Assembly: GCA_026993075.1 (NCBI GenBank)
Contig: JALWUQ010000039.1
Coordinates: forward strand, 521-51,226
Source: Campylobacteraceae bacterium
Lineage (GTDB): Bacteria > Campylobacterota > Campylobacteria > Campylobacterales > JALSKU01
Direction: 5' to 3'
Length of the DNA: 50,706 bases
The translations under genes were made by a program, and so were the position numbers. Of this stretch, positions 1-50,706 are shown piece after piece. The first letter of the stretch is position 1. Each line of letters starts with the position of its first letter. A model generated the notes under the pieces. It was not told the DNA's origin and made no database searches. It worked only from the letters and a program-made list of their open reading frames with translations.

Positions 1-164
1 TACAAAGTTTTGAACCTAAAATTCAAAATGATGTGATTGAAATACTTCAACTTGAAAATTCAATGAATGCGAGAAATTCAGAGGGAGGAACTTCTGTAAG
101 TTCAACAAAAAAACAGTTAGAATACTTTCAAAGATGGTTAGAAAAAAATAACACTACCTTGTAA
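1..164 (+). CDS. argH: argininosuccinate lyase, 3' end only (partial)
   Basis: Frame from position 3 reads QSFEPKIQNDVIEILQLENSMNARNSEGGTSVSSTKKQLEYFQRWLEKNNTTL*. The 'RNSxGGT' motif is typical of the ArgH C-terminus. Confidence 0.8.
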   Translation, partial: QSFEPKIQNDVIEILQLENSMNARNSEGGTSVSSTKKQLEYFQRWLEKNNTTL

Positions 165-192
165 ACCAAGAATTTAGTAAGCCTTGGTTTAC
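161..192. terminator. stem-loop between convergent argH and HIT genes
   Basis: GTAAACCAAG (161-170) and CTTGGTTTAC (183-192) form a perfect 10-bp inverted repeat; no strong U-tract. Confidence 0.55.
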
Positions 193-208
193 GATGTTAT
201 ACTTATCA

Positions 209-565
209 CTATAAATAATTCTTACTTTCATTAGGGGCAAGCTGTGGCCAGATAAGTCTTGTACCTCCGAGAATATGAAAATGCAAATGCATGACTTCTT
301 GCCCGCCATCTTCTCCATTATTTACAACAAGCCTGTATCCTCTTGTATCAAGTTCAAGTTTCTTTGTCAATTCTTGAATAAAAATTGTCATTTTTGCCAT
401 CATCTCAGGTGTTGTATCTTGAAATTTTTCAACATGTTCTTTTGGGATGACCAGGATATGAATGGGAGCTTTTGGGTTTATATCATGAAAAGCTAAAAAT
501 TCATCATTTTCATAAACTTTATTGGATGGAATTTCGCCTTTGACAATTTTACAAAATATACACAT
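209..565 (-). CDS. hinT: histidine triad (HIT) nucleotide-binding protein
   Basis: MCIFCKI N-terminus, FHDINP, GQEVMHLHFHILGG histidine triad. Confidence 0.95.
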   Translation of the reverse strand: MCIFCKIVKGEIPSNKVYENDEFLAFHDINPKAPIHILVIPKEHVEKFQDTTPEMMAKMTIFIQELTKKLELDTRGYRLVVNNGEDGGQEVMHLHFHILGGTRLIWPQLAPNESKNYL

Positions 566-825
566 GAATTATCCTTTTTTTTCTTATTATATCCAAAAAT
601 TTTAGATTTTATATCTGCTTTTTTTACTTTTTTTGTAAATAAACCTTTGTTTGCTCCCAATATACCATAGTTTAAAAGGTATTTTAGGTAGTTTTTTTAA
701 TTAAGCCATTTTCCTCTATTTTAACGAAGTTAAGCTAATATAATACAAAAAATTTTAGATTTACTAAAATTTAATATACATTGTTGTAAAATAATCGCCC
801 TAATACGAATATTAAGGTAAATTAT

Positions 826-1818
826 TTGAATGACTATAAAGACAAAATAAAATCTACCATAGATTTAGATGAGCTTGAGAAGCTTAGGATTGAAATCTTT
901 GGTAAAAAGGGTGTTTTGGCTTCTTCTTTTATAAAGTTAAAAACTTTGGCAAATGAAGAAAAAAAAGAGTTTGCAAGTAAGCTCAATATTTTAAAAAAAG
1001 AGTTAAGTGACCTTTTGCAAGAAAAAAAAGAGTTTCTTGAGAGAAAAAGAGTGCAAAAAGTTATGCAAAAAGATGGTGTTGATGTTACTCTTTTTGATGC
1101 GGCTTGTGAGAGCGGAGCTTTACACCCGGTTCAAGCAACTATGGATAAAATCATAAATTACTTTTTAAATATGAATTTTGAAATTCAAGAAGGACCATTG
1201 GTTGAGGATGATTTTCATAACTTTGAAGCTTTAAACCTTCCAAAATACCATCCGGCAAGAGATATGCAAGATACTTTTTATTTTAAAGATTCAAAACTCT
1301 TAAGAACTCATACTTCGCCTGTCCAGATACGCACAATGCTCAAAAAAAAGCCACCTATTAGAGTTATAAGCCCCGGTGCTGTTTTTAGAAGAGATTTAGA
1401 CCTTACGCATACTCCTCAATTTCATCAAGTTGAGGGACTTGTGGTGGAAGAAGGAGATAAAGTTTCATTTGCAAATTTAAAATTTATTCTTGAAGATTTT
1501 TTAACTCATATCTTTGGAGATGTTAAAGTTAGATTTAGACCGAGCTTTTTTCCTTTCACAGAGCCTAGTGCTGAAGTGGATATAAGTTGTATATTTTGCA
1601 AGGGTGAGGGATGTAGGGTTTGTTCGCATACTGGATGGATTGAGATATTAGGTTGTGGGATGGTGGATCCAAATGTTTTTAGTGCTGTTGGCTATGAAAA
1701 TGTCAGCGGATATGCTTTTGGACTTGGTATAGAAAGAGTTGCGATGCTACTTCACCAAATACCGGATTTAAGATCACTTTATGAAGGAGATTTGAGATTG
1801 TTGGAGCAGTTTAAATGA
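826..1818 (+). CDS. pheS: phenylalanine-tRNA ligase alpha subunit
   Basis: [34 protein letters not shown]-like motif 3; TTG start. Confidence 0.98.
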
Positions 1819-4148
1819 TAATAACAAGAAATTGGTTAAATGAATGGATGGACATATCAAGTTTTACAAGTGAAAAAATTTGTGAAACTTTAAATGCAAT
1901 AGGCTTGGAAGTTGATAGCTTAACAAAGATAAGAATCCCTGAAAAAGTTGTTGTCGGTTTTGTAAAAGAGTGTATTCCTCACCCCAATGCGGATAAACTC
2001 TCTATATGTCAAGTTGATATTGGAGATACACTTACGCAGATAGTGTGTGGTGCTAAGAATGTAAAAGCAGGGCAATTTGTACCCGTAGCTATAATTGGTT
2101 GTGCTTTAAATGATAACTTTAAGATAAAAAAAGCAAAATTAAGAGGAGTTGAGTCAAACGGGATGATATGTTCCTCAAAAGAGATAGGCTTGCCAGAATT
2201 AAATGACGGAATATTAGAGCTTGATGAGAGTATAGGCAAACTTATAATCGGTAAAGAACTTTGTGAATATAGTGAATTAAATGATGATATAATAGATATA
2301 GAATTAACCGCTAATAGAGGTGACTGTCTTAGTGTATTTGGTGTTGCAAGAGACTTGAGTGCTGCACTTGAACAAGAGTTGCGCTATATAGAAGACATTA
2401 AAGATGAAGAAGGAAGTCTTGGAATAGGAAGGATATTGTCTTTAAAAGTAGAAAATGGATGTTCCTCATCTTTATTGTATAAAATTTTTACAAAAGATAT
2501 TCTTGAAAAACCTCTTCTTTTAGAATTGAGACTCTCATTTGTTAATAAAAAAGTAAATAATATATATGATATATATAAAACTTATACTACCCACTCAACA
2601 GGCGTAATCGTTAAATTATATTCATGTGATAAGATTATAAGTGAAGAAAATAAAAAATGTGAAATAATTTTGCAAAAAGATAAAAATGGCGCAGAGCTTA
2701 TAAAAATCAGAGATAAAATATCATATATAGGTTTAGATGAGAATGAAGAATTTAAGCCAGATGAAGATGATAAAACAATTATATTTGAAGAGAGTTATAT
2801 AAATCCTTTTGAGCTTTCAAAGGTTGGAAAATTTATTGATTCAAAATCTGACGCTACTTTTTATCATTGTAGCAGAGGAAGTGAGCCAAATCTCCAATTT
2901 GGATCAAAGTTTTTCAAAACAATACTAAATAAGTATTCAAAAGTACAGTGGTATAACGGTTCTGAAGTTATTGATAATTTACCAGAAGAAGCGATTGTAA
3001 ATATTTATCAAAATAAAATAAATGATTTAATTGGTATGGATATTGATAAAAACAATATTATAAAAATCTTGAAAAATCTTGGTTTTGCAATAAATGTTAA
3101 AGATGAGTCTGATTTGATAAGTGTAAAAGTACCTTTGCATAGGCATGATATTGTTAATGAGCAAGATATAACAGAAGAGATAGTAAGAATGGTTGGAATA
3201 GATAATATCAAATCAAAACCATTGGTATTTATAGAATCAAATAATCATAATGAAGCATTGAATAATTACAACAAGAGACTTTATTTTAGAAAAAAAGCAT
3301 CATCAGACGGTTTTTTTGAAATTGTAAATTATATATTTACTGACAGTAAAAAAGTAGAATTATTAAATTTACAAAGTCTTGAGAATTTAAAAGAGTTGGT
3401 AAATCCTGTAACAAATGAGCTGAATACCTTAAGAAGTTCTTTGCTTATCGGACTCCTTGAGACTGCAAGCAGGAATATCAAATATGGTAAGAAAAGTATA
3501 AGATTATTTGAGATGGGAAGTATTTTTGACCTAAACAGAAAAGAGAGTTTTGCATTTTCTCTTCTTTTTTCAGGAGAAACGCAAAGGGCTTCTATCAGAA
3601 ATAACGGAAAACCAGACATTATAAGTTTTTTTAATTTTTCTCAAAAAATTTCTTCAATTATCGGAAAGTTTGAAATTCAAAAAAGCCAAAATAAAAAAAG
3701 CTTTTTGTCTCCTTATGAATCAGGGGAAATTATAAAAGATGGTGAAATTATAGGAAATATAGGAAGGCTGCATCTTGATATTGAAAATGATTATGCACTA
3801 CCTGCAACATATTTTTGTGAGATAGATTTTGATAAATTGGTTTTTGCAGATGTCGTTGTAAAAGAATATTCCAAGTATCCATCTACCGAACGGGATTTTA
3901 GTTTTTTAGTTCCAAAAAATATCACATACAAAGATATAAAAAATATTATTTCTGAGCTTAAGCCAAAAGAGATAATTGGATTTTATCCAATTGATATATA
4001 TGAAAATAAAGAATTTAAAGATAATGTAAGTTTGACAATTAGATTTATTATGCAATCAAATGAAAAAACGCTAAACGATGAAGATATTACAAAATACAGT
4101 ACTGTTATTTTAGATGGACTTAAAGCAAAAGGTATAATTCTTAGATGA
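1815..4148 (+). CDS. pheT: phenylalanine-tRNA ligase beta subunit
   Basis: [25 protein letters not shown]5 '[14 protein letters not shown]', C-terminal FDX-ACB region; ATGA overlap with pheS. Confidence 0.97.
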
Positions 4149-5443
4149 ATTTACTTACGATAAAAAAAGCTAATGAGTTTGATATTACTATTGATAATAT
4201 AGCAAGTGACAAGTCTATATCACATAGGTGTGCAATATTTTCACTTTTAAGTGATAAGCCTTCATATATCACTAACTATCTTCAAGCTGAAGATACTTTA
4301 AATACTTTAAAAATAATACAAAATCTTGGTGCAAAAGTTGATGTAAAAAATAATATTATAACAATCATACCACCAAAAAGTATAATAGAACCTATAACTA
4401 GCCTGGATTGTGGAAATTCTGGAACCGCAATGAGACTAATGTGTGGTTTTTTAGCTCAACAAGATGGCTTCTTTGTACTCGAAGGAGATAAGTACCTCTC
4501 AAGCAGACCAATGAAGAGGGTTACTGAGCCTTTAAAAAAAATAGGCGCCATGATAGATGGAAGAGAAGGTGGCAATCTTGCTCCAGTTGCAATCAGAGGC
4601 AATACTTTAAAAGGTTTTAACTATACAAGCCCAATAGCCTCGGCACAAGTAAAAAGTGCTATGATATTATCTGTTTTGCATGCTAAAGAGAAATCTTATT
4701 ATTACGAACCCTTTTTAAGCAGGGATCACACCGAGAGAATACTAAATGCAATGGGTGCAAAAATAAAAAATATCAATAAAGCAAATAAAAAATGTATTGA
4801 GATATGTCCTGTAAATAAACCTTTAAAACCACTTGATATAGAAGTTCCAGCAGACCCTTCCAGTGCATTTTTCTTTGCTGTTGCTACTGTCATATCAAAA
4901 AATTCAAAAATAGTATTAAAAAATATATTATTAAACCCTACTCGTATAGAAGCTTTTGAAGTTTTAAAGAAAATGGGTGCAGATATCAAATATATCATAA
5001 AAAATAGTAAATATGAAACAGTAGGTGATATAATAGTAAAAAGCTCAAGCTTAAAAGGTGTGAATATAAAAGATAATATTGCCTGGCTTATAGATGAGCT
5101 TCCGGCTTTGTCAATTGCTATGAGCGTTGCTGAAGGTGTTAGTACAGTTACAAATGCAAAAGAATTAAGAGTCAAAGAGAGCGATAGGATAAAAAGTGTT
5201 GTGGCAAATCTAAAAGCATGCGGAGTTGATGCAAAAGAGCTTGAGGATGGATATGTTATAAATGGCTCTACAATAAAAAATGCACTTATTGACAGCTTCG
5301 GTGACCACAGAATAGCTATGAGTTTTGCAATAGCTGGAGTGATAGAAGGTATGAGTATAACTGATATTGAGTGTATAAAGACATCTTTTCCAAACTTTTT
5401 AGAACTTTTAAGTAAAATCACAAAGGTAGAAAATGCAAATTAA
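4145..5443 (+). CDS. aroA: 3-phosphoshikimate 1-carboxyvinyltransferase (EPSP synthase)
   Basis: [41 protein letters not shown]. Confidence 0.98.
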
Positions 5444-6257
5444 ATTGGCACAGAATTATGGATTTTGTTTTGGAGTAAAAAGAGCCATAAAGATAGCTGA
5501 AGAATCACCCAACAGTACAACTATTGGACCTTTAATACACAACAATGAAGAAATAAATAGGTTAAAAAATTCATTTAATGTTGATACAATACATGATTAT
5601 TCAAAGGCTAAAAATATAAAAAAGGCTATTATAAGAACTCATGGCATAACAAAAGATAATTTAAAAGATTTAAAAAATAATAATATTGATATAGTTGATG
5701 CAACTTGTCCGTTTGTCTCAAAACCACAAAAAATCTGTGAGCAAATGAGTGCAAAAGGATATCAAATCATTATATTTGGAGATATTAAACATCCAGAAGT
5801 TCAGGGTGTTATGAGTTATTCAAAAAATGGTGCAACTGTTATTTTGGATAAAGAAGAATTAAAAAATACTGCATTTCAGAGTAAAGTAGCAGTAATATCT
5901 CAGACAACAAGAAAATTTTCAGAATTTTTGGATATTGTTAATTTTATAATACCAAAATGTAAGGAAACAAGAGTTTTTAATACAATTTGTAATGCTACAT
6001 TTGAAAATCAAGAAGCCATAAGAGTTCTTTCTTTGGAGTGTGATGTTATGATCATAATAGGTGGGAAAAACTCTTCTAATACTAAGCAGCTTTATGCTAT
6101 TTCAAAATCAAATTGTTTTGACAGTTATCTGATAGAAAATGAGCAGGAATTAGAAAAAAAATGGTTTGAAAATAAAAATATTTGTGGCATAAGTGCCGGT
6201 GCTTCTACTCCTGATTGGATTATTCAAAAGGTTATGAGGAAAATAAAAGAATTATAA
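5433..6257 (+). CDS. ispH: 4-hydroxy-3-methylbut-2-enyl diphosphate reductase
   Basis: [32 protein letters not shown]. Confidence 0.97.
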
Positions 6258-6266
6258 TGATATAAT
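6258..6266 (+). promoter_or_regulatory. extended -10 sigma-70 promoter for rpsA
   Basis: TGATATAAT matches TGnTATAAT and lies about 90 nt upstream of rpsA. Confidence 0.6.
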
Positions 6267-6277
6267 AAAGGGAGATT

Positions 6278-6325
6278 TTAAGTTTTAAACTCAGGATTAA
6301 CTGTAATCTTAAATTTAGAGCTTAA
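6278..6325 (+). promoter_or_regulatory. long stem-loop in the rpsA 5' leader
   Basis: 20 of 22 positions pair (3 G-U, 2 C-A mismatches) around an ACTG loop. Confidence 0.5.
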
Positions 6326-6355
6326 GAGGCTAAAAATTTTACATAAGGAAGTGTG

Positions 6356-8041
6356 ATGGCAGAGGTGAACGATAAAGTTCAAGCAAACCGGGAGGTTGGC
6401 GAAAGTGAAGAAAATTTGGAAGATTTTGCAACAATGTTGGAAGAGTCTTTTAAAAAAGAGACTAGTGGTGAAAATATAGTTGACGGTGTAATTGTTGATA
6501 TCAATGAAAATATAGCACTTGTAGATGTCGGCAAGAAAAGTGAGGGAGTGTTAAATATCTCTGAAATTACTGATTTTGACGGTAATTTACAATATAAAGT
6601 CGGAGACTCCATAAAAGTTATAATTACCGGCTTTAGAAATGAACGACCGAGTGTATCTCATAGAAAAGCTCTTAAAAAAGAAAAGGTAAAAGAATTTATC
6701 AAAAATTATAGCGAAGATAGTGATCTAATTATAGAGGGTAAAGTCGTGGGTAAAAATAGAGGAGGTTTTATTGTCGATAATGAACAATCAATAGAATTTT
6801 TCTTACCAAGATCACAAGCTGCCTACAGAGATGCAAATGCACTTGTCGGAAAAAATATCAAGGCAAAAGTTATAAAAGTTGATAAAGATACTGAGTCAAT
6901 TATAATATCAAGAAAAAAATACCTTGATGATGAAAGAAAAAAGAAAAAAGAATTGATAGATAATTTATTAGAAACCAATGAGATTATAGAAGGTGTTATC
7001 AAAAAAATAACAACTTATGGAATGTTTGTTGATATAGGCGGAGTTGACGGACTTGTTCATTACAGTGAAATAAGCTACAAAGGACCTGTAAATCCCGCAA
7101 GTTTATATAAAGAGGGTGAAAGTGTGGCTGTAAAGGCTATAAAATATGATAAAGAGAAGAGACATTTATCGCTTTCTATAAAAGCTGTACAAAGTGACCC
7201 ATGGGAAGGTATAGATGAACAACTTGAAGTTGGAGATGTTATAAAAGTTATAGTTAGCAATATAGAGCCTTATGGCGTTTTTGTTGATATTGGAAATGAT
7301 ATAGAAGGCTTTTTGCATATAAGTGAAATCTCATGGGATAAAAATATAAAAAATCCTAAAGAATATATTCAAATTGGCGAAGAAATAGATGTCGAGGTTA
7401 TCGAAATAGACCCAAATAGCAGAAGGCTCAGAGTTAGTCTTAAAAATTTAAAAACAAAACCTTTTGAAGAATTTTTACAAAATTATAAAACAGGAGATAT
7501 TGTAAAAGGTATTATTACAACGATTACAAATTTTGGTGCTTTTGTAAAAATTGACGCGGTTGAAGGATTGCTTCATAACGAAGATACATCTTGGAATAGA
7601 AATGATAAATGTAAAGATTTATATACAGTTGGTGATGAAGTTGAAGTTAAAATTACCAAAATAGACAGAGATAATGAAAAAATATCTTTAAGTATAAAAG
7701 AATTATTGGAAAATCCAGTTCAAAAATATGCTAAAAATCATAAGGTTGGAGAGATTATTGAGGGAACAATACGAGATATGAAGGATTTTGGTATATTCGT
7801 TGAGCTTGAAGATAATGTTGATGCACTTATAAGAAAAGAGGATTTGGGAGATATTTCTTATGATGATTTGAAAATTGGAGATAAAATTGAATCAGTGATA
7901 GATTTCATAGATGGTCGCAAAAATAGAATAAGACTTTCAGTTAGAAAACTTTCTAAAATGAAAGAAAAGGCAATGTTAAATGAAATAAACAAGGATGACA
8001 AAATGACACTTGGAGATATCATACAAGATCAATTAAAATAA
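6356..8041 (+). CDS. rpsA: 30S ribosomal protein S1
   Basis: Six S1 repeats (YGMFVDIGGVDGLVHYSEIS, YGVFVDI..EGFLHISEISW etc.). Start is ATG 6356 or GTG 6353. Confidence 0.97.
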   Translation: MAEVNDKVQANREVGESEENLEDFATMLEESFKKETSGENIVDGVIVDINENIALVDVGKKSEGVLNISEITDFDGNLQYKVGDSIKVIITGFRNERPSVSHRKALKKEKVKEFIKNYSEDSDLIIEGKVVGKNRGGFIVDNEQSIEFFLPRSQAAYRDANALVGKNIKAKVIKVDKDTESIIISRKKYLDDERKKKKELIDNLLETNEIIEGVIKKITTYGMFVDIGGVDGLVHYSEISYKGPVNPASLYKEGESVAVKAIKYDKEKRHLSLSIKAVQSDPWEGIDEQLEVGDVIKVIVSNIEPYGVFVDIGNDIEGFLHISEISWDKNIKNPKEYIQIGEEIDVEVIEIDPNSRRLRVSLKNLKTKPFEEFLQNYKTGDIVKGIITTITNFGAFVKIDAVEGLLHNEDTSWNRNDKCKDLYTVGDEVEVKITKIDRDNEKISLSIKELLENPVQKYAKNHKVGEIIEGTIRDMKDFGIFVELEDNVDALIRKEDLGDISYDDLKIGDKIESVIDFIDGRKNRIRLSVRKLSKMKEKAMLNEINKDDKMTLGDIIQDQLK

Positions 8042-8082
8042 AGTATAATTTTAGAATTCACAAATGAATAAGGAGCCACAAG

Positions 8083-8574
8083 GTGAGTAAAAAGATTTTA
8101 TTTTCTATTTTTGCCTTGCTGTCTCTTTTTGTTATTGTTTTATTGGTTATTTTGCTGAGTAATACAAATAATATTCCAAATACTCTAACAAGGCATAAAA
8201 ATAGTTCTGCTCTTTCGTCTAATTCAAAAATTAAGAATTATACTTGGGCAAAAAAACTTTCAGACTACAAGCAAAGGGATTTTATGATGCCTGTTACAGA
8301 CTTGTTTATCTCAATAAAATTTAAAACAAATAATAAAAAAGTATTTAAAAAGAAAAAAAAGTATTTTAGATTGATAATTTCCAATCTTGATAATTATTCA
8401 CTTTTTTGTATTTTACAGGTTTTTGAAAATAAAAAAATTCCTTTTGTTATACAAAAAAGCTATAATAATTCTAAAATATATATGAATGCTGATAAAATGA
8501 TTGATTTAAGTAGCATCTCAAAAGAGTTAATGAAATATAATATAAAATCTAAGATAAAACTTGTTGAGAAATGA
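8083..8574 (+). CDS. membrane-anchored periplasmic hypothetical protein
   Basis: N-terminal TM helix; AAGGAG RBS and GTG start; occupies the rpsA-serA slot that holds a periplasmic protein gene in Campylobacter. Confidence 0.8.
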   Translation: MSKKILFSIFALLSLFVIVLLVILLSNTNNIPNTLTRHKNSSALSSNSKIKNYTWAKKLSDYKQRDFMMPVTDLFISIKFKTNNKKVFKKKKKYFRLIISNLDNYSLFCILQVFENKKIPFVIQKSYNNSKIYMNADKMIDLSSISKELMKYNIKSKIKLVEK

Positions 8575-8599
8575 GTTTATTTTATTGAAAGGTAAAATT

Positions 8600-10186
8600 A
8601 TGAGTGTAAATAAAGTTATTGTATGTGATACTATACACCAAAAGGGTATAAAACAGTTAGAATCTGAAGAGGATATTGAAGTTTTTAATGCAGCTGACTT
8701 GCCAAAAGATGAATTATTGGAGCATCTTGGAGGGTTTGATATAGCTATAACAAGAAGTTCAACTCCTGTAAATAAACTTTTTTTGGAAAAGGCAAGTAGC
8801 TTAAAAGCTTTGGTAAGGGCTGGCGTAGGTGTTGATAATGTTGATATGCAAGAGTGTAGTAAAAGAGGCATAATAGTAATGAATGTTCCTACTGCAAATA
8901 CAATAGCAGCAGTGGAAATGACTATGGCACATCTTTTGGCATCAGCAAGATCTTTTACAAATGCAAATAATGACTTAAAATTAAATAGAGTTTGGAAAAG
9001 AGAGAGTTGGTATGGTATTGAATTGTGTGAAAAAAAACTTGGAATTATCGGTTTTGGCAATATTGGTAGTAGAGTAGCCAAAAGAGCCAAAGCATTTGGT
9101 ATGGATATTGTTGCGTATGATCCATATATAAAACCGAAAAAAGCTATTGATATGGGGGTAAAATATACAGAAAATTTAGATGATATTTTGGCTTGCGATT
9201 TTATAACTATACATACTCCAAAAAATAATGAGACTATCAATATTATTTCTGATAGTGAGATTAATAAAATGAAAAATGGTGTCAGATTGGTTAATTGTGC
9301 CAGAGGTGGGCTATATAATGAAGATGCTCTGTATAAAAATGTAAAAAGTGGAAAAATTGCATATTTGGGCATGGATGTCTTTGTAAAAGAGCCTGCTGTG
9401 AATGATAAATTACTTGATTTGGAGAATATCTCAGTAACACCACATTTAGGTGCAAACACTCATGAATCACAAGAAAAAATTGCGACTCAAGCCGCGAGTC
9501 AGGCTATAAGTGCAGCTAGAGGGAGTAGCTATCCAAATGCTCTTAATTTACCTATTGATGAAAGCAAAGTCCCATCTTTTGTAAAACCTTATTTAGAACT
9601 AGTTCAAAAAATGGGATCTTTTGCTTCACAGGTTAATAAAGCTTCCATAGATACAATAAAGATTGTTACAGAAGGTGATATTTCGGAATATCTCGAATCT
9701 ATGTTGACATTTGCAATAGTTGGAGCATTAAAAGGCTCTATGGGTGAGCATATAAATTATGTAAATGCTGAATTTGTTGCTAAAGAAAAGAATATAAAAA
9801 CTATTACAGAAGTTACAAATACCAGTAGTGCGTTTAAAAACAGTATAGATTTATATCTTAGTACCGATAAAGGTACTACTGAGATAAAAGGAACTGTTTT
9901 TGGTGATGATGTTCAAAGAATAGTCCGTTTTGACGGATTTAATTTAGATATTGAGCCAAAAGGAAAAATGGTTATCTTTAAAAATACAGATGTACCCGGA
10001 GTTATAGGAGATATAGGAACAATTTTATCAAGAAATGGTATCAATATAGCTGATTTTAGACTAGGCAGAGACAATAAAAATCATGCACTTTCTGTTATAT
10101 TGGTTGATAATAATATTTCAAAAGAGGTCTTGCAGGAATTAGGTAAGCTTGCAACTTGTCTTGGAGTTTCTTATGCTGTTATATAA
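8600..10186 (+). CDS. serA: D-3-phosphoglycerate dehydrogenase
   Basis: RAGVGVDNVD, GFGNIG, NCARGG, TPHLGA, C-terminal ACT (DVPGVIG). Likely start ATG 8600 (ORF track 8561). Confidence 0.97.
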   Translation: MSVNKVIVCDTIHQKGIKQLESEEDIEVFNAADLPKDELLEHLGGFDIAITRSSTPVNKLFLEKASSLKALVRAGVGVDNVDMQECSKRGIIVMNVPTANTIAAVEMTMAHLLASARSFTNANNDLKLNRVWKRESWYGIELCEKKLGIIGFGNIGSRVAKRAKAFGMDIVAYDPYIKPKKAIDMGVKYTENLDDILACDFITIHTPKNNETINIISDSEINKMKNGVRLVNCARGGLYNEDALYKNVKSGKIAYLGMDVFVKEPAVNDKLLDLENISVTPHLGANTHESQEKIATQAASQAISAARGSSYPNALNLPIDESKVPSFVKPYLELVQKMGSFASQVNKASIDTIKIVTEGDISEYLESMLTFAIVGALKGSMGEHINYVNAEFVAKEKNIKTITEVTNTSSAFKNSIDLYLSTDKGTTEIKGTVFGDDVQRIVRFDGFNLDIEPKGKMVIFKNTDVPGVIGDIGTILSRNGINIADFRLGRDNKNHALSVILVDNNISKEVLQELGKLATCLGVSYAVI

Positions 10187-10241
10187 AAATATCATTTTTA
10201 TATAACAATTTCTTATGTTAAAAATTTTATCAGTATATTTT

Positions 10242-10250
10242 TGGTATAAT
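10242..10250 (+). promoter_or_regulatory. extended -10 promoter of efflux operon
   Basis: TGGTATAAT upstream of GGAG RBS and ATG 10278. Confidence 0.55.
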
Positions 10251-10277
10251 ATCTGACTTTTTATTTTGGAGTTGTAA

Positions 10278-11648
10278 ATGTACAGAATTATTTGGCTTTT
10301 TTTATTGCCTGTTTTTTTGCTTGGGGCAGATTTTGGAGCTTTGAAGAACTTAACTCTTAGTGATGCTGAGAATATTGTTAAAAAAGATAACTTAGAGATA
10401 AGTATAGCAAAATTTAATGCACGGATGAGGGCAATGGATGTGAAAGTTGCCAAAGGGTATAATTACGGCAAATTAGATCTTACTCAGATATTTGTAAGAT
10501 CTAATGATGCTCTTAGTGTATTTGGTGCAAAACTTATGAGTAGAGAAGCTACATTTGGAGATTTTGGATTTAGACAATTTTTATCTCCTCCTCCCGGCAC
10601 TACAGATATTTTAAAAGTTCAACCGACTGATTTAAACTATCCGGGATATAGAAATCTGTTTCAAACAAAACTTATGTATAAAGTTCCTATTTATACAGGT
10701 GGAAAACTGACTCAGTACAGAAAAATTGCACAAGAGATGGTGATTTTAAGCAAGCTTAATTCTCAAAAAGTTATTTCAAAAGTTTTATTTCAAACAAAAA
10801 AAACTTTTTTTAATATCACTTTACTGGATAATTATATAATAAATTTGAATATTATACTTAAAAATATGAATATTTTAGAAAATACAGTAAAGAGCATGAT
10901 AGAAGTGGGATATGCAAAGCATGTCGATTTACTCGAAGTTCTTGCGAAAAAATCAAATGTACTTAGAATGCTAAATCAGGCAAAAGTTAATAGAAAACTT
11001 GCCTATGAGTTTTTATCTTTTTTACTAAATAAAAATGTATATTCGATAGTACATGTTGATATAAAAAAAATTACAATGAATATAAGCAAAGCGTTTATTA
11101 TCTCTAAAAACCTAGATATAAAAATGGCAAAAGTTGGGTTAAAAGTAAGTAAAATGAATATAAAACTAAAAAAATCAGCATTTTTACCCCAAATTGGAGC
11201 CTTTGGAGCATTTTCATCTGCAGATAAAACTTTTGTAGGTAATTTTAGAAAGCATGATGCTTATACTATCGGTGTTCAGTTTAAATGGAATTTGTTTAAT
11301 GGTGGAATCGATAAGAGTAATCTTGAAAAGGCTAGAGTAAAAAGTATGAAGATTGCAGAACAATTAGAGCTTGCTAAAAAAGGAATTGCTTTAAAAATTG
11401 ATAAGATAAAGACTCAAATAGAGAGTATCCAATTTGATATAAATAGTTTAAATGAAGAGCTAAAACTCTCTCGTGCAATTTATAAAAACTATTTAGGAAG
11501 ATATAAAGAGAAATTAATTTCAATAAATGATGTTATTATAAAACAATCCCAAGAAATTGAGAAAGTTTTAAAACTTGAAAAAGCCAAGACAAAAAGAAAT
11601 AAAAAAGTTTTTGAATTGGAAAAAATTGCTAATGGAGATATAAAATGA
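10278..11648 (+). CDS. TolC family outer-membrane efflux protein
   Basis: Signal peptide, two OEP repeats (PIYTGG; FLPQIG..WNLFNGG); heads an efflux operon. Confidence 0.9.
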   Translation: MYRIIWLFLLPVFLLGADFGALKNLTLSDAENIVKKDNLEISIAKFNARMRAMDVKVAKGYNYGKLDLTQIFVRSNDALSVFGAKLMSREATFGDFGFRQFLSPPPGTTDILKVQPTDLNYPGYRNLFQTKLMYKVPIYTGGKLTQYRKIAQEMVILSKLNSQKVISKVLFQTKKTFFNITLLDNYIINLNIILKNMNILENTVKSMIEVGYAKHVDLLEVLAKKSNVLRMLNQAKVNRKLAYEFLSFLLNKNVYSIVHVDIKKITMNISKAFIISKNLDIKMAKVGLKVSKMNIKLKKSAFLPQIGAFGAFSSADKTFVGNFRKHDAYTIGVQFKWNLFNGGIDKSNLEKARVKSMKIAEQLELAKKGIALKIDKIKTQIESIQFDINSLNEELKLSRAIYKNYLGRYKEKLISINDVIIKQSQEIEKVLKLEKAKTKRNKKVFELEKIANGDIK

Positions 11649-12457
11649 GATTAAAATCAAAAAATATTTTTAAGATTATCATTGTCATGATGCTGTGTGC
11701 ATTAAGTGCCGAAGCTGTTGATTTGACTCTTACAGGAAGTGTTATGTCAGATAATAGAAAAATAATAACGAGTAGATATATGGGTTTTGTTATAAAAGTT
11801 GGACCAAGTGAAGGAGAAAGTGTAAAAAAAGGTACTCTGCTTTACGAAATCGATTCAAAAGAGATTGATAGTGCAAAGACACAAGTTGAGCTTGCTATTG
11901 AACAGGCAAAGCTGGCTTTGTCTATGTATATAAATCAATATCAAAATGTAAAATTAAATCTTAGCAGATATAAAAGACTTTATAAGCAGGATATGGTTTC
12001 TAAGTATCAGGTTGAAAATCTCCAATTAGCAGCTAAAAATCTAAGAGACTCAGTGAATATTGCTAAAAAACAGGTTGAGCAAGCTCAGGCAAAATTAAAA
12101 GAGGTTGATAATCAATATAAATATCTTAGGATAAAAGCACCAAATAATTCAGTTGTTGTAGCAAGAAACATAAAAGTTGGTGAAATGGCAATGCCTGGCA
12201 TGCCAGCTTACATATTGTCCGATTTAAGTGATTTAAGAATTGTAACGCAAATATCTGAAGATAATTTGAAATATATAAAATTAGGAAAAAAAGTTATGAT
12301 TAATATACCATCTGCTGGATTAAAAGAGGTAGGTACAGTTTCTGCAATTGTACCAAGTTCAAACCCTTTAACTCACTCTTTTCAAATCAAAATAAAATTT
12401 AACAAGAAGAATAAAGAGATATATCCCGGAATGTACGCAACTGTAACAGTGAGGTAA
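11645..12457 (+). CDS. RND efflux periplasmic adaptor (MFP)
   Basis: Lipoyl halves (EGESVKKGTLL; IKAP...VGE) flanking a coiled-coil hairpin; PGMYATV. Confidence 0.9.
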   Translation: MRLKSKNIFKIIIVMMLCALSAEAVDLTLTGSVMSDNRKIITSRYMGFVIKVGPSEGESVKKGTLLYEIDSKEIDSAKTQVELAIEQAKLALSMYINQYQNVKLNLSRYKRLYKQDMVSKYQVENLQLAAKNLRDSVNIAKKQVEQAQAKLKEVDNQYKYLRIKAPNNSVVVARNIKVGEMAMPGMPAYILSDLSDLRIVTQISEDNLKYIKLGKKVMINIPSAGLKEVGTVSAIVPSSNPLTHSFQIKIKFNKKNKEIYPGMYATVTVR

Positions 12458-12459
12458 GC

Positions 12460-14097
12460 ATGGAAAATAAAAATAAAAATAAAGATTTTAAAGTCAATGA
12501 CATTGCCGGCAAACTTGCAAAATATTTTTTGCACAGCCCCTTAACTCCAATATTAGCGGTTTTTATTTTGGCACTTGGATATCTTTCTTTAGTGGTGACT
12601 CCAAGAGAAGAAGATCCTCAAATAAGCATAAGTGGCGGCTCTGTTATTGTTGCCCTGCCGGGTGCAACTCCTAAAGAGATTGAAAATGTTATTGTTAATC
12701 CGCTTGAGAGAAAATTAAAAGAAATTAAGGGAATAGATCATATTTATGGTGTCAGCATGAATAATGTAGGTGTTGTTAATGTAATGTATAAAATAGGTCA
12801 AAACAGGGAAATATCAAATCTTAAACTATATGATAAGGTAATGCAAAATATGGATAAACTTCCAAAAGGTGCAATGCAGCCGTTTGTAAAACCTTTTGAT
12901 ATTGATATAGATATTCCCATTGTTACTATTGCATTTTATCCAAAAGATAAAAAGGTAACAAATACTATTATCTATAAAACCGTAAGAGATATACAGCAAA
13001 GAATGAATGCAATCAAAAATGTTGCCAAAACATCCTTAAAAGGAGTACATAAAGAACAGTATAATATAAAAGTTAATCTCTATAAGCTTAGTGGATATCA
13101 TATTTCATTGGCTCAGATAGCAAATGCCTTAAAATCATTGGCTTATGATGTACCAAATATAAAAGATAGAACAAAAAATGGTAAATTGGTAGTTTTTGGT
13201 ATAAAAAATGCTATTGAAAATGCCAATGATATTAAAAATATAATAATTGCTAAGTATTTGGGCTCTCCTGTATATCTAAGAGATGTGGCAACTGTAAAAC
13301 GAGGTACTAATTTCCAAGACAAGAGAAATGCTGATATTATATTTAGAAAAAAAGATGGTAAATTCAGTAAAAGTATAGATCAAGTTACTTTGACTATTTC
13401 AAAATTGAAAGGAACAAATGCGGTTGTTGTAGCCAAAGCAGTACAAAAAGAGTTAAAAACTTTTCAAAAAACTTTAAATAAGCAAGGAATTGGCTATATA
13501 CTTACTAGAAATTATGGAAAAAGAGCAGATGATGCTGTAAATGAACTTGTTTTTCATCTTTTGATTTCTATAGTGATTATAGCAGTTCTTCTAATATTTG
13601 TACTTGGATGGAGAGAGTCGATAATTGTTACTTTTACGGTTCCAGCTATTTTTGCTATAACCTTGTTTATTGCTTACTTAACGGGTCAGACAATCAATAG
13701 AATAACTCTGTTTGCCTTTTTGTTAAGTCTGGGCTTATTAGTAGATGCAGCAATTATAGTTATAGAAAATATTCATAGACATTTGCACTCACATGACTCA
13801 GTTGATAAAGATTTGGATGAAATTTTGATTGAAGCTACGGATGAAATAGGTCCTCCTACAAATATTGCAACATTTGCTATCATTTTAACAATGATTCCAA
13901 TGGCTTTTGTTGGACAAATGATGGGGCAGTTTATGAAGCCGATACCCGAAAATGTACCTGTTGCTTTAGTGGCATCTTTAGTTATTGCATATATTTTTAC
14001 CCCATACCTTTCAAGGTTACTGCTTAAAAAACCAAAGCTGCATCATCATCACCATCATTTTGACAAAAAGCAAAGTGAAAATGGAGATAAACAATGA
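12460..14097 (+). CDS. RND permease, N-terminal half (TM1-6), with His6 near C-terminus
   Basis: PREEDPQI, PGATPKEIE, LGLLVDAAIIVIENI, GQFMKP; ends after TM6. Confidence 0.9.
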   Translation: MENKNKNKDFKVNDIAGKLAKYFLHSPLTPILAVFILALGYLSLVVTPREEDPQISISGGSVIVALPGATPKEIENVIVNPLERKLKEIKGIDHIYGVSMNNVGVVNVMYKIGQNREISNLKLYDKVMQNMDKLPKGAMQPFVKPFDIDIDIPIVTIAFYPKDKKVTNTIIYKTVRDIQQRMNAIKNVAKTSLKGVHKEQYNIKVNLYKLSGYHISLAQIANALKSLAYDVPNIKDRTKNGKLVVFGIKNAIENANDIKNIIIAKYLGSPVYLRDVATVKRGTNFQDKRNADIIFRKKDGKFSKSIDQVTLTISKLKGTNAVVVAKAVQKELKTFQKTLNKQGIGYILTRNYGKRADDAVNELVFHLLISIVIIAVLLIFVLGWRESIIVTFTVPAIFAITLFIAYLTGQTINRITLFAFLLSLGLLVDAAIIVIENIHRHLHSHDSVDKDLDEILIEATDEIGPPTNIATFAIILTMIPMAFVGQMMGQFMKPIPENVPVALVASLVIAYIFTPYLSRLLLKKPKLHHHHHHFDKKQSENGDKQ

Positions 14098-15767
14098 AAT
14101 TATTTGAAAAATTAATTTATTCTATACTTAGCAGTAAGATTAAAAAAACAGTTGTATTTGTATTGATTTTTGCTTCATTGATAGGGACTATCATGATGCT
14201 TCCGACTAAAATGGTTTTAGCAAAAATGCTGCCTGGAAAAAGTGCAAATACTTACTCCATATATGTAAATACACCAACTGGAAGTTCAGTCGAGCAGACC
14301 AAAAGTATAACACAATGCGTGAGTGGTATTTTAAGACATGAAAAATATATTACAAATATGGAAGTTTATTTAGGCCAGGGTGCACCACTTAACTATGCAG
14401 GACTTGTAAAAGGTTCAGCATTTAAAAGAGGTGAAAATGTTGCAGAGATGGTTATTAACCTGAGTGATAAACATAAAAGAGAGGAAAAATCTTATGACAT
14501 GGTTCATAGATTAAGGCCGGTTATACAAAAAAAATGTCAAAACCTGATACCGGGTACTCATATCAAAATGATTCAGATGCCAGCAGGTCCTCCTACTCTT
14601 GCCTCCATAGTTGTTGAGCTTTACAATCATAATATACACGATGATAGAAAAATGGCAAAAAGAATAGCCAAAGTTTTGAAAAGTACAAAAGGATTGGTTG
14701 ATGTTGATATCATGGAGGATGATATTTATAACAGATTTAGCATAATCATAAATAAAAACAAAGTTTTAAGATCCGGTCTGTCAATAAAACAGATAAATAA
14801 AATACTCTATCTCGCTTTTCAAGGTGTAGAAGTTACAGTTAAAAATAGCCCTGATACACCTGATCAGATCCCTCTTTTTGAAGTTTTAAGCGGAAAGACA
14901 AAGAAACTTAAAAAATTTAGTAAAAACGAATTGCTTGCAAAGCTAAGTTCATTAAAACTTATGAATAAAAGAGGCATGATGATACCTCTTAGTGAAGTAG
15001 TTTCTATAAAAGAGGTAAAAAGTAAACCTAGTATAATGCAAAAAGATTTAAGAAGAATGACAAATATCACTGCTGAGACCGACGAAGTTTCACAAGTTTA
15101 TCCTTTGATTGATGCAAGAGATAAAATAATCAAAGAATTTTCTAAAGATTATTATATCAAAAAAGAGAGTATTGCTAATTTTACACATATGTTTGATTTG
15201 CATTTGACAAATAAAAAAACTGGCGAAAGATTTGATTTGGTTTGGAATGGAGAGATGAAAGTTACACTTGACACTTTTAGAGATTTGGGACTCGCATTTA
15301 TAGCTGCACTTGTTTTGATATTTTTATTATTGGTTGTTTACTATGAAAGTTTTAGAATAAGCGGTATAATCTTATTTGGTAGTTTTTTATCCATTATAGG
15401 TGTAATTTTTGGCCACTGGGTAATGAATCTTTTTACTAGAGATACATTTTATCTAACGGCAACTTCATTAATAGGATTTATTGCCCTTATGGGTATAAGT
15501 TCGAGAAATTCACTTTTACTGATAGATTTTGCAAAATCGTTAATGAAAAAAGGTATCGAAAAAAGAGAGGCTATAGCGGTTGCTACTGCAACAAGAGCAA
15601 AGCCTATCATGCTAACGGCGGCAGCGATTATATTAGCGAGTATTTTACTCGCAGGCGATCCTATATTTGGCGGCTTAGGGGTTGCTCTTATATTTGGTAC
15701 TATTGCAGCGGTTATAGTATCGTTAATATTTGTTCCGATTTTGATGGATAATACAAAAGCAATTTAG
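14094..15767 (+). CDS. RND permease, C-terminal half (TM7-12)
   Basis: Own GGAG RBS and ATGA overlap; [32 protein letters not shown]...LIFVP. Confidence 0.9.
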
Positions 15768-15775
15768 GAGAAAAA

Positions 15776-16351
15776 ATGGCAACATATTCAATGGGTGATT
15801 TAAGAAAAGGTTTAAAAATAGAATTAAATAATGTACCATATAAAATAGTAGATTATCAACATGTAAAGCCTGGGAAAGGGGCAGCATTTGTAAGAGTAAA
15901 AATGAAATCTTTTGTTAACGGTAAAGTAATTGATAAAACATTTCATGCCGGAGATAAATGCGAATCACCTGATCTTGAAGATAAGACAATGCAATATCTT
16001 TATAATGATGGAGAAATGTTGCATTTTATGGATACAACTACTTATGAGCAGATTGCATTAAGTGAAGATCAAGTAGGTGATGCAAATCAATGGTTGATTG
16101 ATGGGATGAATGTAGATATACTTTTTTATAATGGAAATGCCATTGGTGTTGAAGTAGCTTCAGTAGTGGAGCTTAAGATAGTACAAACTCCACCAAATTT
16201 TAAAGGTGATTCACAAGGTGGTAAGAAGCCAGCCACTCTTGAAAGCGGTGCGGTAGTACAAATACCATATCATATACTTGAGGGTGATACCATAAGAGTG
16301 GATACTACAAAAGGAGAGTATCTAAGTAAAGTTGAGACAAAAGATAAGTAA
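15776..16351 (+). CDS. efp: elongation factor P
   Basis: [24 protein letters not shown]. Confidence 0.98.
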
Positions 16352-16379
16352 AAGTATAAAATCACTAAAAGGAGAGACC

Positions 16380-16937
16380 ATGGCAAAGGTATTGGTTCCG
16401 TTGGCAAATGGATTTGAAGAGATTGAAGCTATGAGTATTATTGATATTTTAAGTAGAAGCGGGGTTGATGTTGTTGTTGCAGGACTTGAAAAAAGAGAAG
16501 TTGAGGGTGCAAATACCGGTATGAAATTTATAGCTCATACTGTGCTTGATGAAGTTGATGTAAAAAAGCTTGATATGATAGTTTTACCGGGAGGTTTACC
16601 AGGAGCTGAATACTTGGCTAAAAGTGAGAAAGTAAAAAGTATCATTAAAGAACTCTCAGATAAAAATAAACCAATCGGTGCTATTTGTGCAGCACCCTGG
16701 GCATTAAAAGAAGCAGGTATCCTTGAGGGGAAAAAACATACAAACTATCCCGGTTTTGAAAGTCATACGGGAATTAAAGGGTATATCGATACTCAAAAAG
16801 TTGTAAAAGATGGCAATATTATAACTTCAAGAGGTCCCGGTACTGCTATTTGTTTTGCTTTGGAGATTGTAAAAATGCTTCAAGGAGATGATGCATATAA
16901 CCAGTTAAAAGAGGGATTATTGGTTGATTTTTGTTAA
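16380..16937 (+). CDS. DJ-1/YajL/ThiJ family deglycase-glyoxalase
   Basis: GFEEIEA, LPGGLPG, AICAAP, TSRGPGT. Start ATG 16380 after GGAG. Confidence 0.93.
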   Translation: MAKVLVPLANGFEEIEAMSIIDILSRSGVDVVVAGLEKREVEGANTGMKFIAHTVLDEVDVKKLDMIVLPGGLPGAEYLAKSEKVKSIIKELSDKNKPIGAICAAPWALKEAGILEGKKHTNYPGFESHTGIKGYIDTQKVVKDGNIITSRGPGTAICFALEIVKMLQGDDAYNQLKEGLLVDFC

Positions 16938-16977
16938 TTAATTTTTTAGCTAAAGTTTAGAATGAAAATCTTGAATA

Positions 16978-17044
16978 TTTCGTTTTTGCTAATAGGCAAA
17001 GCTTTAACGATGAATTTTCAAAGATTTATATCTTTGAAAAGGAG
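16978..17044 (+). repeat. dispersed intergenic repeat, copy 1 (hairpin + SD of rmuC)
   Basis: TTGCTAATAGGCAAAGCTTTA...TTTTCAAAGAT-TTAT-ATCTTTGAAAA-GGAG; similar copies at 34511-34577 and 50635-50700. Confidence 0.85.
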
Positions 17045-17052
17045 ATTTTAGG

Positions 17053-18720
17053 ATGAATAATATAAATATTGACTATGAAGTTATAACAATAATCTTTATA
17101 GTTATCATTTGCTTTGCTGCTCTTGGTTTTTGGATACGAAATATTTTTAAAATACACCTGAGTGATAAATTAAATGAAGTTGAAAAAGAATTAAATGAAA
17201 AAAAAGAGTTAGTAGCTCAAATACCGTTCTTAAATGACAATATTAAAAATTTAAAATATGAAAAAAACTTATTAAATGATACTCTAAACAGTTTAAAAGA
17301 TAAATTATCTCAAAAAGAAGTTATTATTGCTGAAAATGAAAAAGACAAACAAAGCTACCTATTGAGCATAAATGAAAAAGAAAATACTCTACAAAAACTA
17401 AAAGTTGAAAATCGTGAATTAAATAATAATATAGATATTTTGAAAGATAAAATATCAGATTTTAAAATAGCAGTTGAAAAAACAGATAATAAAAACAGGC
17501 AATTAAATGAACAATTAAGTTATTTTAAAAATGAAATACATGAAATAAAAACTATTAATGATGAGCTAATAAAAGAAAAAAATATACTTATACAAGAAAA
17601 ATCAAAGTTTGAGGCAAATTTACTTTCTTTAAGAGAAAATAATAAAAAACTTCAAGATGATTTTGACAATCAAAGTAAAAAGTTAGAATTAAAACTAAAT
17701 GAAATTATGCAACAAACAATAGATAGCAAAATTAAAAAATTTGATGAAACATCTATGAAGTCGCTTGATAATATTTTAAAGCCGTTTAAAAATAATATAG
17801 ATTCGTTTCAAAGGCAAATTAGAGATTCTCAAGAAAATAGTACAAAAAAATTTGCAGAACTTTCAAAAGAGATTGAAATGGTTGCTAAAGCCGGTATAAA
17901 TATATCAAATGAAGCACAAAATTTAACACAAGCATTAAAAGGGAAAAAACAAGCCCAGGGCAGTTGGGGTGAAATGATACTTGATAGTGTGCTTGAATAT
18001 TCAGGTCTTTTAAAAGGTGTTCATTATGATAAACAAGAGAGTTACAGAGATGAAAAAAAGGAATTAAAAAGGCCTGATGTGATTGTGAAATTGCCGCAAA
18101 ATAGGACTATTATAATAGATTCTAAAGTTTCTTTAAATGATTATGATAATTATATAAAAGCTGAAAGTGATGAGAAAAAAATATTTTATGCAAAAAATAT
18201 TTCAACAGCTTTTAAAAATCATATAGATATACTCAATTCAAAGGATTATGCTCATTACAAAATAGGAACTTTACAATATATCTTTATGTTTGTTCCGATT
18301 GAGGGTGCATTTGCAACGGCTGTTCAAAATGACCCTGGATTGTACGAATATGCCCTTAGAAAACATATAGCCATCGTTACGCCATCAACTCTTACAATTT
18401 CACTTAGAACTATATATCTTTATTGGCAAAGCGAGCAGTCAACTTCTTTGGCGGTAAAGCTATTTGATGAAGCAGGTAAACTTTATGATAAAATGGTTGG
18501 ATTTAGTGATAGTTTTAGAAAGATAGGAAATCAAATCCAAACGCTGCAAAATAGCTTTGAAACAGCAAATACACAGCTTGCTAAAGGTAATGGTAATGTT
18601 TTAAAACGAGTGGAAAATTTAAAAAAATTAGGGGCAAAAACTACAAAATCATTAAAAAATTCAAAAGTAGATTATGAAGATTTTGATGAAGAAAATATAG
18701 AAGTTAAAATGCTTACTTAA
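17053..18720 (+). CDS. rmuC: DNA recombination protein RmuC
   Basis: N-terminal TM and coiled coil; QGSWGEMIL, RPDVIVKLP, IIDSKVSL, MFVPIE. Confidence 0.93.
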   Translation: MNNINIDYEVITIIFIVIICFAALGFWIRNIFKIHLSDKLNEVEKELNEKKELVAQIPFLNDNIKNLKYEKNLLNDTLNSLKDKLSQKEVIIAENEKDKQSYLLSINEKENTLQKLKVENRELNNNIDILKDKISDFKIAVEKTDNKNRQLNEQLSYFKNEIHEIKTINDELIKEKNILIQEKSKFEANLLSLRENNKKLQDDFDNQSKKLELKLNEIMQQTIDSKIKKFDETSMKSLDNILKPFKNNIDSFQRQIRDSQENSTKKFAELSKEIEMVAKAGINISNEAQNLTQALKGKKQAQGSWGEMILDSVLEYSGLLKGVHYDKQESYRDEKKELKRPDVIVKLPQNRTIIIDSKVSLNDYDNYIKAESDEKKIFYAKNISTAFKNHIDILNSKDYAHYKIGTLQYIFMFVPIEGAFATAVQNDPGLYEYALRKHIAIVTPSTLTISLRTIYLYWQSEQSTSLAVKLFDEAGKLYDKMVGFSDSFRKIGNQIQTLQNSFETANTQLAKGNGNVLKRVENLKKLGAKTTKSLKNSKVDYEDFDEENIEVKMLT

Positions 18721-18774
18721 TCGGCTTTTTTATATCATTTTTGTATAATATTGTAAAATATTACAGGGGAAACT

Positions 18775-21700
18775 ATGAGCCAAGTTCAATTCACTCATCT
18801 TCATCTACATACAGAATACTCACTTCTTGATGGTGCAAATAAAATAAAGCTTTTGGCTAAAACATTGAAAAAGCAAGGTGTTAAAAGTGTTGCTATAACT
18901 GATCACGGTAACATGTTTGGTGCACTTGATTTTTATAAAACCATGAATGCTGAAGGTATAAAGCCTATAATTGGAATGGAAGCATATATTCACAACAGTG
19001 AAGATATATCCAATAAAAGCACAAGGCAAAGGTTTCATCTTTGTTTGTTTGCTAAAAATGAGATAGGTTATAAAAACCTTATGTATCTAAGTTCTCAAAG
19101 TTATATTAATGGATTTTATTATTATCCTCGTATCAATAAAAAATTACTTAAAGAGCATAGTGAAGGGCTTATTTGTTCATCTGCTTGTCTTCAAGGCGAG
19201 GTAAACTGGCAATTAAATACAAATAGCGAAAAAAATAAAAAATTTGGCGCAAAGGGTTATGAAAAAGCAAAAGAAATAGCACTTGAATATAAAGAGATAT
19301 TTGGCGATGATTTTTATCTTGAATTAATGAGACATGGTATAAATGATCAATTATATATAGATGAACAAGTTATAAAACTTTCACTTGAGAGTGGTATCAA
19401 GATAATAGCTACAAATGATACTCACTATTTAAGGCAAGAAGAAGCTGATGCGCATGAGGCTTTTATGTGTATAGCTATGAATAAAGAGTTTGATGATCCT
19501 AAAAGACTTAGGCATTCAGTTCATGAGTTTTATCTTAAATCTCCCGAAGAAATGAGTAAACTATTTAGCGATATACCTGAAGCCATAGAAAATACTGCTG
19601 AAATAGTAGAAAAATGTAACTTAAAGCTTCATTTGGGTAATCCGACTCCCCCTAAATTTAAATTTACACAAGAGTATGCAAAAGCAGAGGGTCTTGACTT
19701 TCATAATGATGATGAATATTTTACATATAAGTGCTGGCAAGGATTGCAAGAGAGATTTAAATATGTGCCAAAAAAGGAGCATCAAAGATACAAAGACAGA
19801 CTTAAAGTTGAGATTGATATCATAAATTCTATGAAATTTCCAGGATATATGCTTATAGTTTGGGATTTTATAAGAGAAGCAAAAAAAAGAGGAGTCCCTG
19901 TAGGTCCCGGGCGAGGTTCGGCAGCTGGAAGCTTGGTAGCTTTTTCTCTTTTTATAACTGATATAGATCCTATGAAATACAATCTACTTTTTGAGAGATT
20001 TTTAAACCCTGAAAGAGTAAGTATGCCTGATATTGATGTTGATTTTTGTCAGGCGAGGCGAGGGGAGATCATAAACTATGTTGTTGAAAAATATGGTAGG
20101 TATAATGTAGCTCAAGTTATAACATTTGGTAAACTTTTAGCAAAAGGAGTTATAAGAGATACAGCAAGAGTTCTTGGAATGCCTTACAGTGAAGCTGATA
20201 AAATGGCCAAATTGATTCCTGATGAGCTCGGTATAACACTGGAAAAAGCTTATAAAAAGGAGCCTAAGCTAAAAGAGCTTGTGGAAAATGATTCATCAGC
20301 AGCGAGAGTTTGGAAGTTTGCACTTTCTCTGGAAGGATTAAATAGAAATGCAGGCATGCATGCAGCCGGTGTAGTTCTTAGCAATGAAGAGTTATGGAAT
20401 AAAACTCCTTTATACAAACCATCAGGCGAAGAAACTTTGATAACTCAATATTCATTGAAATATCTTGAAGATGTGGATTTGATAAAATTTGACTTTTTGG
20501 GACTTAAAACTTTAACTGTTATTGATAATGCACTAAAACTCATAAAAAAAAGATATAACAAGGATATAAATTTTTCTACAATAGACATGGATGATGAAAA
20601 GGTTTATAAGCTTATACAAAGTGGTAATACTTTGGGTCTTTTTCAGATAGAATCAAGTGGAATGAAACAGTTGAACGAGCGACTTCAGCCTACTACTTTT
20701 GAAGACATTATAGCTGTTTTAGCACTTTACAGGCCAGGTCCTATGGAGAGTGGGATGCTTGATGATTTTGTTGAAAGAAAGCATGGAAGAGCTCCCATAC
20801 TTTATGCATTTCCTGAACTTGAACCGATACTTAAGCCTACTTACGGTGTCATAGTTTACCAAGAACAAGTTATGCAAATAGTTCAAACCATTGGAGGATT
20901 TTCTCTTGGTGGGGCGGATGTGGTAAGACGGGCGATGGGTAAAAAGATAAAATCTGAAATGGATAGACTAAAAGATGAATTTGCAAATGGCGCAGTTAAA
21001 AAGGGATTTGATAGAAAAAAATCAGAAGAACTTTTTGATTTGATTGTTAAATTTGCAGGATACGGATTTAACAAGTCTCACTCGGCTGCTTATGCTATGA
21101 TAACATTTCAGACGAGCTACTTAAAGGCTTATTTCCCACAAGAGTTTATGGCGGCACTTTTAACAAGCGAACAAGATAATACCGATAAAATTGTTAAATA
21201 TGTAGATGAAGTTAAAAGACTCGGTATAAAACTTTCTCCTCCTGATGTGAAAAAGAGTTTTGTGGAATTTTCAGCTATAAAAGAGGATGGCGAAGAGGTT
21301 GTACTTTTTGGACTTGGTGCTATAAAAGGTGTTGGTAAAACCGCTATAAAAAGTATTATCGAAGCAAGAGAAGAGAAGCAATTTGAAAGCTTGAATGATT
21401 TTATCTCAAGAGTAGATACCGGTAAAGTCAATAAAAAAGTTTTAGAATCTCTCATAAAATCAGGAAGCTTTGACAGTTTTAAATACTCAAGAAGAGCATT
21501 GCTTGATAATATTGAAAATATTGTAAATGCCGGAGCTGAATGTGCAAGAGCTAAAAAAATGGCAGAAAATTCTCTCTTTGGAGACAGTAAAGAGATGGTG
21601 ACTGCAAGATTAGAGATAGAAAATCTTACAGAGTTTAATCCAAGAGATATATTAGATCTTGAAAAAGAGACTATGGGCTTTTACATATCTGGTCATCCAC

Positions 21701-22272
21701 TTGATAGTTACAGAGAAGAGATAGGTAAAATCCCGCATGTACTCTCAAGCGAGATTGATACCATTGCCGATGGTTCTAAAGCTCTGTTTATAGGAAAAGT
21801 TGAAGATGTTACCACTAAGATAAGTAAAAAAGGTAATAAATTCGGTATTTTAAATATTATGGATTTTCATGGCAATATAGAGATTACCGTATTTGAAAAA
21901 ATGTTAAATAAGATTGAAAGTATGGATTTAAATGATCCTATGGCTTTTAAAGTTCAAGTAAATAAAGATGAAAGATTTACAAGAATAAGAGTTTTAAAAC
22001 TTATGAGCCTTGAAGAGTCAAAAAAGGAAAATATACATGTAAAAATAGTAGAAAAACCAAAAGAGCCTATCTTTATAAAAATAAAACTTTCCCATGAGCT
22101 TGATATATTAAATAGGCTTTATAATATAATAAGAAATAATCAAGGAAACAGAGAGTTGAGACTTGTCATTAGTTCAAAAAGGCAAGATGTAATACTAAAT
22201 CTAAGTGACAGGGTTAGTGAATCTATTATAAATGAATTATCAAAAATTACTGAAATTGAAGAGGTCGCTTAG
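18775..22272 (+). CDS. dnaE: DNA polymerase III alpha subunit
   Basis: HLHLHTEYSLLDG, GPGRGSAAGS, ERVSMPDIDVDF, YGFNKSHS. Confidence 0.98.
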   Translation: MSQVQFTHLHLHTEYSLLDGANKIKLLAKTLKKQGVKSVAITDHGNMFGALDFYKTMNAEGIKPIIGMEAYIHNSEDISNKSTRQRFHLCLFAKNEIGYKNLMYLSSQSYINGFYYYPRINKKLLKEHSEGLICSSACLQGEVNWQLNTNSEKNKKFGAKGYEKAKEIALEYKEIFGDDFYLELMRHGINDQLYIDEQVIKLSLESGIKIIATNDTHYLRQEEADAHEAFMCIAMNKEFDDPKRLRHSVHEFYLKSPEEMSKLFSDIPEAIENTAEIVEKCNLKLHLGNPTPPKFKFTQEYAKAEGLDFHNDDEYFTYKCWQGLQERFKYVPKKEHQRYKDRLKVEIDIINSMKFPGYMLIVWDFIREAKKRGVPVGPGRGSAAGSLVAFSLFITDIDPMKYNLLFERFLNPERVSMPDIDVDFCQARRGEIINYVVEKYGRYNVAQVITFGKLLAKGVIRDTARVLGMPYSEADKMAKLIPDELGITLEKAYKKEPKLKELVENDSSAARVWKFALSLEGLNRNAGMHAAGVVLSNEELWNKTPLYKPSGEETLITQYSLKYLEDVDLIKFDFLGLKTLTVIDNALKLIKKRYNKDINFSTIDMDDEKVYKLIQSGNTLGLFQIESSGMKQLNERLQPTTFEDIIAVLALYRPGPMESGMLDDFVERKHGRAPILYAFPELEPILKPTYGVIVYQEQVMQIVQTIGGFSLGGADVVRRAMGKKIKSEMDRLKDEFANGAVKKGFDRKKSEELFDLIVKFAGYGFNKSHSAAYAMITFQTSYLKAYFPQEFMAALLTSEQDNTDKIVKYVDEVKRLGIKLSPPDVKKSFVEFSAIKEDGEEVVLFGLGAIKGVGKTAIKSIIEAREEKQFESLNDFISRVDTGKVNKKVLESLIKSGSFDSFKYSRRALLDNIENIVNAGAECARAKKMAENSLFGDSKEMVTARLEIENLTEFNPRDILDLEKETMGFYISGHPLDSYREEIGKIPHVLSSEIDTIADGSKALFIGKVEDVTTKISKKGNKFGILNIMDFHGNIEITVFEKMLNKIESMDLNDPMAFKVQVNKDERFTRIRVLKLMSLEESKKENIHVKIVEKPKEPIFIKIKLSHELDILNRLYNIIRNNQGNRELRLVISSKRQDVILNLSDRVSESIINELSKITEIEEVA

Positions 22273-23285
22273 AGAATGATATTGAATCCTTTTTTATTAT
22301 CTAAAAGCACAATATCTGCATTATGTGCTTTTATGATTTCCAAAGAAAGGGCTAAGCCTAAGCCATGACCTTTAGTTTTTGTTGTTTTAAATGGCTCATA
22401 AAGTATATTTTTATTTTCTATTTGTGGCGCTGAGTCCAATATCTCAAAGATATTTTTTGTGCTTTCTTGTTTAAAACTTAATGTTATAAAACCATTTTCA
22501 TTTTCATCATCCTCGATGGCATCAATAGCATTGAAAATAAAGTTCTGTAAAACTATAGATAAAAGATCAAAATCAGCTTCAATCATAATTCTGGGAAAAT
22601 CAAAATCAATTTTTATATTTTTTGAATAACTATAGTATGATATTGCCAAATTTAAATCATCAACCAAAGAATCAATAAAAAATTTACTTTTATTTATACT
22701 TACACCCTTTGTAAAAAGTAAGGTTGCTTTTATAATTCGCTCAACCCTCCAAATAGCTTTTCTAATCTCAGAAACCAAAGGCTTATTTTTTTCTTCTACT
22801 TTTTTATAAAGAGTTGATGCGATAAGAGATACTGAGCCAATTGGATTTCTTATTTCATGTGAGAGGTGAGCAGCTATTTGACCCATTGAAGCTAATCTTT
22901 CACTTCTTTTTTCCTGGGTTATATCAGTAGCACTAATAATTTTTTTACCATAGGCACTATTTATTTTGATGAGATAGTAAATATTGTTATACTCTATTTC
23001 ATAATTTTTTTTATTAATATCAAGATGATTTATAAGTCCTTTACTCTTTTTTGCCTCTGAATTTTGTAAAAAAATATCGCCGCTATCTTCTATAACCCAT
23101 ATTGCATTTGGCAAAGATTCTACTATTTGTTTTAAAAAATTTTGAAGATTATTATATGAATTACTTAACTCTTTGTACTCTTTCTCTACCGCGTAAGTTT
23201 GTTCTATAAGTCCCTCTAAAGTTTGTTTAAAAAATTCTTTTTCTTTTGTATCCAAGCTTTCAAGCATTTTTTTATCAATCATCAT
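22269..23285 (-). CDS. flgS: cytoplasmic sensor histidine kinase FlgS
   Basis: LIEQTY, ERLASMGQIAAHLSHEIRNPIGS H-box, no TM, GHGLGL; resembles Campylobacter FlgS. Confidence 0.85.
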   Translation of the reverse strand: MMIDKKMLESLDTKEKEFFKQTLEGLIEQTYAVEKEYKELSNSYNNLQNFLKQIVESLPNAIWVIEDSGDIFLQNSEAKKSKGLINHLDINKKNYEIEYNNIYYLIKINSAYGKKIISATDITQEKRSERLASMGQIAAHLSHEIRNPIGSVSLIASTLYKKVEEKNKPLVSEIRKAIWRVERIIKATLLFTKGVSINKSKFFIDSLVDDLNLAISYYSYSKNIKIDFDFPRIMIEADFDLLSIVLQNFIFNAIDAIEDDENENGFITLSFKQESTKNIFEILDSAPQIENKNILYEPFKTTKTKGHGLGLALSLEIIKAHNADIVLLDNKKGFNIIL

Positions 23286-24183
23286 TTAGCCTTTTAAAAT
23301 CTTTTATATCAAAAAGCATCACATTTTCAAGATCCTTCTTATATAGTGAATTGCTAAAACCGTTTTTGGAAAATAGAGCAAATTTTATAATATCGTAATT
23401 TAGATTTTTAGCCTTATATTCCAATTTTCTTAACACATTTTTACATATTTTTTGATTTGTCCATTTACATTCTCCTATGATAAATTTATGGTTTATATCT
23501 CTTGCTAAAAGATCAAGTTCTATAGTTTTATCCCAATATCCACCACTTTCAATGATGCTTAAACCATATCTTTTATCTTTTAGAAGTTCATTTGAAAGTT
23601 CTTCAAAAGTCAAGCTCACGAATTTGTCAAAATTTTTCTCTAAATTTCCAATAGTACTTTTGTATATTCCTTTTTCAAGTTCATTTTCAAAAGGAGATAT
23701 AAAAGTATACCAAAATCTATAGATATTTTTTATAAATTTTATCTTATCTTCAGCAACATATCCTCTTAACTCTTTTTTTAATAATTTATATATTGTTTTA
23801 TCCGGTAGTTTTTCTCTTGTTGCCTCTTTTTTTATAATTTCTAATTCATAAAGTTTTTTATAGATGGCTCTACCTCTGTTTTGCGATATATTTTTGTTTG
23901 TTCTGTATAAGGCATACTGTTTTCTGTCTCCTAAGGCGATTTTATGTAATATCGTATTTACTTCATTTTGTGATTTTAAGTCATCATAAAGCTTAAAATA
24001 TTTTCTTAATCTAAGGTGATTGTCAATAATATTTACTCTAATACTTTCAAAAATATTTTCTTTTATATCTATCGTCTCAAGCTTAAACCCGTCAAAAACC
24101 GCGAAATTTTCTATTTGTTCTTTTATATTGAGATATGGAAATAATATATTAAATTTCTTAAAATTATTTTTTATATTTTGCAT
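23275..24183 (-). CDS. DUF234 / ATPase-associated nuclease-like protein
   Basis: RFWYTFI, FEEL, GGYWD..IELD..GECKW, FSKNGFS. Start probably ATG 24183 (ORF track 24270); overlaps the flgS start. Confidence 0.75.
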   Translation of the reverse strand: MQNIKNNFKKFNILFPYLNIKEQIENFAVFDGFKLETIDIKENIFESIRVNIIDNHLRLRKYFKLYDDLKSQNEVNTILHKIALGDRKQYALYRTNKNISQNRGRAIYKKLYELEIIKKEATREKLPDKTIYKLLKKELRGYVAEDKIKFIKNIYRFWYTFISPFENELEKGIYKSTIGNLEKNFDKFVSLTFEELSNELLKDKRYGLSIIESGGYWDKTIELDLLARDINHKFIIGECKWTNQKICKNVLRKLEYKAKNLNYDIIKFALFSKNGFSNSLYKKDLENVMLFDIKDFKRLNDD

Positions 24184-24288
24184 AGAGTATTTTACTGTAA
24201 AAATATTAAACTTTCGATAGAATTTAACAAGTGATGCAACAATACAAGGAGTTTGAAAAGAGTTTATCATTTAAAAGGAGAATTGAAG

Positions 24289-26990
24289 ATGATGTATCTA
24301 AGTGGAAAATATCGTGAGTTTTACGAAGTCATTACTAGTGTATTACCAAAAAAAAGAGTATTTACGGATGCTTTGCATACTTTGACTTATGGAAGTGATG
24401 CATCATTTTACAGGATGATTCCTAAAATTATTATATTTGTAAAAAAATCAAATGAAGTTCAAGAAATATTAAAGATATCAAATATGTTGAATATTCCTAT
24501 TGTTTTTAGAGCCGCCGGTACTTCACTTTCCGGATAAGCTATAAGTGATAGTGTTTTAATTGTAACTTCAAGGGGTTGGAAAGATATAAGAGTAGGAAAC
24601 AAGGCTGCGACTATAACGCTTTTATCTTCTGTTACAGGAGATAGTGCAAATATGGCTTTAAGTAAATTTTGCAAAAAGATAGGACCTGATCCTGCATCCA
24701 TAAAATCATGTATGATTGGAGGAATAGTGGCCAATAACGCAAGCGGTATGTGTTGTGGAGTAGATCAAAATTCATACAAAACGCTTAAAAATATGAAAAT
24801 TATACTGCAAGACGGGACAAGATTGGATACATCCAATGAAGTAAGCAGAAATAAATTTTTAAAAACTCATCATCAATTTTGTGAAAAATTGCTTCGTTTA
24901 AGAGATAAGATTTTAAAAGATGAAAAACTAGTTAAACTTATCAAAAGAAAATATAAAATAAAAAATACTTGCGGATACAGTATAAATGCATTGATTGATT
25001 TTGATAATCCTGCTGATATACTTTTGCATCTGATGATAGGGAGTGAGGGAACTCTTGGCTTTATTGAAGAAGTTACTTACGATACAGTCGAGGATCTTCC
25101 TTTTAAGGCTATCTCTTTAATGCTCTTTAAAGATATAAAAACTGCTGCAAATGCCGTACAAAGACTCAAAAAAATTCCTCGAAGTGAAGTTCCTGCGGCT
25201 GAACTTATGAATAGGGCATCTTTAAGAAGCATCCAAAACAAACAAGGTTTGGAATTTTTAAAAAGTTTGGATGAAAAAGTGGCTGCTTTATTGGTAGAGA
25301 CAAGATCAACTCAAAAATCAGACTTACAACTGCAAATGAATAAAATTATAAATATTTTAAAAGGCTTACCAACAATCAAACCTATAGTTTTTAGTGATGA
25401 TGTAAAAATCTACCAGAAATACTGGAATATAAGAAAAGGATTGTTTCCTTAAATCGGAGCTATGAGAAAACAAGGCACCACTGCTGTTATAGAAGATATT
25501 GCTTTTCCTATGGAAAAACTTGATGTTGCCACTTTAAAGCTTCAAGCATTGTTTAAAAAGTATGATTATGATGAAGCTATCATTTTTGGACATGCACTTG
25601 ATAGCAACTTGCATTTTGTTTTTACACAGGATTTTTCTATCCCGCAAGAGGTTTTAAGATATAAAAATTTTATACAAGAAGTTACAGATATGGTGGCGGT
25701 TAATTATAAAGGAAGCTTGAAAGCAGAACATGGGACAGGGAGAAATATGGCTCTTTTTGTTGAGCTTGAATGGGCTAAAAAAGCATACGATATTATGAAA
25801 AAAATAAAAGATATATTTGATTCTAAATATCTTTTAAATCCGGGTGTTTTGATAAATAATGATAAAGATATATATCTTAAAAATCTAAAACCGCTATATC
25901 CTACAAATCCTTTGGTTGATAAGTGTATAGAGTGTGGCTTTTGTGAGCCTGTCTGTCCTTCAAATGCTTTAACTCTTACTCCAAGACAAAGGATAGTTGC
26001 TAACAGAGAGATGAGTAGATTTGCTCACATAAGTAAATACAGCAATACACTTGAAATATTGCAAAAACTGTATAAGTATGATGGCAAGCAAACATGTGCT
26101 ACTTGTTCACTTTGCTCGACAAGTTGTCCAGTTGAGATATATGTTGCAAATCTGACAAAAGAGTTAAGAGAAAAAAATATAGGAAAATTTTCTAAAAATA
26201 TAGCAAATCATTATAGTGCCACTTTGAATATAGCTAAATTTGCTCTTGATATAAATTCATTGACCGGTTTTGTATTTGGTGAGAGAATTATGCAAAAAAG
26301 TATGGATTTTTTAAGGAAAGCGACACATGGCAAAGTTCCAAAATATTCTTTATATATCCCAAAAAGATCACATTTTTCAGCCAATAAATTTTTAAAAAAC
26401 AGAGGTGGTGAAAAAGTAGTATATTTTACATCTTGTATATGTAGAACTTTTGGCAATCAAAAAGAAAGTGATGAGAAGCTTGAGCTTTATGAAGTGATAA
26501 ATACATTGATAAACAGAGCCGGTTATGAGATAATTATCCCTAAAAATATAGAAAATCTTTGCTGTGGAACTCCTTTTAGCTCAAAAGGTTATAAAGAGGA
26601 AGCAAATTTGCAATTGAAAAATCTTGAAAATGCTCTTTTTGATGCAAGCGAGGGAGGGGAGTTTCCTATACTTTGTGAAACTTCTCCTTGTGTAAAAGCT
26701 ATGATGCAAGGGTTTAAAAGTAAATTAAAAGTATATGAGCCTATAGAATTTACCTTAAAATTTCTTTCTCCCAAATTGAAGTTTAAAAAGATTTCTGAGA
26801 GTATCGCCATCCACTCAACTTGCTCCACTGTAAAAATGGGTTTAAAAGAGAAGTTTTTTGAATTAGCAAAAATGTGCAGTGATGATGTTATAATTCCAAA
26901 AGATGTAACATGTTGTGGCTTTGCCGATGACATAAGTATAACTCAATATTTTATTTAGTAGAGAAATGTACAAGAGCAAATAGAGCTTAA
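24289..26990 (+). pseudogene. FAD/Fe-S D-lactate dehydrogenase (Dld-II type), inactivated
   Basis: One frame with FRAAGTSLSG*AISD (TAA 24535-37) and GLFP*IGA (TAA 25450-52), KAEHGTGRN, CIECGFCEPVCP and CCG motifs. A deletion/frameshift follows CCGFA, and the C-terminal remnant HKYNSIFYLVEKCTRANRA* is in another frame (26931-26990). Confidence 0.9.
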
Positions 26991-26992
26991 TA

Positions 26993-27038
26993 TAACTTGA
27001 CCTTACTTGCTATGTGCTAAAATAAGTAAGATCGGTTA
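26993..27038. terminator. imperfect stem-loop between convergent dld pseudogene and nitroreductase
   Basis: TAACTTGACCTTACTT pairs imperfectly with AAGTAAGATCGGTTA. Confidence 0.45.
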
Positions 27039-27078
27039 TTAAGTTTTAAAGCTGTCAATTTACACTAATTTAATGCAA

Positions 27079-27708
27079 TTATTTTATAAATTCAACCACT
27101 TTATCAAAAGGAAGTCTTAATTTTTTTGGCTGAGGATTTAGTCTGTATCCAAAAGGAAGTACCATTGCAACTTGAAATTTCTTTGTATCAAGCTTTAAAA
27201 TTTCCTCAACTTTTTCTTTTTCAAATCCCTCCATAGGGCAAGAATCTATCCCTATAAAAGCAGCACCACTCATCATATTTGCTGCTGCTATGTATGTTTG
27301 TCTTGCAGTCCAACAATATATATTTTCATCACTACTTAATGTTTTTTTCAAATGGCTGGCATATCGTTGCATATACATCTGAAGTGATTTTTTTGGCATA
27401 TTTCGTCTTTTAAATCTTTTTTCAACTTCACCTGATTCTATTTTAACACTTTCAATCCCTGCTAAAACAATCACAAGGTGTGAACAAGAAGTAATTTGCA
27501 CTTGATCCCAACATGCCGGTCTAAGTTTTGCTTTCAATTCATCATTTGTAATAACTAAAAATTTCCAAGCTTCCATGCCAAATGATGATGGAGATTTTCT
27601 TCCAATTTCAAGTATATAGTGCATATCCTCGTCAGATATCTTTTTAGTCTCATCAAAAACTTTGCAAGCATGTCTAAAATCCATCGCATCCATAAATTTG
27701 TTTTGCAT
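27079..27708 (-). CDS. NAD(P)H-dependent nitroreductase (NfsB/RdxA-like)
   Basis: RHACKVFD, SPSSFGMEAWKF, GIDSCPMEGF, FGYR. Confidence 0.93.
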   Translation of the reverse strand: MQNKFMDAMDFRHACKVFDETKKISDEDMHYILEIGRKSPSSFGMEAWKFLVITNDELKAKLRPACWDQVQITSCSHLVIVLAGIESVKIESGEVEKRFKRRNMPKKSLQMYMQRYASHLKKTLSSDENIYCWTARQTYIAAANMMSGAAFIGIDSCPMEGFEKEKVEEILKLDTKKFQVAMVLPFGYRLNPQPKKLRLPFDKVVEFIK

Positions 27709-27768
27709 TTTTATTCCTTTTATTTTAAATTGATTTGAAAATTATAACTGTAGTAAACTTTAATATCC

Positions 27769-27828
27769 CTTACAATATTTTAGGTAAGTAATATAAAATA
27801 AAGTTTAATATGCTATAATATTACTTAC
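27769..27828. promoter_or_regulatory. putative HxlR-family operator region and hxlR extended -10
   Basis: GTAAGTAATAT (27784-94) / ATATTACTTAC (27818-28) perfect inverted repeat; extra CTTAC at 27769; TGCTATAAT at 27811-19. Confidence 0.5.
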
Positions 27829-27838
27829 AAGGATTAAT

Positions 27839-28183
27839 ATGTATTTTATAAATGAGAAAGAGTACACATGCCCCGTATCCATAACACTTGATATCTTTAA
27901 TGACAGATGGAAATTATCTGTTATTTGGTATCTTTTAAAAAGTAAAAAAAGATTTAAAGAATTAAGTGATGACATTAGTGAAATAAGTCAAAAAACGCTT
28001 ACTGTCAAACTAAAAGAATTAGAAGAAAAAAACATAATTCATAGAGAAGTTTTTGCTCAAGTACCCCCTAAAGTTGTTTATTCTTTGACGTCAATCGGAC
28101 AAAAACTAAAACCAGTATTAATGAATATGTATGAATGGGGAGAGGAGTATGTCAAGGAGAATGGAGAATTAGTTAAAAACTGA
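27839..28183 (+). CDS. HxlR family (MarR/DUF24) redox-sensing transcriptional regulator
   Basis: N-terminal CPV, RWK, RFKEL, PPKVVYSLT; divergent from the nitroreductase. Confidence 0.93.
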   Translation: MYFINEKEYTCPVSITLDIFNDRWKLSVIWYLLKSKKRFKELSDDISEISQKTLTVKLKELEEKNIIHREVFAQVPPKVVYSLTSIGQKLKPVLMNMYEWGEEYVKENGELVKN

Positions 28184-28298
28184 CCTTACGCACTTTTTTC
28201 TCGAAAAGTCCTACTTTTCGTAAGCTTCAAAGAGTTGTAGGGACTTTGAGTTTCTGCCACAATAGAAAGCTTTGCTCATTATAGTGCGTAAGGTCAGT
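28179..28298. mobile_element. MITE-like element, 120 bp
   Basis: Perfect inverted repeats AACTGACCTTACGCACT (28178-94) / AGTGCGTAAGGTCAGTT (28283-99); candidate TAAAA direct repeats (28174-78, 28299-303); no coding capacity. Confidence 0.65.
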
Positions 28299-28319
28299 TA
28301 AAATAAGATATAATACCAA

Positions 28320-29051
28320 ATGGAATATTTAGGATACTTTGGAGTAGCACTGTTTTTTTCTTCACTACTGTCGATGGCTGGCACTGGGGCAGCAGCAGCA
28401 ATTATCCCATCACTCGGGATGCTTGGCATTGGTTTCAATCTATCAAAAGCGTCTGGATTATTTGCTGGATTATGTACCTCAACAACTTCTACGGCTTTAA
28501 ATTTAAAACACAAAATTATAGATATCAGATTTTCTCTCCCCATAGCAGTTGGAATGCTTCTTTTCTCACCTCTTGGTGCACAGTTTTCGCGTTATCTTGA
28601 TGTCAATGTTGTCAAAAGTATCTTTATCATATTTTTAATCTTCAGTGGCTCGATGATGATGTTTGCAAAAAAAGAGTTGAATGTAAATATAGAAAAAGTA
28701 TGGATCTTCGCACTTATAGGAGTTGGTGTAGGGTTTATGGCAGGTATGTTAGGATTAGGCGGTGGTAATATATTACTTCCTGTGCTGATTCTTTTAGGTA
28801 TTGATGCAAAAAAAGCAGCAGTAACTGCTAGTTTCGCCATACCACTCTCCGCAACTGTATCATTTATAAGTTATATGACTTTTGTGCATATAGATTGGCT
28901 TTTGATAACAGCAGTATCTTTGGGTGCTGTTATAGGAGGTATAATCGGAAATTCTATGATGTATTTTAAATTATCTTCAGATCACATTAGAAAACTTGTT
29001 GCTTTTATATTGTATATTCTGGCAATCAAAATGAGTTATGATCTTTTTTGA
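28320..29051 (+). CDS. sulfite exporter TauE/SafE family membrane protein
   Basis: About 8 TM helices; duplicated G-rich motif (GFMAGMLGLGGG..P; AAVTA). Confidence 0.85.
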   Translation: MEYLGYFGVALFFSSLLSMAGTGAAAAIIPSLGMLGIGFNLSKASGLFAGLCTSTTSTALNLKHKIIDIRFSLPIAVGMLLFSPLGAQFSRYLDVNVVKSIFIIFLIFSGSMMMFAKKELNVNIEKVWIFALIGVGVGFMAGMLGLGGGNILLPVLILLGIDAKKAAVTASFAIPLSATVSFISYMTFVHIDWLLITAVSLGAVIGGIIGNSMMYFKLSSDHIRKLVAFILYILAIKMSYDLF

Positions 29052-29081
29052 GTAGATATTGACTAAAAATACTATTACTTA

Positions 29082-29987
29082 TTACAAATTTGAAACCAAA
29101 AGATAAAAAACAGGTAGTGTCATAAAAGAAAAAAGAATACCATAGCCTACTATGGCATTTGTTAGTCTTGGAGAAAGGTTTGCTATATTTGCCATGATGC
29201 CGGCTGTTATCATAGGTCCCATTCCGGCTTCTAAAATACTGACTTTTACTATATTATTCATATCTGTAAAAATCAAACAAATTATCAGTGCAATTAACGG
29301 AGCAAATACTGTTTTCATAAGAATAGCTATAAAAAGTGGTTTTCTTTCATCTTTTGGAACTTTTAGGTGGAGTTGAAATCCTACTGAAAGTAGTGCAAAA
29401 GGAACAAGAGTTTTACTTAAGTTTTGAAGTAAAAAGATGATTATACTATTATACTCGATACCTTTTATGATAAATGCTATGAGTAGAGATAAAAAAGGAG
29501 GAAATAATATAATTTTTTTGATGATTTCTTTAAGATTAAATATGCTGTTTTGCGAATATAAAGCAACAACAACGGAACCATAGGTAGAAAGTATTAAAAA
29601 AGAGCCCAACTGATCATAAATAAGTGCATACGAAACATATTTTTCTCCGAAAAAAAGCTGGATGAATGGTACTCCTAAAAAGGAAGTATTGCCAAGTATA
29701 CCAACTAAAAGCAAACTTCCTATTTCTTCTTTTTTTAAATTATATTTTTTAGCGATTAATATGATAGCAATGGATGTGATAAATGTTATAATCCATGGCA
29801 AAACAATCGGTGCTAAAGTATCGTTTGATATATGCAGATATGGTATCTTAAGTAATATTAGTGACGGCAAAGAGATATAAATTATGAGAATATTTAAAGT
29901 TTTTGCAAAATTAAACCGCCCAAACTTTACAAATTTTAAAACAAATCCAAGGGTGAAAGAAATAAATATTATAAGTATATTAGCCAT
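29082..29987 (-). CDS. AEC (auxin efflux carrier/malate permease) family transporter
   Basis: YISLPSL, GNTSFLGVP, PFALLSVG, EAGMGP. Confidence 0.88.
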   Translation of the reverse strand: MANILIIFISFTLGFVLKFVKFGRFNFAKTLNILIIYISLPSLILLKIPYLHISNDTLAPIVLPWIITFITSIAIILIAKKYNLKKEEIGSLLLVGILGNTSFLGVPFIQLFFGEKYVSYALIYDQLGSFLILSTYGSVVVALYSQNSIFNLKEIIKKIILFPPFLSLLIAFIIKGIEYNSIIIFLLQNLSKTLVPFALLSVGFQLHLKVPKDERKPLFIAILMKTVFAPLIALIICLIFTDMNNIVKVSILEAGMGPMITAGIMANIANLSPRLTNAIVGYGILFSFMTLPVFYLLVSNL

Positions 29988-30023
29988 ATTTTTTATAAAG
30001 GCATGGAGGAAGAATCCGCCATG

Positions 30024-31304
30024 TCAAATATCTAATAATTCACCGCTGATAGTGTCATTTTCGGTATCATCAAGTCTGGGTTGAGGCAGAATGAGATTTA
30101 GTATGATTCCTACTATCGCACCAAGTCCTATACCGCTAAATCCAACACCACCAAAGTTAAAGCTCATCCCTCCTATAGCAAAAACAAGTATAATTGAAAG
30201 TATTATCATGTTTCTAGGACAGGATAGATTGGTTTTTGAGTTTGCCAAAGTTGCCATTCCGACTGAAGCTATGATGCCAAAAAGAAGTAACAATATTCCA
30301 CCCATTACAGGAACAGGGATAGTTTGTAAAAAGCCGCCCAATTTTCCAAAAAACGCTAAAACTATAGCAAATATGGCTGCCCAAGTCATAATAGCAGGAT
30401 TGTAAGATTTGGTTATAGTCACAGCACCTGTTACTTCTGAGTAAGTTGTATTTGGAGGGCCTCCTAAAAAAGCAGCCGCGCTTGTGGCTAAACCGTCGCC
30501 TAAAAGTGTATTTTGTAATCCCGGATTTTTTAGATAATCCTCCTTTGCAACATGAGAAATTGCCAGTATATCGCCTACATGCTCAACCGCAGGGGCTATG
30601 GCAATAGGTAAGATATATATGATAGCTTCCCAGTTTAATTTTGGAAATACAAAATCAGGAACTGCAAAAAGAGGGGCTTTTGAGAGTGTATGAAAATCAA
30701 TAATTCCAAAAAATAAAGATGTTATATATCCTACTGTAACACCTATTAGTATCGGTAAAAGTCTTATCATACCTTTTCCAAGCAGAGTTGCTAATATCGT
30801 AGCGATAAGTGAAATCATGGATATTATAATAGCTGTATTAAAAGGAATAAGCTGTATTTTTCCATCTCCTGTGTGTCCGGTTGCCATGTGAACAGCCACA
30901 GGAGCCAAGATAAGACCAATGGTCATGATAACTGGTCCAACAACAATAGGAGGTAAAAGTTTGTGTATGAAAGCACTTCCTTTTATTCTAATAAGAATAC
31001 TAAGAACTACATAAACAATTCCAGCAGCAGCCAATCCGCTTAAAGTTCCAGCTACTCCCCACTTTTGAACGCCATATATGATAGGTGCTATAAAAGCAAA
31101 AGAAGAGGCTAAAAATATTGGTGGAACATTTTTTCTATTTATGATTTGAAATATCAAAGTTCCAAGTCCTGCTGTAAAAAGAGCGACATTACTGTTTAAT
31201 CCGGTAAGAATAGGAACTAAAACCAATGCCCCAAATGCAACAAATAAAAATTGCAAACCTACAACCCAATCTTTTAGTTTAAAATGATAGTCAGTCGGCT
31301 TCAA
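30024..31304 (-). CDS. uraA: uracil permease (NCS2 family)
   Basis: GLQFLFVAFGALVLVP, SSFAFI, EHVGD, PNTTYSE; TTG start with GAGGAG; divergent from upp. Confidence 0.92.
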   Translation of the reverse strand: MKPTDYHFKLKDWVVGLQFLFVAFGALVLVPILTGLNSNVALFTAGLGTLIFQIINRKNVPPIFLASSFAFIAPIIYGVQKWGVAGTLSGLAAAGIVYVVLSILIRIKGSAFIHKLLPPIVVGPVIMTIGLILAPVAVHMATGHTGDGKIQLIPFNTAIIISMISLIATILATLLGKGMIRLLPILIGVTVGYITSLFFGIIDFHTLSKAPLFAVPDFVFPKLNWEAIIYILPIAIAPAVEHVGDILAISHVAKEDYLKNPGLQNTLLGDGLATSAAAFLGGPPNTTYSEVTGAVTITKSYNPAIMTWAAIFAIVLAFFGKLGGFLQTIPVPVMGGILLLLFGIIASVGMATLANSKTNLSCPRNMIILSIILVFAIGGMSFNFGGVGFSGIGLGAIVGIILNLILPQPRLDDTENDTISGELLDI

Positions 31305-31423
31305 AGAGATCTCCTCAAAATAATTTTAAATTTTAAGATTATACAATAATGAATATTATATTTTTATCAATATGTAAACGATTTTTAGAGATAATGACTC
31401 TATTATAATTTGGAGTTGTAAAA

Positions 31424-32062
31424 ATGAATGCACATATTTTAAATCACCCGTTAATAGATCATAAAATGGCACTTTTAAGAGATGAAAAAAGAAGGATGCC
31501 TGAATTTAAAATGTTATTGGATGAGATAGGCTTTTTGATGGTATATGAAGTAACAAAAAACTTAAATCTTGAGGAGACGGTTATAAAAACCCCAGTAGCT
31601 GCAACAAAAGCCAAAAAATTGGAAAATCATCCTATATTGGTAACTATTTTAAGAGCTGGGCTTGGGCTTCTTGATCCGTTTATGAAACTTATGCCAAACT
31701 CTAAAGTGGGATTTTTAGGGATGGATAGAGATGAGGTAACTTTACAGCCGAGGAGTTATTATGATAAAATTCCAATGCAGGCACTTAAAAATAAAGTTTT
31801 ATTGATTGACCCGATGCTTGCTACCGGTGGTTCAGCACTTAATGCCATAGACTTTTTGGTAGAAAAAGGAGTTAAAGATATAACTTTTATATGTTTAGTC
31901 GCAGCACCAGAGGGTATAAAAGCTATAAATGATAAATATCCTTATATTGAGATATATGTAGCCGCACTTGATGATAGATTGAATGATAAAGGCTATATAG
32001 TACCAGGGCTTGGTGATGCCGGAGATAGGATATTTGGTACTGAGGATAATGAAAACTTATAG
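31424..32062 (+). CDS. upp: uracil phosphoribosyltransferase
   Basis: ILRAGLG, DPMLATGGS, YIVPGLGDAGDR. Confidence 0.97.
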   Translation: MNAHILNHPLIDHKMALLRDEKRRMPEFKMLLDEIGFLMVYEVTKNLNLEETVIKTPVAATKAKKLENHPILVTILRAGLGLLDPFMKLMPNSKVGFLGMDRDEVTLQPRSYYDKIPMQALKNKVLLIDPMLATGGSALNAIDFLVEKGVKDITFICLVAAPEGIKAINDKYPYIEIYVAALDDRLNDKGYIVPGLGDAGDRIFGTEDNENL

Positions 32063-32070
32063 GAGATATA

Positions 32071-33252
32071 ATGTTGGAACAAATGGATAAAGAGTATGTT
32101 ATGCATACTTACGGAAGAAATTATGTCAATTTTAAACATGGAAAAAATGCAACTTTATATGATGAAAATAATAAAGATTATATAGACTTTACAAGTGGTA
32201 TAGGTGTAGTAAGTATCGGACACAGCAATGATGTTCTCTCAAACGCGATATGTACACAAGCTAAAAATATTATACACATTTCAAACCTGTTTTTGATAGA
32301 GCCACAGGCTAAACTTGCCAAAAAAATGGTAGAACTTTGTGGGTTTGATATGAGAGTTTTTTTTGCAAACAGTGGAGCTGAAGCAAATGAAGGAGCTATA
32401 AAAATAGCAAGAAAATATGGAGAAGTTGAGGGTGAGCCTAAAAGATACAAAATCATTACTTTAGAAAATTCTTTTCACGGAAGAACTATAACTGCATTAA
32501 AAGCAACCGGACAAGAAAAAATGCATAACTTTTTCGGTCCATTTCCAGATGGCTTTGTGTATGCAAAGGATATGGATGAAGTGCTTGGACTTTGTGATGA
32601 TAAATGTGTAGCTGTTATGCTGGAGCTTGTTCAAGGCGAGGGAGGAGTTGAACCGCAAGATAAAGAAAAAATACAATATCTATCTAAGTGTTTGAAAGAA
32701 AAAGATATTTTGCTTATAGTTGATGAGGTGCAAACAGGTATTTACAGAACCGGTGAATTTTTTGCTTCAAATTTATATGAGATAGAGCCAGATATTATAA
32801 CTGTTGCAAAAGGGTTAGCTGGTGGAGTTCCAATCGGAGCTGTTATGACTAATCTAAAAGATATTTTTTCTCCAGGAGACCATGGAAGCACATTTGGTGG
32901 CAACTACCTTTCAAGTGCTGCAGCAAATGCTGTTTTGAAAATTTTGGAAAATGATAAAACAAGTGGTAAGCTTGATGAGAGAATGCTTTATTTTAGTGAT
33001 AAATTAAATAAATTTGCAAAAAATCATAAAGAGTTTATAGATAAAGTAGTTGGACTTGGACTTATGAGAGGACTTAGAATAAACAGTAGTGATAACTTGA
33101 CAAAAATAATCAATAAAAGCTTTCAAGAAGGAGTTTTACTTTTAAAAGCAGGACGAAATACTTTAAGATTTTTACCACCACTTACTATAAGTCAAGAAGA
33201 GATTGATTTGGGATTTGAAAGACTTGAGAATGCTTTTAAAAATATTTCTTAG
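32071..33252 (+). CDS. argD: acetylornithine aminotransferase
   Basis: NSGAEANEGAIK, SFHGRT, QGEGG, DEVQTG, AKGLAGG, HGSTFGGN. Confidence 0.93.
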   Translation: MLEQMDKEYVMHTYGRNYVNFKHGKNATLYDENNKDYIDFTSGIGVVSIGHSNDVLSNAICTQAKNIIHISNLFLIEPQAKLAKKMVELCGFDMRVFFANSGAEANEGAIKIARKYGEVEGEPKRYKIITLENSFHGRTITALKATGQEKMHNFFGPFPDGFVYAKDMDEVLGLCDDKCVAVMLELVQGEGGVEPQDKEKIQYLSKCLKEKDILLIVDEVQTGIYRTGEFFASNLYEIEPDIITVAKGLAGGVPIGAVMTNLKDIFSPGDHGSTFGGNYLSSAAANAVLKILENDKTSGKLDERMLYFSDKLNKFAKNHKEFIDKVVGLGLMRGLRINSSDNLTKIINKSFQEGVLLLKAGRNTLRFLPPLTISQEEIDLGFERLENAFKNIS

Positions 33253-34420
33253 TATTGCCGTTAGCACTGTATTTTTGAATGCAGCTCAATATGATATATT
33301 GTCAAAAACAAAAAGAGGTATTATAGAAAACGAAAAAAAGCAAAATAAAAAAAATAGTGATATTCTAAAATTTGACTGGATTAATCCAATAACCGGATCT
33401 TACTCTCATACTATTAGCACACAAACTTCACCAAGTCAAACTATTGACAATCTTTCTATATCTTTAAATCAACCTATTTTTAGAAGCGGAGGGATATATT
33501 ATGCTATAAAGTATGCAAATGCGAATAGAGAATTTCTTAAATTTGCAACTTCTTTGAGTGAAAAATCACTTTTATTTAATGCTTATACAATACTTTTGAA
33601 TTTAAAAAATCTTAATTTAAGTATAAAAAAACAAAAATTATTGATCAAGAATGCAGTGATAAATATAACTGTAAAAAAAGAACAATACCTCAAAGGTTTA
33701 ATCGACAGTAGTTTTTTAGATAATGCAATATTCAATAAAAATTCCCTTGATATTGGACTTTTAAATATGCAATCTTCTAAAGTTGATTTGGAAAAACAAT
33801 TTAAAGTGATAAGCTCACTTAATTATAAAACTATAAAGCTGCCACATTTAAAACTACTAAATTTATCTAAATTTTTGAAATCCAACTTAGTTCTTAAAGA
33901 CTCAATGGCCAATATAAAACAGACAAATTATCTTAAAAAAATGACTATATCAAAGTATTTACCAACTGTTTCGCTTTTTGCTAACTATAATAGCAGCAGA
34001 ATCAGTTATATAGGAACTGTTCATGATAGTTACAAGCAATATGGTATAAATATATCTATGCCTTTATTTGATATAAACAGAGGTAAAAATATACAATTAC
34101 AAAAGTTGAAATACTTAAAATCAAAACTTGAAATGATTGATAAAAAACATCAAGAAAAAGAGTTGTATAAATCAATAGTTGAAAAAATTAAAATATATCA
34201 TAAAAAGATAGCATTGGCAAAGAAACAAGAACACCTTTATGCTTCGTTGCTTAGTAGCACAAAAGATTTATACAAAGCAGGTGAAAAAACTGTATATGAT
34301 GTGGATACCATGCAAAATTCATTAAGAAGCACAAAGATTGATAAATATATTTATCAAAATGATATTGATTTATTGTTACTTAGCTTATATGCACATCTTG
34401 ATGATAAACAAAAATTATGA
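33230..34420 (+). CDS. TolC family outer-membrane protein
   Basis: Signal peptide from ATG 33230; QPIFRSGG; YLPTVSL..MPLFD. Confidence 0.8.
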   Translation: MLLKIFLSIAVSTVFLNAAQYDILSKTKRGIIENEKKQNKKNSDILKFDWINPITGSYSHTISTQTSPSQTIDNLSISLNQPIFRSGGIYYAIKYANANREFLKFATSLSEKSLLFNAYTILLNLKNLNLSIKKQKLLIKNAVINITVKKEQYLKGLIDSSFLDNAIFNKNSLDIGLLNMQSSKVDLEKQFKVISSLNYKTIKLPHLKLLNLSKFLKSNLVLKDSMANIKQTNYLKKMTISKYLPTVSLFANYNSSRISYIGTVHDSYKQYGINISMPLFDINRGKNIQLQKLKYLKSKLEMIDKKHQEKELYKSIVEKIKIYHKKIALAKKQEHLYASLLSSTKDLYKAGEKTVYDVDTMQNSLRSTKIDKYIYQNDIDLLLLSLYAHLDDKQKL

Positions 34421-34560
34421 TTTTTATACTCTTGCTGATAGGCAAAGCTTTAGTGAGAGGAATTTTCAAAGATTTTACATCTTGATGATAAACAAAAATT
34501 ATGATTTTTATACTCTTGCTGATAGGCAAAGCTTTAGTGAGAGGAATTTTCAAAGATTTT
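34393..34560 (+). repeat. exact 84-bp tandem duplication
   Basis: 34393-34476 is identical to 34477-34560; ACATCTT occurs at 34393, 34477 and 34561. Confidence 0.92.
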
Positions 34561-34577
34561 ACATCTTTGAAAAGGAG
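34511..34577 (+). repeat. dispersed intergenic repeat, copy 2 (hairpin + SD of methyltransferase); truncated duplicate at 34427-34483
   Basis: CTTGCTGATAGGCAAAGCTTTAG...TTTTCAAAGAT-TTTAC-ATCTTTGAAAA-GGAG. Confidence 0.85.
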
Positions 34578-34585
34578 AAATAAAT

Positions 34586-35611
34586 ATGAAGCTTAGTGAA
34601 TTTATGGAAAAATGGCTTTACGATAAAGATGGGTATTATGCACAATACAAAGAGATAGGTAAAAAAGGAGATTTTTATACATCAGTCAGTAGTAGTATGT
34701 TTTTTGGAGGAAGTATTGCAAAAAAGCTTCTTAAAACTATAAAAGAAGGTTTTTTAACTGAAAATTCAACTGTTTTGGAGATAGGTGCTCATAAAGGATA
34801 TCTTTTAGCTGATATTGTTCAGTTTATATTTACTCTTGAACCGAAACTTATACAAACTTTAAAATTTGCCATTTTAGAGCCACAACCCAAACTTCAAGAA
34901 ATTCAAAAAAGATATTTAAGAGAGTCATTTGATGATATGATAAAGTTTGACTTTTTTTCATCCTTTGATGAGATATCTTTAGAGTCTTCTTTTGTGGTTG
35001 CAAATGAGATATTTGATGCGTTTGCTTGTGAGGTTGTAAAAGATGATAAAATGCTTTATATAAATGATGATTTAAGTCCTTATTTTGATAAGCTTTCACC
35101 ATTTATAAAAAATTTATCAAAAAGATATAGTATTAAAAATGGTGAGATAAGTGTTGGATATGAAGAATTTGCAAAAAATTTATCTAAAAGTATAAAGAGA
35201 TTTGAATTTATTGCATTTGATTATGGAGAAAAAGAAGCAAGAAGTGATTTTTCTCTTAGAGTTTACGATAAACACAAAGTTTATCCTTTTTTTTCACTCA
35301 CAAAATTTGCAAAAGATGATAAACTTATGCATAATGGAATTGATTTAAAGTCACTGTACAAAAAAAGCGATATAACATACGATGTACACTTTACCCACTT
35401 GATAGATGCTTTTAAAAATGCAGATATAAGAAATACAGAATATATGACTCAAATGAAAGCATTGGTGGAGTTTGGACTTATAGAATTGCTTGAACTGTTA
35501 AAACAAAATAGCAGTGAAAAAACCTATTTAAATGAACTAAATAAAGTTAAGATGCTTATAGATCCAGCCTTTTTGGGAGAGAGATTTAAGTGTATAATTT
35601 TTAGAAAATGA
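34586..35611 (+). CDS. SAM-dependent methyltransferase, MidA/NDUFAF7 family
   Basis: GYY...IGKKGDFYTS, EIGAHKG, ANEIFDAF, DYG, DITYDVHF, LGERFK. Confidence 0.9.
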   Translation: MKLSEFMEKWLYDKDGYYAQYKEIGKKGDFYTSVSSSMFFGGSIAKKLLKTIKEGFLTENSTVLEIGAHKGYLLADIVQFIFTLEPKLIQTLKFAILEPQPKLQEIQKRYLRESFDDMIKFDFFSSFDEISLESSFVVANEIFDAFACEVVKDDKMLYINDDLSPYFDKLSPFIKNLSKRYSIKNGEISVGYEEFAKNLSKSIKRFEFIAFDYGEKEARSDFSLRVYDKHKVYPFFSLTKFAKDDKLMHNGIDLKSLYKKSDITYDVHFTHLIDAFKNADIRNTEYMTQMKALVEFGLIELLELLKQNSSEKTYLNELNKVKMLIDPAFLGERFKCIIFRK

Positions 35612-35713
35612 TCTCTCCCTTTTAGCCAACTTTCTAAAAATAATTGATTTTTTACTAAAACATTGTGTTAGCTTATCTTGGATATAATGATAAAATTTTT
35701 TAAGGATAGTGTA

Positions 35714-36937
35714 ATGATTCGATTTTTAATTATTTTGATTTTGCCTATTATAGCATTTGCATCGCAAGTGCAGTACTTAAGGTGGGATGGAAACTCATAT
35801 CTTCAATTTTTACAGGAAAATCATTTACCTTTAAAACAATTATATTATAACTTAAGTGGCGATAATCAACGAGCTATAGCTGAAATACAAAAAGGAACCC
35901 ATTATCAAGTTTTAAAAGACTCTAATGGTACTGTAGAGCAGGTGTTGATACCTGTAAGTGATGAGCTTCAGATACATATAGTTAAAAACAATGTACATTC
36001 AACCTTTAAATTGATACCTATCATAAGTACAACAAAACAAGAAGGCTTTGTTCTACATATCAATAATTCACCATATTATGACATTTTAAAAGATACAAAT
36101 TCCAGAAGTTTAGCTTCAATATTTCTTGATAGTTTTAAAAAATCTATAAACTTTAAAAGAGATATTCACAAAGGCGATAAAGTTGTAATGATTTATGATC
36201 AAAAGTATCGTTTCGGTCATGTTTTTTCTATGCCAAAGCTTTTAGCAGCAATGGTACAAACAGGTAAAACTAAACATTATGTATATAATTTTCATGGAAG
36301 ATATTATGACGGTAGAGGACACCAACTACAAGGATTTATCTTTATAAGACCGGTAAAAGGTGGCTGGATTAGTTCAACTTTCTCACTTAGAAGATGGCAA
36401 CCTATTTTACATATTTACAGACCACATTTTGGTGTTGATTATGCTGTAGTGATAGGAACCCCTATACATGCGGCAGCATCTGGAAAGATTATTTATGCCG
36501 GATGGATAAGAGGATATGGAAATGTTATAAAAATATCAAATGGCGACGGATATGTAACTTTATATGCTCATCAAAAACGCTTTAAAAGAGGCATTAGAGT
36601 AGGTAAATATGTAAAACAGGGGCAGACTATAGGCTATGTAGGCGTCACGGGACTTTCTACTGGGCCTCATTTGCATTTTGGAGTTTACAGATATGGCAGA
36701 GCTATCAATCCAGAGCTTGTTGTGCAAAAAGCAACAAAAAGGCTTTGGGGAAAAGCAAAAAAATCTTTTATTGCTTATAAAGAAAAAATGGATAAAAATA
36801 TAGATAGATATATTCTTAAAAATACACCTCCTCCTGTTATAAAACCATTTCAATCAATGTGCAAGTTAAATATCTCAAAACTTAACCCCATGGAATCTTA
36901 TCATCAACAAATACAACAAAGGATAAAAATGCATTAG
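35714..36937 (+). CDS. M23 family peptidoglycan DD-metalloendopeptidase (Csd3-like)
   Basis: HFGVDY (HxxxD), YAHQ, STGPHLHFG; signal peptide from ATG 35714. Confidence 0.9.
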   Translation: MIRFLIILILPIIAFASQVQYLRWDGNSYLQFLQENHLPLKQLYYNLSGDNQRAIAEIQKGTHYQVLKDSNGTVEQVLIPVSDELQIHIVKNNVHSTFKLIPIISTTKQEGFVLHINNSPYYDILKDTNSRSLASIFLDSFKKSINFKRDIHKGDKVVMIYDQKYRFGHVFSMPKLLAAMVQTGKTKHYVYNFHGRYYDGRGHQLQGFIFIRPVKGGWISSTFSLRRWQPILHIYRPHFGVDYAVVIGTPIHAAASGKIIYAGWIRGYGNVIKISNGDGYVTLYAHQKRFKRGIRVGKYVKQGQTIGYVGVTGLSTGPHLHFGVYRYGRAINPELVVQKATKRLWGKAKKSFIAYKEKMDKNIDRYILKNTPPPVIKPFQSMCKLNISKLNPMESYHQQIQQRIKMH

Positions 36938-37315
36938 TTAGTGATAGAGCAGATGAAATTGTTTGTCACTTTTTATTAATGCAATAGCTATGGCATATTT
37001 TTTTTCATGGGTTATTGAGAGCGAAGTTTCGGTGATTGAGTATTTATCAATGATTTGTTTTGGAAGAGTGAAGTAGGGGGCATTTTGTTTTGTTTTATGA
37101 ATTTGTATATCATGAAAAGAAAGCTCTTTTCCAATTCCAGTTCCAAGAGCTTTTGAGATGGCTTCTTTGCTTGCAAAAAAACCAGCTATTGTATGTATCT
37201 TTTTTTTTGAAAGATTTATCTCATTTTGATTTAAAAATCTCTCAAGTGCTTTATCTTTAAATTTTTTATAAAATCCCTCAAATCTTTCAATATCAACTAT
37301 ATCAATTCCAACCAT
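36938..37315 (-). CDS. acpS: holo-ACP synthase
   Basis: GIDIV, FASKEAISKALGTG, SLSITHE. Confidence 0.95.
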   Translation of the reverse strand: MVGIDIVDIERFEGFYKKFKDKALERFLNQNEINLSKKKIHTIAGFFASKEAISKALGTGIGKELSFHDIQIHKTKQNAPYFTLPKQIIDKYSITETSLSITHEKKYAIAIALIKSDKQFHLLYH

Positions 37316-37843
37316 CTACTGAACAACAAATTCTGTAAAATATATATTTTTTATACTTCCATCCGCTAAAACACTGTTTATTCTGTCCACAAGCTCATCT
37401 TTTAGTTTCTCTTTTCCTCTGCCTGTGCTAACTTCCTGATATGTTTTAGATGTTAGAGTTCGTATAACTATATCGCGTATCAAAGGCTTTTTCTTATCAA
37501 GCTCAGCTGTTAGTTTGGCATCACTGAGTTCTAAATCCATCTTTACTTTTAAAAATCTTGATCCATTTTGACTCAGTAAATTTACTATAAATTGATCAAG
37601 CGGATATACAGGTCCTATTTGGGTTAAATCAGAATTCCTGCTTATAACTCTATTTTGAGTATTAGTTTGGGCCTGAGCTTGTGGTGTATTGTTTATTTGT
37701 GATTGAGTATTGTCTGAAAGTAAAAAATAAGCAGCTATGCCACCTCCTACTAAAATTAGTACCAAAAGTATAATTATAATAATTAATACTAATTTTGATC
37801 CTGATTTTTTTGGTTCTTCGTCAACTTTTTTTTCTTCAGCCAT
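37316..37843 (-). CDS. fliL: flagellar basal body-associated protein FliL
   Basis: N-terminal TM; FIVNL, IRD, GKEKLK, IYFTEFVVQ. Confidence 0.95.
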   Translation of the reverse strand: MAEEKKVDEEPKKSGSKLVLIIIIILLVLILVGGGIAAYFLLSDNTQSQINNTPQAQAQTNTQNRVISRNSDLTQIGPVYPLDQFIVNLLSQNGSRFLKVKMDLELSDAKLTAELDKKKPLIRDIVIRTLTSKTYQEVSTGRGKEKLKDELVDRINSVLADGSIKNIYFTEFVVQ

Positions 37844-37871
37844 AAAATTCCTTTACTTGATATATACAGTT

Positions 37872-37898
37872 ATATCGGATGTTTTATAAATTATTTTA
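37872..37898 (-). promoter_or_regulatory. sigma-28 (FliA) promoter for fliL-acpS
   Basis: Minus strand reads TAAA-N15-TCCGATAT, 28 nt before the fliL ATG. Confidence 0.7.
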
Positions 37899-37908
37899 GT
37901 TTATTAAA

Positions 37909-38199
37909 TTAGTCAATAGAGCATTTATCTATATTTAACTCTTTAATTATTGATTCAAAAAAAGCTCCCGATTCTTTATCGTAGTCATCATGAAATTCTA
38001 AGATAAAAACACCTTCATCATTATTATCATCATCATGCTCAATCATAATATCTGGAGAAACTTCAAAATGCTTAATCGCTTTTGTTACAACACTATTTAT
38101 TTCTTTGCTCTGCTCTTCATTAAAATACTTAATTTCAAGCATAGCATATCTTTCTTCCATCTCATGATAAGCTCTCATACAAGCTTTTTTCTTACCCAT
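37909..38199 (-). CDS. small acidic hypothetical protein
   Basis: 96-aa ORF with AAAGG RBS and upstream TGATATAAT (38250-58, minus strand). Confidence 0.7.
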   Translation of the reverse strand: MGKKKACMRAYHEMEERYAMLEIKYFNEEQSKEINSVVTKAIKHFEVSPDIMIEHDDDNNDEGVFILEFHDDYDKESGAFFESIIKELNIDKCSID

Positions 38200-38323
38200 T
38201 TTTAACCTTTGTTATTAATTGACCTTATTGCAAAATAAATCATAAAAAAATTATATCAAAATAATTTAAAATAAGCTATAAAGTTATCTTTAATTATATG
38301 GTTAAAGTATATTTGCATAAGAT

Positions 38324-39673
38324 TTACATCCAGTCAATCAGTTTTGAAACTTCATTTACTTCATAGCATTTTAGTTCGCTGATATTGCTTGTAGGCTTTT
38401 TAGGTACTACTGCTTTTTTAAAATTTTGCATTTTTGCTTCTTTGAGTCTTAAGTCAAGATTGAAAATATCTCTAATATTACCTATAAGAGTAATTTCTCC
38501 TAAAAAGATTGTGTCTTTGCTAAGTGGTCTATTGTTAAAACTGCTAAGTATTGCAGCCACCACAGCAAGATCACATGCGGTCTCATTTATTTTAATGCCT
38601 CCTGAAATATTTATAAAAACATCATAATGATTAAACGGAAGTTCTATCTTTTTTTCTAGTAATGCTAAAAGCATGTTAAGTCTATTCAATTCAAAGCCGG
38701 TTGCACTTCTTTTTGGGTTGGGAAAGTTGCTTTCGCTTACTAAAGCCTGAATTTCAAGTATAATAGGTCTTGTTCCCTCCATCGCAACTGTTATAGCTGA
38801 GCCAGGTGATGAATTTTCTCTTGTAAAAAATTTTTTAGAGATATTGCTTGCACTTATTAAACCTTTTTGGCTCATTTCAAATATTCCAATTTCACTAGTT
38901 GATCCAAATCTGTTTTTAAAACCTCTTAAAAGTCTTAATTCTTTTGATGCGTCTCCTTCAAAATACAAAACAGTATCAACCATATGTTCTAATATCCTAG
39001 GACCAGCTATTGTGCCATCTTTTGTGATATGTCCTATGATAAAAATGGCGATATTTTTCTCTTTTGCATATCTCATAAGTTCAAAAGTAATTTCTCTTAC
39101 TTGAGATACACTTCCAGGTGCTGCGGTCAATTTTTCAGAATATATTGTCTGTATCGAATCTACTATGATAACAGCATAATCACTATTATGGCATTCAGCC
39201 AAGATATTTTCCATTTTTATTTCTGTTAGCAAAAATATATCTGAGTGGTTGACTTCCAATCTGTTTGCTCTTAGCTTTAATTGTGATTTTGATTCTTCTC
39301 CACTTATGTAAAGTACTTTTTTTCCTGAGTTTGCCAAATTTCCAGCTATCTTTAATAGAAGTGTAGATTTGCCTACTCCGGGGCTTCCGCCAATAAGCAC
39401 CAAACTTCCAGGGACTATACCGCCGCCAAGCACTAAATCTAACTCTTTTGAATGAGATGAATATCTCTGTATTACATCTTCTTTAATTTTTGCTAATGAT
39501 TGAGCTTTTTCATAGTTTGCCGTAGCACTACCCATCTGTTTCAAAACTTCTATTTGTGTTTTATTAAGCTCAATTATTTGTTCCCAAGTACCACAATTTG
39601 GACATTTACCCATCCATTTTGATGTTTGATATCCACAAGCTTGACATTCAAAAAGTTGTTTTGATTTAGCCAT
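38324..39673 (-). CDS. radA: DNA repair protein RadA/Sms
   Basis: CxxC..CxxC zinc finger, GSPGVGKSTLL, KNRFG, Lon-like C-terminus. Confidence 0.97.
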   Translation of the reverse strand: MAKSKQLFECQACGYQTSKWMGKCPNCGTWEQIIELNKTQIEVLKQMGSATANYEKAQSLAKIKEDVIQRYSSHSKELDLVLGGGIVPGSLVLIGGSPGVGKSTLLLKIAGNLANSGKKVLYISGEESKSQLKLRANRLEVNHSDIFLLTEIKMENILAECHNSDYAVIIVDSIQTIYSEKLTAAPGSVSQVREITFELMRYAKEKNIAIFIIGHITKDGTIAGPRILEHMVDTVLYFEGDASKELRLLRGFKNRFGSTSEIGIFEMSQKGLISASNISKKFFTRENSSPGSAITVAMEGTRPIILEIQALVSESNFPNPKRSATGFELNRLNMLLALLEKKIELPFNHYDVFINISGGIKINETACDLAVVAAILSSFNNRPLSKDTIFLGEITLIGNIRDIFNLDLRLKEAKMQNFKKAVVPKKPTSNISELKCYEVNEVSKLIDWM

Positions 39674-40553
39674 CTGTTTCGCTTAAGTAAAATGAATCAA
39701 GCAAGCTGTCTATATATTCTTCGGCATCAAATTTTACCAAATCATCCTCTTTCTCTCCTACTCCAATATAAAGTATTGGAAGTTTTAATTCATTTGCAAT
39801 ACTAAAGAGTGCTCCTCCTTTTGCTGTACCGTCTAATTTTGTTATTATAATGGCATCTATACCTACTATCTCTTTAAAAGCTTTTGCTTGAGAAATTGCA
39901 GAGTTTCCTTGCGTACCGTCTAAGATCAAAATCTTTCTGTGAGGAGTTCCACTTTTTGCTTTATCGCAAATTCTAACTATTTTTTTTATCTCATTTGAGA
40001 GATTTGTTTGGTTATGAAGTCTTCCGGCGGTATCTACTAAAACATTATCAAAATTTTTTGCAATAGCTGATTTAATGGTATCAAAGGCTACAGCTGAAGG
40101 GTCATGACCTTGTTTTGTTGCAACTATTGGAATGTCAAGTTTTATAGCCCATCTTCTAAGTTGTTCAACTGCGGCAGCCCTAAAGGTATCGGCTGCTCCT
40201 AAAATAACTTTTTTATTTTCATTTTTGTATAATTTTGCCAATTTGGCGATAGTTGTTGTCTTTCCAGCTCCGTTTACTCCAAGTATTAACTCAACAAAAG
40301 GTTTTTGCTCTATATTTTTTATATTTGTATTTTCAATAAAAAAAGATAACAAGACTCTTTTTAAATCACTTCGTTCGATGAGATTTGAAGGTGGCAGATA
40401 GTATAAAACTTTTTCTACTACCTCGTATGTTACATCAGCTTCAAGTAAAATATCTTCTATTTCATCTTTTGGAATTTTCTCTTTTTTTTCTGGTGCAATA
40501 TTTTTGATAGCATCAATAGTTTTGCCTAAAGATTTTTTTATAAAGCTAAACAC
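39666..40553 (-). CDS. ftsY: signal recognition particle receptor
   Basis: GVNGAGKTTT, DTFRAAA, DTAGR, TKLDGTAKGG. Confidence 0.97.
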   Translation of the reverse strand: MFSFIKKSLGKTIDAIKNIAPEKKEKIPKDEIEDILLEADVTYEVVEKVLYYLPPSNLIERSDLKRVLLSFFIENTNIKNIEQKPFVELILGVNGAGKTTTIAKLAKLYKNENKKVILGAADTFRAAAVEQLRRWAIKLDIPIVATKQGHDPSAVAFDTIKSAIAKNFDNVLVDTAGRLHNQTNLSNEIKKIVRICDKAKSGTPHRKILILDGTQGNSAISQAKAFKEIVGIDAIIITKLDGTAKGGALFSIANELKLPILYIGVGEKEDDLVKFDAEEYIDSLLDSFYLSETDG

Positions 40554-41125
40554 TATTTTATAACCTTTTTTAAATCAGAATTTATCATTTCTTCGGGAAT
40601 AGCCCCAAGATAGTGAGTGACAATATCCCCTTTTTTATTGTACAAAATCATAAATGGAATATTTTGAACTTCTCCCATCATTGATGAAAGTTTATAATTG
40701 TTTGGGCCGTTTGTTATGATGTAATTTATGGAGTTATATTTTATGAAGCTTTTGATTTCACTGTCTGGTTTATTATTTTCTAATAAAATAGATATGATTT
40801 GTAATTTATTTTTATATTTTTTTTGTAAATTCACAAGATGCGGTATTTCGGCTTTACAGGGAGGACACCAAGTAGCAAAAAAATCCAATAAAATTACTTT
40901 ATTTTTTACTCCTTTTATTTTTAAATTATTACCATTTTTTATAAGTGTCAATTCATTACCATCAACTGTATGAAGCGTTATTTGATTTGCATTATTAAGT
41001 TTAGTTTGTTTGACTACGGTTGAGTTTTTTGCTTTTTTTGTGTTATTAGTATTATTTTTATGGTTTTCACAGCCGCTAAAAACTAAAATACTCATCAATA
41101 TAATAATAAATGAAATTTGTTTCAT
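40553..41125 (-). CDS. TlpA family thiol-disulfide oxidoreductase lipoprotein
   Basis: Lipobox FSGC; FFATWCPPC. Confidence 0.9.
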   Translation of the reverse strand: MKQISFIIILMSILVFSGCENHKNNTNNTKKAKNSTVVKQTKLNNANQITLHTVDGNELTLIKNGNNLKIKGVKNKVILLDFFATWCPPCKAEIPHLVNLQKKYKNKLQIISILLENNKPDSEIKSFIKYNSINYIITNGPNNYKLSSMMGEVQNIPFMILYNKKGDIVTHYLGAIPEEMINSDLKKVIK

Positions 41126-41197
41126 TGGTAACCTTATGTGTAAAATATTTCGATATTATACCAATATAAAATAAAAAATGACCAAAGGATATGAATT

Positions 41198-41851
41198 ATG
41201 TTTGTAAAAAAGAAAGTTTTTAGACAAGAATGCAAAAAGAAACTTGAAAAAAGTGCTAAAATTGCAAAAATATACAAAGATAAGAAAGTTCAAAATAAGC
41301 TTTATGAGATTATAAAAAGTATAAAAGTTCAAAATATCTTATTGTATATACCTATGGGTTTTGAAGTAAATATAAATGATTTTATAAAAAAAATGCGTAA
41401 ATTATGTAACATATTTGTGCCATTTATGGAAGGTGTCAGTTTTAAAATTGTAAAATACAGACTGCCATTGAAAAAGAAAAGATTTTCTATAAAAGAGCCA
41501 AATAATTCTTTTTTTAAAAATAAAAGAATTGATATAGCTATAGTTCCTGTTTTAGGAGTTGGTGCGAACTATAAAAGAGTTGGTTTTGGCAAAGGCATGT
41601 ATGATAGATTTTTTGCGAATCTTGAGTATAAGCCGATAATAATTTTTGTTCAGATTGAAAAATGTTTTAATAAAAAAGTTATCACAAGCACATACGACAT
41701 ACAATCTGATTTTTATGTAACTCCTGAAAAAATTTATATTACAAGGGGAAAGCAGTATGTTAATAGAGATTTCTATAGCCGCCGCAAGTGTACTCATAGG
41801 AGGAGTAGTAGGCGCATTAATACAAAAGCAGTTAGAAACTTCAAAATTTGA
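41198..41851 (+). CDS. 5-formyltetrahydrofolate cyclo-ligase
   Basis: EP, IVP, RVGFGKGMYDR. Confidence 0.9.
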   Translation: MFVKKKVFRQECKKKLEKSAKIAKIYKDKKVQNKLYEIIKSIKVQNILLYIPMGFEVNINDFIKKMRKLCNIFVPFMEGVSFKIVKYRLPLKKKRFSIKEPNNSFFKNKRIDIAIVPVLGVGANYKRVGFGKGMYDRFFANLEYKPIIIFVQIEKCFNKKVITSTYDIQSDFYVTPEKIYITRGKQYVNRDFYSRRKCTHRRSSRRINTKAVRNFKI

Positions 41852-43325
41852 GGTTTATGAAGCAGGAGCAAAAGCAAAAGCAAAAGCGATTGAACATGAA
41901 GCAGAAATCATACTTAGAAATGCAACTTTGCAAGCAAAAGATTTGGAGTTGGAAGCGAAAAATAAATTTGAAGAGCAAAACATAAACTTAAAAAAAGAGT
42001 ATGAGCTTAAAATGGTTCAACTTGAGAAAAAAGATGAAACTCTAAATGAATTATTTAAAGATGAATTGAAAAATATAACTAAAGAAAAAGATGAAATCAA
42101 AAATATCAAAAAAGAGGTAGAGCAAAAAGTATTAGAAGTTAAAGATCTCAAACAAGAGTATAAAGCAAAAATTGCGGAAGCATTATCGGTTCTTGAGCAA
42201 TCAGCCGGTCTAACTGAAAAAGAAGCAAAAAATATTGTACTTAAAAAAGTTGAGGAGAAATCTCGTGATGAAATAGCTCATATAGTTAGAAAATATGAAG
42301 AGCAGGCTAAGCAAGAAGGAAAGAAAAAAGCCAATTTTATTTTAGCTCAAGCTACTACGAGATTTGCCGGTGATTTTGCTGCAGAAAGGCTTATCAATGT
42401 GGTCAATCTTCCAAATGATGACTTAAAAGGAAGGATTATTGGTAAAGAGGGAAGAAATATAAAAACTCTTGAAATGCTTTTAGGAGTCGATGTTATCATA
42501 GATGATACACCTCAAGCCATCATATTAAGTAGTTTCAATCTTTACAGAAGAGCAATAGCTACTAAAGTTATAGAATTATTGGTTGAAGACGGTAGGATTC
42601 AGCCAGCAAGAATAGAAGATATTTACAAAAAAGTTAAAGCTGAATTTGAACAAAATTTATTGGAAGAGGGGCAAGATATTGTTATAGATATGGGACTCAA
42701 TAAAATACATCCGGAAATAGTGAAACTTATAGGGAGATTAAAATTTCGTGCAAGTTATGGACAAAATGCACTTGGACATTCTCTTGAAGTTGCACATTTA
42801 GCCGGTATTATCGCAGCAGAACTTGGAGGAGATGAAAAACTTGCTAAAAGAGCAGGGCTGCTCCATGATATCGGTAAAGCATTAACTCACGATTTTGCGG
42901 GCAGCCATGTGGATTTAGGCGGGGATTTGTGCAAAAGATATAAAGAGCATTCTGTTGTGATAAATGCCATATATGCCCACCACGGACATGAAGAACCAAA
43001 AAGTATAGAAGCAGCAGCGGTTTGCGCAGCAGATACTTTAAGTGCGGCAAGACCTGGAGCTCGAAGAGAAGTGCTTGAGAGCTTCTTAAAAAGAGTTCAA
43101 GAGATAGAAGAGATAGCAACTTCTAAAAACGGTATAAAACAAGCCTATGCTATAAATGCCGGAAGAGAAGTGAGAGTTATTGCCAATGCAAAACTTGTAA
43201 ATGACGATGAAGCTGTCTTGATATCTAAAGAGATAGCAAAAGAGATAGAAGAAAAAGTACAATATCCTGGTGAAATAAAAGTAAATGTTATAAGAGAGTT
43301 AAGAGCTGTTGGGTATGCAAGGTAA
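41757..43325 (+). CDS. rny: ribonuclease Y
   Basis: TM and coiled coil; KGRIIGKEGRNI (KH domain); HSLEVA..LHDIGK (HD domain). Confidence 0.97.
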   Translation: MLIEISIAAASVLIGGVVGALIQKQLETSKFEVYEAGAKAKAKAIEHEAEIILRNATLQAKDLELEAKNKFEEQNINLKKEYELKMVQLEKKDETLNELFKDELKNITKEKDEIKNIKKEVEQKVLEVKDLKQEYKAKIAEALSVLEQSAGLTEKEAKNIVLKKVEEKSRDEIAHIVRKYEEQAKQEGKKKANFILAQATTRFAGDFAAERLINVVNLPNDDLKGRIIGKEGRNIKTLEMLLGVDVIIDDTPQAIILSSFNLYRRAIATKVIELLVEDGRIQPARIEDIYKKVKAEFEQNLLEEGQDIVIDMGLNKIHPEIVKLIGRLKFRASYGQNALGHSLEVAHLAGIIAAELGGDEKLAKRAGLLHDIGKALTHDFAGSHVDLGGDLCKRYKEHSVVINAIYAHHGHEEPKSIEAAAVCAADTLSAARPGARREVLESFLKRVQEIEEIATSKNGIKQAYAINAGREVRVIANAKLVNDDEAVLISKEIAKEIEEKVQYPGEIKVNVIRELRAVGYAR

Positions 43326-43332
43326 ATTAAAA

Positions 43333-43629
43333 CTATTTACCTATTACCTTACCTATTTGTTTGATTTGTTTATCGCTTAGTCTAGAAGCAAATCCTTTCA
43401 TTATAGAATTTGATTTTGATTTTTTAAAGCTTTCTAATGCTTTTATAATCTCTTTTTTGCTCATATTTCTTACTATCTTAGACCTGCCCAATGCTCTTTT
43501 TTCAAAATTTTTTCCATGGCAATTCTTGCAAACGGAAATGATTGAGGAAAAAGAGGGTGCACAAAGCACAACTAAAGTAAAAGAAATTTTAGATATTGAC
43601 TCTATGAAAAAGACTCTACTAACAGCCAC
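43333..43629 (-). CDS. monoheme cytochrome c (c553-like)
   Basis: CKNCHG, FEKRALG, distal Met in IMKG. Probable GTG start at 43629 with GGAG 8 nt upstream, overlapping the previous gene. Confidence 0.8.
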   Translation of the reverse strand: MAVSRVFFIESISKISFTLVVLCAPSFSSIISVCKNCHGKNFEKRALGRSKIVRNMSKKEIIKALESFKKSKSNSIMKGFASRLSDKQIKQIGKVIGK

Positions 43630-43909
43630 CTGATGGCTCCATTCCAACAAGATAATCACTAATACTTAAAATTTTTCCTTTTTTTGTGATAATGACTTTA
43701 TCTTTTCCGGTATCTGTTTTTACAATGACTTGGTATTTTTTTGATTTAATTTTCTTTATAGACAAAATTTTTATTTTCGCTTGGCCATACTGTTTTATAA
43801 TACTTGATTTTATAACAGGAGGTACTTGAATATTATCTTTTGCCAACAAAGCACTTGAGCTAATCAGTAAAGTAGTTAAAATAAAAATATTTATAAATCT
43901 TTTAAACAC
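43619..43909 (-). CDS. secreted PepSY-like small protein ending ...PSGGC
   Basis: GAGGAG RBS, GTG start, signal peptide; paralog of 43931-44206. Confidence 0.8.
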   Translation of the reverse strand: MFKRFINIFILTTLLISSSALLAKDNIQVPPVIKSSIIKQYGQAKIKILSIKKIKSKKYQVIVKTDTGKDKVIITKKGKILSISDYLVGMEPSGGC

Positions 43910-43930
43910 AATAAACTCCTCAAAATTTTA

Positions 43931-44206
43931 TCAACACCCGTTTCCAACATTATCGCTAAAGGAAAGATCGTTAACAATGCTGTAGATTTTTCCTTTTTTA
44001 TCTATTGTTACCTTATCATGCTCTTGGTTAAATTTTATTTTTACAAGATATTTTCCGGTTTTTAATTTTTTAATTGAAATAAAAGAGATTTTTTTATTTT
44101 TATACTGTTTCATAATACTTGATTTTATGATTTTAGGGATAGATAACTCTTTAGCAAAGACAGAATTTAAACTCATCAAAAAAAGTATTATAAAAATCTT
44201 TTTCAT
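43931..44206 (-). CDS. secreted PepSY-like small protein ending ...VGNGC
   Basis: MKKIFIILF signal peptide (start 44206 or 44221); shares IKSSI.KQY / SIKK / DKV.I.KKGKI.SI with its neighbour. Confidence 0.8.
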   Translation of the reverse strand: MKKIFIILFLMSLNSVFAKELSIPKIIKSSIMKQYKNKKISFISIKKLKTGKYLVKIKFNQEHDKVTIDKKGKIYSIVNDLSFSDNVGNGC

Positions 44207-44242
44207 AAAATCTTTTAACATAGTAAATCTTTCTATTATAGT

Positions 44243-44283
44243 GTGCCTACTAAAAGAAAAGAAGGATAACTTTTAGCAGGCAC
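44243..44283 (-). terminator. 14-bp stem-loop after the molybdoenzyme gene
   Basis: Minus strand GTGCCTGCTAAAAG / CTTTTAGTAGGCAC (one G-U pair); no U-tract; followed by TATAAT (44235-40). Confidence 0.55.
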
Positions 44284-44291
44284 TGAAAAAT

Positions 44292-47200
44292 CTAAGCTTT
44301 AACTAACCCTACAAATGAATCATAGAAAACTGCTGAACCGCCTACTAAATCCTCAAGTGTAGAATTTTTTAAAGCCGTATCAACTTTCATTGACGCATTC
44401 GGACATAGTCCGCTTTCTCTTGCTTTCTCACCTTTTATGACTTTACCATCGATCATAACATCTCTAGCGCCATAAGCCCAGTGGCCAAAACTCCAGGAAA
44501 CATTTATAACTCCAGGTCTTAGTCCCTCAACAACTTCAACTTTTCCTATCATAGGTTTAGTTTTACCATTTCCCAAATCCCAATTTCCGCTTGGATTATC
44601 AGCAGAAACAATTTTTGCTTTATCTCCATTTTTAAAGCCCATACTAAGTGCTGTTTGGCTATTTAGCACAATAGTATTTTCAGGCATTACAGCTTGTAAC
44701 CAATAATCAACAGCTTGAGTTCTTGATTGACCACCTGTTATTGGTTTATAAGTTATAAGACGAAGTGGATAAGCAGAACTTCCAGTAACCGGTTTTCCAC
44801 CATAATCAACCGCAGGATGATACTTACTTATTCCACTAAATTTCTTACCTGTAAAAGAGTGTCTAGTAGTTCCAACCGGCTCACTATAGAAGTTAAACTG
44901 TTTTCCAAATTTATGTAAAATATAAACACTATTTTCTACATTTTTAGTATAATTTGAATAATCTTCACCTCTAACACCACGATTTAGCAAATAGACTACC
45001 TTTTTAAACCAATTCTTACCATTTGCATCTATACAGGCTTTTTCCCATTTTGCTATATCAAATGTAGCTGGAGTCATATGTCTTCTTGCTTTTTTAAATA
45101 TAGCCATCTCTTTATCATCAGCTTCAGGCAAATCATCACCTTTGTGATCTCCTGCAGCCATATTTGCAGCCATTTTGAGAAACCAATCTTCCACTCTTTT
45201 AAGTGGTTTTCCACCTTCAAAAACATTATCCCCATATCCTGGAAGCTTTAACTTTTCAGCAAATGCCAATAACATTGATTCATATCCTGCATGCTGTTTC
45301 TCACCAAATATTTGAACAGTCTCAGTTAAAGGCTCAATTGTAGGTTGTCTCATTTTTGACATTTTTGTAACTGCCACTACTGTAGTGTGTGGTGTCCCCC
45401 ATCTTTCCCAGATTGCATAATCAGGAAAAATATAATCAGCATACATGCTGCTTTCACCAATGGTTACATCATTTGCAACATAAAGAGGAGTCTTATTTAA
45501 ATCAAGTATTGTCTCCATTGACATATGTGCTGCCGGATTTGATAATAAAGGAGTACCCATAACAGTCATTAAAATCTTGATTCCGTATGGATAGGCATCA
45601 TCAAGAGAAGGGATTGCCTCTTGATAAACATTTCCTGTGTGAGGAAACCAAGGTCTTTTAGCAGGATAGCCATTTTTTTGAAAATCTGTACTATTTTCAT
45701 AGTATGAGCCTTCTCTGGTTATTTTATGACCAAATGATTTGGTTTTTCCGGGAAATGCATCTTTTTTAAGATTAAATGGACCACCTTTGCTTCCATCTTC
45801 GTGATAGTGACCGCCACCAGACATTAACCCACCATTATAATCAATGTTTCCAACTAACATATTTAAATATATTACAGCCATACCGTTATAATATCCGTTT
45901 GTATGCTGGACAACACCTCTGTACATCTCAGCACCGACTTGTCTTCCATATTTTTCATATTTAGTGTATTCTCTAACTAATTCAATAATCTCTTTATCGC
46001 TTACTCCTGCTTCCTTTGCCCACTCTTGTATGGATTTACTCATAGCATACTCTTTAACCATCTGTAGTTCAGATTTAACTTTTATGCCATTTAACTCACC
46101 TGAGAAAAAGAGGTCTCCAACAACAGGATTTAGTTTATCATTAGTATTGAATGCTATAGGTTTGCCATTTTTAGTAGTTACAAACTCATCACTGCTTCCC
46201 ATTCCAAGATCGCTTGCTCTTAGTTTTTTACCTGGACCATCTTTATCAAATTTTATCAAGTGTGTTGCACTTGTCCAGCTAAGTTCTTTATTTTTATGAG
46301 CAGCTGCCACATTTGAATTTTCCAAGAAAGATTTTCTTATCTTATTGTTTTCAAACATCCATCTTATCATGCCATAGATAAGAGCAGCGTCGCCACCTGG
46401 ACGAACCGGAACCCATTTCCAGGCTTTAGCAGCTGTTTTGGAAAATCTTGGATCTACGACAGCTATCTTGTATCCATCTTTTATAATGGCATTTGTCATA
46501 AGATTTGCCATTACAGGAGGTCCAAAATTTGCCTCAACTGCACCTGTTCCAAAATATATTACAAATCTTGAATTTCTAAAATCAGGTTTTAACTGTTCAC
46601 TAGCAGGTTTCCATTTTCCGCCACCAAGATACTGGCTTGTAACTTGCTTGTATGCTATATGGTGAGACTGTTCGCAAACTGTTGTGTGTTCCATAAAATT
46701 TATACTACCATAAGCAGCTTGTTGCCATCTTTTTGCGAACTCTTTTCTTCCGTGCTCCATTCTTCCAGCAAGCATCAAGCACTGGTTATTTTTTGGACCA
46801 TGATCTGGTTGGTCTGGATTTATCAAATAATGTAAATTGTCTTTATGTTTTGCTTTGAAAGCGCTAAGACTCATTTTGCCTTTTCCTACATTCATGGCAT
46901 CTCCTGCCATCTCTTTTGCTATTTTAGGATCTTTTAAAGCTCTTACTTGTCTAAGTCCTTCTACAACTCTGTTTTCCTCACCTGGGACATTGGCAAAAAG
47001 TTTACCACCTTCGACTACTTCTGTGACAGCTTGATCAAATGGTATAACTTTCCATTTATTTTCACCTCTTTTACCGTCTCTTTTTAAAACTTTTACTACT
47101 CTGTAGGGATCATACATGGTTTGGATTCCAGCTTGTCCTTTAGGACAGATTCCGGCATCTATCTTGGCTCCGACTTGAACATCAGTTGATGTTGGAATCG

Positions 47201-47483
47201 GGGAATTTAAGTTTTGAATTGAGTAAGGATTGCCATCAATCTTAACTGCAACTCCATCTTCAATCTTAACTTTGATAGGACAATCTGTATGACACTGAAG
47301 ACAAACAGAATAAATAACATTTTCGGCATCATTTAAAGGATAGTCTATATGACTTCTTCCAAAACCAGAAGTTTTTACCGTTTCAATGGCATTCAAACAT
47401 GCAACAGACCCACCCAGTAAAGCAGAAGTCTTTAAAAAAGCTCTTCTGTTCATTGTTTTATTTTCTATATTTTTACTTTTCAT
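44292..47483 (-). CDS. Mo/W-bisPGD oxidoreductase catalytic subunit, TtrA/SrdA-like clade
   Basis: Tat signal NRRAFLK; CLQCHTDC...CPKG Fe-S motif; GNPYS; HTTVCEQSHH putative Cys metal ligand; 1063 aa; BCA gene order. Confidence 0.88.
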   Translation of the reverse strand: MKSKNIENKTMNRRAFLKTSALLGGSVACLNAIETVKTSGFGRSHIDYPLNDAENVIYSVCLQCHTDCPIKVKIEDGVAVKIDGNPYSIQNLNSPIPTSTDVQVGAKIDAGICPKGQAGIQTMYDPYRVVKVLKRDGKRGENKWKVIPFDQAVTEVVEGGKLFANVPGEENRVVEGLRQVRALKDPKIAKEMAGDAMNVGKGKMSLSAFKAKHKDNLHYLINPDQPDHGPKNNQCLMLAGRMEHGRKEFAKRWQQAAYGSINFMEHTTVCEQSHHIAYKQVTSQYLGGGKWKPASEQLKPDFRNSRFVIYFGTGAVEANFGPPVMANLMTNAIIKDGYKIAVVDPRFSKTAAKAWKWVPVRPGGDAALIYGMIRWMFENNKIRKSFLENSNVAAAHKNKELSWTSATHLIKFDKDGPGKKLRASDLGMGSSDEFVTTKNGKPIAFNTNDKLNPVVGDLFFSGELNGIKVKSELQMVKEYAMSKSIQEWAKEAGVSDKEIIELVREYTKYEKYGRQVGAEMYRGVVQHTNGYYNGMAVIYLNMLVGNIDYNGGLMSGGGHYHEDGSKGGPFNLKKDAFPGKTKSFGHKITREGSYYENSTDFQKNGYPAKRPWFPHTGNVYQEAIPSLDDAYPYGIKILMTVMGTPLLSNPAAHMSMETILDLNKTPLYVANDVTIGESSMYADYIFPDYAIWERWGTPHTTVVAVTKMSKMRQPTIEPLTETVQIFGEKQHAGYESMLLAFAEKLKLPGYGDNVFEGGKPLKRVEDWFLKMAANMAAGDHKGDDLPEADDKEMAIFKKARRHMTPATFDIAKWEKACIDANGKNWFKKVVYLLNRGVRGEDYSNYTKNVENSVYILHKFGKQFNFYSEPVGTTRHSFTGKKFSGISKYHPAVDYGGKPVTGSSAYPLRLITYKPITGGQSRTQAVDYWLQAVMPENTIVLNSQTALSMGFKNGDKAKIVSADNPSGNWDLGNGKTKPMIGKVEVVEGLRPGVINVSWSFGHWAYGARDVMIDGKVIKGEKARESGLCPNASMKVDTALKNSTLEDLVGGSAVFYDSFVGLVKA

Positions 47484-48652
47484 TTTTCCTCTCCTGCTGT
47501 TTGATATATTGGTAAAATTGCTTTACCTATCATAAATACTAACATGACAACAGCTACGATAAATGACACTACTTGCCATTCCATAATTGATGGTAGATAA
47601 CTAAATGTTAGTCTGCTGTTTACCCAAGCACCAGCGATACCTTTTATTTCCGGATCAAGCATACCAGGAATTACAATATTTAATCTTACTGCTAAGAAAC
47701 TACCTGCTATGAGTAGTCCAGCAAGTGCAATAGCACCTGGTGATTTTGATTTGAATATTAGTAAAATTCCTGGAATTACTACACCGATTAATAAATGAAC
47801 TATCCAAAATGTATACCAATAATGTCCAAATAAAATTTGTGACCAAATGTGTCCTTCTCCAAATTGAGAATAGAAAGTACCCATATATACTTCTGATAAT
47901 TCTAAAATTTCATCTAAAATCAAAAGTGCTAAAGTTGTTTTTCCCAAAAATATCATCATTTTTGTAAAATCATCTTTTGAAAGTTTCGGCCTCCAAATAT
48001 ATGCAACTGTACAAAAAAGTGCACCGCCACTTAAGAATGCTCCAGCTAAAAATACAACCGGCAACATTGGTCCATGCCAATAAGGTTTTGATATCAGATT
48101 TGAGAAGACACCACCGACACCTCCGTGAAATGCAAATGCCAAAGGAATACTCCAAATACCAAATGCTATAAGAATATTTTTAATAGTTTTTCGTTTTTCT
48201 CCTGTAACTTGTTCGTGTCTAATGGCAAAATATAATTCTATACAAAGAGTTACAAAGTATGCACTGTATAAAACAGCCATCCAACCCATCATTGAGTGGA
48301 GATTTGGATCAAGTATAAGACTAAAAGCTCTTAATGGATGTCCGAGATCAACTCCAACTGAGATCATAGCACCGACTAAAGTTGCAATGGCTACTAATAA
48401 AGCCATTTTTCCAACGGTTTTAACAGCTTTTATATGGAAAACATAAGTCATAACAGATATCATTAATGCTCCTGCAGATAAACCTATAAGCCAAATATAA
48501 GATGCAATCCAAAGACCCCAAGGAAAGTATGAGCCATAGTTTGTATGAATATGACCATTTACCAATCTATCTATAAAACCTGGAATTCCCCATGCTCCAA
48601 AACCGATAATTAAAATCCAAGTGATTATATTTCCTATTTTATTTCTTGTCAT
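47480..48652 (-). CDS. NrfD/PsrC family membrane anchor (TtrC position)
   Basis: PWGLWIASYIWLIGLSAG, DLGHPLR, SMM, RLNIVIPG; polytopic. Confidence 0.92.
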   Translation of the reverse strand: MTRNKIGNIITWILIIGFGAWGIPGFIDRLVNGHIHTNYGSYFPWGLWIASYIWLIGLSAGALMISVMTYVFHIKAVKTVGKMALLVAIATLVGAMISVGVDLGHPLRAFSLILDPNLHSMMGWMAVLYSAYFVTLCIELYFAIRHEQVTGEKRKTIKNILIAFGIWSIPLAFAFHGGVGGVFSNLISKPYWHGPMLPVVFLAGAFLSGGALFCTVAYIWRPKLSKDDFTKMMIFLGKTTLALLILDEILELSEVYMGTFYSQFGEGHIWSQILFGHYWYTFWIVHLLIGVVIPGILLIFKSKSPGAIALAGLLIAGSFLAVRLNIVIPGMLDPEIKGIAGAWVNSRLTFSYLPSIMEWQVVSFIVAVVMLVFMIGKAILPIYQTAGEEK

Positions 48653-48661
48653 TTCATCCTC

Positions 48662-49618
48662 CTACTTAATATAATACACACTTGGGTGTGTACCTTCTTC
48701 TTCTTTGAGTCTAAAAGCATTAGGTAGAGCGATTAATTCTGCCACTAAACTTTCAGGATCACTGCCATCTCCAAAATATGTAGCTCTTCCTATGCAAGTT
48801 ACAACACATTCAGGAAGCATTCCTTTATCAATTCTTGGGATACAAAAGTGACATTTTCTGGCATTACCTATAGGAGATTTATCTTTTTCTCTTTTCCAGT
48901 CTTTTGCATACTCAAATGAAGCTTCGTTTTCATATTTAATAGCTTTGGCTTTACCCAATAATGACTCTGGTGCATCAGCAGCATCATCAATATATTCCAA
49001 ACCAAAGTCAAATGTTCTCGCATTATAAGGACATGCGTTTATACAATATCTACAACCGATACATTGATCATAATCAATTACCACGATGCCATCTGGTCTT
49101 TTCCATGTAGCAACAGCTGGGCAAACAGGAACACAAGGAGGTTCATCACACTGCATACAAGGTCGAGGCAAAGTTACATGTCCTACATTTGGATATGTTC
49201 CCACTTCTCCTTGTATTACGGGTCTGTATATGACTCCTGGTGGCAGTTTGTTTTCAGCCGCACAAGAGACAGAACATGCATCACAGCCGACACATTTTCT
49301 CAAATCTATAACCATATTCCATTTTCTTTGTTCAATTGGTTTTTTGAGTGCTCTTTGCATATCTCTCATCATTCTGAGAATTGCATCTTCACCAGGTTGT
49401 TGTGGCGGTAATTTAAACGGTTCAAATGGTAAAGCAACATTTAGATTACTTCCATCTTCTTTTGCTTTGGCTGAAGTAGGAGCTAAAGCACTAATAACTC
49501 CCGTTGCAACCAATCCACCAAATACGCCTTTGCTAAACTTTTCCAGAAATTCTCTTCTGGAACTATCTGTTTCTAAAGTCAACTCTTCGCTAACTTTTGA
49601 AAGCTCTTCTTTGCTCAT
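48662..49618 (-). CDS. 4x[4Fe-4S] electron-transfer subunit (TtrB/NrfC-like)
   Basis: Tat signal SRREFLE; [46 protein letters not shown]. Confidence 0.93.
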
Positions 49619-49690
49619 GGCAACTCCTTTAAAGCAGATTTCAAAATAACAGTATATAATTGAAGTTCAATTATAACTGACCTATATGGC

Positions 49691-49705
49691 GCAATAACTG
49701 TTCCA
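49691..49705 (-). promoter_or_regulatory. sigma-54 (-24/-12) promoter of the BCA operon
   Basis: Minus strand TGGAACAGTTATTGC = GG-N10-GC with the TGGAAC...TTGC form typical of Campylobacterota RpoN promoters. Confidence 0.8.
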
Positions 49706-49760
49706 TATTTTATAGAATGCCTGTATTTAGGCTTTTTAAATTTTTTTAAAGGATTTTAAA

Positions 49761-50627
49761 ATGAATTTTGGACAAAAATTTTCCACAGGTGGTAAAATTT
49801 TTACCACTTTGATTATACTTTTTATGCTTTTTTCATCGGTTTACGCAAAAAAAATTACATTTGCTTTTACAGGTACCACTTTGAAAGAAGATTTAAAAAC
49901 TTATCTTTTGTGGCAAAGATATTTGGAAAAAAATTCTCATTTTGATATAGGGATAAAATTTGCTAGAACTTATGCAGAAGTTATATCAAGTATAAAAGAT
50001 GAAAAAACCGATATTGCTTATGTATGCAGTTCAACTTATATGATTCTAAGAGATAAAAAAAATGCAAGATTATTAGCAATTCCTATAATAAATGGTAAAG
50101 ATAAGTACTACTCTTATGTTATTGCTCTAAAAAAAAGTAAATATAAAAGCTTGCTTGATTTTAAAGGAAAAATATATGCTTTTACTGATCCAGGATCTAA
50201 TTCAGGAGCTATAGCCCCAACTTATTTTTTATTAAAAAAAGGATACAAGGTAAATACTTTTTTTAGAAACTTAGTTTATACTTATGACCATGGCGAATCT
50301 ATAAAAGCAGTAATAGACGGTTTTGTAGATGGGGCAAGTGTGGATAGTTTGGTTTATACACAGTATATAAAAAAACATCCAAGTGCTACAAAAAAGTTAA
50401 GAATTGTTCAAAAGTTGGGATCTTTTACCATTTCTCCTATAGTAATAAGATATAACATCAACAAAAAAGAGTTTAAAAAACTTCAAGATTTGTTTTTGAA
50501 TATGAATAAAACAAAAATAGGAAAAGAGATACTAAATCATTTAAATATTGAGAGGTTTGTAAAACCTTCCAATCAGGAATATACTAAAATTTATCAAATG
50601 CAAAAATATATAAAAGAGCATAAGTGA
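49761..50627 (+). CDS. PhnD-fold periplasmic oxyanion-binding sensor, AioX/ArxX/ArrX-like
   Basis: Signal peptide; RTYAE, DIAYVCSSTY (Cys), YYSYVI, FTDPGSNSG, TYDH..SIKAV..G.VDGASVDSLVY. Confidence 0.8.
   Translation: MNFGQKFSTGGKIFTTLIILFMLFSSVYAKKITFAFTGTTLKEDLKTYLLWQRYLEKNSHFDIGIKFARTYAEVISSIKDEKTDIAYVCSSTYMILRDKKNARLLAIPIINGKDKYYSYVIALKKSKYKSLLDFKGKIYAFTDPGSNSGAIAPTYFLLKKGYKVNTFFRNLVYTYDHGESIKAVIDGFVDGASVDSLVYTQYIKKHPSATKKLRIVQKLGSFTISPIVIRYNINKKEFKKLQDLFLNMNKTKIGKEILNHLNIERFVKPSNQEYTKIYQMQKYIKEHK
49768..49807. promoter_or_regulatory. tandem palindromes, putative enhancer (activator) sites
   Basis: Perfect 19-bp palindrome GTGGTAAAATTTTTACCAC (49789-49807) and degenerate TTGGACAAAAATTTTCCAC (49768-86), 21 bp apart. 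Confidence 0.55.
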
Positions 50628-50634
50628 AGTATTC

Positions 50635-50700
50635 ATTCTCGCCGATAGGTATAGCTTTAGTTCAAGGAATTTTCAAAGATTTTACATCTTTGAAAAGGAG
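50635..50700 (+). repeat. dispersed intergenic repeat, copy 3 (hairpin + SD of next gene beyond window)
   Basis: CTCGCCGATAGGTATAGCTTTAG...TTTTCAAAGAT-TTTAC-ATCTTTGAAAA-GGAG. Confidence 0.85.
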
Positions 50701-50706
50701 ACATTA

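Follow-up and report, generated by a model that had tools for sequence, protein, structure and literature searches.

A probable MIRU-like repeat with an mRNA hairpin under selection occupies gene starts in environmental Campylobacterales

We describe a family of short interspersed repeats that sit at the start codons of functionally unrelated genes in environmental Campylobacterales, in the orientation of the gene, and that end in a hairpin, a consensus Shine-Dalgarno (SD) sequence and a start codon. In our judgement these are probably gene-start insertion repeats of the MIRU type, with a hairpin that is selected in the mRNA. The family was recognized from three copies in a 50,706-nt stretch of DNA from a Campylobacteraceae bacterium (contig JALWUQ010000039.1 of assembly GCA_026993075.1), which is referred to below as the window and for which an initial annotation had been made from the sequence.

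Results

Three sense copies lie at unrelated loci in the window

A pattern search of the window with TTTTCAAAGAT-N4/5-ATCTTTGAAAAGGAG returned matches at 17015-17044, 34547-34577 and 50670-50700, each on the + strand. As the initial annotation had described, each of the three is a sense copy of an 11-bp stem (P3) with a variable loop (TTAT in copy 1, TTTAC in the other two) and with a 3' arm that runs into AAAAGGAG; hairpin and AAAAGGAG together were matched three times in the window and not once in 100 dinucleotide-preserving shuffles. The small 5' hairpin proposed at the same time (P2) also pairs in all three copies, as TTGCT-AATA-GGCAA, TTGCT-GATA-GGCAA and GCC-GATA-GGT. The extent of about 65 nt given there holds P2, P3 and the SD, but the units begin further 5', at an ATG or GTG (16962, 34501 and 50624), and measure 84-88 nt. 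At 34417 and 50624 the first codon of the unit overlaps the stop codon of the upstream gene (ATGA or GTGA). Pfam matches for five window proteins bore out the neighbours that had been named, with DJ-1/PfpI and RmuC around copy 1, OEP (TolC-like) and Methyltransf_28 around copy 2, and Phosphonate-bd (AioX-like) before copy 3.

Copy 1 is a short-form unit on the + strand (16962-17052), preceded by the DJ-1/PfpI gene, which stops at 16937, and followed by rmuC (ATG at 17053), and it was found by our covariance model R1 at G000:C39:17491-17575 with an E-value of 4.6e-16, G000 being the source genome. Its P2 (TTGCT / AATA / GGCAA) lies at 16986-16999 and its P3 (TTTTCAAAGAT / TTAT / ATCTTTGAAAA) at 17015-17040, directly abutted by the SD GGAG at 17041-17044. 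The order DJ-1/rmuC was shared only by the related genome G004, where the junction is also filled, and no empty version of this site was found; the G004 copy has a diverged 5' half and a broken P2, while its P3 and SD are identical to those of copy 1. Metagenome contigs span copy 1, without differences in runs X1 and X2 and with differences in X4 and X6.

Copy 2, also on the + strand, consists of a truncated extra unit (34417-34483), whose first ATG overlaps the TGA (34418-34420) of the TolC-like gene and which is cut short at ACATCTT, within the 3' arm of P3, and a complete unit (34501-34585; R1 E-value 5.0e-20) that ends at the start of the Methyltransf_28 gene (ATG at 34586). In the complete unit P2 is found at 34516-34529, P3 at 34547-34573 and the SD GGAG at 34574-34577. 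The locus forms a perfect tandem repeat (34393-34567; period 84 nt, 2.1 copies, 100% matches), with the duplication junction falling in a 7-nt microhomology, ACATCTT. Metagenome contigs from four DNA runs stop inside this repeat and are silent on the 84-nt duplication.

Copy 3 (50624-50706, + strand) is the first unit of a tandem array and is cut by the window end and by a 100-N scaffold gap, beyond which stands half a further unit. The GTG at which it begins (50624) overlaps the stop codon of the AioX-like gene (TGA, 50625-50627), and P2 (GCC/GATA/GGT), P3 and GGAG follow at 50641-50650, 50670-50696 and 50697-50700. In G004 the same locus holds at least two units and then reaches a contig end. 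The gap itself (C39:51227-51326) begins 1 nt past the window end at 50706, within the repeat array. Across it the scaffold links the AioX-like gene to a sensor-kinase gene, and a G004 contig links the C75 end, two units and that same kinase; either the source or the G004 assembly may have been mis-joined at the repeat.

Some other features of the window were recorded alongside these copies. At 24214-24291 (C39:24734-24811), just 5' of an ORF start, R1 gave a weak match (E-value 0.013), which is either a very degenerate copy or a chance match. After position 26193, contigs of all four metagenome runs have 12 additional letters (AAAAATATAGCA). An element of about 128 nt at 28178-28305 is bounded by the inverted repeats AACTGACCTTACGCACT ... 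AGTGCGTAAGGTCAGTT; its contig depth in the four runs was 170-9,000 over its bin, with single places reaching 16,000, compared with roughly 13-560 in most other bins, and many contigs end there or "go back", so that this is probably a high-copy MITE-like repeat.

The family has one orientation and ends at start codons

The source assembly (1.906 Mb, 31% G+C, 88 contigs, every run of N being a 100-N scaffold gap) was searched with nhmmer, starting from seven copies, and with R1, which was built from ten. R1 returned 26 matches at E<=1e-3. For 18 of the 26, the final ATG or GTG is the start of an ORF of 121-799 aa; four run into the start of the next tandem unit and four are cut by a gap or contig end. 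Apart from the palindromic stem itself, no antisense copies were seen in the source genome. The genome-wide covariance-model search, a check that had been suggested with the initial annotation, revealed a strict bias in orientation and start codon. Covariation of P3 is present as well, as set out below. The genes served are functionally unrelated: they include a multihaem cytochrome, CapD-like, RmuC, a methyltransferase, ProB, PanD, RpoN, ClpX, SdhB-like and response regulators, names that reflect a reading of N-terminal sequences except for the five window proteins with Pfam matches. Copies of the element also sit at two scaffold gaps and at one contig end (C75) of this assembly.

From 5' to 3', the constant part of the element comprises a core of about 33 nt, YTCTTGCC-loop-GGCAAAGCTTTAGTGAGAGGAATT, which contains P2; then P3, the sequence of which is variable; the consensus SD AAAGGAGA directly after P3; 6-9 nt; and the start codon. 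The long forms, about 130 nt in length, have the 5' end RTGAAACAYTCATG and a further, long-range stem, P0, which covaries and encloses an A-rich loop of 20-31 nt, as in one example where GAAACACTCATG pairs with CATGAGGGTTTC. In the short form, seen in the window copies and in arrays on C24, C46 and C75, the P0 module is shrunk to a remnant such as ATGAAATATTTCATT; the window copies have lost most of the long-form 5' module. One long-form copy (G000 C26:19594-19723, - strand) has 42 additional nt inside the conserved core, with a hairpin of their own (TTCCCA...TGGGAA), and these nucleotides are missing in the orthologous G004 copy.

Copies are gained or lost between close relatives

A comparison of orthologous intergenic regions, likewise suggested at the outset, revealed presence/absence differences between relatives at four loci. 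At the TolC-like/methyltransferase junction of copy 2, nine genus relatives are empty, G004 has one unit, lacking the truncated extra one, and the source genome has 2.1 units. In the empty junctions stop and start codons overlap or directly adjoin each other (ATGTGA, TGGTGA, TAGTG, TAGTTG), except that in G001, G005 and G009 the stop comes 1-13 nt before the start. At a second locus, G004:C260 is filled by a 97-nt insert between GGTGAAG repeats, and the corresponding site on C34 of the source genome is empty, with only GGGTGAAG, in which stop and start codons overlap. At a third, C66 of the source genome is filled and G004:C205 is empty, ATGAAAT|ATACT having as its counterpart ATGAAAT plus 101 nt ending in GTGAAAG|ATACT; here the former ATG opens the element and the gene begins at the element-borne GTG. 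The fourth, obg-proB, is filled in the source genome and empty in G003 and G010, and the start is ATG in G010 (G003 has TTA at the aligned place) and GTG in the filled source genome.

Parsimony favours gain at the TolC-like/methyltransferase and obg-proB loci, and gives a direction for those two loci only; the C260/C34 and C66/C205 differences represent gain or precise loss. Where copies come and go in this way, the flanks are about 95% identical between the genomes. In close relatives the element lies at start codons between direct repeats RTGAA(R). Both element ends share RTGAA with the target, so that these end repeats may be either a target duplication or homology that guided the insertion. 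One further copy, at C5:33977, was uninformative in this respect, since in G004 the contig breaks off at the element, and in G003 both the element and the downstream gene are missing.

Unit number varies as well. C88 has two long units in the source genome versus one in G004, and the closed genome G102 contains an array of 3.9 units with a period of 76 nt (L221, G102:C1:602344-602637), in which only the last unit has the ATG end and the inner units end in ...GGAGATAAATCAAATAA. Judged from these aligned assemblies, units have been shown to multiply in tandem and to be gained or lost between close relatives.

The main hairpin is conserved as a helix in the sense transcript

To describe the main hairpin we used an alignment of 81 distinct sequences, in which P3 shows double changes in 8 of 10 pairs. 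Double-change cells numbered 214, against 68 +/- 7 in shuffles, and none of 500 shuffles reached 214; 96% of P3 cells were paired, and slid controls of the whole two-helix structure gave 46-66%, with the proviso that this large alignment was fitted to the model, so that pair counts lean towards it. Its members were chosen by a pattern fixing P2 and part of the core, so that core conservation is overstated. Within P3 we counted 687 Watson-Crick cells, 49 with sense-strand G.U or U.G and 10 with A.C or C.A. This excess of G.U points to an RNA helix in the sense transcript, since such an asymmetry is expected from an RNA helix and not from a DNA hairpin.

The same tendency was seen in place. For 16 copies compared between G000 and G004, with 400-nt flanks that are 92-98% identical, the orthologous elements differ at 184 of 1416 aligned columns. 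In P3 these differences include two compensatory double changes (TTCTC/GAGAA to TTCCC/GGGAA; TTTAC/GTAAA to TTTTC/GAAAA) and four single changes that preserve a sense-strand G.U pair, and the loops vary freely. Gene conversion between copies could lie behind part of the compensatory changes. Taken together, the substitution patterns of aligned copies show that P3 is kept by selection on the sense transcript. For the main hairpin, the RNA-structure reading of the initial annotation was thereby upheld, by covariation, by the sense-strand G.U excess and by compensatory changes in orthologues. When each window copy was folded as a single sequence, P3 formed in all three, the z-scores being -3.4, -3.1 and -1.1.

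The other helices differ in what they display. P2 is invariant by design in the pattern-selected set, and the G102 variant TCGAC/GTCGA represents two compensatory pairs. For P0, at least 11 of 12 pairs form in 21 of 74 copies, whereas exchanging the arms between copies gives a mean of 5.9 such copies and a maximum of 16. The flank pairing suggested earlier (P1) is present in the copies for which it was named, as TCGTT/AACGA and CTCT/GAGAG, but shows no family-wide covariation: its paired fraction, 73.1% of cells, equals that of shuffles and there are no double changes, in what is a weak test given that the 3' strand is partly fixed by the pattern.

Several possible roles of the structure were considered and set aside. 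The idea that P3 keeps the SD accessible was rejected, as the predicted unpaired probability was 0.479 for native sequences and 0.469 when the upstream part was mononucleotide-shuffled, and native exceeded shuffled in 42 of 78 copies (p = 0.59). An alternative long hairpin that sequesters the SD was part of the minimum-energy fold in two of four long-form copies and was dismissed as a family feature, the window type of P3 being without it. Consensus scans found no terminator-like site inside the element. A promoter inside it was also rejected, with weak promoter-like matches only, 2-3 where about 1 would be expected, all of them outside the conserved core.

Many copies contain a short ORF that runs to the next start

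In many copies an ORF of about 29-32 codons, with an SD, runs from the ATG or GTG at the 5' end of the element to a point at or beside the downstream start. All three window copies contain such a pass-through ORF. In copy 1 it has 29 codons, from the ATG at 16962 to a TAG at 17049-17051, and stops 1 nt before the rmuC start; in copy 2 it ends 10 nt inside the downstream gene; and in copy 3 it would stop 1 nt before the start, provided that the unit after the gap continues the ORF.

Across 78 copies, the coupling frame, in which the TGA of RTGA is read, is open through the core in 43, the third frame in 37 and the gene's own frame in 18. The ORF ends exactly in an RTGA overlap in 34 of the 78 copies and within -6 to +12 of the start in 52, leaving 26 with no such frame through the core. 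The third and the coupling frame thus differ little in how often they are open (37/78 versus 43/78), and these counts do not prove selection for coupling. On the basis of the open frames, translation through the element is plausible and would be frequent. The peptide is unconserved, the same nucleotides being used in different frames among copies: the arrays encode ...ILADRQSFSxRNFQRFYIFEKE... and window copies 2 and 3 encode ...LIGKALVRGIFKDFTSLKRR....

The family is common in vent-dwelling relatives of Campylobacter

A pattern for the core alone, without SD or ATG, matched at least 117 stretches in contigs representing one genome per species. Among the loci listed, R1 found the whole element in 78 of 80 (82 matches), and the record titles among the matches listed name Sulfurovum, Sulfurimonas, Sulfurospirillum, Nitratifractor and unclassified Campylobacterales. 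One carrier is Sulfurimonas sp. CS5 (locus L090), which has a complete genome and is listed as an isolate, not a metagenome-assembled genome. For the 95 core matches in the listed loci and the source genome, an RGGAG and a start codon were present downstream in 83, within 100 nt in 78 of these 83. When the class was sampled evenly, R1 matches at E<=1e-6 came from 11 of 151 genomes and 7 of 37 genera; at the same threshold there were no matches in the two largest families sampled (0/53 and 0/60 genomes). Among relatives of the same genus, 8 of 10 had the element by BLAST. The family is common in hydrothermal-vent relatives of Campylobacter.

Other repeats of the source genome include a palindrome, GTAGGGAC-N-GTCCCTAC, with 10 copies on 10 contigs. 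The genome also has Y1_Tnp genes (IS200/IS605 or RAYT-type) at G000 C30:5744-6070 (- strand) and C56:4364-4699 (+ strand), in open frames of 259 and 281 aa. These genes and palindromes may constitute a REP/RAYT system unrelated to the element studied here.

Discussion

The explanation that we think probable is that of an interspersed gene-start insertion repeat, MIRU-like in its strategy and belonging to environmental Campylobacterales, whose hairpin is selected in the mRNA. The element occupies a gene's start codon, in most cases directly after another gene of the same direction, with the old start (RTGAA...) staying at its 5' end, and its 3' end provides the stable P3, a consensus SD, a spacer of 6-9 nt and a new ATG or GTG. 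On this explanation, cells would tolerate the insertion since the interrupted gene is again translated, by way of the SD and start codon that the cassette brings and, for many copies, also by way of the short pass-through ORF. That ORF would lead from the old start, often overlapping the upstream stop, to a place at or next to the new start, where ribosomes would be passed along in the same manner as at the ATGA or GTGA overlap that preceded the insertion, re-creating the coupling of the empty sites. As for P3, it would most likely either tie downstream initiation to ribosomes that unwind it or protect the downstream end of the mRNA.

MIRU repeats (mycobacterial interspersed repetitive units), whose original paper is said to be that of Supply et al. 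in 1997, form variable tandem arrays. By functional analogy they are the closest described system. The element belongs to a known, little-studied kind and represents no new category. Like them it is short, interspersed and found at the start codons of unrelated genes in gene orientation, it has a pass-through ORF ending in an RTGA overlap in 34 of 78 copies, and it forms tandem arrays that differ in copy number. According to a review of MIRUs, replacement translation signals let the repeat insert at a start codon, an ORF inside it is then coupled to the gene at a spacing of -4 nt, and short leader ORFs serve the same purpose in biotechnology (PMC12548453). The likeness is functional and does not make one homology family; MIRUs belong to another phylum, and no sequence relation is expected. 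The element differs in having its own consensus SD and new start codon, a conserved core and a hairpin under RNA-level selection, and long and short forms, and in that the pass-through ORF is missing in about a third of copies. Our literature search, in openly available full texts, retrieved no description of the family, and the passages matched in one of the papers contain no mention of such repeats (PMC3847290).

The competing explanation that survives best, which we nevertheless consider unlikely, is that of a dispersed cis-regulatory RNA, in which core and hairpin dock a trans-acting factor (a CsrA-type regulator, an RNase or a small RNA), the carriers are its regulon and mobility accounts for spread only. 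RNA-level selection on P3 (G.U 49 versus A.C 10) and the in-place compensatory changes in orthologous copies would fit such a docking site. So would the near-invariance of the core across records labelled as several genera, but the search pattern makes the core look more conserved than it is. On either side of the hairpin stands a purine tract with GGA, GAGAGGAA and AAAGGAGA, and the spacing of two such tracts around a hairpin would suit a CsrA dimer; yet copies decay, P2 being broken in the G004 rmuC copy and window copy 1 being without GGA. The downstream genes are functionally unrelated, units form arrays, and copies come and go between genomes with flanks about 95% identical, all of which speaks against a regulon. 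No known RNA family accounts for the element either: Rfam, a match to which would have spoken against the initial annotation, gave none in the window at gathering thresholds and none at E<=1 in 12 loci that hold copies, and a riboswitch or other known RNA was ruled out by the absent Rfam match together with the unrelated downstream genes.

A bolder version of the preferred explanation, to which we give little credence, would make the element a natural, self-spreading "bicistronic design" cassette with a core and hairpin read by a host factor. Through its arrival at start codons it would bring unrelated genes of vent Campylobacterales under one post-transcriptional circuit, or enforce translational coupling once inserted, and so do more than be tolerated. 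In synthetic bicistronic designs, the 3' end of a leader cistron carries the SD of the second cistron, and its stop overlaps the next start (ATGA). The element shares with them the short leader cistron with the next SD in its 3' end and a stop overlapping the next start, and differs in being natural, repeated and apparently self-propagating, with a conserved hairpin abutting the SD. The review of MIRUs mentions this design, in which a short leader ORF delivers ribosomes to a gene of interest, in general terms (PMC12548453).

It is still less likely that we are dealing with a DNA-level element like REP, PATE or MITE, whose hairpins would be substrates of a Y1 (IS200/IS605, RAYT-type) transposase and would have no role in mRNA. 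REP/BIME (with RAYT transposases) and the Correia (CREE) repeats of Neisseria are short structured intergenic repeats in operons that can affect mRNA stability or processing, and the element likewise is short, structured, intergenic and located inside operons. It is, however, strictly of one orientation, lies on the 5' side of genes, supplies translation signals and is without a GTAG-type motif. The source genome does have two Y1_Tnp genes, and the element is rich in hairpins and polymorphic at sites with short flanking direct repeats; but its ends are direct repeats, RTGAA, and terminal inverted repeats were not seen by eye in aligned copies. All copies have a single, sense orientation relative to the downstream gene, none is on the Y1_Tnp-carrying contigs C30 and C56, and the Y1_Tnp genes are more probably partnered by the GTAG-type palindrome (10 copies). 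Moreover, sense-strand G.U is tolerated far above A.C, unlike in a DNA hairpin or cruciform. What the initial annotation had called a mobile or REP-like "portable RBS" cassette has therefore held in part: gain and loss at start codons, variable arrays and an SD with start codon at the 3' end support the portable cassette, while a strict likeness to REP finds no support in the single orientation, and no tie to RAYT was seen. Finally, that the short ORF encodes a functional micro-protein or leader peptide is very improbable, for although many copies have an ORF of about 29-32 codons with an SD and an ATGA or GTGA overlap, its frame differs between copies over the same nucleotides, stem covariation alters residues non-conservatively (F, S or L; E or V), and the ORF is split or missing in some copies.

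Automatic annotation of Sulfurovum, Sulfurimonas, Sulfurospirillum and related genomes will meet this repeat at dozens of gene starts, where it breaks assemblies, creates spurious mini-ORFs and shifts start codons from ATG to GTG. In terms of biology, the family would provide a second, unrelated and structured example of the MIRU strategy, in which translation signals brought by the repeat replace those of the gene and so allow it to settle on a start codon. In addition, the selection seen at the RNA level in aligned copies suggests that the host mRNA depends on the hairpin, and since the carriers include the isolate Sulfurimonas sp. CS5, with its complete genome, this function is directly testable.

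Follow-up and report, generated by a model that had tools for sequence, protein, structure and literature searches.

The locus described here probably codes for a Ttr-like respiratory arsenate reductase that faces the periplasm and depends on quinol, and that, judged from sequence, would be controlled by an ArrXSR-type arsenate sensor through sigma-54. It occupies positions 43333-50706 of the window, that is, the whole stretch of 50,706 nt analyzed from a Campylobacteraceae bacterium (GCA_026993075.1, JALWUQ010000039.1:521-51226). The genes on the minus strand follow the order B, C, A, two paralogues encoding secreted proteins ended by Gly-Cys (S1 and S2) and a monohaem cytochrome c, and the X gene is divergent (Table 1). 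This reading draws on what was observed: the genes present and their motifs, the placement of the proteins in families, the conservation of the promoter, and the occurrence of sensors and ars genes alongside.

Table 1. Features of the locus, with positions counted from the first nucleotide of the window.
Feature	Position	Strand	Description
X	49761..50627	+	288 aa; signal peptide; PhnD-fold protein, putative periplasmic sensor binding protein of the AioX/ArxX/ArrX subfamily
-24/-12 sigma-54 promoter element TGGAACAGTTATTGCG	49690..49705	-	5' of B
B	48662..49618	-	318 aa; four-cluster iron-sulfur subunit; predicted Tat export
C	47480..48652	-	390 aa; predicted NrfD-type integral membrane quinol-interacting subunit
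A	44292..47483	-	1063 aa; Mo-bisPGD catalytic subunit, Ttr-like clade; predicted Tat export
S1-type small secreted protein	43931..44221	-	96 aa; predicted PepSY-like fold; ends GNGC
S2-type small secreted protein	43619..43909	-	96 aa; predicted PepSY-like fold; ends SGGC
Monohaem c-type cytochrome	43333..43659	-	CKNCH; start codon uncertain, possibly GTG near 43630

A preliminary description of this DNA had proposed a Tat-exported Fe-S protein, an NrfD protein and a Tat-exported molybdoenzyme with a Cys ligand, and open reading frames, Pfam and NCBIfam matches and motifs bear out each of them. B matches Pfam Fer4_11 (1.8e-20) and contains 16 Cys residues for four [4Fe-4S] clusters as well as an SRREFL twin-arginine motif; its NCBIfam matches are all below cut-off (TtrB 178 bits, DsrO 177, ArrB 155). 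C matches Pfam NrfD (1.8e-31) and displays about 10 hydrophobic segments in a crude hydropathy scan, and the last 4 nt of its gene are shared with the start of A. A has the molybdopterin domains, a Tat motif (NRRAFLK) and a cluster motif (C61-x2-C64-x3-C68), and its Cys270 aligns with the Cys that serves as Mo ligand in ArrA.

The best NCBIfam model for A is TtrA (NF011567; 455 bits), followed by PhsA (174) and ArrA (125), and the best-matching stretch of A is residues 216-1052, aligned to positions 204-1011 of the TtrA model. A was rejected as a bona fide TtrA: its score is below the curated cut-off of 1750, it possesses a Gly-Arg pair, and a free X, a kinase and a sigma-54 activator accompany it. 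It was also rejected as an ArrA (NF041714), the 125 bits being spread over 4 fragments as against 1067-1097 bits for ArrA-type proteins of Campylobacterota. The Gly-Arg pair (G240-R241, in AGRM) aligns with the GR of RGRY in ArrA (6cz7), at ArrA R165. Every arsenic enzyme, Ttr-like As(V) reductases included, is reported to have such a pair, and true Ttr to lack it (PMC12949373). It was found in 39/39 window-type rows and 8/8 ArrA rows, and in none of the 12 TtrA-like rows.

In the tree of A (LG+G4, quick search, SH-aLRT support only), the window-type proteins form a clade with a support of 100 that is set apart from both the ArrA and the TtrA-like groups of the phylum. A does not nest among the TtrA-like proteins, an outcome that would have spoken against the preliminary description. 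The TtrA-like proteins come from 72 other Campylobacterota genomes and score about 890-980 bits on the TtrA model, versus 455 for A; this group was set by HMM score, below the cut-off of 1750, and stands in for true Ttr by score alone. None of the 14 control genomes of the family search contained a true Ttr over the cut-off. The window-type clade is represented in at least 574 species-representative genomes from many phyla, and the nearest relatives of A outside Campylobacterota include proteins of Ignavibacteriota and Melioribacteraceae (58-59% identity). With true Ttr represented by these score-defined stand-ins, A appears to belong to the TtrA lineage, outside both the true-Ttr clade and ArrA.

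X is indeed the divergent Cys-bearing PhnD-fold protein that had been announced, since it matches Pfam Phosphonate-bd (2.1e-54) and contains a single Cys. Its best solved relatives are ArrX (6x6b, 9.9e-36, 126.9 bits) and AioX (6esv, 7.8e-31, 110.8 bits), whereas PhnD gives only 1.5e-16 (64 bits), about 20 orders of magnitude behind ArrX/AioX in E-value. All seven AioX pocket residues are kept in X (Y71, C89, Y116, S146, S148, H177 and D195); the reference set reported for the AioX subfamily is Y88, C106, Y131, S161, S163, H192 and D210, including the subfamily-specific Cys (PMC5908839). Among 40 X proteins compared, 7 are devoid of the pocket Cys and have an Arg or a Lys replacing the pocket Asp; the two of them that were scanned are tandem double PhnD proteins. 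X is most likely a sensor of the AioX/ArxX/ArrX subfamily, with arsenate as its presumed ligand. The preliminary description had also relied on architecture, opposing a separate binding protein to the TtrS/TtrR pair. This argument is weaker than it was put: because Salmonella TtrS itself is reported to sense through a PhnD-like domain (PMC5408782), a PhnD fold adjoining ttr genes proves nothing alone. The case is carried by the pocket residues, the similarity to ArrX and AioX, and the tree of X.

In this tree, window-type X is nested in a Campylobacterota clade (9 rows, support 97) that includes both ArrA-linked X proteins. The Campylobacterota genomes with a canonical ArrA-type gene have an X-HK-RR module divergently flanking arrCAB, and these flanking proteins share 51% or 42% (X) and 53% or 46% (RR) identity with those of the window, the X at 51% being that of genome G317. 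The window-type system was found in 3 of 401 Campylobacterota genomes, none of the three having an ArrA-type gene; such a gene is present in 10 of the 401. In our evolutionary reading, Campylobacterota possess the sensor module natively and usually have it next to arrCAB, and the BCA enzyme seems to have come from another phylum and to have replaced arrCAB. The wiring of the phylum's ArrXSR sensor to a different, apparently imported enzyme is, in our view, strong circumstantial evidence for a substrate common to ArrA and the window-type enzyme.

A kinase and a GAFTGA regulator had been foreseen past position 50706, and both are present on the same contig, as a histidine kinase of 559 aa and a sigma-54 activator of 452 aa with GAFTGA, along with a GGDEF-EAL protein. 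In this assembly, 100 consecutive N, with a repeat at the flanks, interrupt the junction between X and the kinase; X, kinase and regulator are contiguous in five related loci (L014, L017, L019, L055 and L116). A sigma-54-type ArrR has been reported for Epsilonproteobacteria (PMC5908839). The sigma-54 promoter that had been predicted is likewise found, about 70 nt 5' of the B start codon. Taken alone, TGGAACAGTTATTGCG is weak evidence because 28 such sites were observed in the window at two mismatches versus 19 expected by chance. When the 200 nt 5' of the candidate B start were compared in 8 Campylobacterota loci, TGGAAY-N5-TTGC was kept in 8/8. The GAFTGA activator, the -24/-12 element and rpoN (333 bits, cut-off 277), as expected for a sigma-54-dependent operon, were all found for this genome.

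We then considered the neighbourhood of 80 related loci, 40 of which have at least 7 kb 5' of A. An X homologue is present in 35/80 loci, and in 28/40 among those with the long upstream flank. Eleven of these 40 have neither X nor regulator, so the clade is not uniformly wired. Twelve of the 80 loci, two close Campylobacterota relatives among them, contain ars-type genes: arsR-arsC-arsB adjoins the regulator in locus L019, arsR-arsB lies 3' of the cytochrome in locus L016, in Deferribacter abyssi arsR-arsC-acr3 separates the regulator from B, and arsP is also found among such neighbours. A phosphate-porin-like gene precedes B in 19/80 loci. In the window's own genome, no ars genes adjoin the locus; ArsB (469 bits) is encoded on another contig, no Acr3 was found by tblastn with the Deferribacter Acr3 or with the Acr3 family model, and an LMW-phosphatase-type gene (contig C36) and an ArsR-family gene (contig C74) lie outside recognisable ars operons. 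DNA of the locus is present in sequencing runs labelled hydrothermal vent metagenome, and none of the runs listed as containing it is an RNA run.

The following scheme, in which the substrate, the reaction direction, the X ligand and the single transcript are those that we infer, would connect these elements. Periplasmic arsenate would be bound by free X, and liganded X would signal to the membrane histidine kinase, which would phosphorylate the GAFTGA response regulator. The phosphorylated regulator would activate RpoN at the -24/-12 promoter 5' of B, leading to transcription of B-C-A-S1-S2-cytochrome c. Exported by Tat, A and B would dock on the NrfD subunit C. This subunit would draw electrons from menaquinol, and the four Fe-S clusters of B would relay them to the Mo centre of A for the reduction of As(V) to As(III).

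The two Cys-tailed secreted proteins and the cytochrome c of the preliminary description were recognized as well, by their endings and by the CKNCH motif. S1 and S2 are paralogues with predicted cleavable signal peptides, and each terminates in a Cys. An invariant Gly-Cys closes 12/12 S-type sequences, the tails being GGC or EEGC. Strong S-type matches occur only beside window-type A, in 3/401 Campylobacterota genomes; none was found in 71 non-Campylobacterota loci of the A clade, and a profile search of 1.84 billion representatives returned 26 proteins only. Among the loci surveyed, the S-type proteins and the operon cytochrome c were found in Campylobacterota loci only. The cytochrome matches Pfam Cytochrome_CBB3 below cut-off (8.8e-05), and homologues with 54-92% identity stand at the same position in loci L013-L017. 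We regard the two Cys-tailed PepSY-like proteins and the small cytochrome as additions specific to this lineage.

The AlphaFold2 model of S2 (mean pLDDT 81.5) comprises the signal helix, one helix, four strands and a floppy tail (residues 86-96). The PepSY likeness is faint: Pfam PepSY_like gives E-values of 0.0014 to 0.077 in 4/5 proteins, all under cut-off. Atlas scores of 0.77-0.80 for the small proteins are leads only. A Foldseek comparison of the S2 model with the PDB gave no match at 0.001 or better (best E 0.019), and its top rows (E of at least 0.019) are DsbG/DsbC-type N-terminal dimerisation domains and DUF2874/BLIP-like proteins. The predicted S2-S1 heterodimer (score 0.02, mark 0.32) speaks neither for nor against binding. 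SoxY and Sud are small periplasmic proteins with a single reactive Cys, placed for SoxY in a Gly-rich mobile C-terminal arm. S1 and S2 are comparable to them by analogy only, with no sequence or fold relationship, and their Cys is the last residue; they were rejected as SoxY, no SoxY family being matched at E up to 10 and the tail not being a GGCGG arm. A C-terminal Gly-Gly-Cys tail recalls sulfur-carrier arms, and such a flexible tail would suit a sulfur substrate, a point against arsenate. Tentatively, and with low confidence, we propose that the flexible thiol tails act at the enzyme by binding either the As(III) formed there or an arsenic or sulfur species carried on a thiol. It is conceivable, though doubtful, that the two proteins are new periplasmic swinging-arm partners of the molybdoenzyme, acting as an As(III) chaperone or sink or presenting a thiol-bound arsenic-sulfur substrate, with the cytochrome c belonging to the same add-on module. 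In the main texts covered by our literature search, we found no published account of this locus type in Campylobacterota/Sulfurospirillum, nor of PepSY proteins with arsenate reductases.

The preliminary description had left arsenic, antimony and selenium as candidates for the oxidoreductase; a response to one of them is supported, and the evidence narrows the three towards arsenate. That the enzyme acts on another oxyanion (selenate, as for SrdBCA, antimonate or tellurate), with X retuned and the thiol tails handling the Se or Sb product, seems unlikely. Thiols do react readily with selenite, and X has a weak match to the putative selenate-binding model TIGR04553 (82 bits, cut-off 250). A selenate reductase is placed within the TtrA/SrdA lineage (PMC7331816), and pocket residues alone are reported not to determine selectivity in the AioX/ArxX/ArrX subfamily (PMC5908839). 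However, AioX, ArxX and ArrX bound neither selenate, antimonite, thiosulfate nor tetrathionate in the tests published in PMC5908839, the resistance genes neighbouring the relatives are ars-type (arsR, arsC, arsB or acr3, arsP), X groups with ArrA-linked sensors, and phosphate-type porins fit arsenate, a phosphate analogue. The same binding tests weigh against a reductase of sulfur compounds (tetrathionate, thiosulfate or polysulfide), in which the Cys-tailed proteins would be Sud- or SoxY-like carriers of bound sulfur to the Mo site; we regard this as very unlikely. TtrA as the best-scoring model for A, the ttrBCA gene order and the invariant Gly-Cys on a disordered tail would agree with it, the SoxY carrier arm being resembled by a terminal Gly-Cys on a mobile tail, and vent settings such as those of the metagenomes are typically sulfidic. 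In addition, TtrS is reported to sense tetrathionate through its PhnD-like domain (PMC5408782). Yet A is without the TtrA-like sequence pattern and has the Gly-Arg of arsenic enzymes, and the PSR-1 enzyme has been reported not to reduce tetrathionate (PMC12949373). Moreover, genome G075 possesses, besides the window-type operon, a separate TtrA-like operon under a different regulator, since a dCache_3 kinase and an OmpR-type regulator flank it, as they do the TtrA-like operon of genome G191. The Cys-tailed proteins cannot define the substrate of the clade because none of the 71 non-Campylobacterota loci carries them.

The reaction might also run in the reverse direction, the enzyme being an Arx-like anaerobic or microaerobic arsenite oxidase, with X sensing arsenite via its pocket Cys and the cytochrome c leading to a terminal oxidase or reductase. 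The pocket Cys, which bonds arsenite in AioX (PMC5908839), is kept in X, ArrA and ArxA are described as close relatives running opposite ways (PMC7331816), and a monohaem cytochrome c is not obviously needed by an NrfD-linked quinol reductase. Nevertheless, this Cys is conserved too in the arsenate-binding ArrX, X is nearer to ArrX than to AioX, and among the X proteins it lies closest to those encoded next to ArrA-type genes. In X, the loop over the ligand is the polar TTLKEDLK, and the ArrX loop is also described as polar, unlike the Val-Phe-Leu that closes over arsenite in AioX (PMC5908839). Furthermore, reduction is the activity reported for the Ttr-like enzymes that have been characterised (PMC11462812, PMC12949373), and we find arsenite oxidation quite improbable here.

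Respiratory arsenate reduction, the reading we prefer, has parallels in known systems. For Anaeromyxobacter PSR-1 and Geobacter OR-1, As(V) is reported both to induce the Ttr homologues and to be reduced by them (PMC11462812; Muramatsu 2020 and Tsuchiya 2019, as cited in PMC11462812 and PMC12949373). Likened by description, they share with the window a TtrA-lineage catalytic subunit with Gly-Arg, distinct from true Ttr and ArrA, and the taxa of their clade (Chloroflexota, Firmicutes, Desulfuromonadales) overlap those of the window's A clade; the small Cys-tailed proteins and cytochrome c, found here in Campylobacterota loci only, differ from that type. M. roseus offers a second likeness, with a Ttr-like molybdoenzyme gene beside 'ArrTSR' (a PhnD-like binding protein, a kinase and a response regulator) and ars genes (arsRPCB), which is reported to respond to arsenate (PMC5492636). 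Its authors, however, favoured a Psr/Phs-type enzyme as the main arsenate reductase, found the Ttr-like induction not clearly significant and proposed an auxiliary or detoxification role, and the available text of that account does not describe Cys-tailed proteins (PMC5492636). No PSR-1, OR-1 or M. roseus protein was among the 120 matches listed for queries that included the Myxococcales and Melioribacteraceae relatives. As yet, A is compared with PSR-1, OR-1, M. roseus and SrdA by description only, a further point against arsenate.

On the regulatory side, the ArrXSR-arrCAB systems of Campylobacterota and the ArrX of Chrysiogenes arsenatis (6x6b) resemble the locus by a homologous divergent X-HK-RR module with an AtoC/sigma-54-type regulator and by the full set of X pocket residues (PMC5908839), but have a C-A-B order and a 279-aa NrfD subunit in place of the B-C-A order, 390-aa C and 1063-aa A of the window. 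The TtrBCA systems of Salmonella and Shewanella ANA-3 share with it the B-C-A order, Tat signals on A and B, an NrfD anchor, a Cys-ligated Mo and a PhnD-type sensing fold. They differ from it in that the window's A has Gly-Arg, X is free with an AioX-type Cys pocket, and the regulator is of the sigma-54 rather than the LuxR type.

The system had been called non-canonical in the preliminary description. As a claim to a new kind of system this does not stand, because the core is known: PMC5492636, PMC11462812 and PMC12949373 already describe Ttr-like arsenate reductases and connect them with regulators of the ArrTSR/ArrXSR type. What is new is the pairing of a native sensor module with an apparently imported enzyme, and a Cys-tailed family found only beside window-type A. 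This family is very small and strictly tied to the window-type enzyme; if true, the swinging-arm reading would make it the first carrier in the periplasm to be described as dedicated to arsenic respiration.

The usual marker for following arsenic mobilisation is arrA. Ttr-like genes have been argued to be able to dominate respiratory arsenate reduction in paddy soil (PMC11462812), and the present locus extends this enzyme type to vent-associated Campylobacterota. Genome papers still list such genes simply as ttrABC sulfur-respiration genes (PMC13209400), so arsenic metabolism may be under-called. The locus also represents a clean natural experiment, in which the phylum's own ArrXSR sensor is placed on a different enzyme.

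The locus belongs to a genome of 1.9 Mb in 88 contigs (G000), and the window, positions 521-51226 of contig C39, has a G+C content of about 30%. The genes for the TtrBCA-type Fe-S, NrfD and molybdoenzyme subunits (B, C and A), the Cys-tailed pair S1 and S2, a cytochrome c and the divergent PhnD-fold protein X, listed in the preliminary description, were all located where it had placed them. The contig continues 14 kb past the window and, as for the genes sought past 50706, both a histidine kinase and a GAFTGA regulator were found after X.

Features of the locus within and beyond the window
Feature	Coordinates	Strand or orientation	Properties
B	48662-49618	-	318 aa; 16 Cys for four Fe-S clusters; SRREFL Tat motif
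C	47480-48652	-	390 aa; NrfD
A	44292-47483	-	1063 aa; NRRAFLK Tat motif; N-terminal Cys cluster; molybdopterin domains
S1, secreted paralogue	43931-44221	-	96 aa; C-terminus GNGC
S2, secreted paralogue	43619-43909	-	96 aa; C-terminus SGGC
Cytochrome c	within 43333-43659	-	CKNCH
X, PhnD-fold binding protein	49761-50627	divergent from B	288 aa
Sigma-54 -24/-12 element	49690-49705	between B and X	TGGAACAGTTATTGCG
Histidine kinase	past window, after X and 100-N gap		559 aa; two membrane spans; periplasmic loop of ~120 aa
Response regulator	past window, after kinase		452 aa; receiver, sigma-54 AAA+ domain, GAFTGA
GGDEF-EAL protein	past window, after response regulator		

On the 3' side of X, an 85-nt repeat is followed by 100 N, after which the last 42 nt of the repeat recur. 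Since regulator, kinase and X are contiguous and divergent from B-C-A in five related loci (L014, L017, L019, L055 and L116), the adjacency of X and the kinase is real, and the gap is due to a repeat with which other contigs end too. This intergenic repeat of ~85 nt occurs at 50622-50706, 34430-34581 and 16979-17045 of the window and on contigs C75, C24, C46 and C37 of the same genome, which holds about a dozen copies; it is found at contig ends and borders the 100-N gap. Its hairpin (TTTCAAAGAT...ATCTTTGAAA) precedes GGAGACATTA, and the latter supplies the ribosome-binding site at the kinase gene.

Taken alone the sigma-54 element is weak, as 28 sites resembling -24/-12 at two mismatches were observed in the window versus 19 expected by chance; however, TGGAAY-N5-TTGC lies within 200 nt 5' of the candidate B start in 8/8 Campylobacterota loci, and rpoN was found in the window's genome. 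Just 5' of the -24 element, the same eight of eight loci carry a short palindrome, CCC/GCC-N8-10-GGG/GGC (49706-49730 in the window, GCCTAAATACAGGC), a candidate site for the regulator or a bending protein. At the other end of the operon, no in-place ATG for cytochrome c is present at 43619-43640, and its start may be a GTG that overlaps the 3' end of S2. In a related locus (L014:11456-11474), the codons of the conserved Glu-Glu-Gly-Cys tail (GAGGAGGGATGT) also serve as the cytochrome c Shine-Dalgarno, the cytochrome start lying directly after the stop codon.

Compared with solved structures, X scored 126.9 bits with the arsenate-binding ArrX of Chrysiogenes, 110.8 with the arsenite-binding AioX and only 64 with PhnD. 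The PhnD fold alone would not discriminate, since Salmonella TtrS is also described as sensing with one (PMC5408782). According to Badilla et al. (PMC5908839), the AioX-subfamily pocket comprises seven residues, including a Cys absent from PhnD, and X keeps 7/7 of them, Cys included. The loop closing over arsenite in AioX is polar in X, and the same loop is described as polar in ArrX (PMC5908839).

A survey of 401 Campylobacterota genomes detected an ArrA-type gene in 10 (1067-1097 bits) and none in the window's genome. The wide flanks of three of these ArrA loci were compared: G317 and G246 carry arrC-A-B with a divergent X-kinase-regulator set, whose X is 51% and 42% and whose regulator is 53% and 46% identical to the window's, respectively; no such set was present in G216 within the region fetched. 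In the X tree (38 rows after removal of two near-copies; LG+G4, quick search), the seven Campylobacterota X linked to Ttr-like enzymes form a clade (support 96) that nests with two ArrA-linked X (support 97), those of other phyla being placed elsewhere. In G317 (L113:13239-15822), two further genes lie 3' of arrB in the canonical arrC-A-B locus, one phosphate-binding-protein-like (PBP_like_2) and one for a methyl-accepting chemotaxis protein, which hints at arsenate or phosphate taxis tied to the operon.

The pocket Cys is missing from 7/40 X proteins, which have Gly or Asp there and in which Arg or Lys replaces the pocket Asp. This Cys-less class, found beside the same enzyme clade (L035:4276-5961, L091:2784-4505, L022, L038, L046, L052 and L079), may sense another ligand. 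The two of these seven that were scanned, the Nitrospirota proteins of L035 and L091, are double PhnD proteins in tandem arrangement, each about 560-570 aa long. At L022:2603-4684, the histidine kinase of the X-S-R module bears an unusual C-terminal fusion to a MobA-like NTP-transferase, of the molybdenum-cofactor guanylyltransferase type, and L033 and L074 gave comparable blast signals.

The best NCBIfam model for A is TtrA, at 455 bits and over model positions 204-1011 only. Among the listed matches to A, those of two named isolates of Sulfurospirillum share 79-80% identity with it. Among the 401 genomes, 72 encode a full-length TtrA-like protein (a group set by HMM score only) at about 890-980 bits on this model, three (G000, G075 and G334) encode an A of the window type, at 380-392 bits, and one (G031) a third Ttr-like type. 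This third type (L118:8272-11745) is an open reading frame of ~1158 aa that scores 515 bits on the TtrA model, has both Gly-Arg pairs and stands on a long tree branch. Window-type and TtrA-like genes are both present in G075 and G334, and the neighbours of the TtrA-like operon in G075 and G191 are a dCache_3 kinase and an OmpR-type regulator rather than an X-S-R module.

For the A tree, blastp with the window's A yielded 107 matching ORFs (>= 740 aa), of which 61 rows were chosen and 50 left after 11 near-copies were dropped (LG+G4, SH-aLRT support, ArrA-type proteins as outgroup). Window-type sequences, in 38 rows, group together with support 100, apart from the TtrA-like clade (support 100) and the ArrA outgroup. 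The Campylobacterota members of the window-type clade fall among sequences of Calditrichota, Bacteroidota, Ignavibacteriota, Gemmatimonadota and Planctomycetota (support 97); this cross-phylum placement, taken with the X tree, suggests that an apparently imported enzyme was placed under a native sensor.

Aligned with Shewanella ANA-3 ArrA (6cz7), AGRM of A matches RGRY, and HTTVC matches HSSVC, the site of the Mo-ligand Cys. A 2026 study (PMC12949373) describes Arr, Arx and Ttr-like arsenate reductases as carrying Gly-Arg and true Ttr as lacking it, with ArrA R165 binding arsenate. In the 61-row alignment, Gly-Arg occurs in 39/39 window-type rows, 8/8 ArrA rows and the G031 type, and in 0/12 TtrA-like rows. 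In Anaeromyxobacter PSR-1 and Geobacter OR-1, Ttr homologues are described as As(V)-reducing, with As(V) inducing them 14- and 6-fold (PMC11462812), and the PSR-1 enzyme is reported to show no tetrathionate reduction (PMC12949373). The arsenate-responsive Ttr-like gene of M. roseus is said to adjoin 'ArrTSR' and arsRPCB, and its authors preferred a Psr/Phs-type enzyme as main reductase (PMC5492636). The selenate reductase SrdA is placed in the same lineage (PMC7331816), and a 2026 genome paper dealing with vent Sulfurospirillum counts ttrABC as sulfur-respiration genes, the types not being told apart (PMC13209400). The putative membership of A in the characterised Ttr-like arsenate reductase clade is drawn from motif, sensor and neighbourhoods, not from the tree.

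A pattern scan with one genome per species gave at least 574 confirmed relatives, and neighbourhoods were counted in the best 80 loci. An X homologue is present in 35/80; among the 40 with at least 7 kb 5' of A, X is present in 28, and 11 lack both X and a regulator. With at least 2.6 kb 5' of A, B is found in 60/60 and the NrfD C subunit in 41/60. Genes of ars type lie nearby in 12/80: arsR-arsC-arsB abuts the regulator in L019, arsR-arsB is 3' of the cytochrome in L016, arsR-arsC-acr3 stands between regulator and B in Deferribacter abyssi, and ArsP is 3' of A in Neomoorella carbonis. A phosphate-selective porin O/P-like outer-membrane gene directly precedes B in 19/80 (e.g. L021:6750-7796), chiefly in loci from Calditrichota and the FCB group. 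Regulators of LuxR type are found in some phyla. Molybdenum-cofactor biosynthesis genes are often found 3' of A.

Canonical arr operons are devoid of the S1, S2 and cytochrome c genes, whereas the window locus has all three. The small proteins are of two paralogue types by their tails, ...GGC and ...EEGC (GNGC in the window), and 12/12 sequences end in Gly-Cys. Apart from its signal helix, the AlphaFold2 model of S2 (mean pLDDT 81.5) has a single helix and four strands, with low confidence over the tail (86-96); no solved structure matched it at E <= 0.001, and family matches are faint, toward PepSY-like proteins. Searching 1.84 billion representatives with a profile returned 26 proteins at E <= 0.001, and the 10 at <= 1e-10 all end in Gly-Cys. 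Among the best 80 of at least 574 loci, S1/S2-type proteins occur in 7/9 from Campylobacterota, the remaining two loci stopping within 2 nt after A, and in 0/71 from other phyla. Strong matches (at least 109 bits) were limited to 3/401 Campylobacterota genomes, all with a window-type A and directly after it; ten others gave at most 25 bits. In five related loci, a cytochrome c lies 3' of the small proteins. Handling of As(III) or thiol adducts is the favoured role for these proteins, at low confidence.

Sensor X, the Gly-Arg pair and the neighbourhoods thus support the metalloid-responsive oxidoreductase of the preliminary description and narrow it to arsenate, which is probably the substrate of the locus. 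A Ttr-like arsenate reductase with such regulators is of a kind already known, and the variant features of this locus are its apparent sensor-enzyme recombination and its Cys-tailed module.
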